The translations under genes were made by a program, and so were the position numbers. A stretch of DNA of 64,000 bases from positions 620,001-684,000 of the forward strand of contig NW_021833026.1 in NCBI RefSeq assembly GCF_006345805.1, written 5' to 3'. The stretch comes from Octopus sinensis. Taxonomy: Eukaryota. Each line of letters begins with the position of its first letter. Position 1 is the stretch's first letter. This document shows positions 1 through 64,000 of this stretch, piece by piece. The notes under the pieces were generated by a model that was not told the origin of the DNA, searched no databases, and worked only from the letters and a program-made list of their open reading frames with translations.

Positions 1-841
1 CTTTTTCTTGGTTTCGAAGTCCTTTTGGTTTTCTGTTGCCACACACTTTTGGGATTTTTAAATTTCTCATAAAATGTGTATATGTCCGTTTTTTATCGAC
101 GACATCTGATAAAATAATTGTTATACTAATCAAACAATATATTTGCCAGTCATCAGTTATGATAGGGTCTGGTAGTCTTATAAAATTGGCTCTTGGATTA
201 TCCCATTGACGCATAGCTTCTCTCTCGATATCTATAAACGATATCGATATCTATCCAAATGTCATCATTCATTGTATTTGAATTGTCCCATTCTCTCCAC
301 AGAGATTGTCTTTGTTCGTTTCTTTGTCTTTGAGTCTCATTTTGGCTATTCCAGTTGATGTCTGACCACTCATCGGCTTTACATCGACATGGAATTCTCA
401 TGCAAGTACAGTTGTGATTATCTTCAGGCATATTTAATTGTTAACGCGTAAATAATATCGACTGTATTTATAGTCGATTTGGGGCGTTTCGGCTTAATAA
501 AATTAGAAAATCAAAAAAAATTTACGACATTGACGCGTAATTTATTATTAAAATAGTAAAAAATATATTTTATTACTAATATTTTTTCAATATATTATTA
601 GTAAAAAAAAGAATCCCAAAATAGTTTTTATTTACTCCTTTTGCATAACACAAATTCTTGAGTTTAGCCATTTCCCCAATGGCTTGTAAAAACTATTGAC
701 TGGGTCTTTAAATAATACTTTCAAATTACCTTAGTAGTTCTTTTATCTTTAGAATACTGAAAACCAGCAAATTTTGCACAAATTTTGCACAAAAACTAAC
801 CCTAACCCTAACAACAAAACCAACAAAACCAGAATGACATT

Positions 842-1500
842 ACAGACAATGGGAAAGAGTTCAAGAATAAATGCATAAAGATAATGTGCTCCGAATTAAG
901 ACGACCTAGAACACACCGGGTTCAGGGGCAAGTGGAGAGGTTTCTTATAGTCAATTTATTTGTAGGTTTAATCAATCAATTAAAAGATGGATTAGCTCTA
1001 CAAGTGCATACAACGGAATGCTAGGGAAATTCAAGGAATTTTATCAATAAATTGTATACAAATATAACACTACACAACATGAAACTACGAAATGGGCGCC
1101 CTTCAAAATTTTTATGGGGGATAAAAGAGATTCGGAGAGAACAGAAGATCAAATAAATGCATTGTTAATGTTCGACGGAACAAATGCAGAACTAAGTGAT
1201 GAGTCAAATTCGAATTATTTTGAAAATGGCCATAAAAGAACTGAGAAACAAGTGCATGAAAACCTTGTTAAAGCTGGAGAGAAAATGAAAAAACGTCGTA
1301 AGTAGAAATATGACGCAAAAGACATTGAATTGGAGATACAGTGCTGCTGAAACACGCCAGGGATGATAACCCTGGTAACCGTAGATACCCATTATATGAC
1401 GAATTGGATATAAATAAGTACACAGTTTCAGAAAAATTTGAAACTACGTGTACTATTAATAAAGATAATGGAGAAACAGTATCAAACGTGCATTTTAGTA
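842..1500 (+). mobile_element. Ginger2/TDD-like (KRBA2/SCAND3-type) DDE integrase remnant with a 26-nt intron
   Basis: Reads TDNGKEFKN...RPRTHRVQGQVER, intron 940-965 (GTTTCT...TTGTAG), then FNQSIKRW...IVYKYNTTQHETTKWAPFKIFMG, i.e. integrase core motifs; internal stop present. Confidence 0.8.
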
Positions 1501-1699
1501 GATTGAAAAAATTTGATTAAAATTTTGAATTTTTTTATACGAATTAATTCTTATTTTTTATTGACTCCCATTAAATAAATAAATTTTTATTTATTTTGAA
1601 AATGTAAAGCACAAATGTATAATGTGTGATTTATGCAACAGGCAGAAATATAAAAACTAATAAAAGCTATAAAACCGGTGACATATTTTAAATTAGAAA

Positions 1700-3065
1700 A
1701 ATACTTAATATCCCATCAGGTTTCTCAGGACAAATCTACCTTTGACAAAATTCATTTCTGAAAATAGAGATTCGCAGGCATACGTCGATGAAAAAATTGT
1801 TATTATCGCGATCGCTAATTTTTTTAAACAACAAAATTTATCAGGAACGGAATTCCATACTGTCAGTATTTTTTCTTGTGAGGTCTTTTCATGTGAAATT
1901 GATAATTGATCATTTTCAATTATTTCCAAAGTATTTTTCAAATCAACAAATTTCTGTTTCCAAATAAAACTGTAATGTAGATCTATTAGCTGCATTTCCA
2001 GATCTTCAAAATTTATCCATTCTAGAATCTTCAAATTAAGTTTATCGAACTTGTAGTTATTGGTTGGTTTTCATCAAAAAAAAAAAAAAAAAAAAAGTTT
2101 ATCGAATGTAATTAAATCTGGATATATTATAAATTTGGATGTTTGGGAAAATAATTTTAATTCAACAAATCTCGAAGAAAATTCGTGAATTACTGACTGA
2201 ATCAACGATGAACATTCTAGAATTTTTTTAGGTAGATCTATTTTTTACGGACAAGTAAATTTGATTTTAGGAATTTTATAGTATTTTTTAAATATTTAAA
2301 ATTGTTGGAAACTACGTCAGGGTTAAAAACAACTAATTTGGCCTCAAATGGCTTAATTGAATCAATCGTGTGGCATAATAATTTATTACCACCTTGTAAA
2401 TTCATGTTTAATTCATTCTTCCATAATAGTATTCACGGCGCAATATCTGACAAAAATTGCTAGACGTTATAATCTAGATATGTCAGTACTTTTGTCAACA
2501 CAAGGGGAAATGAAATCATAAAACATAATATCTTTACTTTGTTGAAGAGAGATATTTTCACTCATCACCAAAATTCTTTCCATTAACGTGTTTCGTGAGA
2601 GGGGAATATTTTTATTTTTAAAATAATTTTTGGATTTTCTTTGAATAAGAATGGTGCACATTTTATCCACGCTTCTTTTATATATTCAACATCAGAAAAA
2701 GGTTTCCCATGCTTCGCAATAACGTAGCTAGCACTAATTGAATCAGATTGACTGTTAACGAGTTTTCTGAGTGATTCTGATTGTTGAGATTTTTTTTAAC
2801 TGAGATGCAATTGTTTCTCTTTGTTCATCCTTAGTTTTCCCAGATAATGATTTGTGAATAGTTTGAAAATGGCGTTTTATAGAAGATGTTCGGCAAGCAA
2901 TTTGGCCGGAGCATAACATACATAAAGCTTTGTCTCGTAAAAATAAAATATTAATATTAACCTCTGTTCAGCAATCCATATTCTTTTATCCATGAAGTTT
3001 GAAATCCTCTGCCATTTGAGTTAGCTTGCTTTGATTTTTTACTAACAGTATGCTTAAGAACTGAC
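1700..3065 (-). mobile_element. Degenerate hAT transposase (GTF2IRD2/SPIN/ZBED-like)
   Basis: N-terminal FQTSW..YG...ALCMLC..IACRTSSIKRHF zinc finger split by a 28-nt intron (2934-2961); IPLSRNT...VDKSTDIS; C-terminal FSSTYACESLFSEM dimerisation motif; stops and deletions. Confidence 0.85.
2050..2094 (+). mobile_element. 45-nt polyadenylated micro-insertion with 12-bp target-site duplication
   Basis: 26 unique nt + A19, flanked by AAGTTTATCGAA at 2038-2049 and 2095-2106; removal restores the hAT frame IYPDLITFDKLNLKILEW. Confidence 0.8.
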
Positions 3066-3088
3066 ATTTAATAATCTAACGTGTAGAG

Positions 3089-3560
3089 CAGTGTTTCCCA
3101 AACTTTTTCTTGTTGTCGCCCCCTTTAACAAACTTTTTAGCAATATCGCCCACCATGAAAATGTACATCGAAATAAAAAAAATTAATTTATTTATAACAA
3201 CAATCAATGAGAACAATGACGTTGTATGAATTTAGAAACAAGTTCTTTTACATTTTGAATAATTTGGCTTTATGTTTGTAAGACGAAGCCGTAGATCTCC
3301 TCTCTCAGCAACTTCTAAGCGGTTTCGACTTTTGGTAACGAGTTGAGATACAACGCTAAAGCTTCTCTCTACCAAGTAAGAAGTAGGAAAAGCGAGAAAA
3401 ATAATTTAGCTTTTTCCCATAACACAGGATATTTTTCAGGAATATCCGCCTGTAGCCAAAAATCTTGATAGGACTTTCGTTTGAATATTGGTTTCAATTC
3501 CTAATCATTTTTCAATACAATTAGTTCCAGTTGACAACAAGATTCGACGTCGTCGATATC
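3089..3560 (-). mobile_element. hAT (Buster/ZBED8-like) 3' end with terminal inverted repeat
   Basis: TIR CAGTGTTTCCCAAAC at 3089 preceded by GTGTAGAG (hAT-type target); minus strand encodes FPTSYLVERSFSVV...RNRL...RGDLRLRLT. Confidence 0.8.
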
Positions 3561-3677
3561 ATTTTAGAGAGTGATTAAATGTTCAACATAATTTTAGAGA
3601 TCGTCTTCAGAAAGTAGGTTCTTAAGATTGTCGAGACGTAGAAATTCGCTTGAAATTTAGCGATGAGTAAAGCAATA

Positions 3678-4170
3678 TTATCCGGCGACGCCCGATGTCT
3701 CCAAAGCGATTGGTACGAATATAAAGCGGCGTCCAAGTTCTTGGTATTTTTTAATTTTGGCCGTCTCAGCCTTTTCCGCAGCCGACCCGGGGGAAGTGGC
3801 AGATGACATGATTGCCGATGGAGAGAAAGAATCGATGCACGTAGCATCCCAGACGAGGCACTTGCCTTCCCGAAAAGGAAAGATTGTCATTCCGTCTGGG
3901 CGTTTGCCGTCACCACGGTCCAATCCGACAGGCTCAAGTTGTGACGGAAAGCCTGCAGCCTTGAGGGCTCTAAACACGACGTCATTTAGCGAGGCGTGGC
4001 GGGGACTTCGACCGGCACTCCTGCGACACGAAAGAGGGTGAAGCTTTTTAGCGTCGACTTTGGCTCCACATCGGTATCGGTGGATGCTGCATATGTCGAG
4101 GCCAAGCCGAAGGGAGATCCCAATCCTCAGGCAGTCGTCATCCAAAAAGGTTCCTGTTGATGTAGACGGG
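3678..4170 (-). mobile_element. CRE-like non-LTR retrotransposon, CCHC/RLE region fragment
   Basis: LDDDCLRIG...RCG...HPLSCRRSAGRSPRH...KRPDGMT...WDATCIDSF...ETSG. Confidence 0.9.
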
Positions 4171-4717
4171 TAGAGTTAAAAATAAAATTAATGTTTCCTA
4201 TATATTCTTTAAAATAATGAAATTTTTATCCCCAAAACAATTTTTGTTCAATTTTATTATTTATATTAGTTATTAAAAAGCATTCTTTATACGATCAGGA
4301 ATAAAAGAGTTAATTAAGATATATCATAATTTTTTTCGAGTTCTCACACACTGATGATGAATTCACAGCTTTCTGCACCACCTCAAGCCACAATTATTGC
4401 AGAACTAAAGCCGAGGGTACCTCGTTATGTCTCTCTGTGAAATCATGGTTATGCCTCTATTGTAATCACTTCGGGGTAAATAGTCAACGGTCTTACTTTT
4501 ACAGTGGTTACACTGTTCGTTGACAATGAAAAATTCATATTCTACAAATATGAGGATAACCAAAAAATCAATGTAAATTAACACAAAAGACAGAATGTGC
4601 TCATGTCAACAACTTCATTATACTAGTTTAATCAATAAATTATAATTATTCATAAAAGATACTTCCACACTGATAATTTTCTATGACTGTAGGGGTTAAG
4701 AAGATTCAAAATACAAC
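4171..4717. repeat. ~545-bp AT-rich segment present three times in the window
   Basis: Near-identical to 7486-8039 (direct) and ~45676-46328 (inverted). Confidence 0.9.
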
Positions 4718-5445
4718 TGTAGTCTAACTTCAAGAGACTGCTTGTGAGGTTACAGAATTCCATGTCCTTCTTCGCCAGATGGGCCTTTAGGCCAGATGGG
4801 CTTAGAGGGCATCCGAGAAAGGTTGCTTCTGATGGCTGGGTTATTTGTGCACCGGTGATGAAGTCTTGGATGATCATATTCACGTTAACTTCTAGGCCAA
4901 GGTTGCGCAAAGCAGGAATTAGGCGGGATAGGTCTTCGGTGATAAATTCCACAGAGCCGCCAATGGTCGCGTCGTCCAGGTACCATAAATTGAATGGAGA
5001 GAGGATTGATCGTACTGCCTCGTCGATTGCTAAGGCGAATAGTAATGGTCCAAGAGGGTCGCCTTGTTGGACTCCAGTTCGGGAACGGATGACTTCGTCC
5101 CCATAGATAAGTGAGGTTTCTTCCACGTACGAAAGAAAAACAAGCTGGGAAATCTCAGGAGCCCTCTCGGCGCATACCTCCATTATTCGGTCCCTACTGA
5201 CGATGTTGAACGCGTTCCGCAGATCAAGTTTAACGGCCACATGAGGATGGAGTAAGGCATCCTTTGAGAGAAAGAGAGTTCGGGCCGCGTGTACGGAAGC
5301 TTCACAGCCGTTTGGGATCCCGACTCCCATTTGTTCGAAACTTAGGCGGGAACAAACGATCCTCGAGGCCAATTTAGCAGTCAGACGGCGGAAGTAATTT
5401 CCAACAGCTATGGGACGGATTCCGCCGTCCTTCTTCCGAATGCAA
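4718..5445 (-). mobile_element. CRE-like reverse transcriptase fragment
   Basis: KDGGIRPIAVGN...VKLDLRNAFN...GVQQGDPLGP...WYLDD. Confidence 0.92.
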
Positions 5446-5714
5446 ATTTTATTAATTGTTATCCACGTGATTCATTTGTAAACAAAATTATTAATGTGAA
5501 CTCTCCAATTCTATAAGCTACTTTTTTAATTTTAAATATCATTAGCTTTTGACTAAATAAAAATTATTTTGAATATCTTTTATAAGTTTCCATATAAAAT
5601 TTTCTTCAAATTCCTATTGGGTAGCTGACTTATTTTTAAAAAAAGATATTGTTTTTTGTGTATTTATATAATATTTTAAAAATAAAAATCTAACATGTTG
5701 ATAATTCTTGATAA

Positions 5715-5900
5715 TGGGTTCTGGTCCTTTCGAGGTACTTCTCCACAAGTGAAGAGTACTTCCGTATCTTTTTGTATTCAGCAGTTGTGGCGATTGATTC
5801 AGGGGTGGATGCGGACATCAGTAGGTTCTTGGGCGAGAATTAGTCTACACACGTAGCGTCCCAGATAAGTGGCTTTCTTCTGTTGAAGGGAAACATCATT
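5715..5900 (-). mobile_element. Degenerate CRE RLE fragment (duplicated at ~48015-48210, +)
   Basis: MFPFNRRKPLIWDATCVD*FS...AEYKKIRKY. Confidence 0.75.
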
Positions 5901-6172
5901 AATTAGTCAGTATTGTTTAAATAAATAGTCGTTAATTTTTTTGACAATAACACATTTCATGATACCTGAAAAGAAATTAATATTTTATTAATCCACAGAA
6001 TTCTAACATAAAATGTCAATCAATAAATTGACTTTCTTGTTTACAAAGATAACGATTTACTGAAATAAAATATAAGATTTCAAAACACTAATCTCTTGGG
6101 TAATCTTTGATTAATAAAATGTTAAATTTATTTATAGAATAGAATGTTGTTTATTCAATTAATAATTATTGA

Positions 6173-7024
6173 TTACAAATAAGGCTTAAACCCAAAATAG
6201 AGGTGATCATTTTTGTACAAATTGTAAAAAGCATATTTCATTTCTGTCGTCAAATTCAAAAAATATTTGGAAACATAATCAACAGAGTTCGTTTTATGCG
6301 TAACGTCTTTGATCCAAAACATTCCTTTTTCTGTTAATCCGTAAATCTTAAAAAGATGTTGAATAAATTCATCAAGTTGTTCTAGATATATTATTTTGTA
6401 ATTGATGTATCCGGGCAAACACAAATCGCTCATTAATGCCCAATGTTCATTAAATTGTGAAGCCTTTTGGGAGTTATTTATTAAATAACTGACAAATTGT
6501 TCAAATGTTACAAACTCTTCAGGATAGCCAGTTAAGGCTTGTCGAACTTGTTGAACATAGTGTGGCGATTTTCCGGCATTTTTTGTTTCGTAAATAAATT
6601 TGTTTAAATATGCAGAGACTATGCGTTCGGCTGGATGTCTTACTATCAAGATTTTTTGAACGCCTTCCATATTGTTGATTGAATTCAAATTAATAAAATT
6701 TTTCTCATACGTTTTTATATAATTGACTTCGTGAATTTCATTTTGAGAAAATCGAGTACAGTTTTTGATTTTGTTTTTAATACAGTAAGTCATCAGTAAC
6801 CATTTTAGCATTGTCGTTGATCCAACTTTAGGGATTTTGCAATAAAATAATTTTTGTTCTTCTATTAAATAAAACCGATTCCATTGATGATTAGAGAAGT
6901 CGTTTTTAGTGTATATGGATGTCATTTTATTTATTTGGAATTCATAGATAACATTTGAAAAGAAAAATGTAACAAGGAGTAAAGTAAATGTCAGGATAAC
7001 TGAAGTGATTCTTTTAATCATCAA
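6173..7024 (-). CDS. Carbohydrate sulfotransferase (Sulfotransfer_2; CHST11/HNK-1ST-like), type II membrane, intronless, 283 aa
   Basis: N-terminal hydrophobic anchor; 5'-PAPS motif YCKIPKVGST; 3'-PAPS motif IVRHPAERIVSAY; HW motif. Confidence 0.9.
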   Translation of the reverse strand: MMIKRITSVILTFTLLLVTFFFSNVIYEFQINKMTSIYTKNDFSNHQWNRFYLIEEQKLFYCKIPKVGSTTMLKWLLMTYCIKNKIKNCTRFSQNEIHEVNYIKTYEKNFINLNSINNMEGVQKILIVRHPAERIVSAYLNKFIYETKNAGKSPHYVQQVRQALTGYPEEFVTFEQFVSYLINNSQKASQFNEHWALMSDLCLPGYINYKIIYLEQLDEFIQHLFKIYGLTEKGMFWIKDVTHKTNSVDYVSKYFLNLTTEMKYAFYNLYKNDHLYFGFKPYL

Positions 7025-8449
7025 ATTATTTTATTTAATAAAAAATGTTTACCTTTTGTTCAATTAATTAATTTTAAAAAAAACAATTTTGCTTTTAGCA
7101 CCAATATTTTTCAAATTTAAGTTTTTAAATCATTTAGAAGTTTCTTAGCTATTACCAAAAGAGAACTTATGGATTAATTATAAATTCTTTTGTCACGGTT
7201 TAAGTGACATTTGTCATGGTCCAGATGTGTGCCAATCCCGCAGGTGTGTCTCGATCGGGACCATTTTTCAGCAAAATATTAGATGAGTTATTTTAACATA
7301 AATTCAGCACATCGAACGATGCCGCTATACGAAAAGGTAGATACGAGAATATATTAAGTTGTTGACAAGAATGGGAACAGCTATGAAGTTAAAAATAAAA
7401 AATGAATTAAAAAAATATATTTTTCACAGTTAAAAAAATCACATGCAGTGTTTAGAGTTAATATTCTAGGTCAAAAAATTATGGTTAGAGTTAAAAATAA
7501 AATTAATGTTTCCTATATATTCTTTAAAATAATGAAATTTTTATCCCCAAAACAAATTTTTGTTCAATTTTATTATTTATATTAGTTATTAAAAAGCATT
7601 CTTTATACGATCAGGAATAAAAGAGTTAATTTAAGATATATCATAATTTTTTTCGAGTTCTCACACACTGATGATGAATTCACAGCTTTCTGCACCACCT
7701 CAAGCCACACTTATTGCAGAACTAAAGCCGAGGGTACCTCGTTATGTCTCTCTGTGAAATCATGGTTATGCCTCTATTTGTAATCACTTCGTGGGTAAAT
7801 AGTCAACGGTCTTACTTTTACAGTGGTTACACTGTTTCGTTGACAATGAAAAATTCATATTCTACAAATATGAGGATAACCAAAAAATCAATGTAAATTA
7901 ACACAAAAGACAGAATGTGCTCCATGTCAACAACTTTCATTATACTAGTTTAATCAATAAATTATAATTATTCATAAAAGATACTTCCACACTGATAATT
8001 TTCTATGACTGTAGGGGTTAAGAAGATTCAAAATACAACAATAATTATCTTAACTATGGATTTTATTTTGTGATTAAAAACGATTTGAAACATTCACGTG
8101 TTATTATTTGTTACGTGATTGTATCCATGAAGCCTTCATTACTTTCTTGGCCTCAAGTTTTTAATCATTCCGAAAGCATCTAAAACTCAAATTATTTTTA
8201 ACAACAAAAAGGATAATATTCGAAAAATAAGACGATTTATTTAATTTTAGTACTGCAGTCAAACCCCTCTAAACCAAGTCCTATCGGATAAGAATTGTAT
8301 CGTAACAATTCGTTAAATTTATTTATAAAGAAAAATTGAAACAGTAAAATTAATAGAAATCTGCCAATAAGAATTGTATCGTATTTACCTTCGATTCAGC
8401 AATCCCTAGAAATTGTTATTATAGTTGTAAGAGGAAAAATAAAAGTCTC

Positions 8450-8965
8450 GTAATATAATCTCGGACGTGGAATAACGAGTCTCTCACCGAATCGTGCAAA
8501 TGATTTCCCAGACATTCAGTCCATTTGTTTGCGTGCTCTTTGAGAGAGCCAACCAAAGGCTGCATGTTTATTCGGAGACACTCAATGTCTTGGATGTCGT
8601 TAGCTTTCTCTATTTCTTTGATGATTTTAGTGTAGAGCTGAAATTGGTCGTCGAAAGCGGCGATGGACGGGCCTTTGCTGAACCATTTTTCAATGATTGT
8701 TGCCTAGATGGGCTGAAAGGCTTTACTTTGTCCACTTTCCAGATCGGCCGATATTTTTTCCATTTAGACAAATAATTGTGACTGTTTGTGATAAGTCGCT
8801 TGACGATGTTGATCGAATTTAATATCAAGAACACTGTCAGAGCCGAGTGCAATGAGGTGTGAGACCACAACGACAGGTTGGACTAACCCAGAGTGGGTAA
8901 TGTAGCTCAGGAGATTAACAGAGCAATTCCTTATGATAATGTCCTGAGTCATAATTTATGAACAT
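8450..8965 (-). pseudogene. Orphan fragment of an axonemal dynein heavy chain (DNAH10-like tail region)
   Basis: YLSKWKKYRPIWKVDK, frameshift, then IIEKWFSKGPSIAAFDDQFQLYTKIIKEI...LKEHANKWTECLGNHLHDS, recalling DNAH10 WKRYRPLWKLDK; no further dynein exons seen in the window. Confidence 0.7.
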
Positions 8966-9170
8966 CGGTGGATGCCGCATATGTCGAGACCATCCTCAGG
9001 CAGTCGTCATCCAAAAAGGTTCCTGTTGATGTAGATGGTAGGCGCCGAGCCAGCGCCGCTGTGAGAATGTGCGGCCAAGAGTAGGCACGCTAGCCGGTGT
9101 TGGTTTAGCTCTGGTTTCATCTTCGAAAACGAGTCGGCGGCCCAGATTTCATCCCATTTCCATTGCACGG
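8966..9170 (-). mobile_element. CRE fragment (pre-RLE region)
   Basis: ...PSTSTGTFLDDDCLR; overlaps in sequence with 4100-4170. Confidence 0.75.
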
Positions 9171-9439
9171 GAATTTATTTCTTGTTATAGCATTCTATAT
9201 AAGTTGGATAAAATTTAAGTTTGCTAAATCTCTTAGGGGAACCGCCTCCCCCAAAATTACATAAAATATACACAAATTTGAGAATTAGTTACTCAAAAAT
9301 AAAAACATAATCAAAATTTCTAGTAAGATTTAGAGTTAAATCTTAATAATAAAATGGTATGGTGTGTGTCTGTCTGTCTGTGTGTCTGTCTGTCTGTCTG
9401 TCTGTCTGTGTGTGCACACCAACTTCAAATTGGCAATAC

Positions 9440-10215
9440 GATGTCCTCGACTTACATGATGAGGTCCTTAAAACCTTCCCCCCAAAAAAATAAAAAAAAA
9501 ATTTTCTGCATTTTGGTTAAAATGAACAACTACAATGTCCTCGACTTACATGATGAAGTCCTTAAAACCCTCCCCCCCAAAAAAAATTAAAAAAAAATTT
9601 TCTGCATTTTGGTTAAAATGAACAACTACAATGTCCTCGACTTACATGATGAAGTCCTTAAAACCTTCCCCCCCAAAAAAATTAAAAAAAAATTTTCTGC
9701 ATTTTGGTTAAAATGAACAACTACAATGTCCTCGACTTACATGATGGTCCTAAAACCTTCCCCCCCAAAAAAAATTAAAAAAAAATTTTCTTGCATTTTG
9801 GTTAAATGAACAACTACATGTCCTCGACTTACATGATGAAGTCCTTAAAACCTTCCCCCCCAAAAAAATTAAAAAAAAATTTTCTGCATTTTGGTTAAAA
9901 TGAACAACTACAATGTCCTCGACTTACATGACGAAGTCCTTAAAACCTTCCCCCCAAAAAAAATTAAAAAAAAATTTTCTGCATTTTGGTAAAATGAACA
10001 AAACTACAATGTCCTCGACTTACATGATGAAGTCCTTAAAACCTTCCCTCCCAAAAAAAATTAAAAAAAAATTTTCTGCATTTTGGTTAAAATGAACAAC
10101 TACAATGTCCTCGACTTACATGATGAAGTCCTTAAAACCTTCCCCCCAAAAAATCAAAAAATTATTTTCTGCATTTTGATTAAAATGAACAACGCGAATG
10201 TCCTCGACATTCATG
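9440..10215 (+). repeat. ~95-bp tandem minisatellite, ~9 units, inside outer Helitron
   Basis: Unit AAAATGAACAACTACAATGTCCTCGACTTACATGATGAAGTCCTTAAAACCTTCCCC(n)AAAAAAATTAAAAAAAAATTTTCTGCATTTTGGTT; spacing 93-96 nt. Confidence 0.95.
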
Positions 10216-10687
10216 ATGAGGTCCATTAAAACCTTCAAGGCAAAAATCTCACGTATAAGAATATCCTTGATGAAAACGACAGCGAGAATATTAACAATGA
10301 TGAACTCCCAATTATTCGCGATAAAGAAATTCAATTCATCCTATGTTTTTCTCTTTAAAATTAAATGCATATATCATTATCGACCATGAATCAAAATTAA
10401 AGCTATTATCATATTTGACTTTGACAGAATGTGCAATCACAGATTGCACGACTTTGAATAGAGTGTGCAATTAACAGATTTTGAAAAACCACTTTGATAG
10501 TTGAAACCACATTAGCACAATCATTAACACAATTTACCACCAATTGACGCACGACCTTGAATAGAGTGTGCAATTAACAGATTTTGAAAAACACTTTGAT
10601 AGTTGAAACCACATTAGCACAACCATTAACACAATTTACCACCAATTGACAGCGCAATCAGAAGAATTTGCGTAAAAATATTAACTA

Positions 10688-13309
10688 CTAGCTCGGCAGC
10701 TCGCTTCGCTCACCGCGACCTAGCTCCTGCGGAGGCCTGTTTCATCAAACAACTATAAGTTTATGTAGATGTATAAAACTACCTGGTTTAATGTAACCCT
10801 ATACTATCGCCTGTTGATAAACGATGTTTGTCGTCCGTCCTTCCTTGGCATATATGACAAATAAAAATAAATAATTTAAAAACAAAAAAATAAAAAAACT
10901 TTAAAAATTTGTAAAATAGTATAAACAAAAAAAATCTCTGCCGCCACGGCAACAACCTGTCTAATTTTTTTAACAGCCAAGTAAGATAATGCTTAAGAGC
11001 CTTTATAGTCCGGAGATTTAGCTTAGTGACCTTGATTAGACAAACCACTGGCGGAAATGGGGCAGGCGGAGTAGCAGCAGCCAAAAAAGCGACACACAGA
11101 AAAGATTTAATTAATTACCTTAAGCTGACCGTTTTTTCTTTAGCTTCGTTTTTCCTCCTTCGGTTATCTATTTAAAAAATTATTTTTGAATAATAAAAAA
11201 TATTAGGAAAAAAGAGGCATACAGAAAATAAATTCTATCTTTACGAAAAACTTCTTTTCTTAAGGTCGTCTTCCCTCCTTCGTTATCTATTGAAAAAATT
11301 ATTTTTGAATAATATAAAAAAGTTTAGGAAAAGATGCATACCGAAAATAAATTCTATCTTTACGAAAAACTTAACTAAATAGTTAATATTTTACGCAAAT
11401 TCTTCTGATTGCGCTGTCAATTGGTGGTAAATTGTGTTAATGATTGTGCTAATGTGGTTTCAACTATCAAAGTGTTTTTCAAAATCTGTTAATTGCACAC
11501 TCTATTCAAGGTCGTGCGTCAATTGTGGTAAATTGTGTTAATGATTGTGCTAATGTGGTTTCAACTATCAAAGTGGTTTTTCAAAATCTGTTAATTGCAC
11601 ACTCTATTCAAAGTCGTGCAATCTGTGATTGCACATTCTGTCAAAGTCAAATATGATAATAGCTTTAAATTTGATTCATGGTCGATAATGATATATGCAT
11701 TTAATTTTAAAGAGAAAATCATAGGATGAATTGAATTTCTTTATTACGAATAATTGGGAGTTCATCATTGTTAATATTCTCGCTGTCGTTTTCATCAAGG
11801 ATATTCTTAATACGTGAGATTTTTGCCTCGAAGGTTTTAATGGACCTCATCATGTTAGTCGAGGACATCGTAGTTGTTCATTTTAACCAAAATGCAGAGA
11901 AATTTTGTTTTTAAATTTTTTTTGGGGGGAAGGTTTTAAGGACTTCATCATGTAAGTCGATGACATTGTAGTTGTTCATTTTAACCAAAATGCAGAAAAT
12001 TTTTTTTTAATTTTTTTGGGGGGAAGGTTTTAAGGACCTCATCATGTAAGTCGAGGACATCGTAGTTGTTCATTTTAACCAAAATGCAGAAAATTTTTTT
12101 TAATTTTTTTTTGGGGGGAAGGTTTTAAGGACTTCATCATGTAAGTCGAGGACATCGTAGTTGTTCATTTTAACCAAAATGCAGAAAATTTTTTTTTAAT
12201 TTTTTTTTTGGGGGGAAGGTTTTAAGGACTTCATCATGTAAGTCGAGGACATTGTAGTTGTTCATTTTAACCAAAATGCAGAAAATTTTTTTTTAATTTT
12301 TTTTGGGGGGAAGGTTTTAAGGACTTCATCATGAATGTCGAGGACATTCGCGTTGTTCATTTTAATCAAAATGCAGAAAATAATTTTTTGATTTTTTGGC
12401 GGGAGGTTTTAAGGACCTCATCATGTAAGTCGAGGACATCGTAGTTGTTCATTTTAACCAAAATGCAGAAAAATTTTTTTTTAATTTTTTTGGGGGGGAA
12501 GGTTTTAAGGACCTCATCATGTAAGTCGAGGACATCGTAGTTGTTCATTTTAACCAAAATGCAGAAAATTTTTTTTAATTTTTTTGGGGGGAAGGTTTTA
12601 AGGACCTCATCATGTAAGTCGAGGACATCGTAGTTATTCATTTTAACCAAAATGCAGAAAATTTTTTTTTAATTTTTTTGGGGGGGAAGGTTTTAAGGAC
12701 CTCATCATGTAAGTCGAGGACATCGTAGTTATTCATTTTAACCAAAATGCAGAAAATTTTTTTTTAATTTTTTTGGGGGGGAAGGTTTTAGGACCTCATC
12801 ATGTAAGTCGAGGACATCGTAGTTATTCATTTTAACAAAATGCAGAAAATTTTTTTTTAATTTTTTGGGGGGAAGGTTTTAAGGACCTCATCATGTAAGT
12901 CGAGGACATCGTAGTTATTCATTTTAACCAAAATGCAGAAAATTTTTTTTTAATTTTTTTGGGGGGGAAGGTTTTAAGGACCTCATCATGTAAGTCGAGG
13001 ACATCGTAGTTGTTCATTTTAACCAAAATGCAGAAAATTTTTTTTTAATTTTTTGGGGGGGGGGAAGGTTTTAAGGACCTCATCATGTAAGTCGAGGACA
13101 TCGTAGTTGTTCATTTTGACCAAAACGCAGAAAAATTTTTTTAATTTTTTTGGGGGGAAGGTTTTAAGGACCTCATCATGTAAGTCGAGGACATCGTATT
13201 GCCAATTGAAGTTGGTGTGCACACACAGACAGACAGACAGACAGACACACAGACAGACACACAGACAGACAGACAGACAGACACACACCATACCATTTTA
13301 TTATTAAGA
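10688..13309 (-). mobile_element. Non-autonomous Helitron, inner copy inserted in opposite orientation
   Basis: Same 5'-TCTTAATAATAAAATGG and 3'-hairpin-CTAG termini on the minus strand; sits between A10687 and T13310 of the outer copy. Confidence 0.85.
11850..13200 (-). repeat. ~95-bp tandem minisatellite, ~15 units, inside inner Helitron
   Basis: Reverse complement of the 9440-10215 unit; counted by the GTCGAGGACAT core. Confidence 0.95.
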
Positions 13310-15099
13310 TTTACTTGAGTTTTTCGTAAGATAGAATTTATTTTCGGTATGCCTCTTTTCCTAAACTTTTTATTATTCAAAATAATTTTTTAAATAGATA
13401 ACCGAAGGAGGAAAACGAAGCTGAAGAAAAACGGTCAGCTTAATAAGGTAATTAATTAAATCTTTTTTGTGTGTCGCTTCTTGCCTGCCGCATCTCCCCC
13501 TGCCCCATTTCCGCCAGTAAAAAACAAAAAAAAAAAAAAAAAAGAAAAAAAAGGAAATTACAAAGGAAAAATGAAAAAATTAAATATAAAAAAAATAGAC
13601 CACAAAAAATGAAAAAAAAAGTTTGCAATGACAATAAACAAGGCCAGGGACAGTCATTAAAGGTAGTTGGGTTATTTTAGAGAGTGAGTGCTTTCACATG
13701 GACAGCTGTATGTGGGATGCTCGAGGGTAGGCAGAAGAGAAAAATTATTCATATATGCCAGGGAAGGACGGACGACAAACATCGTTTATCAACAGGCGAT
13801 AGTATAGGGTTACATTAAACCAGGTAGTTTTATACATCTACATAAACTTATAGTTGTTTGATGAAACAGGCCCTCCGCAGGAGCTAGGTCGCGGTGAGCG
13901 AAGCGAGCTGCCGAGCTAGTATCTAATAAAAGCTAAAATACAAATGGCCATATATTAAATTGTAGACAGCATTACTAACCAGCTAAGAGTTGGCAACGAT
14001 AGCTGTCAATAATATAGCATATTTTCGACCATCATTAAATAAAATGAAGGAGATCTATATGCATAAAAGTTAAACATAACAAGCAAACTAAACATAAACA
14101 AACTTTTTAAAACATTTAAATAATTAAAAAACATATTTTAATAAAATAAACTAAAAAATATTTTGTCACAATAAATCTAAACTGTTTGGAAACATTGCTC
14201 AGTACAACCCAGCTAACATCAAACAACGAAGACTAACCTCCGGCCAACTAATAAACAATATCGTGAAAAGAAAAAATATCAAGATAATATCAAGCAACAC
14301 ATATCACAACTAAATATGGAAGGAAAGCCAGACGTTCTTCTGGAAAAGTTGGTTGCGACCGTTTAACAGGCCGCCATATTTCTTGCAATGCCACCATGGA
14401 AGAATTTTTCTGCCATAATGAATATCGAACCTATAGAGGACGTCAAAGAAGATGTCTTCTTAAGACACTTGCAGAGGATTATGCTGTCATCGAGGGTCGA
14501 TTGAAGGATGCTGACGATTTGGACAAAATCAGAAGACGAGAAGGACAACAAAACGGATAGAAAATACTAACAACAAGCATAGTTAAAAAAATGGCACAAG
14601 CAAAACCATAAACACTGTTTATTATTAACGCGAACATGCATAACTAACTAAATAACTAAATCAATGCCGAAAAGATGTCAAAAGGCCTTTTTTTGTAGTT
14701 TCGTGGATGAATTTATTGTAGTCTTTTGCTATTTGTTGATGCATGTTTTGTAGCGTCCAAAATTTTTATTCGATGCACTAGTGGATGAGATCCATCGTTT
14801 TCAAAATTGATTAATTCTATTGAAACTAAACACAAAAATATTTATCCCTGTATCCACGGTGCTCATGGTCGCCCGGAACATGGTCAATTTCGTATTCTTC
14901 AAAGTTGTTTTACCCGATAATAAATTAACGAATACAATACTTTAATAAATTTTAACTTGCCAAAAATATGGAAACAACAATTATCATACTTAAGACACGT
15001 ACTTCGTGTAAATGGCTATCTGCGGTTACTAGAAAAAGAAAATAAGGAAGAACAAAATTAAGTTGGACATCACACTTGGTCAAATTTAAGCACATATTA

Positions 15100-15565
15100 T
15101 TTTGTTATTATTTATCCACTTTCGCAATGTCATGGATCATGACAAAGCTTGTGCAGCACAAGAAACAATAAGAGTTGTTACTTTGGTCCATTTCCCTCTA
15201 TCTTGGGCGACATCCCGTAATGCGTCAAGATTGTCCCCATTCTTAAAATTTTTCCCCACCCTCCGGAGGTCTCTGTCTAGTGTCACCAGACGAGTATTTC
15301 TTGGGCGTCGGCGGAAACAACGGCCGTCAGTTACAAAACAGTCTTCCATAGGGGTGTTTCCCGGTATCTCCAGATCCATCCTTGGGATGTGTCCGATAGG
15401 TTTTCATTTGCATGCAGTAATTTTGGTTTGCTTGACGTTCTGGCATGAACTGTTTTACTGCTGTGCCTCTAATGCCAACTGGAGGCTAAAGTGCGGCGAA
15501 AGGTCTCTATCGAAGGAATCTAGATTCAAATTATCCGTGTCAGAAAGCCTTCATGTTCCGGCATA
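15100..15565 (-). mobile_element. RTE-like non-LTR retrotransposon 3' fragment
   Basis: YAGT*RLS...LDSF...IGHIPRM...RRPRNT...LDALRDVAQDRGKW..VT.LI..AAQA, the typical RTE C-terminus. Confidence 0.7.
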
Positions 15566-15779
15566 GTTTGTAGCATCCAAAATTTTTTTGACAAATTCAG
15601 TAAATTCTGTCTTCTCCACATTTACATTGAGGAACCACTCAGCAAGTTTATTTGGTGATTCCAAATACTTCCTAATTTTTCGAGATTATCTCGATTTAAG
15701 ACATCTAAAATTACTGATTAGGATAATCTTTTCAACATTGACCTAAGTCCTGAAATCGACTAAGACTGCACAGCCGTGT

Positions 15780-16110
15780 GAGATATAGTTGTTTCCTCTG
15801 TCTGTATTCCAACTTTAGCTGTTTTCGTAACTCTTGGGACGTTCCATCATGCCCATGGCTTCAAGGCTGAATTTTTTTATGTCTGCTTGATATTTTTTGG
15901 CATTTTTCAAAGCTTCATTTAACAGTTTCTGCATCAATATTTCCCCATTTTCAGTTTCGAAGCTTCTTTAGAAAAACTCTGGCATCGATAGCACTGAACT
16001 TCCGGTTTTCTGTACCACTCGGCCTTTACATCCGAAAATCCGATCTTTACCCCCAATCGTACATGCAACTGATCTTCTCCATGATCATAAGTTACCATTA
16101 TAAAGATAAA
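15780..16110 (-). mobile_element. Degenerate gag-like ORF1 (zinc-knuckle) remnant of a LINE
   Basis: VKAEWYRKPEVQCYRCQSF...CRNC; multiple stops. Confidence 0.45.
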
Positions 16111-16930
16111 CAGTCTCACTCACTTTCTCTCACAGCGTTTGAGAATGATTTTTTCAACGAGAAGACGTTCACCTATACGAGAAATTGAACTAAAATTTCT
16201 CTCCAAAATAATGACCGGGAAAGTATAATTTTTTTTCACTGGTAGAATCGGGTTTTGCCTCCTTCTGAGTCTAATTTTGGGCAATCCTCGTGCATTTTGG
16301 TGCGGAAAAGTTAACGGTTCTAAGAGACTTCTCTCTTTTGCATTAACGATTGACGATTCAGACTGGGTCGGGGTAGATTTTCTAAGTACTCCGCGTTAAA
16401 TAAAATTGTCAGAAAAATATTTTATATTTTAAATAAAAATTGATTCGTGTATTCTTTAGACATTAAATCAGAATGAAAAAAACAATTTAGTCAGCACAAT
16501 TACTAAAGATTTTGAAATAAACAAATGTACTACAAATCGAAATCCGATAAGAAGTCTTTTGAACATTAAAAAATTTTTTCACATGGTGACAATTTTGATG
16601 TAAATATGCTTAAAAGTTTAATCAAAATGCTAAAAAAATAAGGAAAAATGATTTTGAAAAAACTCTAAATGATTACTTGACTTAAAATCTCGGTTTTTGT
16701 GTCAGATATTTGTTTAAATGTTCATAGTCACTTCAATGAATTGTTAAAAATTGTATAAAATTTTTACTATAAGATACGATATTGATTATTTCCCTTACTG
16801 GCCAATTTTCCTTTGGTGCGAAAAATGACGAGTAATAGAAAAAAACTATACTCGCATTTTTATACGCCTTTCCACTAATTAAACACAAAAAAAGATTATT
16901 CAAGAAAACTTAGATTTCTGTACAAGTCAA

Positions 16931-18050
16931 TTAAGATGGATTTTCCAGTTTAAAAATGTTGACAACTCCATCGTCCCCAGCAGTGGCAAAATAGCCTGGA
17001 TAGATATAATTCCAGGCAACAGTGTTAATCTCACAGTCATGAGCTGCAGTCAAATAGGCCACTCTCTTCCAATCAGCATCCCCCAATACTCGATATACCG
17101 ACACAGCTCGATCAGCCCCACACCACACAATCAGGTCTTGTACAGGACACCTACACACTCAGAACACGACAACGACATCCCAATCTAAGCAATATATCGG
17201 CAGTTCAGAAGGTCCCTCCAATGTGGCACTACAACAATATGTCGGACACCCCTGGTAGTCTCCACGTTCAATCCACAACAAAACCCTCCCATCAGCACCC
17301 CCAGAAACCAATTTCCCCCCATCCGAACAAAAAGCAATCCCCCAAACTGTCGACTCATGACCGCCTACACGTCCACAAACCACCCAACTCAAAATCTGAT
17401 AGGACTCCCAGTCAGAATCCACTCTCGCATGCAGTCTAATGTCGTTATCATAACTGCAGGAAGCCAGGACCTGCAGATTGAGTCCCTACAAGTGACCTGA
17501 AGGGAAGGATGCCATTTCAGGGACTTGACATCCCCTGAATGGGCAGAAATGACTGCCACACACTCAAACTCGACATCTTGGTCCACTACAAGTGAAGGTG
17601 AGGACTCACTCCTCCAAATCCAAATAGTCTTATCTCTCCCACAGATCGCTATGTACTCGCCAGATGTGTCCCAACATGAATCCTTGACTTCACTCTCGTG
17701 TCCTTCCAGACTATTTGTCTCAATAAAGTCCCCCAATGACTTTTTCCAGATCAATGTAGAACCATCGAATCCACATGTAGACATGATGTCATTAAATTTG
17801 GGATGCCATGTCACTCTTCTGATGCTTCGGCTGTGGCCACCAGTGAGGATATGGGCAATTTCGAAGGTCCGATTGTCCTTGCTGGTCTTCCATATTCTTA
17901 TTTCTCTGTGAGATCCACAGGAGGCCAGAAGTCTTCCGTCTGAGTTCCATGCGACTGACCAGACCACTCCTGCTTGTTTTTGTTGACTGACAAGAACTAT
18001 ACTCGTTTCTTTGGCCTATAATATATTTATAACATGCACAACTAAACCAT
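16931..18050 (-). CDS. CIAO1: Cytosolic iron-sulfur assembly WD40 protein CIA1
   Basis: ATG-only first exon (18050-18048) + 32-nt intron; VWSVAWN..GRLLASCG, GHSRSIRRV.W, LEGHESEVK, AHSGDVK..WHP, AHDCEINTVAWN, LATAGDDG-like motif; 4 mini-introns, one with a GG donor. Confidence 0.93.
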
Positions 18051-18155
18051 CTATTAATAAAATTTATACTACCCCGGAATAAATATTAATTAAATTAAAT
18101 AGTCAATTTAAATAATTAATCAATAAATATTAATTTATTAGTAATAATAACAAAA

Positions 18156-20116
<1,961 letters not shown>

Positions 20117-20289
20117 TATGAATTGTTTTTAATTTATTATTTATTTTTGACTAATTTAAGTTAGTTAACTTATAATTAATTAATTTATTATTTTAGGAGA
20201 CTAATATCGCTACCACTTTTTTATTTTCTTTTAGTTTCGACTTTTTCCCTTTACTTTTGGTCGATTATAGGACTACTGGAGATCCCAGG

Positions 20290-20990
20290 GTGACTATCAA
20301 TGGACTGTAATAGCAAAGGGAATTTGGAATATGGCTGGGCCGAAAAGGATTTGCTATCAAAAACACAAAAAATTGAAACTCAGCACAAAGAATATAAAAT
20401 GCTCAACAAAAGTCTATTATAAGAGAATAGAAACCTGATTGTCCATAATATAAAGAAAAGAATAAGTCGGCTTCATAAAAAAACACTTATACAGTGGGGC
20501 GATGAGGTTAATGAGCTCAAATTTGGGCCGAAAAGGTTCCAAAAAATCTGGCATGGCTAAAGGATTTATTGTGAATGATAAAAATGCAAGACAATTGCTT
20601 GACAAAAAAGAACTACCACCGAATATTGCTGTTTACTTTGAATCTTTTTTCAGAAGTGACAATAAACACATAAACTAATTTTTCAGAGATCTAAAATTCT
20701 CGACTACGCTAATTACTCTGGTAGAGATACAAATAAAAGCTGGAAAACAGCGAATTTCGGAGAATTCATGATATCAAGGGGAACTCTTGAAACATGTCAA
20801 TTTTATTGATTTATGAACAAAGAAACACTTTAAAATATATATTTTAAACACACGCATTTCGGATATGACTTGAAATTTTAAAATATATATAAACCTGGAA
20901 AGCTGATTGGACTGGTAGAAAATCTCAGACCAATAATTCCTTTAAAGACTCAGCGAAAACTACTGTCCCTGATTGTCTTGATAACATTTT
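20290..20990 (+). mobile_element. Degenerate RTE-like pre-RT/RT-start fragment
   Basis: KPGKLIGLVENLRPIIPLKTQRKLLSLI at ~20890-20980; fragmented upstream ORFs. Confidence 0.55.
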
Positions 20991-21155
20991 TTTCACAATA
21001 GACAAATCTAATTCATTATAAATAATTTTTTCACTTTTGTATGCTTTGTATCTAATTTCAAAGGAAACTATTCTTTAACTGTATTCAGTCATATTCACAA
21101 AATCTAAACAATCAAAATCGGTTTTATTTATCAAGATTTTAAGTTTAAACTAATA

Positions 21156-22272
21156 TGTCGCGACCCACGCTGGCGACCATCCCACGCTGGCGACCATCAG
21201 TTTGACAGGTTATGACCTTCAGTTTGACAGGTGATTAGTTATTTAATTTAAACCGGAAAAAATTCATTTTAAGAAATGGTTTAGCGTCATTTTAGAAAAA
21301 AAATTATGGTTTCTCTCAAAATATGTTAGCATGAAAAAAGCGACTCAATTTATCATTATTAATGATCGGTATATTTGCGACTCCTAACTCATAGTCTTTA
21401 TCTAAAGGACGAGAATAACCAAAAACACAAATTGGTCATTTGTCTGGACAATGAAATGGAGATGAGGACACTAACATTTGTCATTCACCAAGAATCCCAC
21501 TAGGGAATACGAAAGCTTCAGAAAAAGTGCAGTGAATTCTATTTCACTGTAAAACGTCCTGCAAATCTTTAAAAAATAAAACTGCTTCTGGTAAGACTTG
21601 AAATTTAATTGAACAAGTGGTGAATAAATTCCAAAAATTGTTTTATCAAATTGGATATTGTCAGATCTTCCAAACGGACAACGGGTTGGAATTCAAAAAC
21701 CAACTTATGGCTCAACTATGCGAGGAATAAATTTGAAATAAATTAGGGTGTAATTGAGCGCTTTAACTAAATAGTAACTTTTTTCTATAATACGACACAC
21801 CACTCGGCGATCAATGAGACCCCCTTCAAAAGTTTATGGGTATTTCTGGAATTAACACTGTGATTTATGAAATACCAGGTTATAATCTTATTTATAATTT
21901 AGATGAAAATAACGAGGCATTGTTTGTCGAAGATAAACTTAATGGTAAATTTACGATATATTTATTTTTAGAAACGAATAATAAAAGATTGTGGGACGAA
22001 TCCGTCATTGAAGCTACACAGATTTGAATCCCCATATGAAGAAAAGGGAAAAATATAATGTCTAAATACAGATTAATGGTTAGTTGTCTTTCCTAACAAA
22101 CATTTAGTTCGAATTACAAAATAGTTACTATGAATAGAGATAAAAAAAATGTTAAGTTTTTTGATTTTTTAGCAATTATCTTTAGTCAGTAATTAGTGTC
22201 AAACTATGTAGGTCGCCCTGTCAATCTTGTCAACAATGAAGGTCGCTCTGGTCGCCAGCGTGGGTCGCGACA
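21156..22272 (+). mobile_element. Non-autonomous Ginger2/TDD-like DNA transposon, 1117 bp
   Basis: 24-bp TIR TGTCGCGACCCACGCTGGCGACCA at both ends (TGT...ACA); TAATA direct repeat on both flanks; internal SLKNKTAS, 27-nt intron, VVNKFQKLFYQIG..QIFQTDNGLEFKN integrase remnant. Confidence 0.88.
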
Positions 22273-22294
22273 TAATAGATAAAGATGACAGTTT

Positions 22295-22625
22295 ATGGAC
22301 TGTCACTTATGATCAATCTCTGATTTTCTCTACCCACCGAATACGATGTGTAATAAAGCTAGGCGCAAGCTAAACGCACTACGTGCAGTCTTTGATTAGT
22401 TTTTGAAGAAAGTTTAAAACTGATATACAAAAGATTCATCAGAACAACAATGAATTATGCCTTTTTTGCTGGTCTCTGTCCGTCTTGACTACATTTCTTA
22501 AATACTTACAACAAGTCAAAAATGCTGGGTTTAGAACGATAATCGGATGCTTAAAATCTTTATCTATTAATCACCTCTATTGGGAAACAAACATCCTGCC
22601 CATCGCCGACCATCTTAAAATGCGC
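22295..22625 (+). mobile_element. I/Jockey-group LINE, post-RT fragment
   Basis: KARRKLNALRAV...LIYKRFIRTTMNYA...LQQVKNAGFRTIIGC...ETNILPIADHLKM. Confidence 0.65.
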
Positions 22626-22699
22626 AGGCTCGAATTTTTTGATGACTCTTCGACTGCTTGCCGCTCAGTTTACAATTTTTGCAAATCTGCCAACAAAAG

Positions 22700-23554
22700 A
22701 AAAATACGTGTTACCTGTGCTGATCTGGAAAAAACTCTGTTGAAAATCTCCTTGGGGAACAAAAAAAATCGGCATTAATGCACGACTTTATCTCCACAAG
22801 AATATTCAGGAGATTATCACCGAACAAAATACTCCAAAGACGTCCCCAGAAATCGATGAACACAAGAGGAACGTGCAATTCTTGCAAGACTTTGCTGCAA
22901 ACAATAAAATTTATCTACTATTATGAAAGAGTGTGTCTACAAAAAAGTCGAAGAGTTCCCGATGGAAACAAAAATGCTGATTTTGTCAAATTTGTTCGAA
23001 CATGAGAGAACTGACACAATTTTCGTTGTTGTTGAATTCCTGGTAACTGGCTTTGTTTCGACTCGAAGAATACGGGATTTTATGAACAGAAGCTTTCGTT
23101 TCTCGCCTTTTTCACTTTGTCGACCAAATGCCTGGTCCCCATTGCTAGATATAATCCATAAACACTCTAATCGAACTTGCTTAATTCCTTCAAATGTCCG
23201 ACTGACATGGAGGTTATTTCAGAGTGGAAGGCACTTGTAAAATTCTTTTTTAAAAAAGTAGTTGGACCTAAAACAAACACATCATTGATTGTAAATAAAA
23301 TGTGTAAAATTAAAAACACACAAAAATATATTCCATTGCACGTGATCACAGAAGCAGGAATCAGCGGATAACACGCAATATGAATTTAACTTGAACGAGT
23401 TTTTCATGACGAGACAAGGAAGACATGTTCTGCCGAAAGTGTTCCAATACCTCAGTCTCTGTCTCCGACAGATAACCCAAATACTCATACCAATACGGCA
23501 AAAGAGGACCATTCTACACATCAAACTAACACTAGCTTACAAATCTGTCAATAA
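22700..23554 (+). pseudogene. Unidentified coding remnant with mini-intron and frameshifts
   Basis: Overlapping 70-105 aa ORFs in several frames; candidate 26-nt intron GTAACT...CGAAG near 23042-23067; no family recognised. Confidence 0.35.
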
Positions 23555-24107
23555 AGTTAATCACCACGTGTTCTATTCTCCTCACCTCCTCTCCCTCCTG
23601 CAGTAGAGGATGCAACGTGGACAGTGACTTGAAGGCGAAAACAACGAACGGGGGATCCAAAGAATACTACAATAACAAAGACAAGTACATTTCTAACGAC
23701 CTGCTCAATCAAATTTATGAACGCCCCCCGAAGTGATACGTACTCGGACGGGATGTACTCCACCAGGAAAATAACAAATCCAAACAGTTTATCCACGTGC
23801 TGAAATAAACTTAAAAACAACCTTAGTTAGAAATGCGACTCCAATTTGTGACATTTTGTTAGTCCTGAGGTGTGGTTGGATGGTTGAGGGGGGAGATAGA
23901 ATTGTACAACTGGTGTGGAACATTTTATTTGTGCAGATAATTGCGTGTGTAGTGCAGACCAGTATCGTCCTCCACCAGTAGAGAGAATGTCCCCTCCGTA
24001 TTTCCACAGTCACCCCGAATGACCTGCCACAGAGAGGCCACCAAACTGCACGTGCAAGCAAGACAATACCGTGCCAACTGCATACACATTAAGACAAGAC
24101 GAGCCAT
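23532..24107 (-). CDS. Unidentified spliced gene, divergent from POLR1C
   Basis: GT-AG mini-introns (24, 22 and ~34 nt) join AFLTK|HVDKLFGF...LIEQ|YSLDPPF...FIDRFVS*; 5' exon structure unresolved. Confidence 0.5.
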
Positions 24108-24196
24108 GCTAAGAAATAATTATTTATACTAATTATTTATAAGTATTAAAATTATCTTGTAATATATTTCATATAAAATAATAAACCGTGATTTTC

Positions 24197-24860
24197 ATGT
24201 CTTATATGGTGGACGATTCTGGTGTAAATACAGTAAATACTTATTAAAAATAATTCAGAATTTATTTGACAAAAACTTGGAATTGAAACGAGATTTCGAT
24301 CACTATAAAAATAATCTGCGTATATCAATATCGAAGAATCTCCACGATGAACTCGAATTCGACTTAATCGAGTGCGATGTTTCCATTGCGAATGCTCTGC
24401 GGAGAATTATGATGTCGGAAGTCCCCACAATGGCCATCGAGAAGGTTTTCATAACACAAAACACGTCCAATGCAATCCCCGACCAAGTAATTGCACATCG
24501 TCTAGGCTTGGCTCCCGTATTTGCGGATCCTGACTTATTCGAGTACAGCAAAGGTCTCCCTTCTCAACAGCAGATCCCCTCGTTGCCGACGAGTACTCCA
24601 CACTTGTATTCAAATATTCAAAAGTTTGTCGCAGTCTGAACCCCAAATCAAATGCACATGACTTTTGGGATGGATCTGTGTGTATGAATTATTCGCGAAT
24701 GTTTTAGTTAGTTCTGGACTACTGAAATGGGTGCCAATTGGAAATCAGGCGGAAAGAGTATGTTTAGTGATATATTTGGGTAGTTGGCCGGACAGGAGAT
24801 AAGAATGTGGGCAGCTCTGCCTATTTCCCGTCAAACACTCGGAGATGTGAGATTGGCTGT
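24197..24860 (+). CDS. POLR1C: RNA polymerase I/III subunit AC40 (RPAC1); C-terminal third not recognisable
   Basis: LEFDLIECDVSIANALRRIMMSEVPTMAIEKV, HRLGLAPVFADPDLFEY, WVPIGNQAER; introns of 26, 20, 26 and 26 nt; no in-frame GIGKDHAKFSP motif found. Confidence 0.85.
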
Positions 24861-25089
24861 GTTGATTTGCAGGAATTGGATTTTATTTTCAGAATCATTC
24901 CAAAATGATTTATGAGGGTTGATTCTTTTGATTTTGCAAATGGAATTGCCCTTGAGAGGAAAATAGAGAGTTTAATAATTTTCCTGCGTAATATTTGTCC
25001 AGTAATGCCACATTTTGGAAAATTTGTGATATCCTGAAATACAGGAGAATCTTTAAACAGTACAACCCCTCAACACTGTTCAAAAATCG

Positions 25090-25210
25090 CTCCAGGTAGG
25101 GCTCTCGAGACGAGTGGATCGAGTGGGATCGGGACGTTTTGCTTCTTCAAGTCAAGGCCCGTCGGTTACAAAACTGAAGGGAAACCTGCCCTTTCCGGAG
25201 CTTTGTGGAT
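25090..25210 (-). mobile_element. Degenerate CRE RLE fragment
   Basis: IHKAPERAGFPSVL*PTGLD..AKRPD. Confidence 0.6.
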
Positions 25211-25261
25211 TAGTTTGTTGATTTCAGTGTGCCTTTCATAATAAAATATGTTCGTTTTTGA

Positions 25262-25343
25262 TTCAATGTAAACTATGTAGGTCACCTTGTAAAGTATGTA
25301 GGCCAGCAGGTTACCATCCTGGTCGCCAGCGTGAAATGCGACA
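25262..25343 (+). mobile_element. Solo right end of Ginger2-like element
   Basis: AAACTATGTAGGTC...TGGTCGCCAGCGTG.....GCGACA matches 22200-22272. Confidence 0.7.
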
Positions 25344-25364
25344 TATTGTGTCAGAATCTATCAC

Positions 25365-25600
25365 TATAACCTCTCACCAAGCTCCTCTATATCCTCCACT
25401 ACCTACACCCTGACCTTCTGTCAAATCTTGATTTCTTTTTGAAGACTTGTGTGGAATCAATCCTGAATATTCATTTTGACGGAATCGAGTAAATCGCGTA
25501 AACATAACGGACCCTCTTTAGAATTGGACTCCGCTTGCTAGTGATCTCGCCCTTCAACTTCATTTCTTCTCACTATTCAGTACCCGTGGGTTAATCCAAA
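25365..25600 (+). mobile_element. Degenerate CRE post-RT fragment
   Basis: LTKLLYILH...KTCVESILNIHFDG. Confidence 0.55.
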
Positions 25601-26389
25601 AGATTTGACTCTCCATTCTCGATAACCTTATCAGCTTCGATAAGTTTCATAACTTGAGAGAAGATTTCTGTACATTTCATGTATTATGCCAAAATATATG
25701 GCACTGGATTCCCGAATTATTTTCTATTCATTAAATTATATAAAGATACTACATGCTTCAATCAATTAACCCAATCATATCCTTGAAAACAGCCATGCGT
25801 TCTGAAAACCCGATGGCAATGTTGGATCCAAAAATCTAGATTTTCATTTTATTGTCCAGATCTAAATTGTTAGTAAAAAGCATATTAATGCTTTCATAGT
25901 GTTCGGGATAATTTCTCCGCCTCACCTCCTAGGCTACCACGACTCCACCCGTGTACGGAATGGCAACACTAACAAAATTATTTTCCAAAATAACGAGGCT
26001 ATAACCGCTTTATATGGCTAAGCTCATCTATACCCTCTACTACCTCCCTTGATTGTTGAAGATCTTCTTATAGCCGACATTTAGAGAAAGATTGCTTCTT
26101 TTATATGTGAGATACAGGAATCATCATGACTCTGGCAAAGAATTTTGATTCTCATTCTTTGTGGGAACATTTAAGCAACTCTCTCTGCATATAAATGAGT
26201 CTTTTCTTGCTTTAATAAAGAACTTAATTTAAAAAAATTACGTCATCCAAAAATTTTTTCAAAGTAATAGAAATTAGTTTGAAATGAATGAAAAATATAT
26301 TCAGTGTCATAAGGAAGTCAGCCTCATGTTTGTCGCTGCTAGAATTTGTCGATTCTAAGGAACTTGACTCTCTGTTGCAAACTAAATGT

Positions 26390-26510
26390 GGATAAATCCG
26401 TGTTAAACGACATTGTCAAAAGAGGCCTGGACTCAGCAGGCTTTCATTCTGTGGGTCTCGATCCGAAGACGGGAAACGTTTCAATGGATTACTGCGGTTA
26501 AGAACATGTT
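26390..26510 (+). mobile_element. Degenerate CRE RLE fragment
   Basis: LNDIVKRGLDSAGFHS..VGLD..DGKR. Confidence 0.6.
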
Positions 26511-26739
26511 CCCCAATTGAATATTGTGGTCAGAATTAACAAACACTGGAATAGAAGAATTAAGAATGATAGGATTATGTATTTTAAATGCTACAACATT
26601 TTTAAAACTCTAAATGTTTTTTGCAATTTAGTATTTGACTTATAATTATTAACTTTTGTAAACGCTTTTCACATCTTCATCTTTCTTTTTGGTAACATTT
26701 TTAAAATTTTTTTATTGATTTTGTTTTTATTAGTTTGGA

Positions 26740-27540
26740 GGCTTGCTAAGTTGGGCATTGGTCCAATTCTAGTGGCACGGTAAGGCCAGTACTGAAACAT
26801 ATTACATCAAGTCATAAGTGCTTTTGATTCTATTAAGAATGCGTTTATTCAGGCATCATCTTGTAAGTGTGTCGCAAAAAACAGACTTACCAGACGGTGC
26901 AGATTAAGCGAAGGTTTCAAGTTTTCGAAGAACTCTGCGGACTAATAATATTCTGATTATTTTTTGTTCATAATCCAAGTGATTTTGTCACGAATAAATG
27001 TTGTCAAAATTTCTGACAGACTCCTAGTCTTCTCATTCTTATACAATAAATTTTACTCCCGGTGATCTGTCAATCGGAAAGGATGGTTTGGAGGATATTT
27101 TATTTGTGTTTTTTTATTGATCCATTTTAAGGATCACTGAAAGAGAATAATATAGAAGGCCTACAGGATACCTACAATTTTTTAAAAGTAAAGTCTAAAC
27201 AAGCAGACTCTATATTTGTGTGACATACATTGAGAAAGAGTATAATCAATTATTTATGACTAAAAGTACATTTCCGTTCATATTCTTTTGTTTTCTGTAC
27301 TGAATTGTATAATTGATTCAATTTTCTTTTAAAGGTGAGGTCATTTGATTCAAAAGGGCTTGCAAAATGGAATTTGCAGATTGACAACGAACAGTCACTT
27401 TGAATGCTTTCCTTTATTTTAGTGGTCGAATTGGGCCTTTTGTATTTTGAGGTTTCTATAACAGTCTTGCTAGGTGTTTGGGATGGTTGAGGATCGTAGT
27501 GCATAGACAAACATTTTGGTCTGATTCCACTTCCTATCAC
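26740..27540 (-). pseudogene. Unidentified coding remnant, 5'-truncated by the repeated block at 27541
   Basis: 96-aa open stretch 27250-27540 plus downstream GT-AG mini-intron-like pairs; not identified. Confidence 0.3.
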
Positions 27541-28222
27541 TATTAATTGGTTGTTTTCCACTAGTTGAGAAGGGGAACATTTTTTGACATTATTGCATAT
27601 ATATGTATTTTGTTTATTTAATATTTTGATGTCATTTTTTAATATATTTCCCTTTTTTGTATTAATTTTTACAAAGTGGTTTAAACTAGAATTTATAGTT
27701 TGATAAATACCGATTTATATTAAATACTGAGGACATGTCCGTGTGTGAAAAAGGAAACATCACCTAAGCGGTTAATAAAAGAGAAAATATAATTATTGTA
27801 TTTTTAATATCTATTTAAATGTTAGAATATAACTAAAAAAAATTTAATATTTATTTTATGTAAATTAAAAGTAAGTCATCTTGCTGCTTAATTCCTCTGG
27901 TTTTCGAGACCAGTGGGATAATTGGACCCAAAGCGCTCAAACTCCTCTCAGAGATTGGTTTAATCATCTCGAGAAGGAGTCACGACAGTCGTGAAACGAG
28001 CTGGCTTTTTCAGCGGATATCGTTCGCGATATTACGTGGAAATTGCCTGCCCATTCTGTGGTCTCCTCGGCGACTTATTTAGTTTAGTTAACTTCTCTTT
28101 TTTCATTTTTAATTAAAAGTATTTGGTTAAAGAAATTCAAAATAAAGTAAGTCATTAACTGGTAAACTTGATGCGGACATGGATTTTTTCTTTCAGGAAT
28201 TTCATTTCATTCATCAAGTAAA
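27541..28222. repeat. Repeated AT-rich block, left part (copy at 38103-38505)
   Basis: TATTAATTGGTTGTTTTCCACTAG... near-identical at 38103. Confidence 0.9.
27880..28143 (+). mobile_element. 5'-truncated 264-bp CRE insertion with 12-bp TSD
   Basis: FETSGIIGPKALK...ETSWLFQRISFAILRGNC; AAAGTAAGTCAT at 27868-27879 and 28144-28155; empty site at ~38430. Confidence 0.88.
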
Positions 28223-28224
28223 AT

Positions 28225-30322
28225 GATGTTCAAACTAGAAAGAAAAAAGTAAGCAATTGGGTGGCTAAGGGAATTGTCGAGGGCCTGAGGGTCAGCTCAA
28301 CGATGCCGCGCTGCGTATTGAGTGGCAGTTTCCGCGGAGCACAGCAACCGAGATTCGCTGGAACAGCCAGCTCGTCTCCCTCCGGTCGTTTGTTTTTGTG
28401 GAGATTTTTCTACCAATGGCGGTGAGGAGTTGAGTCGCAGCCTTTCCGACGATTCCAGAGGTTTCGAAGGCGAGGGGGGCAAACTCAAAAGCGTCCGAAA
28501 TACACCGGTATTTCGTCATCTTTGTCTCTTCAGCCAGCGCACTGGCGGAACCGGGTTTGCGACAGTCCTGGGAAGCATTGTCGCCGAAAAAGAGTCGACA
28601 CACGTGGCATCCCAAACCAGGGACTTGCCTTCCCTAAAAGGAAAGGTCGTCATCCCGTCGGGACGCTTGCCGTCGCTCCGGAAAGGCCGACTGGCTCTAG
28701 GGTGGAAGGGAAACCAGCCGACTCTAGAGCCCCTCCTCACAACGTCATTCAGATGAGTGTGACGGGGAATTCTCCCGCACTCTTCTTACACGACAAGCGT
28801 GCAAGCCGTTTGACGAAATTGAGGACCCGCACCGGCAAGAGTGGGGCTGGCAGATGTCCAAACCCAATCGTAAGCTGATCCCAATCCGCAAGGATTCGTC
28901 GTCCAGTAGTAACCCCGTACTAGGAGTGGGGAGAGCTTTGAGCCAGTCACCCGTGTGCGGCTGACAGGCGCAGTTAAGGGTGGCCAGCTGGAGTTGGTCC
29001 GACTTGGAGCGAAGTTTTCGTAATGTTGTCAGCAGAGAATTTCGTCCCAGCCCTTTGAACTGAAGGGATCGTGGGGAAATCAAGGTCGAGTGAGCACCAC
29101 GTACGGCATGCAGATAAGAATTCCGTGAGCTCATTAAGTTCGAGAGAGGAAGTAGAACTGAGCAAACGGAATTCCTGGAAGCCGACATGGATAGAATAGC
29201 AGGGTAGGGCCAGGTCCGCACAAGGGCGGATCCCGATCCCCCCGAAGCGAGTTGGTAAACTGGCACGGTAAAACCGTCACCAGTGAACCTCAAATTGAGG
29301 TGGAATGTTAGCGATTGGTGGACAAGATTATCGATTCTGGATAATGAGTCTGTGGCAGCGAAACACGGGGAGGAACGGAGGATATAGGTCAGTCTGGGGA
29401 CGAAAAGAAAGTTCTTCAACAAGAAAAACGCAAGATGCGAGCCAAGCCCACGGATCCGATCAGTGAGTAGTTTAATTTCGTCCCATTTAGACGATAAGGC
29501 ATTTTCTATGCCATCAGCGGAAATTGGAGAGCCCAAGATAACTAGATCGCTGGTGGGCGTTAGCCTTAACCCAACGATCAGGCTGCTGAGAGAGGAGAAT
29601 GTGTTGCGGAGAGCGGCGGGGCAAGAGAAATGTTTACGAGTTCGCATTTTTCGCCGTAAGAGATAGTCCGATCTTGGAGAAACCGGAAGTGATTCTCTTA
29701 ACGTCTTCCATAACGACCTCTGTAGGTCCACCAATCGTCACTCGTCCAGGTACCAGAAGTTAACAGTGGAAGAAAGGTTCCGTGCAATGTGTTCAACAGA
29801 GAGGGCAAACAGCAATGGGCCCAGTGGGTCACCCTGCTGAATGCCGCATTCTGACATGATGATCTGATCATGGATCAGAAGGCAGCTTGGGGCAGAGTAT
29901 GCCAGCTTACAATTGGGAAGAGAACGGGGCAACGTGCCGAGACCACTTCGAGCAGATGGTCCCGGCGGACGCAGTTGAATGCGTTGCTGACGTCCACTTC
30001 ACGATGAACTTGCAGTCTTCTGGCTTTGACTGACAAGTTGGCGAGTGCCGTGCGCGAGAATTTCGCAGGCACCTTGGACGCCGACACCGTACTGGAAAGG
30101 GAGAAACTCCAGACTCAGGGGGGAACCACCCTGCGGGACATTATCTTGGCCGAGAGTCTCCTGAAAACGTTACCGACCGCAATGGGCTTCACGCCACCAT
30201 CGGCTTTCGACAGGGCAATGAGGCCAGCAGAGAAAAGAAGATCTCTGGCGACGGTTGGAATCTTTTGCAGGCCCGATTCATCAACTGCAAGTGGACTAGA
30301 AACATTCCTGTCAAATCGACGT
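28225..30322 (-). mobile_element. 5'-truncated CRE-like retrotransposon (RT + RLE), frameshifted
   Basis: DGGVKPIAVGN, DVSNAFN, QQGDPLGP, WYLD, KRPDGMT, WDATCVD, LFQRISVAVLRGNC. Confidence 0.92.
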
Positions 30323-30324
30323 TA

Positions 30325-30890
30325 TATTTCGTTTATCCTAGTATCCGGCTCAGTATTACTAAGCTAAGGGAAAATATCAAATATATTTCGACGGTATTCT
30401 GCCTTCATGGCCAAGGAAGTATGTCGAACTTTAAAAATAAAAAGACTTTCAAATTGAGCCTAAAATATTCTGTCTTAGAAAGATCATGCTTCTATTTTTA
30501 CTCAAACTTTTAAACCTGAGAATGAGAATTTGTTTTATATTTAGCCAGGTTGGTTAAATCTTGACTTCCTCCGTGGAAATATGGATTAAAAAGTCACTGA
30601 AAAATTGTTTATATTTTTTACTTGATCAAAAAAGTTGAAGAACTGAGTCCCTCAAGACAAGTTAGGAATAATAAGTGATTCACGTCCGATGGTCTTATCT
30701 TCTGACATTGTTGAAAGGATAGTCAAGAGCTCAAAATTCAGGTCACCGACACCGCGCTGCGTATTGAATGGCAGTGTCCGAGATTTTCTGAAAAAGTTTG
30801 TCTCAGTCCGATCGTTAGTTTATATTAAAAGAAGACAACGTTAATAACGTCGTGCATACAGACAATGCCAACTCTGATTGAGTCGATAAA
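30325..30890. repeat. Repeated block, right part (copy at ~38545-39090)
   Basis: ATCCTAGT.TCCGGCTCAGTATTA... near-identical; contains small CRE 3' scraps. Confidence 0.85.
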
Positions 30891-31860
30891 GAAGACGTTT
30901 TTTATAAATTACTAAAAATCCTAAGAAAATCAATTTTCAACAAAAATTTTATTAACGAAAGCGATTTTTTGAATTTTGACTCATGTGTGCACGTAAGAAT
31001 GACGCAAATCCTATTTTGAAAATAAGAATTCTTACAAAATTTCCTCCAAGTTTTCCTTAATTCATATGCCGCTTTATGAATGAATTCAGAATAAAAGATC
31101 ATTACAAATGGAATACTACAACAAATGGCAATAAAAATTGCAAAAAATTCATTTCCGAATTTTAAAGCTTCAAGTATATGGATTAATTCTTTTAAGAATT
31201 AATTTGGAATAAAATATTGTACTAAATCAGGCAATTAGTCAATCCTGTATTTTTATATCAAAGCCATGCTGATTTTTTATAAAAAATGTCATCTTATAAT
31301 CTCAAAGATGTGTTTAATCGTGACGAAACCGCAGTGTTTTTTTAAACACACGTCATAAGACGTTGACACTACAATCCGAAGTAAGAGCATCGGGAAAGGT
31401 TTATAAGGACAGCCTTACACTTATGTTATGTACCAATTATTTGGAAATAAATTAACCCATTTATCATCGGAAAATCAAAAAATCCTCTTTGGATGAAGAA
31501 TTTGAATGTGAAAAAACTTCTATTAACATATGGCAACAGCAAAAAAGCATGGATGAATTGTATTTTGTTTGAAAATTAAGTGAACAATCTTAATTAAAAA
31601 TGAAAATCGAAACATTCTTCTTACGTTAGACTGCGCTCCTGCTCATTATATTGATAGAAAATACGGTAATATTGATTTTTTCCATTCCCGCAAATACCAC
31701 CTCAAAAATACAACCACTTGACCAAGAAATCAGCAGATCTTTTAAAGTGAACTATGAAAACCTCATGATGAGGAATATTACTTTAACTGAAAGAGAGGAT
31801 ACAATTAACTTTTATGAAAAAATCAGTAACTTAACTAATTGATGCAATACCATTGATAAT
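30890..31860 (+). mobile_element. Degenerate pogo/Tigger transposase (CENP-B HTH + DDE_1)
   Basis: FKASSIWINSFK, VFNRDETAVFF, LLTLDCAPAH, PANTTSKIQPLDQEI. Confidence 0.85.
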
Positions 31861-32485
31861 TTAAGCATGTGATGAAATTACAAGTAACGAAAATTATTTA
31901 AAATTTTCGTTAAAAAAATTCACTGTACTTCTATTAACCGTGTTTTATTTTTTAGAGAATCAATCGATTAATAGGAAAAAATGGTTGCATAATTTGTTAT
32001 TTGTGATGCTTGTAGTCAGTTGTTAGTTTGCGTGTGAACATGCTCATATGATGAGATAGCCAGGTTTATGTAATCAAGATTCCACTTTCTCATTCAAAAA
32101 ACGATAATTTCATGATCAAGCCGTTTTTATTTTTAGTTATTAAATCCGATATTATTAAAACTAATTAACTTTTTTTTCCGAAATACTTTTCTTATCGGCG
32201 ACCTCAGGCAAGTTTATTGTCGAAATTCTTTTTTCACATTTTTCCGTCGTGGGAGCTGTTTCGCTCCTATTCCTAAAGAAATTTATATTCTGAATTCCTA
32301 AAAATTCTGAAGAAAATCTAAAATCAAAAATGTTTGTCTCTAAGTTTTCCATCAAACTTACTAAAAATTAACGTACTTGTAATTAATAATTAACTTAAGT
32401 ATTTTGAGTCTTATGAAGGAAAGAACCCATTGTATTTGAAAGTAAAAACATTGGACTATTCAACATATTAATAAAGGACATTTAT

Positions 32486-34290
32486 TCAGCTGGAGAAATC
32501 AATAATTAGTCTTTCTATCAGACTGGGGAGAGAATTCCACGAAATGTGATGACCCTAGTTTAATCCAAAACGAATCAACCCTGAATGACACTTTCCCCGA
32601 CGAAGAGACCGAAATGAGATAGTGAGACACATTTTGGACATCTACTCTGACTGATAGGGCGTAAGAACTCGGTGTGGTCGAAGATTTACGAATAAGGAAG
32701 TCCCCCACCTCTTTGTTTAGTAATTGCTGGACAGCCTCAGTCCTTGATTTATATACAAACCCGTCACCTGGAAATTTCCGGTTGGTACCACCCATTCGAA
32801 AAGTTGCTTAAACAGACTTTGGACTGGTTTTTTGTATAAATCAGTTTGGCTCTGTTTGGAAATAGTCAAATATACACAATACTTGTTTCCGGTGACTCTT
32901 GGCAAAGACAAGACGTAGGACCCGACATTATTATCCTCGACTAGTCAATAAAACATAAGCATCACCAGAGCAGTCGACGTCTGTGGTTTCCTTCAAGTCC
33001 ATCAGTGCTTGATCCTCCGTCATTGAGTCTCCGGGAAAAAACGTAAACGAGTCTGTCGAGTCGAGAATTCCTTCATCCACATTCCAGTCTTGCTCAGTAA
33101 CTTTTTTTGGCTTGAAAAAGTTTGAGACTTTTTCACGAATGGAAGCGTCTGAAATAGCAAGACAATATACACTTTTTTGGTATGTAGGGAATATGAGCGA
33201 GTTGTTTTTGTTTGTTCGATTAATGATTTTGTCTCTTTTCTGGACAATATCGACAGTCGCATCACTCCGCTTGGCTTTCCGCAAGTTCATATTTTGTAGA
33301 CCTGAAGAATTGGAGTATGCCGGCAATATGCAAAATCTATTCAAATGAGCAGTGGAATAACGCCAGGCACTCGCTTCCGATATCCGTCAAAGGAACTGAG
33401 TCTCCCATTTCCTAGATAAATTTGTCGATAATAAAGTATTAATAATAGCATATGTTCACTTTGTGAGTGAGCTGTAATGCGGCACTAAGTTATGTAACTA
33501 GTTCAGCTCATTGATTACTGAATATTATTAACAAGTCTCACGTCGGCATAAAAAGCTTATATTCTTAATCCGTTTCCCGAACATGACAAATCAAGGCCAA
33601 TTCGATTTTTTGTGGTTGTAAAATCTTGCTTTCCACATTTTGAGAAACGTCGTTGTCTTGTGAGATTAAAATATTTATGTTTATCTAATTCAATTCCAGT
33701 CTTAGTACAAAATAAGCGTCAAGACGTTTTCGTCTTGTAGAAATGCAAAACTGCAGAGGTTGATAATATTTAAATAGTCGATGTCAAAATCGATACAATG
33801 TTCTTGTATTACTACAACTTGTGCATCTGGAGTCTTAATTCGATTATTCTGAGAGAACTAACTTCCATTCAATTGCAAAATGAGTTCGTGTCCACCGCGA
33901 ATTTCTAACCTAGTACTAGCTTGCTCAACTACAGAGAAAGAGCGATTTTTAGTTGACCTTCAAAATTTGTTTTATTAATCAAAAATTACTCATAGTTAAT
34001 TTTAAGGAATTAATTCGGATATTTCTTATTCTTGCTCTTCTTTGTCCGGTTTTGGGAAACAACAGCAAATTTTAGGACCAGTAGAGAAATTGTCATTCGT
34101 AAAAGAAATTTCCAAAGATATGGAAGGCTGCCTTTTTGCGTTTCTATTCAAATAAATCCGAATTTTTAGCATAAAAAACAACTTTCGAATTTTCAAAATA
34201 CTGCAAACGTCATTGATGTCTTTTTTGGATTCGATAATGAATAGGTTAAAGTGGAATTCGGTAAGTAATAAGCCGAGAAAGTCCAAATTA
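32486..34290 (-). CDS. SH2 adaptor with probable N-terminal PTB domain (SHC-like); possibly disrupted
   Basis: C-terminal SH2 SRTEAVQQL..KEVGDFLIRKS.TT.SSYALSV...VSHYLI...WNSLPSLIE (25-nt intron); PTB-like LEIRGGHELILQLNGS...IQEHCIDF at ~33780-33900; some frames need shifts. Confidence 0.55.
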
Positions 34291-34519
34291 GCTTGCAGGA
34301 CGCGGGTAAACTATTAATTGAAGAGGTGATATGTCCTATTTCAGTTTTGTGGGGTTCCTAGTGAAACCGGACGATGGAGGGATTAAACGAGATAGATCAC
34401 CGGTGACCAAGTCAAGGGAGCCCCTGATTGTAATATCGTACAAATATCAGAGCTTGGAAGCCGGCTCCGTCGATAGCGGCAAGCAAGCGGACAAGAGGAT
34501 CGCCATTTATTTAACCCCA

Positions 34520-35010
34520 TTCCTCCCCTGAAATTGCGGCAGATATTAGGTTACCGCGGGGGTTGTTAGGGTTCGATTTTTACCAGGATGTGCTGTGTGC
34601 ATTGAAGTCCCCAACGAGAAAGAGATTATTCATGTCGTTAAAGGTTGCGAGATGTAGATTGTATGAGCGTGCAATATTAGTTGAGGTTGGGGGATGCAGA
34701 TGTTGATTATATTGAGATTGGATTTCATGTTATTTTTTATTTTAAAGGTTGTATCTCGCTTTTTTCACTGAGTTTATGTTTGAAATCGTTTGATGTTTCG
34801 ATATATGAGATATTTTTACTGATGAACGTAATTAGGCCCCCACCGGAGGAGGGTCTGTCAAATCGTATAGTAGAATAATCTGGAATTTTTGGCGTTTTGT
34901 GTTCTTCATTTAATTTGCTTTCTTGTAGATGTTGTTTAAGATAATAAATTTTTGGATTCCGTTGATGTTCAATTGGAGAATATTTATCTTATTCCGACGC
35001 TTTGGACTGG
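34520..35010 (-). mobile_element. APE endonuclease remnant of an I/Jockey-group LINE
   Basis: ILQLNINGIQNK, LQESKL, PDYSTIRFDRPSSGGGL, VGDFNAHSTSW. Confidence 0.8.
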
Positions 35011-35399
35011 AAATAGTGTGATACTTTTAGATCTGCCGGCGGGGGTGTTACCTCGTGAGAGTATTGTGTGCAATTCTTTTGTGGATACTGATGACTCGTT
35101 GACCAGATGAATAACTATTAGATTTGGTTAAGTTTCAAGAAAGAAATGGATCCCACAAGAAATGCAAGGAGATCGTCAAGAAAATAATTATATTAATACA
35201 TCCTGTTTATTAACGGAAATTACTTCTCTTCATTACCAGCTCTAGGAACTGACTCCCTTAAATATGTTTTGCCCAAACGTTGATATGGAAAAAATTTAAA
35301 TATAATCTGGATACTTTAAAAATAAATTGAACAAGTAATCTAAATATTTCATCAATGATTCTGAAAAATAAAAGTTTTTTAATTGAGTATTTTAATTAT

Positions 35400-35700
35400 A
35401 CAAATAGTTGAATTTACGAAGAATGCCAAATTGCAGTAGTAGAAATTTATTTACTACTAAAACATTTTTTAAATTATCTGATTATCTCCAAGAACTGTCA
35501 TTAGAACAGTAAAAAATTTCATCTCTCTTTTAAAAAACGTTTTTGAAAATTTTGAATATTTTTCTATCGCATTCGACAAATTTAGCAAGCATAAAAGAGA
35601 AATACTTCTCAACTTGCCGTATTTGTTTGAGAGATAACTGAAGCATTCTAACAGTTTGTCAGAATTATTTTAATGACGAGTAGTGTACCTTGAATTGACG
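35400..35700 (+). mobile_element. hAT (GTF2IRD2-like) transposase fragment
   Basis: LSPRTVIR...FEYFSIAFD...TSQLAVF. Confidence 0.6.
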
Positions 35701-36399
35701 TTTTAAGGCATTTAATGAAAGCTTTTAATAAAATCCAATTTAAAAATTTGTTAAAATTACGACAGAAGCCCCTCTATGATCGGGAAATAAAATTTTTTCC
35801 TTCAAATTGAAAATCTTTGAAAATGGGTGTTAATATTCGCGTCCTATCATTAGAATTGTTTTTATTAAAATAACATTTTTTATTAATAATTCTTTAATTA
35901 ATCTTAATTTTAAATAGAAATTAAATAGAAAATATAATAAATTCTTTACGCATTTTCCATTTAGTTCGTAGTAACCGTCATTGTTGTGCACGATTAATTT
36001 ATTTTTTTTATAAATTAAGCCACATGTACTTGTGGGTACTTGTGGGTTTACCATGTCGTGCTTTTTTCAGTATTTAGTCGTTTTTATATTTAATTTGGAT
36101 TCAAAGGGAATAATTCGTGATGTAGTTTCTTTTAATGATTAAGTTATTCGAAATTCTATCTTTTTTGTAAAATTTTCCGATTTTATTTCCTTGATCTGTT
36201 TTATTTTACATACCTTGAAATTTCTGAATTACTATTATTTTATTTGTAATTTTTATCTTATTTATCCCTATTTTTGTTTTTTTGTTTTTTTCTCTTACTA
36301 AAAGTGTATTTAAAATAGATATTTATGACCCTATTCAAGTTTAAGATTCTATTTTAAATCTTTTTTTTTTTAAATGACAAATTATTAATCAAAACGAAG

Positions 36400-39300
36400 C
36401 TAGATTAGTTTTATATTATAAATCGTCACGCTCCGGCAGCCAGTATCGCGTGCGTGTTGCCACGAAGAACTGCAATTCCGATACGTTGGCGAAGCCAATA
36501 CCCCTCGCGACTGTCCCTCCTTCGTTTAGCCAGCATCGCACCAATTTCCTTGAGAAATTCCGCGGTTTTGGATCCCACTACACCAGACGTCTCTATCGAG
36601 ATTGGGACAAAACGGAAAAGTTTTCCGATCTCCAAATACTTAGATATCTTCGCCTTTTCTGCTGCATTAGCAGCCCAACCGGGCGAATGAATATTCCGAA
36701 GAATCATGGACTGGGAGAACGTGTCTACGCACGTCGCATCCCATGCGAGTGATTTTCCCTGGGAGTACGGGAAAAGAGTTATCCCATCGGGCCTTCTGCC
36801 ATCTCCCCGGTCAAGCCCGATGGGTTCCAGGTGTGCTGGAAATCCTGCGCTCTCGAGGGCCCGTCGTATTATGTCATTGAGTGCGGCATGGCGGGGAGCG
36901 CGATCTGCACTCCTCTTGCAAGACAGAGGGTGTAGTCCTTTGGAATCGACTATTCCTCCACACCGGCATCTGTGTTCCTGACAGACGTCAAGACCCAAGC
37001 GTTGTGCAACACCGATTCTCACACAATCGTCGTCCATAAGCGTACCGAATGAACTCATGGAAATGCGTGGAGCCATGCACCACTCCCGTGCTGTGCCCCG
37101 GATAGCAAACAGACGAGCCGGTGTTGGTTCAACTCCCGCTTCAGGTCATCAACGACAGCCTTGCATGATATTGCGTCCCAACAATTCTGTCTCGAGACAT
37201 CATCTGGGATTGAAAGTCCGGCTTCCTTCCATTGCAAGCATGCCTTGTCAAATACTGTGTCCAAGGAGAGTCCAGTAGTGTTACGTAGGATTTCCTGGAC
37301 GAGATGACTGCAGCTTGAAAGCGATGACAGATATGCCGGGAATGCGAAATCCAGCGCCGACCTGAGACCCGTTCCTCCGATGCGTGTAGGAAGCTTGCAT
37401 TGATTCCAACCAGGTTCGTCAAAGTGGATGTTCAAGAGCGATTCAGCTGAACTTCTCAAAGTCCTATCCAGTGTCTGTAGAATGTCTCGATGTTCCAAGC
37501 AGGGAGAACAACGGAGAGCGTATTGGAGTTTAGGCAAGCCAATGCTATTTTTCAAAAGGAAGAATGCAGTATGAGCATTGAGTAAGGAGAGTTTCTCCGT
37601 AACTCTAGAAAGACCCTTGTTTTTTTCCAGCAGATGGCACCGCAGTTCCTTTTCGCCAAGTGGGCACCCAAGAAAGTATGCCCTCTCCCGAGGTAAGACA
37701 GTAATCCCAGGTAATATCGATTTGAAAGACTTGACCACGTTGATAAAATCACTTTCCGAGTATGTGATATTTATCAGCTCCGATTTCTTTATATTTATAT
37801 CAAGTCCGAGTTTTCGTAGTACAGGCACGGCTTGTGACAGAACGTCAAAAACTTTTCCCCACGGCCCTCCAATCGTGGCATCATCAAGATACCAGAGGTT
37901 CAGTTCCGCGCTGATGGAACGTACAGTTTCGTTGATTGCCAACGCAAAGAGAAGTGGACCAAGCGGGTCCCCTTGCTGGACTCCAGTCTCCGAATAGATA
38001 ATCTTGTCCGCAAAGACGAGTGAAGACTTGGTTCCGTAGGCCAGGTAGACGAGTGGAATGAGTTCCGGGGCTCGTTTGCTTACAGTCTCGAAAATTTGAT
38101 TCTATTAATTGGTTGTTTTCCACTAGTTAAGAAGGGGGACATTTTTTGACATTATTGCATATATATGTATTTTGTTTATTTAATATTTTGATGTCATTTT
38201 TTAATATATTTCCCTTTTTTGTATTAATTTTTACAAAGTAGTTTAAACTAGAATTTATAGTTTGATAAATACCGATTTATATTAAATACTGAGGACATGT
38301 CCGTGTGTGAAAAAGGAAACATCACCTAAGCGGTTAATAAAAGAGAAAATATAATTATTGTATTTTTAATATCTATTTAAATGTTCGAATATATCTAAAA
38401 AATTTTTAATATTTATTTTATGTAAATTAAAAGTAAGTCATTAACTAGTAAATTCGATGCAGACATGCATTTCTCCTTTCAGGGATTTCATTTCATTTAT
38501 CAAGTTCATTTTGAACGATTTCACTTTTGTAGGCCCGATATAATTTATCCTAGTGTCCGGCTCAGTATTAGTATGCTAAGGGAAAATATCAAATATATTT
38601 CGACGGTTTGTGCCTTCATGGCCAAGGAAGTATGCAGAACTTTTAAAATAACAAGACTTTTAAATTGAGCCTAAAATATTCTGTCTTAGAAAGATCATGC
38701 TTCTATTTTCACTCAAACTTTTAAACCTGAGAATGAGTATTTGTTTTATATTTAGCCAGGTTGGTTAAATCTGGACTCCCTCCGTGGAAATATGGATTAA
38801 AAAGTCACTCAAAAACTGTTTATATTTTTTATTTTATCAAAAAAGTTAGAGGACTGAGTCCGTCAATACAAGTTAGGAGTAATAAGTGATTCACGTCCGA
38901 TGGTCTTATCTTCTGACATTGTTGAAAGAATAGTCGAGAGCTTAAAATTCAGGTCAAGAACGCCGCGCTGTGTATTGAATGGCAGTGTTCGAGATTTTCT
39001 GAAAAAGCTCGTCTCAGTCCGGTCCTTAGTTTTTGTAATAATTTTCCTACCAATGTCGGTAAAAAGGTGAGTCGCAGCGTTGCCGGCTATTTATACTAAA
39101 AATCCTAAGAAAATCAATTTTAACGAAAATTTTATTAACGAAAAATTTTGACTCGTGTGTGCACGTAAGAATAACGCAAAAAACAATCGAAAAACATAGT
39201 TTCAAAGAGAGCTCGAAGTTTTTAACTATCAAAAAATTTAAAAACATTACACAATCTCAAGTGAGTAAAGTATTCAACATGCCAATAGGAACAATAAACA

Positions 39301-40560
39301 AAATCCTAAACAATGAATCCTATTTTGAAAATAAGAATTCTTACATAATTTCCTCCAAGTTTTCCTTAATTCATATACCGCTTTATGAATGAATTCAGAA
39401 TAAAAGATCATTCGGCGATACTATTACAAATGGAATGCTACAACAAATGGCAATAAAAATTGCAAAAAATTAATTTCCGAATTTTAAAGCTTCAAGTATA
39501 TGGATTAATTCTTTTAAGAATAAATTTGGAATAAAATATTGTACTAAATCAGGCAATTAGTCAATCCTGTATTTTTATATGACCTCCACTGCTGCTCGCC
39601 GCGAACGACGAAATGCTGCGCCGCACTTCGCCTTCAGTAACAGTTGTCCTTGGCATATCTCCCGGGAGCACGAATGGGCGGTAATCTTCCGGCGGACATG
39701 GATGTTTTCGTCTGATCTGCTCGAGGACTTCAGGTGTTGGAGCCAGGACGGTATCGTCGCTGGAAACGACCCGCAACGCCGCCCGGACGTCGCCTTCAAG
39801 AAGTTTACGATTTACTCTCTCTCCGAGTGTATCTGGGCAATTCCGAAAGAGCGTATGATCGGCGTCCGGATGTTTTGCTTTTGAAAATTCCGTTTTGTTA
39901 ATAGATCGTGATTGGAAATCGTGGATATTTTTCTTCATTTTTGAGGAAAGTGAGTTTCCAAGCATGGAACTTTCTCTAGTGTTCCGATGTGGCTCCTTTG
40001 ACTCAGTGTAAGGTATGCCAAGTGCAAGCGGGGCGAAACCGAAGAGTTTGAGCCAGGCCTCTTGGTCGTTGGACGTGAGTGCATCGTCAATAGCGGAAGC
40101 CAGGCATATAGCTGCAGGGATCCGGACGGGTCTCGGGATCTTAAGTGGAATCTTGTTGGCCTTCCTTTGCTCAGACAAGAAAAGCAGGAGAGAATCCGTA
40201 TTGTCGAAATCCAACGGCTCGCTAGAGACGACAGGTTCATTCGATATTTTCGCCTGGGTCTTCCGGCCAAAGCCCATACATACATTGCAGTTCCATAAAC
40301 TGAGTGAGGATGCAGCCTGCCGGGACATCCTTACACATCCGAGGTGGAAAAAGTTCCCCCAAATCGAGCAGAAGAGCCCGTACTTGCGTGCATTGCCACA
40401 ACCGCACGAAGAACACACCAGACCAACTCTCACAGGGATAATGTGCGTAGTGTTGTGTTCTTGCATCTTGGAGACTGTTTCTACGCACTCTATTTGTTCG
40501 ATGGCTCTTTTTTCTTTCTTCTTTTTCCAGTTCCTTTCGTTCCTTTAGATTTATGTGCCC
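36400..40560 (-). mobile_element. CRE-like retrotransposon, near full length, interrupted at 38103-39580
   Basis: N-terminal PHD-like CSSC..CSIW..HLGC..WNCNVC (39561-40466), RT (37055-38100), CCHC + RLE (36426-37076). Confidence 0.92.
38103..39580. repeat. 1478-bp block copied from the 27541-31258 region, including Tigger N-terminus
   Basis: Matches 27541-27879 + 28156-28222 + 30325-31258 without the CRE insertions; encodes HTH SQVSKVFNMPIGTINKIL. Confidence 0.85.
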
Positions 40561-40644
40561 TTAAATAAGCACAAAAGATTAAGCTTTCTTAATTATACTT
40601 CGTTTGCGTAATCTGTCGTTTATCTGTGGAATCTCCCCTTCGAG

Positions 40645-40795
40645 GATTTTCTGTGTTGTATTTATAGACAGTATTCTTCAAAATATCAATTCAATTATTG
40701 AATTCGGATTAAAATATTGTTTTTGTTAATCAACGCTTTAGTGTTTGATTATATCGTTCTACCTGCCCTTGTGATTGAGGGTGTCTTGGTCTTCC
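40645..40795 (-). mobile_element. Ginger-like integrase fragment
   Basis: GRPRHPQSQGQVERYNQTLKR*...VYKYNT. Confidence 0.85.
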
Positions 40796-40965
40796 GCTGC
40801 AGTTCAAACAGTCTTTGTGACAGGGCATATATATCTAATTTTAAATAAAAAGTTGTAACCAATTTATCTTTGTTTCCGACAAAATAAAAATTGGATGGGG
40901 CAAGGTCATTATCTGACAAACAGATAATCCAATTATTTTTTATAATCTGCTTATTATTTTTTAAG
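40796..40965 (-). pseudogene. Duplicated EGFR-like cysteine-rich (domain IV) piece
   Basis: ~85 nt nearly identical to 41985-42070, continuing FYFVGNKDK...PCHKDCLNCSG. Confidence 0.75.
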
Positions 40966-40974
40966 TAGAATGAG

Positions 40975-43760
<2,786 letters not shown>

Positions 43761-44199
43761 CCACAAATAAAAATAGTCAGATTTATAAAATTAGAAATCA
43801 ATGGGAAATAATCCTGATTTTTACTAATTATTTTCTATGGATGTGTTTTTGGTAAAAATGGCTAGATATTCTAGAAATATCTACCATGACTCGAAAATCT
43901 TTGGGAAGTCTTCTGTAGTAAAGGAAATAAACACTTTAAATTTAGGAAACTAAGTGAGAATTCATAGCTTTAGTTATTTTTGACAGGTGATTAGAGAAAA
44001 TTGACTTCTTGGAGAAAATCTACGTTAAAAATAAGCAACATTTCATATTTCATTATTATTCGAAATTTATTTTTCACAGATAATAATTATGTATGTATTG
44101 AATACAATTTTGTCATGAAATCATTCTAAGATAATATTAAGAAACTATTACAGTTGAACTTCTGCCCCAATAGAAATCCGCCCCAGATTCAAATACAGA

Positions 44200-44600
44200 G
44201 GGTATGGTAATTTATACTCTTTTTTAAAAAATAGCATTTAAAAATCAAAAAATCCATTTTATTTATCAATTTAAAAAAGTAATCGCTAATTTTCTCTCCA
44301 ACATTACTTTATCTGAGTCGTGATATTTCTGGCAATATTTTAAATTAAACATTCGGAAATTAAAATCCCACCTTGCCTCAGATTCAATGAAAAGTTCAAA
44401 CACCAGACGATCAAATTTCAATGATAGATCTGATTCATAGTTTTTGTATAGGACTGCGTCAGGAATAGAATTTGAATCAAATCCTTGTTTAGCTTCCATT
44501 TTTATTCTAGATACTGTTCCCTTCCCAACTTTAAAAATCTTGGATATTTCCTTTTTAAATATGGAGTTTACCAACACTTAAGCAAATTTTTGTTTAAAGC
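44200..44600 (-). mobile_element. Tigger/CENP-B-like N-terminal HTH fragment
   Basis: KEISKIFKVGKGTVSRIK...FDRLVFELF...DKVMLERK; TA-CAGTTGAAC end-like motif near 44148. Confidence 0.6.
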
Positions 44601-46060
44601 AAAGCAAGTTTTTTTGGCATGATCACTAAACTCTACGCTATAATTTCAAATAAAATAACGTATAAAAATTTTATATAAAATTATTTTTAAAATGCCCCAA
44701 TAAACGGGGTCGATAATTTTTTTAGTATTCTATAGGTAGAAAATTGAATAAACTGCTATAAAATGAAAGGATTGATTGTTGATTTCAGCTTAACTTTGAT
44801 GATTAAAGATATTTGTCAAAACAGGTAAAATGAAATACTCTCATCATGCTTTGGGCTTTGCGACAACTCGCCTATAGTCGAGTTCAAGTGAAAATATTCC
44901 AAGGGTAAATAAAATTTTTAAAAGATTTATATTTTCTTTAATATTACCTTTGTTATACTGTCACTTGCCGTCGTAAGTGCGCGTGTTTCAGTATTTTTCC
45001 CAACGAGGTAGGGGCAAATACCTACACTTTGCTTACTTACTCCTCCAATCAACCCCCGCAGGCAAAAATTTTAAAAACAATGATGACATTATAGAGCATG
45101 ACGTATTTTAAAATAAATAAAAATTTTATTTTTACCAGATTAAATCTAAATAATTAAAATTTGAACAATTTTTTAAATTTAATCCTTATTATGACTGATT
45201 TTGAACTGCTTAAAAGCCAAAGAGATAGCAAACTTTTACTACACCGCAACTATTTGTATAATTAAAAAACTTTTATTTTTCCTCTTACAACTATAATAAA
45301 AATTTCTAGGGACTGCTGAATCGAAGGTAAATACGATACAATTCTTATTGGCAGATTTCTATTAATTTTACTGTTTCAATTTTTCTTTATAAATAAATTT
45401 AACGAATTGTTACGATACAATTCTTACCCGATAGGACTTGGTTTAGAGGGGTTTGACTGCAGTACTAAAATTAAATAAATCGTCTTATTTTTCGAATATG
45501 ATTCTTTTTGTTGTTAAAAATAATTTGAGTTTTAGATGCTTTCGGAATGATTAAAAACTTGAGGCCAAGAAAGTAATGATGGATTCATGGATACAATCAC
45601 GTAACAAATAATAACACGTGAATATTTCAAATCGTTTTTAATCACAAAATAAAATCCATAGTTAAAATAACTAGTGTTGTATTTTGAATCTTCTTAACCC
45701 CTACAGTCGTAAAAAATTATTATAATTATAATTTATTGATTAAACTAGTATAATGAAAGTTGTTGACATGTTGCACATTCTGTCTTTTGTGTTAATTTTC
45801 ATTGATTGTTGAGTTATCCTCATAATTGCAGAATATGAATTTTTCATTGTTAACGAAACGGTGTAACCACTGTAAAAGTAAGACCGTTGACTATTTACCC
45901 ACGAAGTGACTACAAATAGAGGCATAACCATGATTTCACAGAGAGACATAACGAGGTACCCTCGGCTTTAGTTCTCCAATAAGTGTGGTTTGAGGTGGTG
46001 CAGAAAGCTGCGAATTCATCATCAGTGTGTGAGAACTCGAAAAAAATTATGATATATCTT

Positions 46061-46184
46061 ATGGAATAAGAGGATATATTTATTTATGGAATAAGAGGAT
46101 ATATTTATGGAATAAGAGGATTTATTTATGAAATTAGAGGATATATTTATGAAATTAGAGGATATATTAATGAAATACCCTGTA
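46061..46184 (+). repeat. ~21-bp tandem repeat x5, unique to duplication copy 2
   Basis: ATGGAATAAGAGGATATATTT / ATGAAATTAGAGGATATATTT units; absent at the equivalent sites near 7630 and 4318. Confidence 0.85.
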
Positions 46185-46857
46185 AATTAACTCTTTTATT
46201 CCTGATCTTATGAAGAATGCTTTTTAATAACTAATATAAATAATAAAATTGAACAAAAATTTGTTTTCGGGATAAAAATTTCATTATTTTAAAGAATTTA
46301 TAGGAGACATTAATTTTATTTTTAACTATTTGACCTAGAATATTAACTCTAAACACTGCATGTGATTGTTTTAACTGTGAAAAATATTTTTTTTTAATTC
46401 ATTTTTTATTTTTAACTTCATAGCTGTTCCCATTCTTGTCAACAACTTAATATATTCTCGTATCTACCTTTTCTTATAGCTGCATCGTTCGATGTGCTGA
46501 ATTTATGTTTAAATAATTCATCTAATATTTTGCTGAAAAATGGTCCCGATCGAGACACACCTGCGGGATAGGCACACAGCTGGACTATGACAAATGTCAC
46601 TTAAACCGTGACAAAAGAATTTATAATTAATCCATAAGTTCTCTTTTGGTAATAGCTGAGAAACTCCCAAATGATTTAAAAACTTATAAATTTGAAAAAT
46701 ATTGGTGCTAAAAGCAAAATTGTTTTTTTTGAAAATGAAGTAATTGAACAAAAGGTGAACATTTTTTTAGGAAACAAATTATAAATATAAAAATAAAATT
46801 TTATTTGTTTATTATTTTATAAATTATTATTGCTATGCAAATATTTAATAAAATAAT

Positions 46858-47709
46858 TTGATGATTAAAAGAATCACTTCAGTTATCCTGACATTTACTT
46901 TACTCCTTGTTACATTTTTCTTTTCAAATGTTACCTATGAATTTCAAATAAATAAAATGACATCCATATACACTAAAAACGACTTCTCTAATCATCAATG
47001 GAATCGGTTTTATTTAATAGAAGAACAAAAATTATTCTATTGCAAAATCCCTAAAGTTGGATCAACGACAATGCTGAAATGGTTACTGATGACTTACTGT
47101 ATTAAAAACAAAATCAAAAACTGTACTCGATTTTCTCAAAATGAAATTCACGAAGTCAATTATATAAAAACGTATGAGAAAAGTTTTATTAATTTGAATT
47201 CAATCAACAATATGGAAGGCGTTCAAAAAATCTTGATAGTAAGACATCCAGCCGAACGCATAGTCTCTGCATATTTAAACAAATTTATTTACGAAACAAA
47301 ACGTGTCGGAAAATCGCCACACTATGTTCAACAAGTTCGACAAGCCTTAACTGGCTATCCTGAAGAGTTTGTAACATTTGAACAATTTGTCAGTTATTTA
47401 ATAAATAACTCCCAAAAGGCTTCACAATTTAATGAACATTGGGCATTAATGAGCGATTTGTGTTTGCCCGGATACATCAATTACAAAATAATATATCTAG
47501 AACAACTTGATGAATTTATGCAACATCTTTTTAAGATTTACGGATTAACAGAAAAAGGAATGTTTTGGATCAAAGACGTTACGCATAAAACGAACTCTGT
47601 TGATTATGTTTCCAAATATTTTTTGAATTTGACGACAGAAATGAAATATGCTTTTTACAATTTGTACAAAAATGATCACCTCTATTTTGGGTTTAAGCCT
47701 TATTTGTAA
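46858..47709 (+). CDS. Carbohydrate sulfotransferase paralog, 283 aa, intronless
   Basis: 278/283 residues identical to 6173-7024. Confidence 0.9.
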   Translation: MMIKRITSVILTFTLLLVTFFFSNVTYEFQINKMTSIYTKNDFSNHQWNRFYLIEEQKLFYCKIPKVGSTTMLKWLLMTYCIKNKIKNCTRFSQNEIHEVNYIKTYEKSFINLNSINNMEGVQKILIVRHPAERIVSAYLNKFIYETKRVGKSPHYVQQVRQALTGYPEEFVTFEQFVSYLINNSQKASQFNEHWALMSDLCLPGYINYKIIYLEQLDEFMQHLFKIYGLTEKGMFWIKDVTHKTNSVDYVSKYFLNLTTEMKYAFYNLYKNDHLYFGFKPYL

Positions 47710-48843
47710 TAAATAATTATTAATTTAATAAACAACATTCTATTCTATAAATAAATTTAACATTTTATTAATCAAAGATTATCCAAGATATTATTGTTTT
47801 TAAATCTTATATTTTATTTCAGTAAATCGTTGGTCAATAAAAAGTGTTAAAAGTGTTAAAGTGTTATCTTTGTAAACAAGAAAGTCAATTTATTGATTGA
47901 CATTTTTTGTTAGAATTGCATGGATTAATAAAATATTAATTTCTTTTCAGGTATCATGAAATGTGTTATTGTCAAAAAAAATTAACGACTATTTATTTAA
48001 AAAATACTGACTAATTAATGATGTTTCCCTTCAACAGAGGAAAGCCACTTATCTGGGACGCTACGTGTGTAGACTAATTCTCTCCCAAGAACCTTCTGAT
48101 GTCCGCATCCACCCATGGATCAATAATCGCCACAACTGCTGAATACAAAAAGATACGGAAGTACTCTTCACTTGTGGAGAAGTACCTCGAAAGGACCAGA
48201 ACCCATTATCAAGAATTATCAACATTTTAGATTTTTATTTTCAAAATATTGTATAAATACACAAAAAACAATATCTTTTTTTTAAAAATAAGTCAGCAAC
48301 CCAATAAGAATTTGAAGAAAATTTTATATGGAAACTTATAAAAGATATTCAAAATAATTTTTATTTAGTCAAAAACTAATGATATTTAAAATTAAAAATA
48401 ATAATTTTGTTTACAAATGAATCACGTGGATAAGAATTAATAAAATTATACAAACCGATGGTGAATTGATTAATCATACGCCACAACAACTTTTGAGGTT
48501 TTGGTTTTACCCGAAGCAAATTTTTGATTATGTAAAAATTCAAATGAATCTAGAAAGCATATTTTAAATATTTTTACTCTAAATTAAAGTATATTGTTGC
48601 TAGAGTCATGATTGTTTTACATAAATATTCTCTACTTTCCGGTTCTAGATCACTAAAATCTGAATTTCATAATTATCTTTATCTAAATAAAAATATCAAA
48701 AAAGCTACGCAGTGTTTGCCAGATGAGTGTCTACCAACAACTTCTAAATTGTAAGAAAAAGAGAACAAAAATATTTGATCATTTCTTGAAGTCTGCTAAT
48801 AATATTTATCTAGCTGTTGTGGTGTGATTAACGGAAACCTCAG

Positions 48844-51800
48844 ATGGTAAATAAAGAACGAAGCGAAGACGAAGCACGAGGAACAAAGCCACTGAGGACA
48901 ACTCGGGCATGTCTCTTTTGTGGGCAGTCGAATATCAGGAAATTTGGAATTAACTGCACGCCATGTGAATCATTCGCCCATTTGGGCTGCATAAAAATGA
49001 GCAAAGCCTGCGCCGAGACGCTGTCAAGCTGGCAGTGCCCCCCTTGTATTGGAAACGAGGTCCCCAGGCGGGAAACAACAGCCCAGCCAAACTTTACATC
49101 ACCACATACTGACCACATTCTCTTGAAGATCTCGAACCTCCGGAAAGCCAGGAAAATCCCAGTAAAAATCCCAAAAGGAGCACGTATTGCCGCAGCAACG
49201 TGCCTCTCAGACCTCATTGACAACGCACTGTCCTCTGACAGCTGGGAATCCTGGCTAAAACTTATATGCTTCGCACCTGTTGCACTCGGAACACCTACAA
49301 CGGAATCTGATAACCAGAGTAAAGAAACAAACCCCCGGCTAAACTTAACCGGGAAACTGAAAGGAAGAATATTGAATTACGGCAGTCATAGCATACACGC
49401 AATACTTGAACAGCCACTTATTGCCAATGCGGTCAAAACCAGAGGAGCATTCACCAAAGATGCCCCCAACAAACTGAAGGAGCGAGTGAATCGGAAACTT
49501 CTGGAGGGCGATGTGCGGGCAGCCCTACGGGTTATCACGTCCGATGACACCGTGCTGTCTAGCACCCCCGAGGTCCTGAATACCTTAATTCAGAAGCACC
49601 CAAGTGCACCGAGTGATTATGTAAAGTTCTCGAATCCTGAAGGAACCCAAGAGATTATGATTACCGAATCAGAAGTGCGGCGCGGAATCGCTTCCTTTGC
49701 CGCTAGCAGCAGCGGAGGCTTGGATGGGTTACGCCCCGGCCATATCAAGGACCTAACGTCCACCTACACCTCGGAAGCAGGACGCTGTCTTGTTAAATCG
49801 ATCACGGACCTAATAAGGAAAATGGTGAATGGCGACATCCCGGAGTATGCCAGAGAATTGCTCTTCTCCGCAAGGCTACTCGCGTTCAAAAAACCAACGG
49901 AGGAATCCGCCCCATTGCGGTCGGAAACTATTTCAGAAGACTCGCAGCGAAGATTGCTTCGACCCTCGTGAGCCGCCCACTCGGTGCGGAGTTCTTCCCA
50001 GAACAAATGGGTGTTAGTATCCAGAACGGATGTGAGGCAGCGGTTCATGCGGCAAGGCGTTTCTTCACACAGAAGAATACTGCAAACGAATGCATTGGAA
50101 TCAAATTGGACATAACCAATGCATTCAATTCTCTCAGAAGAGACTCCATTATGGAAACGTGTTGGAAGAGGGCTCCCATGCTTTTCCCTCTTGTTAAATT
50201 GTCATACGGAGAAGATACGTCTCTGTTTTTGATGATGAAATCATCAAATCAAAAACTGGTGTCCAGCAGGGAGATCCGCTCGGACCCCTCTTATTTGCCC
50301 TGACAATTGATGATGTTGTGAGATCAATTGACGCACAACTAAATCTCTGGTATCTCGACGATGCCACAATTGGAGGATCATTCGAGGAAACATACAATTC
50401 TTTACGTCAAGCACTTCCCGCATTAAAACACTTGGGATTGGACATCAATATTAACAAATCAGAGTTAATAAATGTCTCATACTCAAACACCGACTTTCTC
50501 TCTATCAAGGAGTTTTTCAACGAACTGCTTCCCGGGATCCCGACTGTGCCAGTTGATAAACTATATTTCCTTGGATGTCCACTCAGTGAAGACGAACTCA
50601 GGAACCATCTACTTTCTAAAAATGAAGAATTGTCTCGCCTCGCAAAAAGATTGTCATGCCTCGACTCTCACACATCCTTCTTCCTGATGAGAAACAACAT
50701 CGGACTACCCAAGCTTTTATACCTACTGCGAAGTTCACCCTGCCACGAACATTACGACAGTCTACTTTCGATAGACAAATCTCTCAAACAAACTGTTGAG
50801 TCACTAATCAACGTCCGCTTCGACGAACTCGGTTGGAAGCAATGTAAGCTTCCCTCTGGATTTGGGGGTGTCGGTCTAAGATCGGCGCTGGAGGTCGCGT
50901 ACCCGGCATATCTTTCGTCTCTCTCAAGCTGCAACCATTTGACACGGCAAGTCCTTCGTCACACTATTGGACTTCGCTGGAATGAGTCATTTGATGAAGC
51001 TTGCCGGGATTGGAACGGGTCAGGACTCAAAATCCCCGAAGACACAACGAAACAAAGAACTGGGATAACATTGTCTGCTCCAAAATTTCAGAAGGGCTTA
51101 AAAAAGAAGCAAATCAACATCGCCTTGCTTGCCTGGTGTCAGCCTCAAGTGGAGGGAGCGGAGCATGGCTTGGTGCAATCCCTTGCCCAAATCTCGGGAC
51201 TTTTTTGGACGACGATTCTTTGAGGATTGGAATCGGACAAAGACTTGGACTAGACGTTTGCCAGGAGCACCGATGCCGCTGCGGGAAAACGGTCGATGCG
51301 AAGGGATTGCACCCGCTATCCTGCAGGAGATCCGCCGGAAGAGGACCACGTCACGCCGCTCTGAACGACGTGATCGTCAGAGCTCTGAAGGCTGCAGGCT
51401 TCCCAGCACAGCTTGAACCAGTGGGTCTCGATCGAGGTGATGGAAAGAGACCTGACGGGATGACTCTTTTCCCTTTCAACTCCGGACGATCTTTGGTCTG
51501 GGACGCAACTTGCGTCGATACTTACTCAAGCACGAATCTCCTTAAATCGGTTCAGACACCTGGAGCAGCTGCCTCAATCGCGGAAAACCTTAAAACCAAA
51601 AAATATTCCTTCCTCGGGGACCGCTACAGATTCACCCCTGTTGCGGCTGAGTCATCAGGAGCTGTTGGCCCAGCGACTGCCGAGTTCTTGCGCGAACTCG
51701 GAAGAATGCTCGCCACAAAGAAAAATGATCCTCGTGAAGGAGTATGGCTAAGACAAAGGATCGGAATAGCCATACTCCGAGGGAACTCGCTTTCCATACA

Positions 51801-51900
51801 GGCAGCGGGCTTCCTCAATTGATTTCTCAAATCAATCTCTTCTCTGAATTTATTAACTGACTTTAAAAAAAATAAATAAAATTCAATTTCTGATATTTAT
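48844..51900 (+). mobile_element. Near-intact CRE-like retrotransposon: PHD finger + RT + CCHC + RLE
   Basis: Four overlapping ORFs separated by three -1 shifts; CLFC..CTPC..HLGC..WQCPPC; QQGDPLGP; WYLDD; CRCG..HPLSC..RH; RPDG..WDATCVD; stop at 51822, A-rich 3' UTR. Confidence 0.95.
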
Positions 51901-52637
51901 TCTAACTTTACAAATATAAGTAAAAAACAAATTGATATTTTTTATATGACCACAATAATTGGTGCTCCTTGATATTTTTTAAAAATAATAGTTGATTTTA
52001 TACAAAAAGTATCAAACAGTTAAAATATATCAACTTTATTGTATAAAACGATAATATATTTGGAAGGCAATACAAATATTTTGGAACTGTGTTTAAGGTC
52101 ATTATAATTTAACTGTGGTAAAGTAATCTATTATAAAAAAACAATAATTGTACGACCAAAGTTTGAATTTACAGTTTCTTTAAACAAAGCACTAATTTTA
52201 TAATGAATGAATTTAATCTTATAGTCAATAAAGGATGGATCTACATTATGCATCAAGTGTCGTTTTTGAATGCATCAAGATTTTATAACTCATCATTTTT
52301 TATTAACTTATTTAATTATTAAATTCAGAAACCAAACTCCGTAGATTATATTCTGCAGGTAACTATGACTTGAAAATAGACAACTACGAAATGCAAAAAT
52401 TACAATTTTATTCTGACTCAAAATAAATTGCAGATTCTAAATCATGCTTTGAATAAGTCATTTAAATTCTTAATAATTAATTGTAAAATAAACTAATCGA
52501 TTTATACGAACCAATAGCAATTTAACTAATCGGACAATGAAGACATTCTGTGTTATTTTAAAAATTATAAAGTTAATAATAAATCAGTCATTTGCTTATC
52601 TTTCTTTTAATGACTCCCATGCTCCGATTAATCTCTT

Positions 52638-52859
52638 TTATGACAATATCCCTCTCCTAAAACTATACATTAAAATTCTTTCCTTGTCTAGTTGAGAAAG
52701 TCGAGATGAAATTATATTTTTGGTTACACTGTTTTTTTTCTCTTGGTAGGCTCCGTGTTCAACATAAATGTTCTCTAACTTGACTGGATCTTTAGATCTT
52801 CCAAACCTTTTCTTGTACATTCCAATTTCTGAATTAGAGTCGAATGATAATTTTTTCAT
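52638..52859 (-). CDS. Short ORF of unknown identity
   Basis: 73-aa ATG ORF in AT-rich DNA; no motif recognised. Confidence 0.2.
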   Translation of the reverse strand: MKKLSFDSNSEIGMYKKRFGRSKDPVKLENIYVEHGAYQEKKNSVTKNIISSRLSQLDKERILMYSFRRGILS

Positions 52860-53183
52860 TATTTGTGTAACAAAAATAAAAAATTGTTTAAAGGGAGTTT
52901 AAATGGATACTAAATACTATATGAATTTTAGAAAATTACGTAGACAAAAATAATATTTAAATATTTAATTTAATTATTATTAATATAGAATTGAAAAAAT
53001 ACAAACTTGAGAAATAATAGACCTTTCGTAAAAGAAAATTTCAAAATAATTTATATTCTACTTATAAATTACAATTAAACTTGTATAGTAAAACTTCTTT
53101 TAATTTTTTAATTAAAAATATATTAAAAAATATTTTATTTAAATAACTATCGTAATATCTAAGAACGATCTTGTGGGACAATT

Positions 53184-53905
53184 ATGTCGATTTATTCACA
53201 AGGAGGTTATATGATTGACGAAAAGACAGAACAAACTAAAATTATAAAATCAAAACCATTGCGAGGTATAGCTCATTCTACGTCATAAATTAGCACCTTT
53301 AATTTGTACGGAACAAGCTTCCTGCATTATATGTTCAACTGAATTTCGTTTTTCATATTTATTGGCACAATTTAATTATCATGTTTGCGACAATTGCAGA
53401 GAAAGAGATGGAAAACACAAACTTATTACAAAAACTGATGCCAAAACTCAGTTTCTTCTTAAAGATGGTCATTTTGATGACTTGCCCTACCTTTCCAAGA
53501 GGAATCCACACATGCGGAAATATTACGGGGAAATGAAGTTATATGTTACCTCTCAAGTTATTCTACAATGTCTTATCATAAAGGTTCTTGAGCGAGCTAT
53601 AGAAGTTTGGGGAACTCAAGAAAGGATCATTTCTGAGAGGAGGAAGAGAGATTTGAATCAACAAAAGAGGACGATAAGAAAGTACAACAAAAAAATATCG
53701 GGTTAGAAAGTGCATTTTATTATTAAATAATTAATTTGAATTTAATTATATAAAAATTATTATTAATTAAGGATTGAGAGCTATATCAATTTTTCCTGAA
53801 TCTACAAAACTTCACCAACATTGTTTTGAGAATATAAAAGAAGAGACAAAATATTACAGAAAATGTAAAATTTGCGGTTTTAAAGTCGAATATGATGAGT
53901 TGTGA
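53184..53905 (+). CDS. XPA: Nucleotide excision repair protein XPA
   Basis: C4 zinc finger CIIC..F..SYL...F...VCDNC; KHKLITKTDAK..LLKD; KRNPH...GEMKLY; EVWG; C-terminal CKICG; introns 28, 27, 70 nt. Confidence 0.93.
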
Positions 53906-55448
53906 TCAAATATCCTTAAAAATAGAAGAAATGGATTTTAGTTCATTTCTTACTTTCTCAATCTCTATCATTAAATTATTTATTTCCATATTTTTTCTTA
54001 ATATAATGTCCTGGTAGTCACGTTCTTGTCTAGCCAGTTGAGATTCGAGTTGTTCTATTCTTTTCTCTTGTGCAGTCACTCTTGCAATGCTGTGTTCTTT
54101 TACTAGTGGAGGTTTCTGGTGGTTTTGTTTTTGAGGGAATTGTCCGTCCAGCCACTGATTAAGAGAGAGTTTTGGTTTTTGTTGAGGGCAGTAGAAAGTG
54201 TCGTGTTTTGGGGATTTTTCAAAAACGGAAACTGGTTCTACCAAACTTCTGCTAAGGACACTTCGATAAAAGCGCATGGTTTCTCCTTTTTTGTAGTCTA
54301 ACCCCCACTTTGGCATAGAAACTGGCCAAGTTTAACTTTTAAATATTTTACCGACGCTGCTGTGCTCTGTTCCGAGATTGTATGTGCGTAGAAGAGTGTT
54401 GTCGTCTACGGCAATAGTCTTCATAGTTGTGCAACCCTCGAATTTAAAAAGGAAACCAACCTTAGAAAAGAGGTACATCAAGTTCTTTGAACGATCGTAA
54501 AAAGGGATCAAAATTCCGTGCTGATTGTCGATTTCAGTGATACTTTTTGGATGAGAATAATTTCTCTACAAATTAAAGATTCCAATTTACATACAATGTC
54601 CCAAATTGCCATCTGCCGAGACATTTGTCCAGAGTAGCCTATTTGTACGATTCTGATATCGTCCAAATACAGGACACGGAAAAACCGACTTGATTTGGTA
54701 CGGATTTGCCCCTTTTAAATACTATTTTCATTTGTATATACAATGCTTTTTTTGCAGGTTCTGACGTCAAAAGTTCTTATGATCCCGTCCCGAGAGGAAG
54801 TAGCAAAATTGGACCCAGCTTCGTCCCATGAACTTGAATATATTTTTTCGTCAGTGACATTTACTGTGTTTATATTTGTGAGGTTTCCAACGTCCCAAAG
54901 TGAGATCTAAACACAAAACTGAGTTTTGGAGATTAAAAAATGTTGTTTTAAAAAAACAAATATTTAACTGTAGAATCTTTAGAACAACTCAGTAACAACG
55001 AATCCACGACTGGATTCCATTGCAGTTCGACAGGTCCCCTGGTTTCCAAACTTCCAAAATATTCGTCGGTCTCTAGGGAAGACTTCCCGCTGATTTTCCA
55101 CAGTTTTATCTGCAAATTTATTTCAACAGACAACCAAATTGTCATCTGATCCCGTGGCAATGAGGTTAGTATCCATAGGAGACCATTGGATATCGTTAAT
55201 TGTGCCGGAATGAGCATGGACATAGACAGTACTTGTTCTCGTATCTCCTACCTTTATAATACATGAAATATATTTAGTACATTATCTATATTAAAAATTG
55301 CTAGACTGTTGCCATTAATTCCATAAGTTGTCGCATAGAAGATCGGATTTACAGAGGCTGATCTTCCATTTCTTGTGGATTGGTATTCTTTTATGTTGTA
55401 ATGACATTCCTCAAAGGGAGGAATGTTAAGATCAAACAGTTTAGCCAT
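53906..55448 (-). CDS. CORO1: Coronin (WD40 actin regulator with C-terminal coiled coil)
   Basis: HSGTINDIQWSP..NLIATGSDD..IKLW; SRQMAIWD; GILIPFYD; MPKWGLDY..ETMRFY; EPVS; coiled-coil tail; ~7 introns, mostly 25-30 nt, one ~60 nt. Confidence 0.9.
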
Positions 55449-55499
55449 TCTGAAAATGATCGAGTTTTGCGTAGATTGTCATTTTCATATGGCCTCTCA

Positions 55500-55832
55500 A
55501 CGAATATATTGATATTGGCAATAAAGGATCTTCGATTAGCAATTACTTGACTTTGTTATGAACATGAATCAATTAATGGAATGAGTAATCTCAATTCTCT
55601 TCTCGATCCAATTGGTCTTATCGGCGTAAAAATACGAAATCTGCAATTTATTGATAGTTGTGAAATGTGTGACATGAACATTATTGACGACATTGCTTTT
55701 AATAACTTTCAGATTCTCCTCATTTTAACAGGTCAAATTGGAGGTTCGTTTATTTTTGAACATAACAATTATTTAACAGTGAGAGCTAACCTAAAAGTAC
55801 CCACAGCTGTAATATTACGAGTTTTATTATGA
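55500..55832 (+). CDS. Unidentified coding fragment divergent from coronin, ending just before a hAT insertion
   Basis: 83-aa ORF 55581-55832 with GT-AG mini-intron candidates. Confidence 0.3.
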
Positions 55833-55895
55833 TAACATTAATTCACTTTAATTAGTTTTCTTTTGTAAACAAAACTTTTTCTGTATACTCTAAAC

Positions 55896-57000
55896 TAGGG
55901 AATGTCAAACATGCGGCCTCGGCATGTATAGGTGCGGCTCGCAAGCCTCATTTGCAACAGTAATGTTTAGTAGAGTAATGCAACAGTACCGTGCAGTCAG
56001 AATTTATGTCTATAGAATACAGAAATCATTATTTTATCTTTTAGAATATAAAATATTTTTAGTTTATTGTAAATCTTGTTTGAAAAGTGCTTCTTTTGTT
56101 AAAAAATGAAAAGAGAGTGTCTCAAAAAATGAGAAATTATCTATCTTTTTACAACAATTGATCCAAAAATACATTGTTTGATATGTATCTAGTTAATCCC
56201 TATACTGAAAGAATACAACTTAAAAAAGCATTCCAAATCACTGATCATACTATTATTTCAAAGGTACTAAGTTTCTTATTAACAAAAAAGATCAAATACG
56301 TGTTTCAAAGCTAAATTACGAAATAATTTGACTTCGTAACAAATTCATTTCATCAAAAATTACACATTTGAACGATCTTAGTTTGGAATTGTAGGGCAAA
56401 AACAAGCTCATAACTCAGTTGTCAGATAATATCAAGTGTTTATTTTAAAAATAAAATTATAGAAGTTTCAGCTATTAAATGAAGATTTAGCTCATTTTCC
56501 TACTTGTAAAGAATTGAAGAGTACTGTTGGTGAACATATTGTAATAAATTTTGCCAAGTATGAAAAAAATTGGAAGGAATTTCAGGAAAGATTCAATTCT
56601 CGTCTTTTGAACATGAATTTTTATCATTCACAGCACAATTCGCTTTCGATGCTTCTAATACAAATAAAAGTTTAAAAAATTAATTGTTGGAGATCTAATC
56701 GGATTCTACACTAAAAACTAAATATCTTAAGGTTTCAATACCTGCTTCTTTACGCATCTTCCTGAAAAGTTTAAAAACTTTAGAAATGTTGTTACAAAAA
56801 TAATTGCTATGGTTAATTCAAAATATGTGTGAACAACTTTTTTCATATATGAAATTAACAAAAACTGTTTATAGAACACGACTCACAAATAAAAATTTAT
56901 CAAATATGTATGATAAAATAAGTTTAGATAAATTCATTAATACCTAATCAATATAAAAGCAATGAGGAATTCAAGAAGCATTCGCTCGCTTTTATATTGA
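55896..57000 (+). mobile_element. hAT (SPIN/GTF2IRD2-like) internally deleted element
   Basis: Left end TAGGGAATGTCAAACATGCGGCC after CTCTAAAC; CLIC...KEYNLKKH zinc finger; YVCEQLFSYMK...RTRLTNKNL C-terminus; right TIR not found. Confidence 0.75.
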
Positions 57001-57340
57001 TTAAATGAATTTCCTCATTTTTGAATAAGCATTTTCAGTCAGATAAGACTATATAACTCTCTGAATGATATGGACTTAGTTTTACTTTTTCATGGGAGCA
57101 TAAAGCTATAGAACTTAGGTGACAGATGTTGTAGATAAATTAATTATACTGCTGACGGTTCCACAAAATAGCACTTTTCCTTCGTAGTTCCAGTTTCTAA
57201 GATCTCTGGTTTGAAGTTTAAACTCAAAAAAGATGGCTTCAGCAATAAGTTTAGATTCATGATAATAAAAAAGCACTCAGCTTTTAATTTATCAAAAAAT
57301 AAATGAGTCAAAAATATCTATTTTCATAAGTTAAAATAAA

Positions 57341-57889
57341 TTAGTTTATCATTAAAAATAAAATAAATAAAAGTCCCAAAAAGAAAAAAATATTCGGAAG
57401 AATTACTGAAGAATCTAAACTGCAAAAAAAACAAAACTTGGTCGAGTTGTCCGGTTGTTGGCCGTTGGGATAAAAAATGAAACAAAACTAAACGGGAATA
57501 AACCAAAACTGATAGTCGAGGCTGTATTAGGAAAGAGAGACTCAAAAATGCCATTCGTTGGTGCCTCATTTTCGCACCTTTGGCCACTCGGCCTGTCAGG
57601 AATGTTTGATCTTAAAAAATAAATCTCAAAAAACTACCGGGGATCAACCTGCTGTCCTCCGTTGGCATAAATAGGGATTAATGACGTCTGAGATATCCCG
57701 GATCTACACACTGGACAACTTGTGCCTGTGGAAGTCTGCATCCACTGGTAAATACAGGACCAACTAGTGAGGTAGGAGATATGTGACTAACCAGTGAAGG
57801 TGACCGCAGAGGCTGACAACTGGATCCTTGGCTCGTTCGAGACAGATGTTGCAGATATAAAAATCCTCTTCAAAATTCATTTTATTCAT
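57341..57889 (-). CDS. RNF185: RING E3 ubiquitin ligase RNF5/RNF185 (RMA1) family
   Basis: Absent from the ORF track as a unit; splices (28, ~29, 23 nt introns) to [30 protein letters not shown]...CPVCRSGIS...IPIY..G...DPRSNIPDRPSGQR...SFGLFPF...C-terminal hydrophobic anchor. Confidence 0.88.
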
Positions 57890-58222
57890 TTGAGTATTTT
57901 GTTTGATAAAATTATTTCAATTTATGTTGTGCACAACAAAAAACAAAATGTTTTCCTAATTGTTTTATTTAACAAAAAACGAAAAATTAAATATTTATAT
58001 TCAATATTACTCCTTATTGCTATTAAAAATTAAAATAATTAGTTGAATAAAATTTGAATTTTTAAATAACCACTACTATTAATGTTTTCAATTTAATGTT
58101 AATCTTGATAAATTAGAGGTTCCTAGCATATCACACGGGCCACGCGATACCTATGGACAGACTTTTACATTAACCTTGAACTAAGATTAACTTCAATTTA
58201 AAACTATTTTTTTAGTCTAGTC

Positions 58223-58583
58223 CAGTGATTCTCAAGTGCGGCCCCTAGGATTTAATTGAGGGGCTTAATTTCCAAGGAAAATAAGATTTTTGAACTCATC
58301 TGTGAAGAAAAATATTTCATTATTGAGGTCAATGGAAAGGCCTTTTGCCTAATATGCAATTCTATTATTGTTACTTTAAAAACGTATACAATCGAACGAC
58401 ACTATTCTTCCCACTCTATTCTTTATGACAAATTCACTGGTGTTTCTCGGACGAAAAAACTAAAACAAATGAAAGAAGATTATTTAAAGCGATCATCCAC
58501 TTTCAAAAGTGGCTAAAATATTACTCATTGGCTAAAAAATTTGATTTTTGCGGCCCCTGGCTCAAAATTCTTGAGAAACACTG
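58223..58583 (+). mobile_element. 361-bp hAT deletion derivative with TIRs and perfect 8-bp TSD
   Basis: CAGTGATTCTCAAG / CTTGAGAAACACTG; GTCTAGTC at 58215-58222 and 58584-58591; internal YFIIEVNGKAFCLIC...IERHY zinc-finger coding. Confidence 0.93.
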
Positions 58584-58704
58584 GTCTAGTCATTAGTACA
58601 GTCGATATTTCTTTTTTCGAATTTTTTATCTGTTAAAGTAAAATATTTAAAACTACCTCAAAGCAGTTATTCGATAAATTTCGAACAACATAACATTTTT
58701 TTTC

Positions 58705-58870
58705 AGGAGTTATAGCCCAGCCGAACGGATTGCTTTCGCGTTCCCGCGCACGATTGCGAGCGAGATCCTCTGCCTCAACCAAGAGGACTCGCGACCATCC
58801 ATTTTCTTCCGAGCAATGAGGATACCGAGGTATTTTATGAAGCATGAGGTGAGCAGACGTTTCTAATTGG
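58705..58870 (-). mobile_element. CRE 3' fragment
   Basis: DGRESSWLRQRISLAIVRGNAKAIRSAGL*. Confidence 0.8.
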
Positions 58871-59189
58871 TACTTTGTCTCCATCACTAAAAGTATACTT
58901 ACTATTATAAACATTCATTCTCATGTTCATAGCTTTGTACTAACTTGAATTTTCATCAATTTGGTTAATTTCGAAATTAAATCTCTTCGCACTTGGAAAC
59001 AAATTGTCTGACCGAAAATAATCTGGATATAGTTTTTAAATCCAATTACACGAATTCAAACAATTAAAAAAATCTTCCATTTCTTCCTAAGTCACACACT
59101 CATCACTTAAATTATCTAAGTCATAATGTGATATATAATAACCATGGATTATTGAACTTATTCTCTTTATTCCTCGATATCTTTCGAAA

Positions 59190-59545
59190 GGACTTTCGTT
59201 AGAAGATGGATGGACAAATATGCTTACAGTGAAATATCTTTGTCAACATTCATATTCAATTTTATTTTCATCTCCGTGTAAAAACTCGTGTAATGATTTC
59301 GCCGCAAGCTCCATTTCGGTTTCATTATCGAGGGATATGACTAAGATGGGATCACTTGATTTAAGATAAAGTCTGTAAATTTATTGAAAATTTATAATAC
59401 CTGTCATTGATAATGGTGAAATTCGCCATCTTCTTTATAAGTCTATATTTTCGGAAGATTTTCGGGAAATTTATCATGTAAAGCATTTTTTAAATTTGAT
59501 ATCAACGCAGTTACAAAACCCTTGTAAGAAGCCATGCAACAAAAT
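59190..59545 (-). mobile_element. Probable Ginger2-like N-terminal (pre-integrase) fragment with 28-nt intron
   Basis: NFTIINDR|LYLK..D.ILV...LHEFLHG..K...QRYF resembles the region before the H2C2 motif; frameshift and stop. Confidence 0.5.
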
Positions 59546-59699
59546 AATCATTCATGCTAAATATCACGCTAAAAATTAAGGTTTGCCGCTATAAAAAATA
59601 AAATCTTTATTATCATAACATTTATAAATAAAAACTAATCTAATAAGATCACGATAAAAATCAGATATACAAAATTAAATATCGAATTAAAAATAAAAA

Positions 59700-59950
59700 A
59701 GACCTCCAACCTCATATTCATGTCCAGTAAACTCACGGCAACCGATTCCCACCCTGCCCTATTTCTATTGAAGAACTGGTTAGCAATCCCCAAGCTACTA
59801 TTCACCCTCAGAGGTGATCCCTGCTTCACAAATCACGTGGGTTTTTCCACCTTTGACCATGCTCTCAGATCATGCCTCGAAACAATCTGTAATGTCTCTT
59901 TCGATGACCTCGGCTGGAAGCAGGAAATCCTCCCGGTTAAGCACGGTGCG
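59700..59950 (+). mobile_element. CRE post-RT fragment
   Basis: DSHPALFLLKNWLAIPKLLFTLR...LETICNVSFDDLGWKQ..LPV. Confidence 0.8.
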
Positions 59951-60034
59951 TAAAGACCAACCATGTAATATAGTATTTGTTTGTTTGTTTGTTTTTTTAA
60001 GAGTTAAATTTATTTCAAATCAAAAGAGAAATAG

Positions 60035-60700
60035 TCATTGGCAGATAGCCAGAGTATTGCCTCTGACTATGGCTATAGATATTCGTTCGGTTAAATACCG
60101 GTGCTCACACGGGTCGCCGGTAACCCTTTCGATTAATGAGGCAATACGCTGGAGTAGGGTCCGAGTAGAAGGCCCCTGTATTCCTGACGTCTCAACAGCC
60201 AGGGGGACAAACACTCTCCTATTCCCAATTCCAGCGTATTTCTCAGCTTTTCTTTTCTCAGCCCGTTCAGACGGGGCTCCCGGATTCTCGATGCATAATT
60301 TGATATTCTGATTAGAAAAGGAGTTCACACCTGTGACGTCCCAAACCAGACACTTTCCCCTCTGGAATGGAAATGTGGTCATCCCATCGGGTCTTCTGCC
60401 GTCCTCTACGAAAATCCCTGCAGGTTCCAATTGTGTGTGGAATCCCGCAGTTCGAAGAGATCGACAGATGATCTGGTTCAGTTCGGAATGCCGTGAGGAA
60501 CGTCCAATTCCGTTTCGACAGGAGAGGGAGTGATATCCAAACTCGTCAGTCCACACGCCGCACCGGCATTGGTGTTTTTCATAAACGCGTAGACCGAGGC
60601 GCAAACAAACTCCAATTCTTACGGCTTCATCGTTAAGAAGGCAGCCAGTTGTATTACAAGGGTAACAGTTTAGCCACGCGCCGCTTAGGGGCTGGTATTT
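60035..60700 (-). mobile_element. CRE 3' fragment (CCHC + RLE)
   Basis: SGAWLN...CRCG..HSLSC..RH..RRPDGMT..WDVT..ERISIAIVRGN. Confidence 0.9.
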
Positions 60701-60885
60701 GTTAAAAATTAATTTTGTTTTAATCAAATATATCAATTGAATATTTATGTATTTTTATTTAATAAAGGCTGATATAATATTCATCAAAATGGGTTTTGTT
60801 GACGTTTTTAAACATAACTTAAATTTTCATTCATGTTTAAATCATGAACATTATTTATAATCATAATATAATTCTAAATAAAGGT

Positions 60886-61183
60886 ATGATCGAAATTACC
60901 TGCAATGACCGTTGCGGCAAAAAAGTGCGAATAAAATGCCTGTAATTCTTACTTTGAATATAAGACAGGCCTTCTGATACAATTGGAGATTTAAAGAAAC
61001 TAATCTCAGTTCAAACAGGAACTCACCACTCCAAAATTGTTTTAAAAAAATGGTTTCTTATTTTTTTAACCGATAGGTACAATGTATATAAGGACCACAT
61101 AACACTCGACACATGTATTTCAATTTATTATATATTTAGACGAAATTCATGACGGAATGAACCTCGAACTTTACTATCAGTGA
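60886..61183 (+). CDS. UBL5: Ubiquitin-like protein 5 (Hub1), 73 aa
   Basis: [18 protein letters not shown]...[13 protein letters not shown]...KIVLKKW...[13 protein letters not shown]; introns 27, 24, 25 nt. Confidence 0.97.
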
Positions 61184-61717
61184 TTTTTTGGTTTTTTGAT
61201 TAATAATATTTTGATTTTTTGAGGAAAATTATTTATTTGATAACGAAAACAATATATTATTAATTTAAACAGCTGTTCAGTCTAATATGCCCTGATATTT
61301 CCTAAGTTTTGTAAATTCAGCACTGTTAGCACGAGACTCGTTGATGGCCGAGTTAGAAAATGTATTGTGGAATCCCAAACCAATGGTTTACCAGTCTCGA
61401 AAGCACATATTTTTTAATTAATATTTTTATTTTAATGTTTATTTTTATTAAAATTTAAATAACCTACGGTAATATTTTAAATGAAATTTAACTTTATATA
61501 CCAAAGACGTCAAAATTTTTTAAAAAGTGGTTATAGAAAATATCAATTAATATATGGTTTATATTAATTTGATAAATATATTTATTTATTTTTTTAATCA
61601 TTAATACTTCATATAATTACTTGTGGTGTTGCTCGTGACTGTAAGTTTGTTTGATAATAATTTAGCCATTTTTAATATATACGTTAAATATTTTGTTACT
61701 ATAATTATTTAGTCTAA

Positions 61718-62592
61718 ATGTACAACGGTATTGGATTGACAACCCCCCGAGGAAGCGGTACAAGTGGCTATGTCCAGAAAAACCTGGCCTGTCTAATGAA
61801 GAAAAGCCAAAAAATAAAATACGAGTATTCCCAAGAAGGCAGCAAAGTAGCAGAACTCAAGAAACCAAATCAGTTTATTCTCAACCACGAGAAAAAAAGG
61901 AAAGTCGAAGTCCAATGTTCCGAAATGGAGGATTTGATGCAAAAGAAAGGGTACTCACTCTCGTCCTCACAAACAGTTATTCCGAAGAAGAGTGCAATCG
62001 AATGGTCTCTGAATTCCGTAGGAAACTTCTCGACAACCTTGATGAGACGGTCGAAATAGAATTGGACGAGTTTGGACGTCCAAGGTCAGAATCTGATAAT
62101 TTACAATTTAGTACTAAAGGGAGTCACCAGTTGGCTGTAGCCACCAACAAGAGGAATGAAATGCTCAGAGACGCATTCGGACTTGACGAGTCATATGATC
62201 GAATATCTTCTTTGTCGAGAATTCCTTTCAAGAAGAAGGGAGAGATCGAGTCTGCGAAGGTCGATGTCAATCCCCCTCAGGCGATTATTTCGAATGAGGA
62301 ATTGGAGCGGCAAAAACTTAAAGAGCTTAAAAAGTCTAAGAAACTGGAGAAAAAGGCACTGAAATTGGAAAAGAAGGAAAAACGGAAGGCGGAGAAGGAA
62401 AAAGCGAGAAAGTCCAAGTTTGGACTAAAAAAATATTTTTAGGAGGAGAGGAAGAGATTCTGAGGAGAGCAGTGAGTGCAGTTGTAGTGACTGCGATGTG
62501 AGGTGAGTGTAGAATTTGTTGTTATTGGTAGTAAGAAGATCAAGCGTGAGGATCCATCGCCTCGGCGTTACAAAAGTCTAGACGTTGATTGA
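61718..62592 (+). CDS. CWC21: Cwf21-domain spliceosomal protein (CWC21/SRRM2-like)
   Basis: MYNGIGLTTPRGSGTSGYVQKN; HEKKRKVEVQC..MED.M...GYSEEE; Lys-rich tail; introns 26, 27, 25, 29 nt. Confidence 0.9.
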
Positions 62593-63189
62593 CTAATAAT
62601 TTGTGTCTTTTATTCCTTTTGTTTATTCTAACTGTTTAATATGAACATTCGTCTTATTTGGGAAGCGCTAATAAAATTATATGGAATTTTGTTTTTATAC
62701 AGAACAAGATTTTTATTTTCTATTTTTGAAAATCTTTTTTAAGTACAGTATTCTGCAGTTACTATAAAAAAACATTTAGGATGTTTTATGAGCTTAAATC
62801 AATATATGCTAAAATACCACGTCATCTTCAAAGTGGTGTGTTACAATTATTAAATAAACTAATTAAGTAGCCTTCGAGTGAACAAGGGGGAACACTTCAA
62901 ATATCTTTCTCATCCTTTCTTTCTCTTTTCTGGCTCTATAAATTTCGAAAAGTTGCAGTCATGGGTCTCTTGTCGACTAAATTATAAGAAAAAGTGGATC
63001 GGTGAGCATTAAGCGAGATAAACAGAAGATTTTTTGTTGTTAAATAAACGCATTAATTTATTATTGATAAAAACGTAAGTTCTGTATAAAATGTTTATCA
63101 ATCTTCTATTAATTTCCAAGCCAATAAGGTCCACATTCACTATCAGGTTTTCTCTGGGCCTGACATGAAAAAAGATTAGTCATCACAGT

Positions 63190-63960
63190 ACGAGGTTGTC
63201 TCATTTCTAGTATATCGTTCATATGCCATTCATATCTACAAATAGAAATATAAATAATACTTTATAATTGAATTTATTAACAAAATACTTTTATTGTGTA
63301 CATCTCTTGAGAGACTGACGATTGTACCGATACTGGACACATAAAGATGAATGTTATTTAAAATTAGACGAAATGGGGGACTGTTAGCTTGCCCTTTTGT
63401 CAAAACTAATTTCAAGTTTATTTAACTTGCCTTAACTTGTTTTATGAAATTCTGAAACAAAACCGACGTCTTTTGGATGGACAGATTGATAAAGAGACCG
63501 GTTCATTAGAGAATTGGCGGAAACTCCACTTAAATCATTAATCCTTAAGAATAAAAAACTTTTCAAAAACCGGGAATCGACAAAACTAACAGTAAGATCG
63601 CCCTCTGTTCGAAATATAAACGAATTTGCGGAAATGACGTGGAAGTTTGACCATGGTGAAATAATAAAATTCCCTGTCATTACTATGACACTTCTCATGT
63701 TGTGATTTTGGTGCATTTTCATATTACATTGAACTACCTTGACATTTTACTTTAATAGATTATACCTTGCAGTTCTCAAATGTAAGTCCAGCAATTCTTT
63801 TAGGAAGAGTTGTCTTGATTCGGAAAATTACTTGCTGTCTTGTATATAATCCAGTGTAGCTCAAAGGGATTTGACAATTTTTTAAACATCTTTTGAATTC
63901 TTCAGAATCTTTGTATAAAATGTAAGAATTAAAATTAGTTCCGACAATCTCTTGCTACAA
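63190..63960 (-). CDS. bHLH-PAS transcription factor (SIM/Trachealess-like), partial: PAS-A end and PAS-B; 5' part lies beyond the window
   Basis: FRIKTTLPKRIAGLT..CKVVQC; NSFIFR..DL.VSFVDSR; LYQSVHPKD; H..ILTKGQ; 3' end uncertain. Confidence 0.75.
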
Positions 63961-64000
63961 AATTTTATAAAAAGGAACTATAAACCTGATTTATTCCTAT

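What the first reader, a model, noticed from the sequence alone, without database searches (positions are those of the whole stretch)
48844..51822. CRE-like retrotransposon with an N-terminal PHD finger, probably one 993-aa ORF
Seen: C4-H-C3 spacing (CLFC..CTPC..HLGC..WQCPPC) precedes RT, CCHC and RLE. A diverged second copy (39561-40466) has the same module with one Cys changed to Trp. The three breaks are all -1 shifts at short A or T runs (~49893, ~50228, ~51055); adding three bases gives 993 codons. Known: PHD fingers read histone H3 tails and occur in ORF1 of some APE-type LINEs, whereas RLE elements typically carry C2H2/Myb DNA-binding modules. Inference: a chromatin-guided rather than sequence-specific RLE element, consistent with at least 15 dispersed pieces here. 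I cannot confirm it is undescribed.
Basis: partly seen in the sequence, partly recalled or inferred. Interest (0 to 1): 0.75.

Follow-up and report, generated by a model that had tools for sequence, protein, structure and literature searches.

The report
Octopus CRE-type retrotransposon with PHD finger
This is a nearly intact copy of a CRE-group jumping gene (a non-LTR retrotransposon with a restriction-like endonuclease) in an octopus genome; its protein starts with a PHD zinc finger where relatives such as R2 carry DNA-binding fingers, a layout shared by a very large animal family and not discussed in the papers I could search.

Summary
Window 48844-51822 (+) reads as 993 codons once three 1-base deficits at A6, T5 and A3 runs are bridged. 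The order is PHD finger, RT, C-x-C-G...H...C knuckle and PD-(D/E)xK endonuclease, with all catalytic motifs intact.

The RT-to-knuckle region is 36% identical (E 3e-116) to Repbase Cre-1_BM (RepeatMasker class LINE/CRE-II). Next come the trypanosomatid elements SLACS, CRE1, CRE2 and CZAR. HERO gives no significant match. "CRE-like" is therefore right.

The PHD call is solid. All eight zinc ligands plus Trp63 are at least 90% conserved in 49 homologues, and 44 of the 49 hit PF00628. The AlphaFold model has pLDDT about 95 there, and every leading Foldseek hit is a PHD finger.

The window comes from the Octopus sinensis assembly. It holds 16 related pieces (11 kb) at unrelated AT-rich sites, none in an RNA gene. 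One piece has a clean 12-bp target duplication next to a paralogous empty site.

Histone reading is not supported. The H3K4me3 cage positions are Ser, Gly and Phe here, and the family conserves a basic N-x-R-K motif instead.

The lineage is catalogued and very large. I found no paper describing its PHD.

The parts
48684..48692 (.). Possible upstream copy of a 9-bp target-site duplication (TAAATAAAA). This is tentative.
   Evidence: The same 9-mer follows the A8 tail directly at 51873-51881. The 9-mer occurs 15 times in 64 kb, so about 0.05 are expected in the 200 nt upstream of the ATG. The GC profile does not settle the 5' boundary.
48693..48843 (+). Putative 5' UTR. The boundary is uncertain.
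   Evidence: Lies between the candidate duplication and the ATG.
48844..51822 (+). Single conceptual ORF of 993 codons, broken into four pieces by three 1-base deficits.
   Evidence: More than 1,887 homologues were found, and full-length ones of about 960-1,000 aa are 36-46% identical.
48910..49047 (+). PHD finger (aa 23-68, C4HC3 with Trp63 two residues before Cys7).
   Evidence: PF00628 E 2e-4 over the full profile. The ligands are at least 90% conserved and 44 of 49 homologues hit PF00628. The model has pLDDT 94-96. Foldseek finds AL1 PHD 5y20 at TM 0.82 and rmsd 1.3 A, then TAF3, PPS and DIDO. The family profile matches PHF2, PHF8, BPTF and CFP1 at about 1e-10.
49105..49863 (+). Helical region between the PHD and the RT core. 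It probably corresponds to the N-terminal extension of RLE-LINE RTs; that equivalence is my inference.
   Evidence: The AF2 model is mostly helical with pLDDT 80-98. W137, K218, D223, KH251-252, the GLDGLRP motif and other residues are conserved. The Repbase alignment begins here, with CRE 'APGLDGWT' against 'SGGLDGLRP' in this element.
49888..49893 (+). Frame shift 1 at an A6 run (frame 1 to 0).
   Evidence: One extra base restores FKK(T/P)NGGIRPIAVG, matching the homologues' KK(D/G)GGIRPIAVG.
49888..50500 (+). Reverse transcriptase core (Pfam RVT_1, conceptual aa 349-553) with KLDITNAFN, QQGDPLGP and YLDD.
   Evidence: RVT_1 E 1.3e-17; motifs.
50226..50230 (+). Frame shift 2 at a T5 run (frame 0 to 2).
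51054..51056 (+). Frame shift 3 at an A3 run in caaag (frame 2 to 1).
   Evidence: The homologues read QKNWD or QKSWD here.
51268..51324 (+). Zinc knuckle HRCRCG-x8-H-x3-C (CCHC, C-x-C type).
   Evidence: H, C, C, G, H and C are at least 90% conserved. The same C-x-CG...H spacing is seen in CRE1, CRE2, CZAR, SLACS and Cre-1_BM, whereas R2, HERO and NeSL have C-x2-C.
51412..51606 (+). Restriction-like endonuclease core: LEPVG, RPDG, WDATC and AENLKTKKY (PD-(D/E)xK with a distant Lys).
   Evidence: E, RPDG, WD, T, AE, K and Y are nearly invariant in 49 homologues. No Pfam model matches this part, so the assignment rests on motif comparison with the R2-type RLE described in PMC5678591.
51823..51872 (+). 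Short 3' UTR (42 nt) ending in an A8 tail.
   Evidence: The other copies also end in A-rich tails: A11, A8 and A7(CAAA)4.
51873..51881 (.). Possible downstream copy of the 9-bp duplication (TAAATAAAA). This is tentative.
39582..40466 (-). Copy 2, 5' part: PHD module with Cys4 changed to Trp (TGG at 40359-40361) plus the N-terminal region. It is 45% identical to the main copy.
36426..38101 (-). Copy 2, 3' part: RT C-terminal half, linker, knuckle, RLE, 3' UTR and A11 tail. It is 51-56% identical to the main copy.
   Evidence: It is separated from the 5' part by the 1.48-kb repeat X (38102-39580), and about 108 codons are missing.
27880..28143 (+). 5'-truncated 3' fragment of another family member, flanked by a 12-bp target-site duplication AAAGTAAGTCAT (27868-27879 and 28144-28155).
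   Evidence: A paralogous empty site at 38430-38441 carries one copy of the 12-mer.
28220..30264 (-). 5'-truncated copy inserted about 64 bp from the previous one in the same repeat, in the opposite orientation. It appears to have a small target deletion instead of a duplication.
3681..5462 (-). Another diverged copy (RT to RLE, 55-64% identical), interrupted by a 550-bp repeat at 4168-4717.
59921..60709 (-). 3' part of another copy (47% identical) ending in A7(CAAA)4.

Best explanation
Identity: the feature is one full-length or nearly full-length copy (about 3.18 kb) of a CRE-group, CRE-II-lineage non-LTR retrotransposon in the Octopus sinensis genome.

Protein: a single ORF encodes, in order, a PHD finger, a helical N-terminal extension, a reverse transcriptase, a linker with a C-x-C-type CCHC knuckle, and a PD-(D/E)xK restriction-like endonuclease. 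Every catalytic motif is intact. The only defects are three 1-base deficits in homopolymer runs. These are either very recent slippage mutations or consensus errors of the assembly.

Mechanism (inferred from the family and from the insertion scars): the protein binds its own A-tailed RNA, the endonuclease nicks chromosomal DNA, and the RT primes cDNA synthesis from the nick (target-primed reverse transcription). This leaves frequent 5' truncations, A-rich 3' ends, and short target duplications or deletions.

Targeting: insertion sites are AT-rich but not one fixed sequence.

Role of the PHD (inferred, roughly 0.3 for any one ligand): the PHD sits where R2-type elements carry their zinc-finger/Myb target-binding module. 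Related sublineages keep it next to captured sequence-specific DNA-binding domains (RFX, nuclear-receptor zf-C4) or replace it with C2H2 fingers. I therefore read it as a general tethering module for chromatin or nucleic acid rather than a sequence reader. A canonical H3K4me3 reader is unlikely for this copy.
For: Shown:
- The 993-codon reading and the three homopolymer shifts.
- RVT_1 at E 1e-17 and intact RT, knuckle and RLE motifs, which are nearly invariant in 49 homologues.
- Classification: Cre-1_BM 36% identity over 564 aa, E 3e-116; SLACS 1e-25; CRE2 4e-21; CZAR 5e-19; CRE1 2e-16; R2 1e-13 to 1e-8; HERO not significant.
- NJ tree on 497 columns: 100% bootstrap with O. sinensis P0083 and P0001, and about 70% for the grouping with Cre-1_BM and with the trypanosomatid CRE elements.
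- PHD fold.
- Source genome: the window's sulfotransferase gene maps to GCA_006345805.1 contig VCDQ01001555.1, and P0083, which NCBI names Octopus sinensis, lies in the same assembly.
- Scars of target-primed reverse transcription: a 264-bp 5'-truncated fragment with a 12-bp duplication and a matching empty site; A-rich tails on five of six 3' ends; 16 pieces with unrelated flanks; no Rfam or tRNA gene in the window.
- Modular N-terminus in relatives: PHD+RFX (P0128, P0134, P0142), PHD+zf-C4 (P0079, P0089), C2H2 (P0094, P0199, P0208).
Against: - No close DNA copy of this subfamily is available, so the element's ends and its own target duplication are only tentative.
- No Pfam model covers the endonuclease, so that call rests on motifs.
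- The PHD of this copy scores below Pfam's gathering cut-off (21.5 against 24 bits).
- Nothing here measures what the PHD binds.
- One 3' end (28220, minus strand) has no A tail.
- AT-rich insertion sites may only reflect the AT-rich genome.
Confidence: 0.85

Rival explanations
1. One reading: the PHD reads a histone H3 tail mark (such as H3K4me3 or unmodified H3K4) and so steers endonuclease nicking to particular chromatin states.
For: By sequence, the family PHD profile is closest to the H3K4me3 readers PHF2, PHF8, BPTF, CFP1 and TAF3 (E 1e-10 to 1e-9), and by fold to Alfin-like, TAF3, PPS and DIDO PHDs. A minority of relatives keep Trp at the cage position two residues before the His (9 of 49, for example P0010, P0013, P0017, P0020). 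Insertions are dispersed. PHDs in CR1/L2 ORF1 proteins have been proposed to give general genome targeting (PMC4120745).
Against: Cage positions aligned to BPTF Y17, Y23 and W32 are S29, G35 and F44 in this copy and are variable across the family. The strand that pairs with the basic H3 tail carries a conserved N-x-R-K(R/K) motif, where readers have acidic or aromatic residues. No binding or insertion-site data exist.
Confidence: 0.22
2. The PHD is a nucleic-acid or nucleosome-surface binding module. Through the conserved basic N-x-R-K patch and the L-T-R-x-Q-A helix it holds target DNA or the element's RNA without sequence specificity, or it doubles as a nuclear-localisation signal.
For: N30, R32 and K33 are conserved in 32-41 of 49 sequences, next to further basic residues at position 34. 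The domain occupies the slot of the DNA-binding ZF/Myb module of R2-type elements (general knowledge; PMC5678591 background). One PDB match is the FBXL19 CxxC-PHD chain 6asb_C; that this structure is DNA-bound is my recollection, not shown by the tool. Sublineages add true DNA-binding domains beside it.
Against: This is inferred purely from residue conservation. Most characterised PHD fingers bind peptides, not nucleic acids. No electrostatic or docking analysis was possible with these tools.
Confidence: 0.35
3. The three frame shifts are assembly errors, and the genomic copy is an intact, potentially active element.
For: All three are single-base deficits in homopolymers (A6, T5, A3). There is no stop codon in 993 codons and every catalytic motif is intact. 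From my own recollection, not checked here, this assembly is long-read based, a data type prone to homopolymer deletions.
Against: Homopolymer slippage is also the commonest real indel. With about 1% divergence, zero stop codons is not unlikely. Neighbouring copies are clearly decayed. The two sulfotransferase ORFs in the window are unbroken, so the assembly is not riddled with such errors.
Confidence: 0.45
4. The ORF is a domesticated host gene (PHD plus an RT-like protein) rather than a transposon.
For: The reading frame is long and otherwise open, and NCBI models of relatives are labelled as ordinary 'uncharacterized protein LOC...'.
Against: There are 16 decayed, truncated and nested copies within 64 kb, a target duplication with an empty site, A tails, three frame shifts, and thousands of paralogous clusters in public data.
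Confidence: 0.02

Closest known systems
Repbase Cre-1_BM (Bombyx mori), RepeatMasker class LINE/CRE-II
   Same: It is 36% identical over the 564 aa from the GLDG motif through RT, thumb and linker to the C-x-CG...H...C knuckle (E 3e-116). It falls in the same clade in the NJ tree and has the same single-ORF RT-knuckle-RLE order.
   Different: The published alignment starts at the RT, so I could not see Cre-1_BM's N-terminus. Lepidopteran relatives in the protein search (for example Cydia P0094) carry a C2H2 finger where the octopus element has a PHD.
Trypanosomatid CRE clade (SLACS, CZAR, CRE1, CRE2)
   Same: These are the next-best RT matches (E 1e-25 to 2e-16). They share the 'GLDG' motif, the C-x-CG knuckle spacing and a C-terminal RLE. 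NCBI's automatic name for a barnacle relative is 'Retrotransposable element SLACS protein'.
   Different: Those elements insert at one site in spliced-leader RNA genes (general knowledge; PMC4640811 calls the CRE clade mostly target-specific). The octopus copies are dispersed, end in poly(A), and the window has no spliced-leader or other RNA gene.
R2 elements (R2Bm, R2Tg; solved structures 8gh6, 9dou, 9nl2)
   Same: They are single-ORF RLE LINEs with an N-terminal targeting module, RT, CCHC knuckle and PD-(D/E)xK endonuclease, and they move by target-primed reverse transcription. The RT similarity is E 5e-9 to 1e-13.
   Different: R2 has C2H2 plus Myb at the N-terminus, a C-x2-C knuckle and a fixed 28S rDNA target. 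Here there is a PHD, a C-x-C knuckle and dispersed sites.
HERO clade
   Same: HERO is an RLE LINE lineage already described as mostly not target-specific (PMC4640811), so a dispersed RLE element is not unprecedented.
   Different: There is no significant RT similarity (E above 0.5) and HERO falls in a separate clade.
PHD-bearing ORF1 or single-ORF CR1 and L2 LINEs (Metcalfe & Casane 2014, PMC4120745)
   Same: A PHD finger sits at the N-terminus of a LINE protein. It is proposed, without functional tests, to help general genome targeting.
   Different: Those are APE-endonuclease LINEs of the Jockey superfamily. This one is an RLE element of the CRE group, with the PHD fused directly to the RT polyprotein.

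Membership tests
CRE group (CRE / CRE-II) non-LTR retrotransposons | The RT clusters with CRE reference elements rather than with R2, R4, NeSL or HERO. | tested here: met
   phmmer and blastp against 15 Repbase-derived references from PMC5678591 supplement S5B gave Cre-1_BM 3e-116, SLACS 1e-25, CRE2, CZAR and CRE1 at 1e-21 to 1e-16, R2 at 1e-13 or weaker, and HERO not significant. The NJ tree gave about 70% bootstrap. The full Repbase/RTclass1 set was not available.
CRE group (CRE / CRE-II) non-LTR retrotransposons | The RT is followed by a Cys/His knuckle and a C-terminal restriction-like endonuclease, with no APE domain. | tested here: met
   Motifs at aa 810-828 and 858-922, nearly invariant in homologues. 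No APE hit in Pfam.
CRE group (CRE / CRE-II) non-LTR retrotransposons | Knuckle spacing C-x-C-G...H, as in CRE1, CRE2, CZAR, SLACS and Cre-1_BM (R2, HERO and NeSL have C-x2-C). | tested here: met
   CRCG-x8-H-x3-C here, compared with 'C-LCG', 'C-VCG' and 'CVCG' in the references. I noted this feature from the alignment myself; it is not a published definition.
CRE group (CRE / CRE-II) non-LTR retrotransposons | Site-specific insertion into spliced-leader RNA genes (the classical trypanosomatid members). | tested here: not met
   No Rfam family and no tRNA in the window. Six 3' junctions have unrelated flanks. One insertion lies inside another repeat. This feature defines the trypanosomatid subgroup, not the RT clade.
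PHD finger (Pfam PF00628) | C4HC3 ligand pattern with an aromatic residue two positions before Cys7. | tested here: met
   C23, C26, C38, C41, H46, C49, C65, C68 and W63, each at least 90% conserved in 49 sequences.
PHD finger (Pfam PF00628) | Score at or above Pfam's gathering threshold. | tested here: inconclusive
   This copy scores 21.5 bits against the 24-bit cut-off. Of the full-length homologues, 44 of 49 hit at E 0.01 or better, the best at 7e-8, and P0134 scores 39 bits. No RING or FYVE model scores.
PHD finger (Pfam PF00628) | Cross-braced two-zinc PHD fold. | tested here: met
   AF2 pLDDT 94-96 for aa 21-70. The leading Foldseek PDB hits listed are all PHD fingers, with 5y20 at TM 0.82 and rmsd 1.3 A. 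This is a prediction, not an experiment.
H3K4me3-reading PHD subclass (BPTF, PHF2/8, TAF3, ING, Alfin-like) | Aromatic cage of two to four aromatic residues, including Trp two positions before the ligand His. | tested here: not met
   The aligned positions are S29, G35 and F44 in this copy. Trp at position 44 occurs in 9 of 49 relatives.
HERO clade | RT similarity to HERO references. | tested here: not met
   HERO-2_DR E 0.57 and HERO-1_BF E 1.2.
R2 clade | N-terminal C2H2/Myb module and a 28S rDNA target. | tested here: not met
   There is a PHD instead, no rRNA in the window, and the RT is closer to CRE.

The most novel reading that the evidence does not exclude
In a very large metazoan CRE-II lineage, the N-terminal PHD is the element's targeting module and recognises a chromatin feature (a histone tail state or a nucleosome surface). 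These would then be RLE-type LINEs whose nicking site is chosen by chromatin rather than by DNA sequence. The lineage has also repeatedly re-aimed itself by capturing host DNA-binding domains (RFX, nuclear-receptor zf-C4, C2H2) next to or in place of the PHD, and in some branches it has added a C-terminal USP-type deubiquitinase.
Probability: 0.2. Interest if true: 0.7.

Novelty: new variant of a known kind. Interest (0 to 1): 0.42.

Why it matters
RLE-type LINEs such as R2 are the model for site-specific retrotransposition and are now being engineered for gene insertion. Their N-terminal module decides where they land.

This family shows that slot filled in several ways: by a PHD finger alone, by a PHD plus an RFX or nuclear-receptor DNA-binding domain, or by C2H2 fingers. 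That is a natural series of re-targeting experiments.

If the PHD contributes to site choice, it would link LINE integration to chromatin state.

For octopus genomics, the finding documents a CRE-type LINE copy that may still be active, and it shows that 17% of this 64-kb window derives from the family.

As it stands, the element is a member of a catalogued lineage, and the functional claim is untested.

Tried and rejected
- Literature: eight full-text searches found no paper describing a PHD in a CRE or other RLE element. The PHD hits in PMC3849965 and PMC2861651 were irrelevant (a grant code, and no occurrence in the text). The Fell et al. inventory cited in PMC13580325 is not in the library.
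- A word-indexed search with a profile of the PHD domain alone (A2) returned nothing, so I could not trace the domain's origin.
- blastn of the element against the window found no close DNA copy (64-69% identity at best). No subfamily consensus or firm element ends could be derived.
- The GC profile does not mark the 5' boundary.
- Programmed frameshifting was rejected because the homologues are single uninterrupted ORFs.
- RING and FYVE were rejected because no such Pfam or PDB hit appears.
- HERO membership was rejected.
- A host-gene search with the sulfotransferase ORF returned only the window's own protein. The organism was identified instead through the contig record and a named paralogue.
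- The second O. sinensis locus (L002) has a 5'-truncated copy without the PHD, so it added no second PHD example.
Full report
**1. What is in the sequence**

Window 48844-51822 (+) stands out at 41-45% GC in a 26-35% GC background. It holds four overlapping ORF pieces in frames 1, 0, 2 and 1.

Each junction is a 1-base deficit in a homopolymer:
- A6 at 49888-49893
- T5 at 50226-50230
- A3 at 51054-51056

With an X at each shift, the reading is 993 codons with no stop. One extra base at each site restores motifs that the homologues have (FKK.NGGIRPIAVG, SLF.DDEIIKSKTGVQQGDPLGP, TKQ.NWD).

- C4HC3 finger, aa 23-68
- RT with KLDITNAFN, QQGDPLGP and YLDD
- Knuckle HRCRCG-x8-H-x3-C, aa 810-828
- PD-(D/E)xK-type endonuclease motifs LEPVG, RPDG, WDATC and AENLKTKKY, aa 858-922

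Pfam gives RVT_1 at E 1e-17. It gives PHD PF00628 at E 2e-4 over the whole 47-position profile, at 21.5 bits, just under the 24-bit gathering score. There is no RING or FYVE hit.

**2. The PHD finger is real**

A protein search found more than 1,887 relatives. Full-length ones of about 960-1,000 aa are 36-46% identical, and many already carry precomputed PF00628 plus PF00078.

In an alignment of 48 full-length relatives with the window's N-terminal piece, the eight zinc ligands and Trp63 are each at least 90% conserved. Of the 49 members, 44 hit PF00628, the best at 7e-8.

An AlphaFold2 model built on that alignment has pLDDT 94-96 for residues 21-70. Every leading Foldseek PDB match is a PHD finger, led by Alfin-like 1 (5y20, TM 0.82, rmsd 1.3 A), then TAF3, PPS and DIDO.

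A profile of the family's PHD matches PHF2, PHF8, BPTF, CFP1 and TAF3 at E 1e-10 to 1e-9.

**3. Which lineage it belongs to**

Supplement S5B of Mahbub et al. 2017 (PMC5678591) provides Repbase-derived RT-to-knuckle sequences for R2, R4/Dong, NeSL/Utopia, HERO and CRE. Against these, the conceptual protein scores as follows:

| Reference | Result |
|---|---|
| Cre-1_BM (RepeatMasker LINE/CRE-II) | 36% identity over 564 aa, E 3e-116 |
| SLACS | E 1e-25 |
| CRE2 | E 4e-21 |
| CZAR | E 5e-19 |
| CRE1, Cre-1_HM | E 2e-16 |
| R2 | E 1e-13 to 1e-8 |
| HERO | not significant |

A neighbour-joining tree (497 columns, 100 bootstraps) puts the element with an O. sinensis paralogue (P0083) and P0001 at 100%. 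It lies inside a group with Cre-1_BM and then the trypanosomatid CRE elements, at about 70%. HERO, R2 and NeSL fall outside.

The C-x-C-G knuckle spacing is also the CRE pattern, not the R2/HERO C-x2-C pattern.

So "CRE-like" is correct, and the lineage is catalogued. CRE-type LINEs have also been reported as nearly cephalopod-specific among molluscs (PMC10294476).

**4. Source genome**

The window's sulfotransferase gene lies on contig VCDQ01001555.1 of GCA_006345805.1. P0083, which NCBI names Octopus sinensis, lies in the same assembly.

**5. How it moves and where it lands**

tblastn with 11 family queries finds 16 pieces totalling 11.2 kb, which is 17% of the window. They belong to several diverged subfamilies (35-64% protein identity).

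Five of six 3' ends have a 10-75-nt 3' UTR followed by an A-rich tail (A8, A11, A8, A7(CAAA)4, or a short A run). Their downstream flanks share nothing beyond AT-richness. The window has no Rfam family and no tRNA.

One insertion can be read exactly. A 264-bp 5'-truncated 3' fragment (27880-28143) is flanked by AAAGTAAGTCAT on both sides. A paralogous copy of the host repeat at 38430-38441 shows the empty site with a single copy of the 12-mer.

A second, oppositely oriented copy sits about 64 bp away in the same repeat, with an apparent small target deletion.

These are the scars of target-primed reverse transcription without a fixed target.

For the main copy, a 9-bp TAAATAAAA occurs directly after the A8 tail and again 151 nt upstream of the ATG. 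About 0.05 such matches are expected by chance. I treat that duplication as tentative.

**6. What the PHD might do**

When aligned to BPTF, the cage positions Y17, Y23 and W32 correspond to S29, G35 and F44 here. Trp at the W32 position occurs in only 9 of 49 relatives.

Between Cys2 and Cys3, where H3 readers present acidic or aromatic side chains to the basic H3 tail, the family conserves N-x-R-K followed by another basic residue.

In relatives the N-terminal slot is modular:
- PHD plus an RFX DNA-binding domain (P0128, P0134, P0142)
- PHD plus a nuclear-receptor zf-C4 domain (P0079, P0089)
- C2H2 fingers instead of the PHD (Cydia P0094, P0199, P0208)

I read this as the PHD being a general tethering module, to which some lineages add a sequence reader. 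Its ligand remains open: a histone tail, the nucleosome surface, DNA or RNA.

**7. What is and is not new**

Already known:
- CRE and CRE-II as a lineage.
- CRE-type LINEs in cephalopods.
- Dispersed RLE elements (HERO, PMC4640811).
- PHD fingers in APE-type CR1/L2 LINEs, for which the authors state no functional study exists (PMC4120745).

The family itself is very large. A profile search of 1.84 billion representative proteins gives 9,019 clusters at E 1e-30 or better. About 28 of the best 150 align from the PHD onward.

What I could not find in eight literature searches is any description of a PHD at the head of a CRE or other RLE-type element. Repbase itself was not available.

I therefore rate it a new variant of a known kind, of moderate interest. 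The chromatin-guidance idea remains a hypothesis.

**8. The frame shifts**

All three are single-base deficits in homopolymers, in an otherwise stop-free frame with intact catalytic motifs. That fits either very recent decay or consensus errors. The two complete sulfotransferase ORFs nearby are unbroken. Only the reads can decide.

Noticed in passing
Relatives P0012, P0014, P0041, P0050, P0062, P0063, P0068, P0069, P0110 (not in the window): Some family members carry a ubiquitin-specific protease domain (PF00443 / PF13423). In the two I read (P0012, P0062) it lies C-terminal to the endonuclease in the same ORF. P0062 also has two PHD fingers. I know of Ulp1 proteases in NeSL but not of a USP in a LINE.
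   Followed up: partly
Relatives P0079, P0089, P0128, P0134, P0142 (not in the window): Host-type DNA-binding domains are fused at the N-terminus of CRE-II proteins. They are a nuclear-receptor zf-C4 domain (best E 4e-15) and an RFX winged-helix domain (E 6e-12), the latter next to the PHD in P0128 and P0134. This looks like natural re-targeting by domain capture.
   Followed up: partly
window 5445-8454 and 45261-48447: An inverted segmental duplication of about 3 kb at 94% identity. Each arm carries an unbroken 283-aa ORF of a Sulfotransfer_2 (PF03567) gene (6173-7024 minus, 46858-47709 plus) and an old CRE-II fragment. Just beyond the duplication boundary on each side lies a different CRE-II copy (3681-5462 and 48844-51822).
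   Followed up: partly
window 38102-39580; also 27540-27879 plus 28144-28219 plus 30332-31258: A 1.48-kb repeat ('X') with the same ends at two loci. At one locus it splits CRE-II copy 2, and about 108 codons are missing there. At the other it has itself received two CRE-II insertions about 64 bp apart. Part of X (38928-39091) resembles a CRE-II 3' end at 69% identity. Its nature is unknown.
   Followed up: partly
window 9437-10236 and 11830-13198: Two arrays of a 95-96-bp satellite (8 and 14 units, 93% matches) in inverted orientation. They are bordered by (TGTC)n at 9363-9414 and (ACAG)n at 13221-13287, with 102-bp duplicated units between them. Together they look like one large foldback-type structure.
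   Followed up: no
window 4168-4717 and 7483-8039: A 550-bp repeat at 98% identity. One copy interrupts the CRE-II copy at 3681-5462.
   Followed up: no
window 17389-17967 (-) and 18437-18835 (-): Long open exon-like ORFs of host genes. One is a WD40-repeat protein (my reading of the sequence, not searched). They show that the window is a genic region interleaved with transposons.
   Followed up: no
L002 (O. sinensis contig VCDQ01008158.1) 2502-10635: A second octopus locus also holds several CRE-II pieces packed together. One is a 5'-truncated copy (the NCBI gene model P0083) lying head-to-head with another copy, with further fragments 2 kb downstream. This hints at clustering of these elements.
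   Followed up: partly
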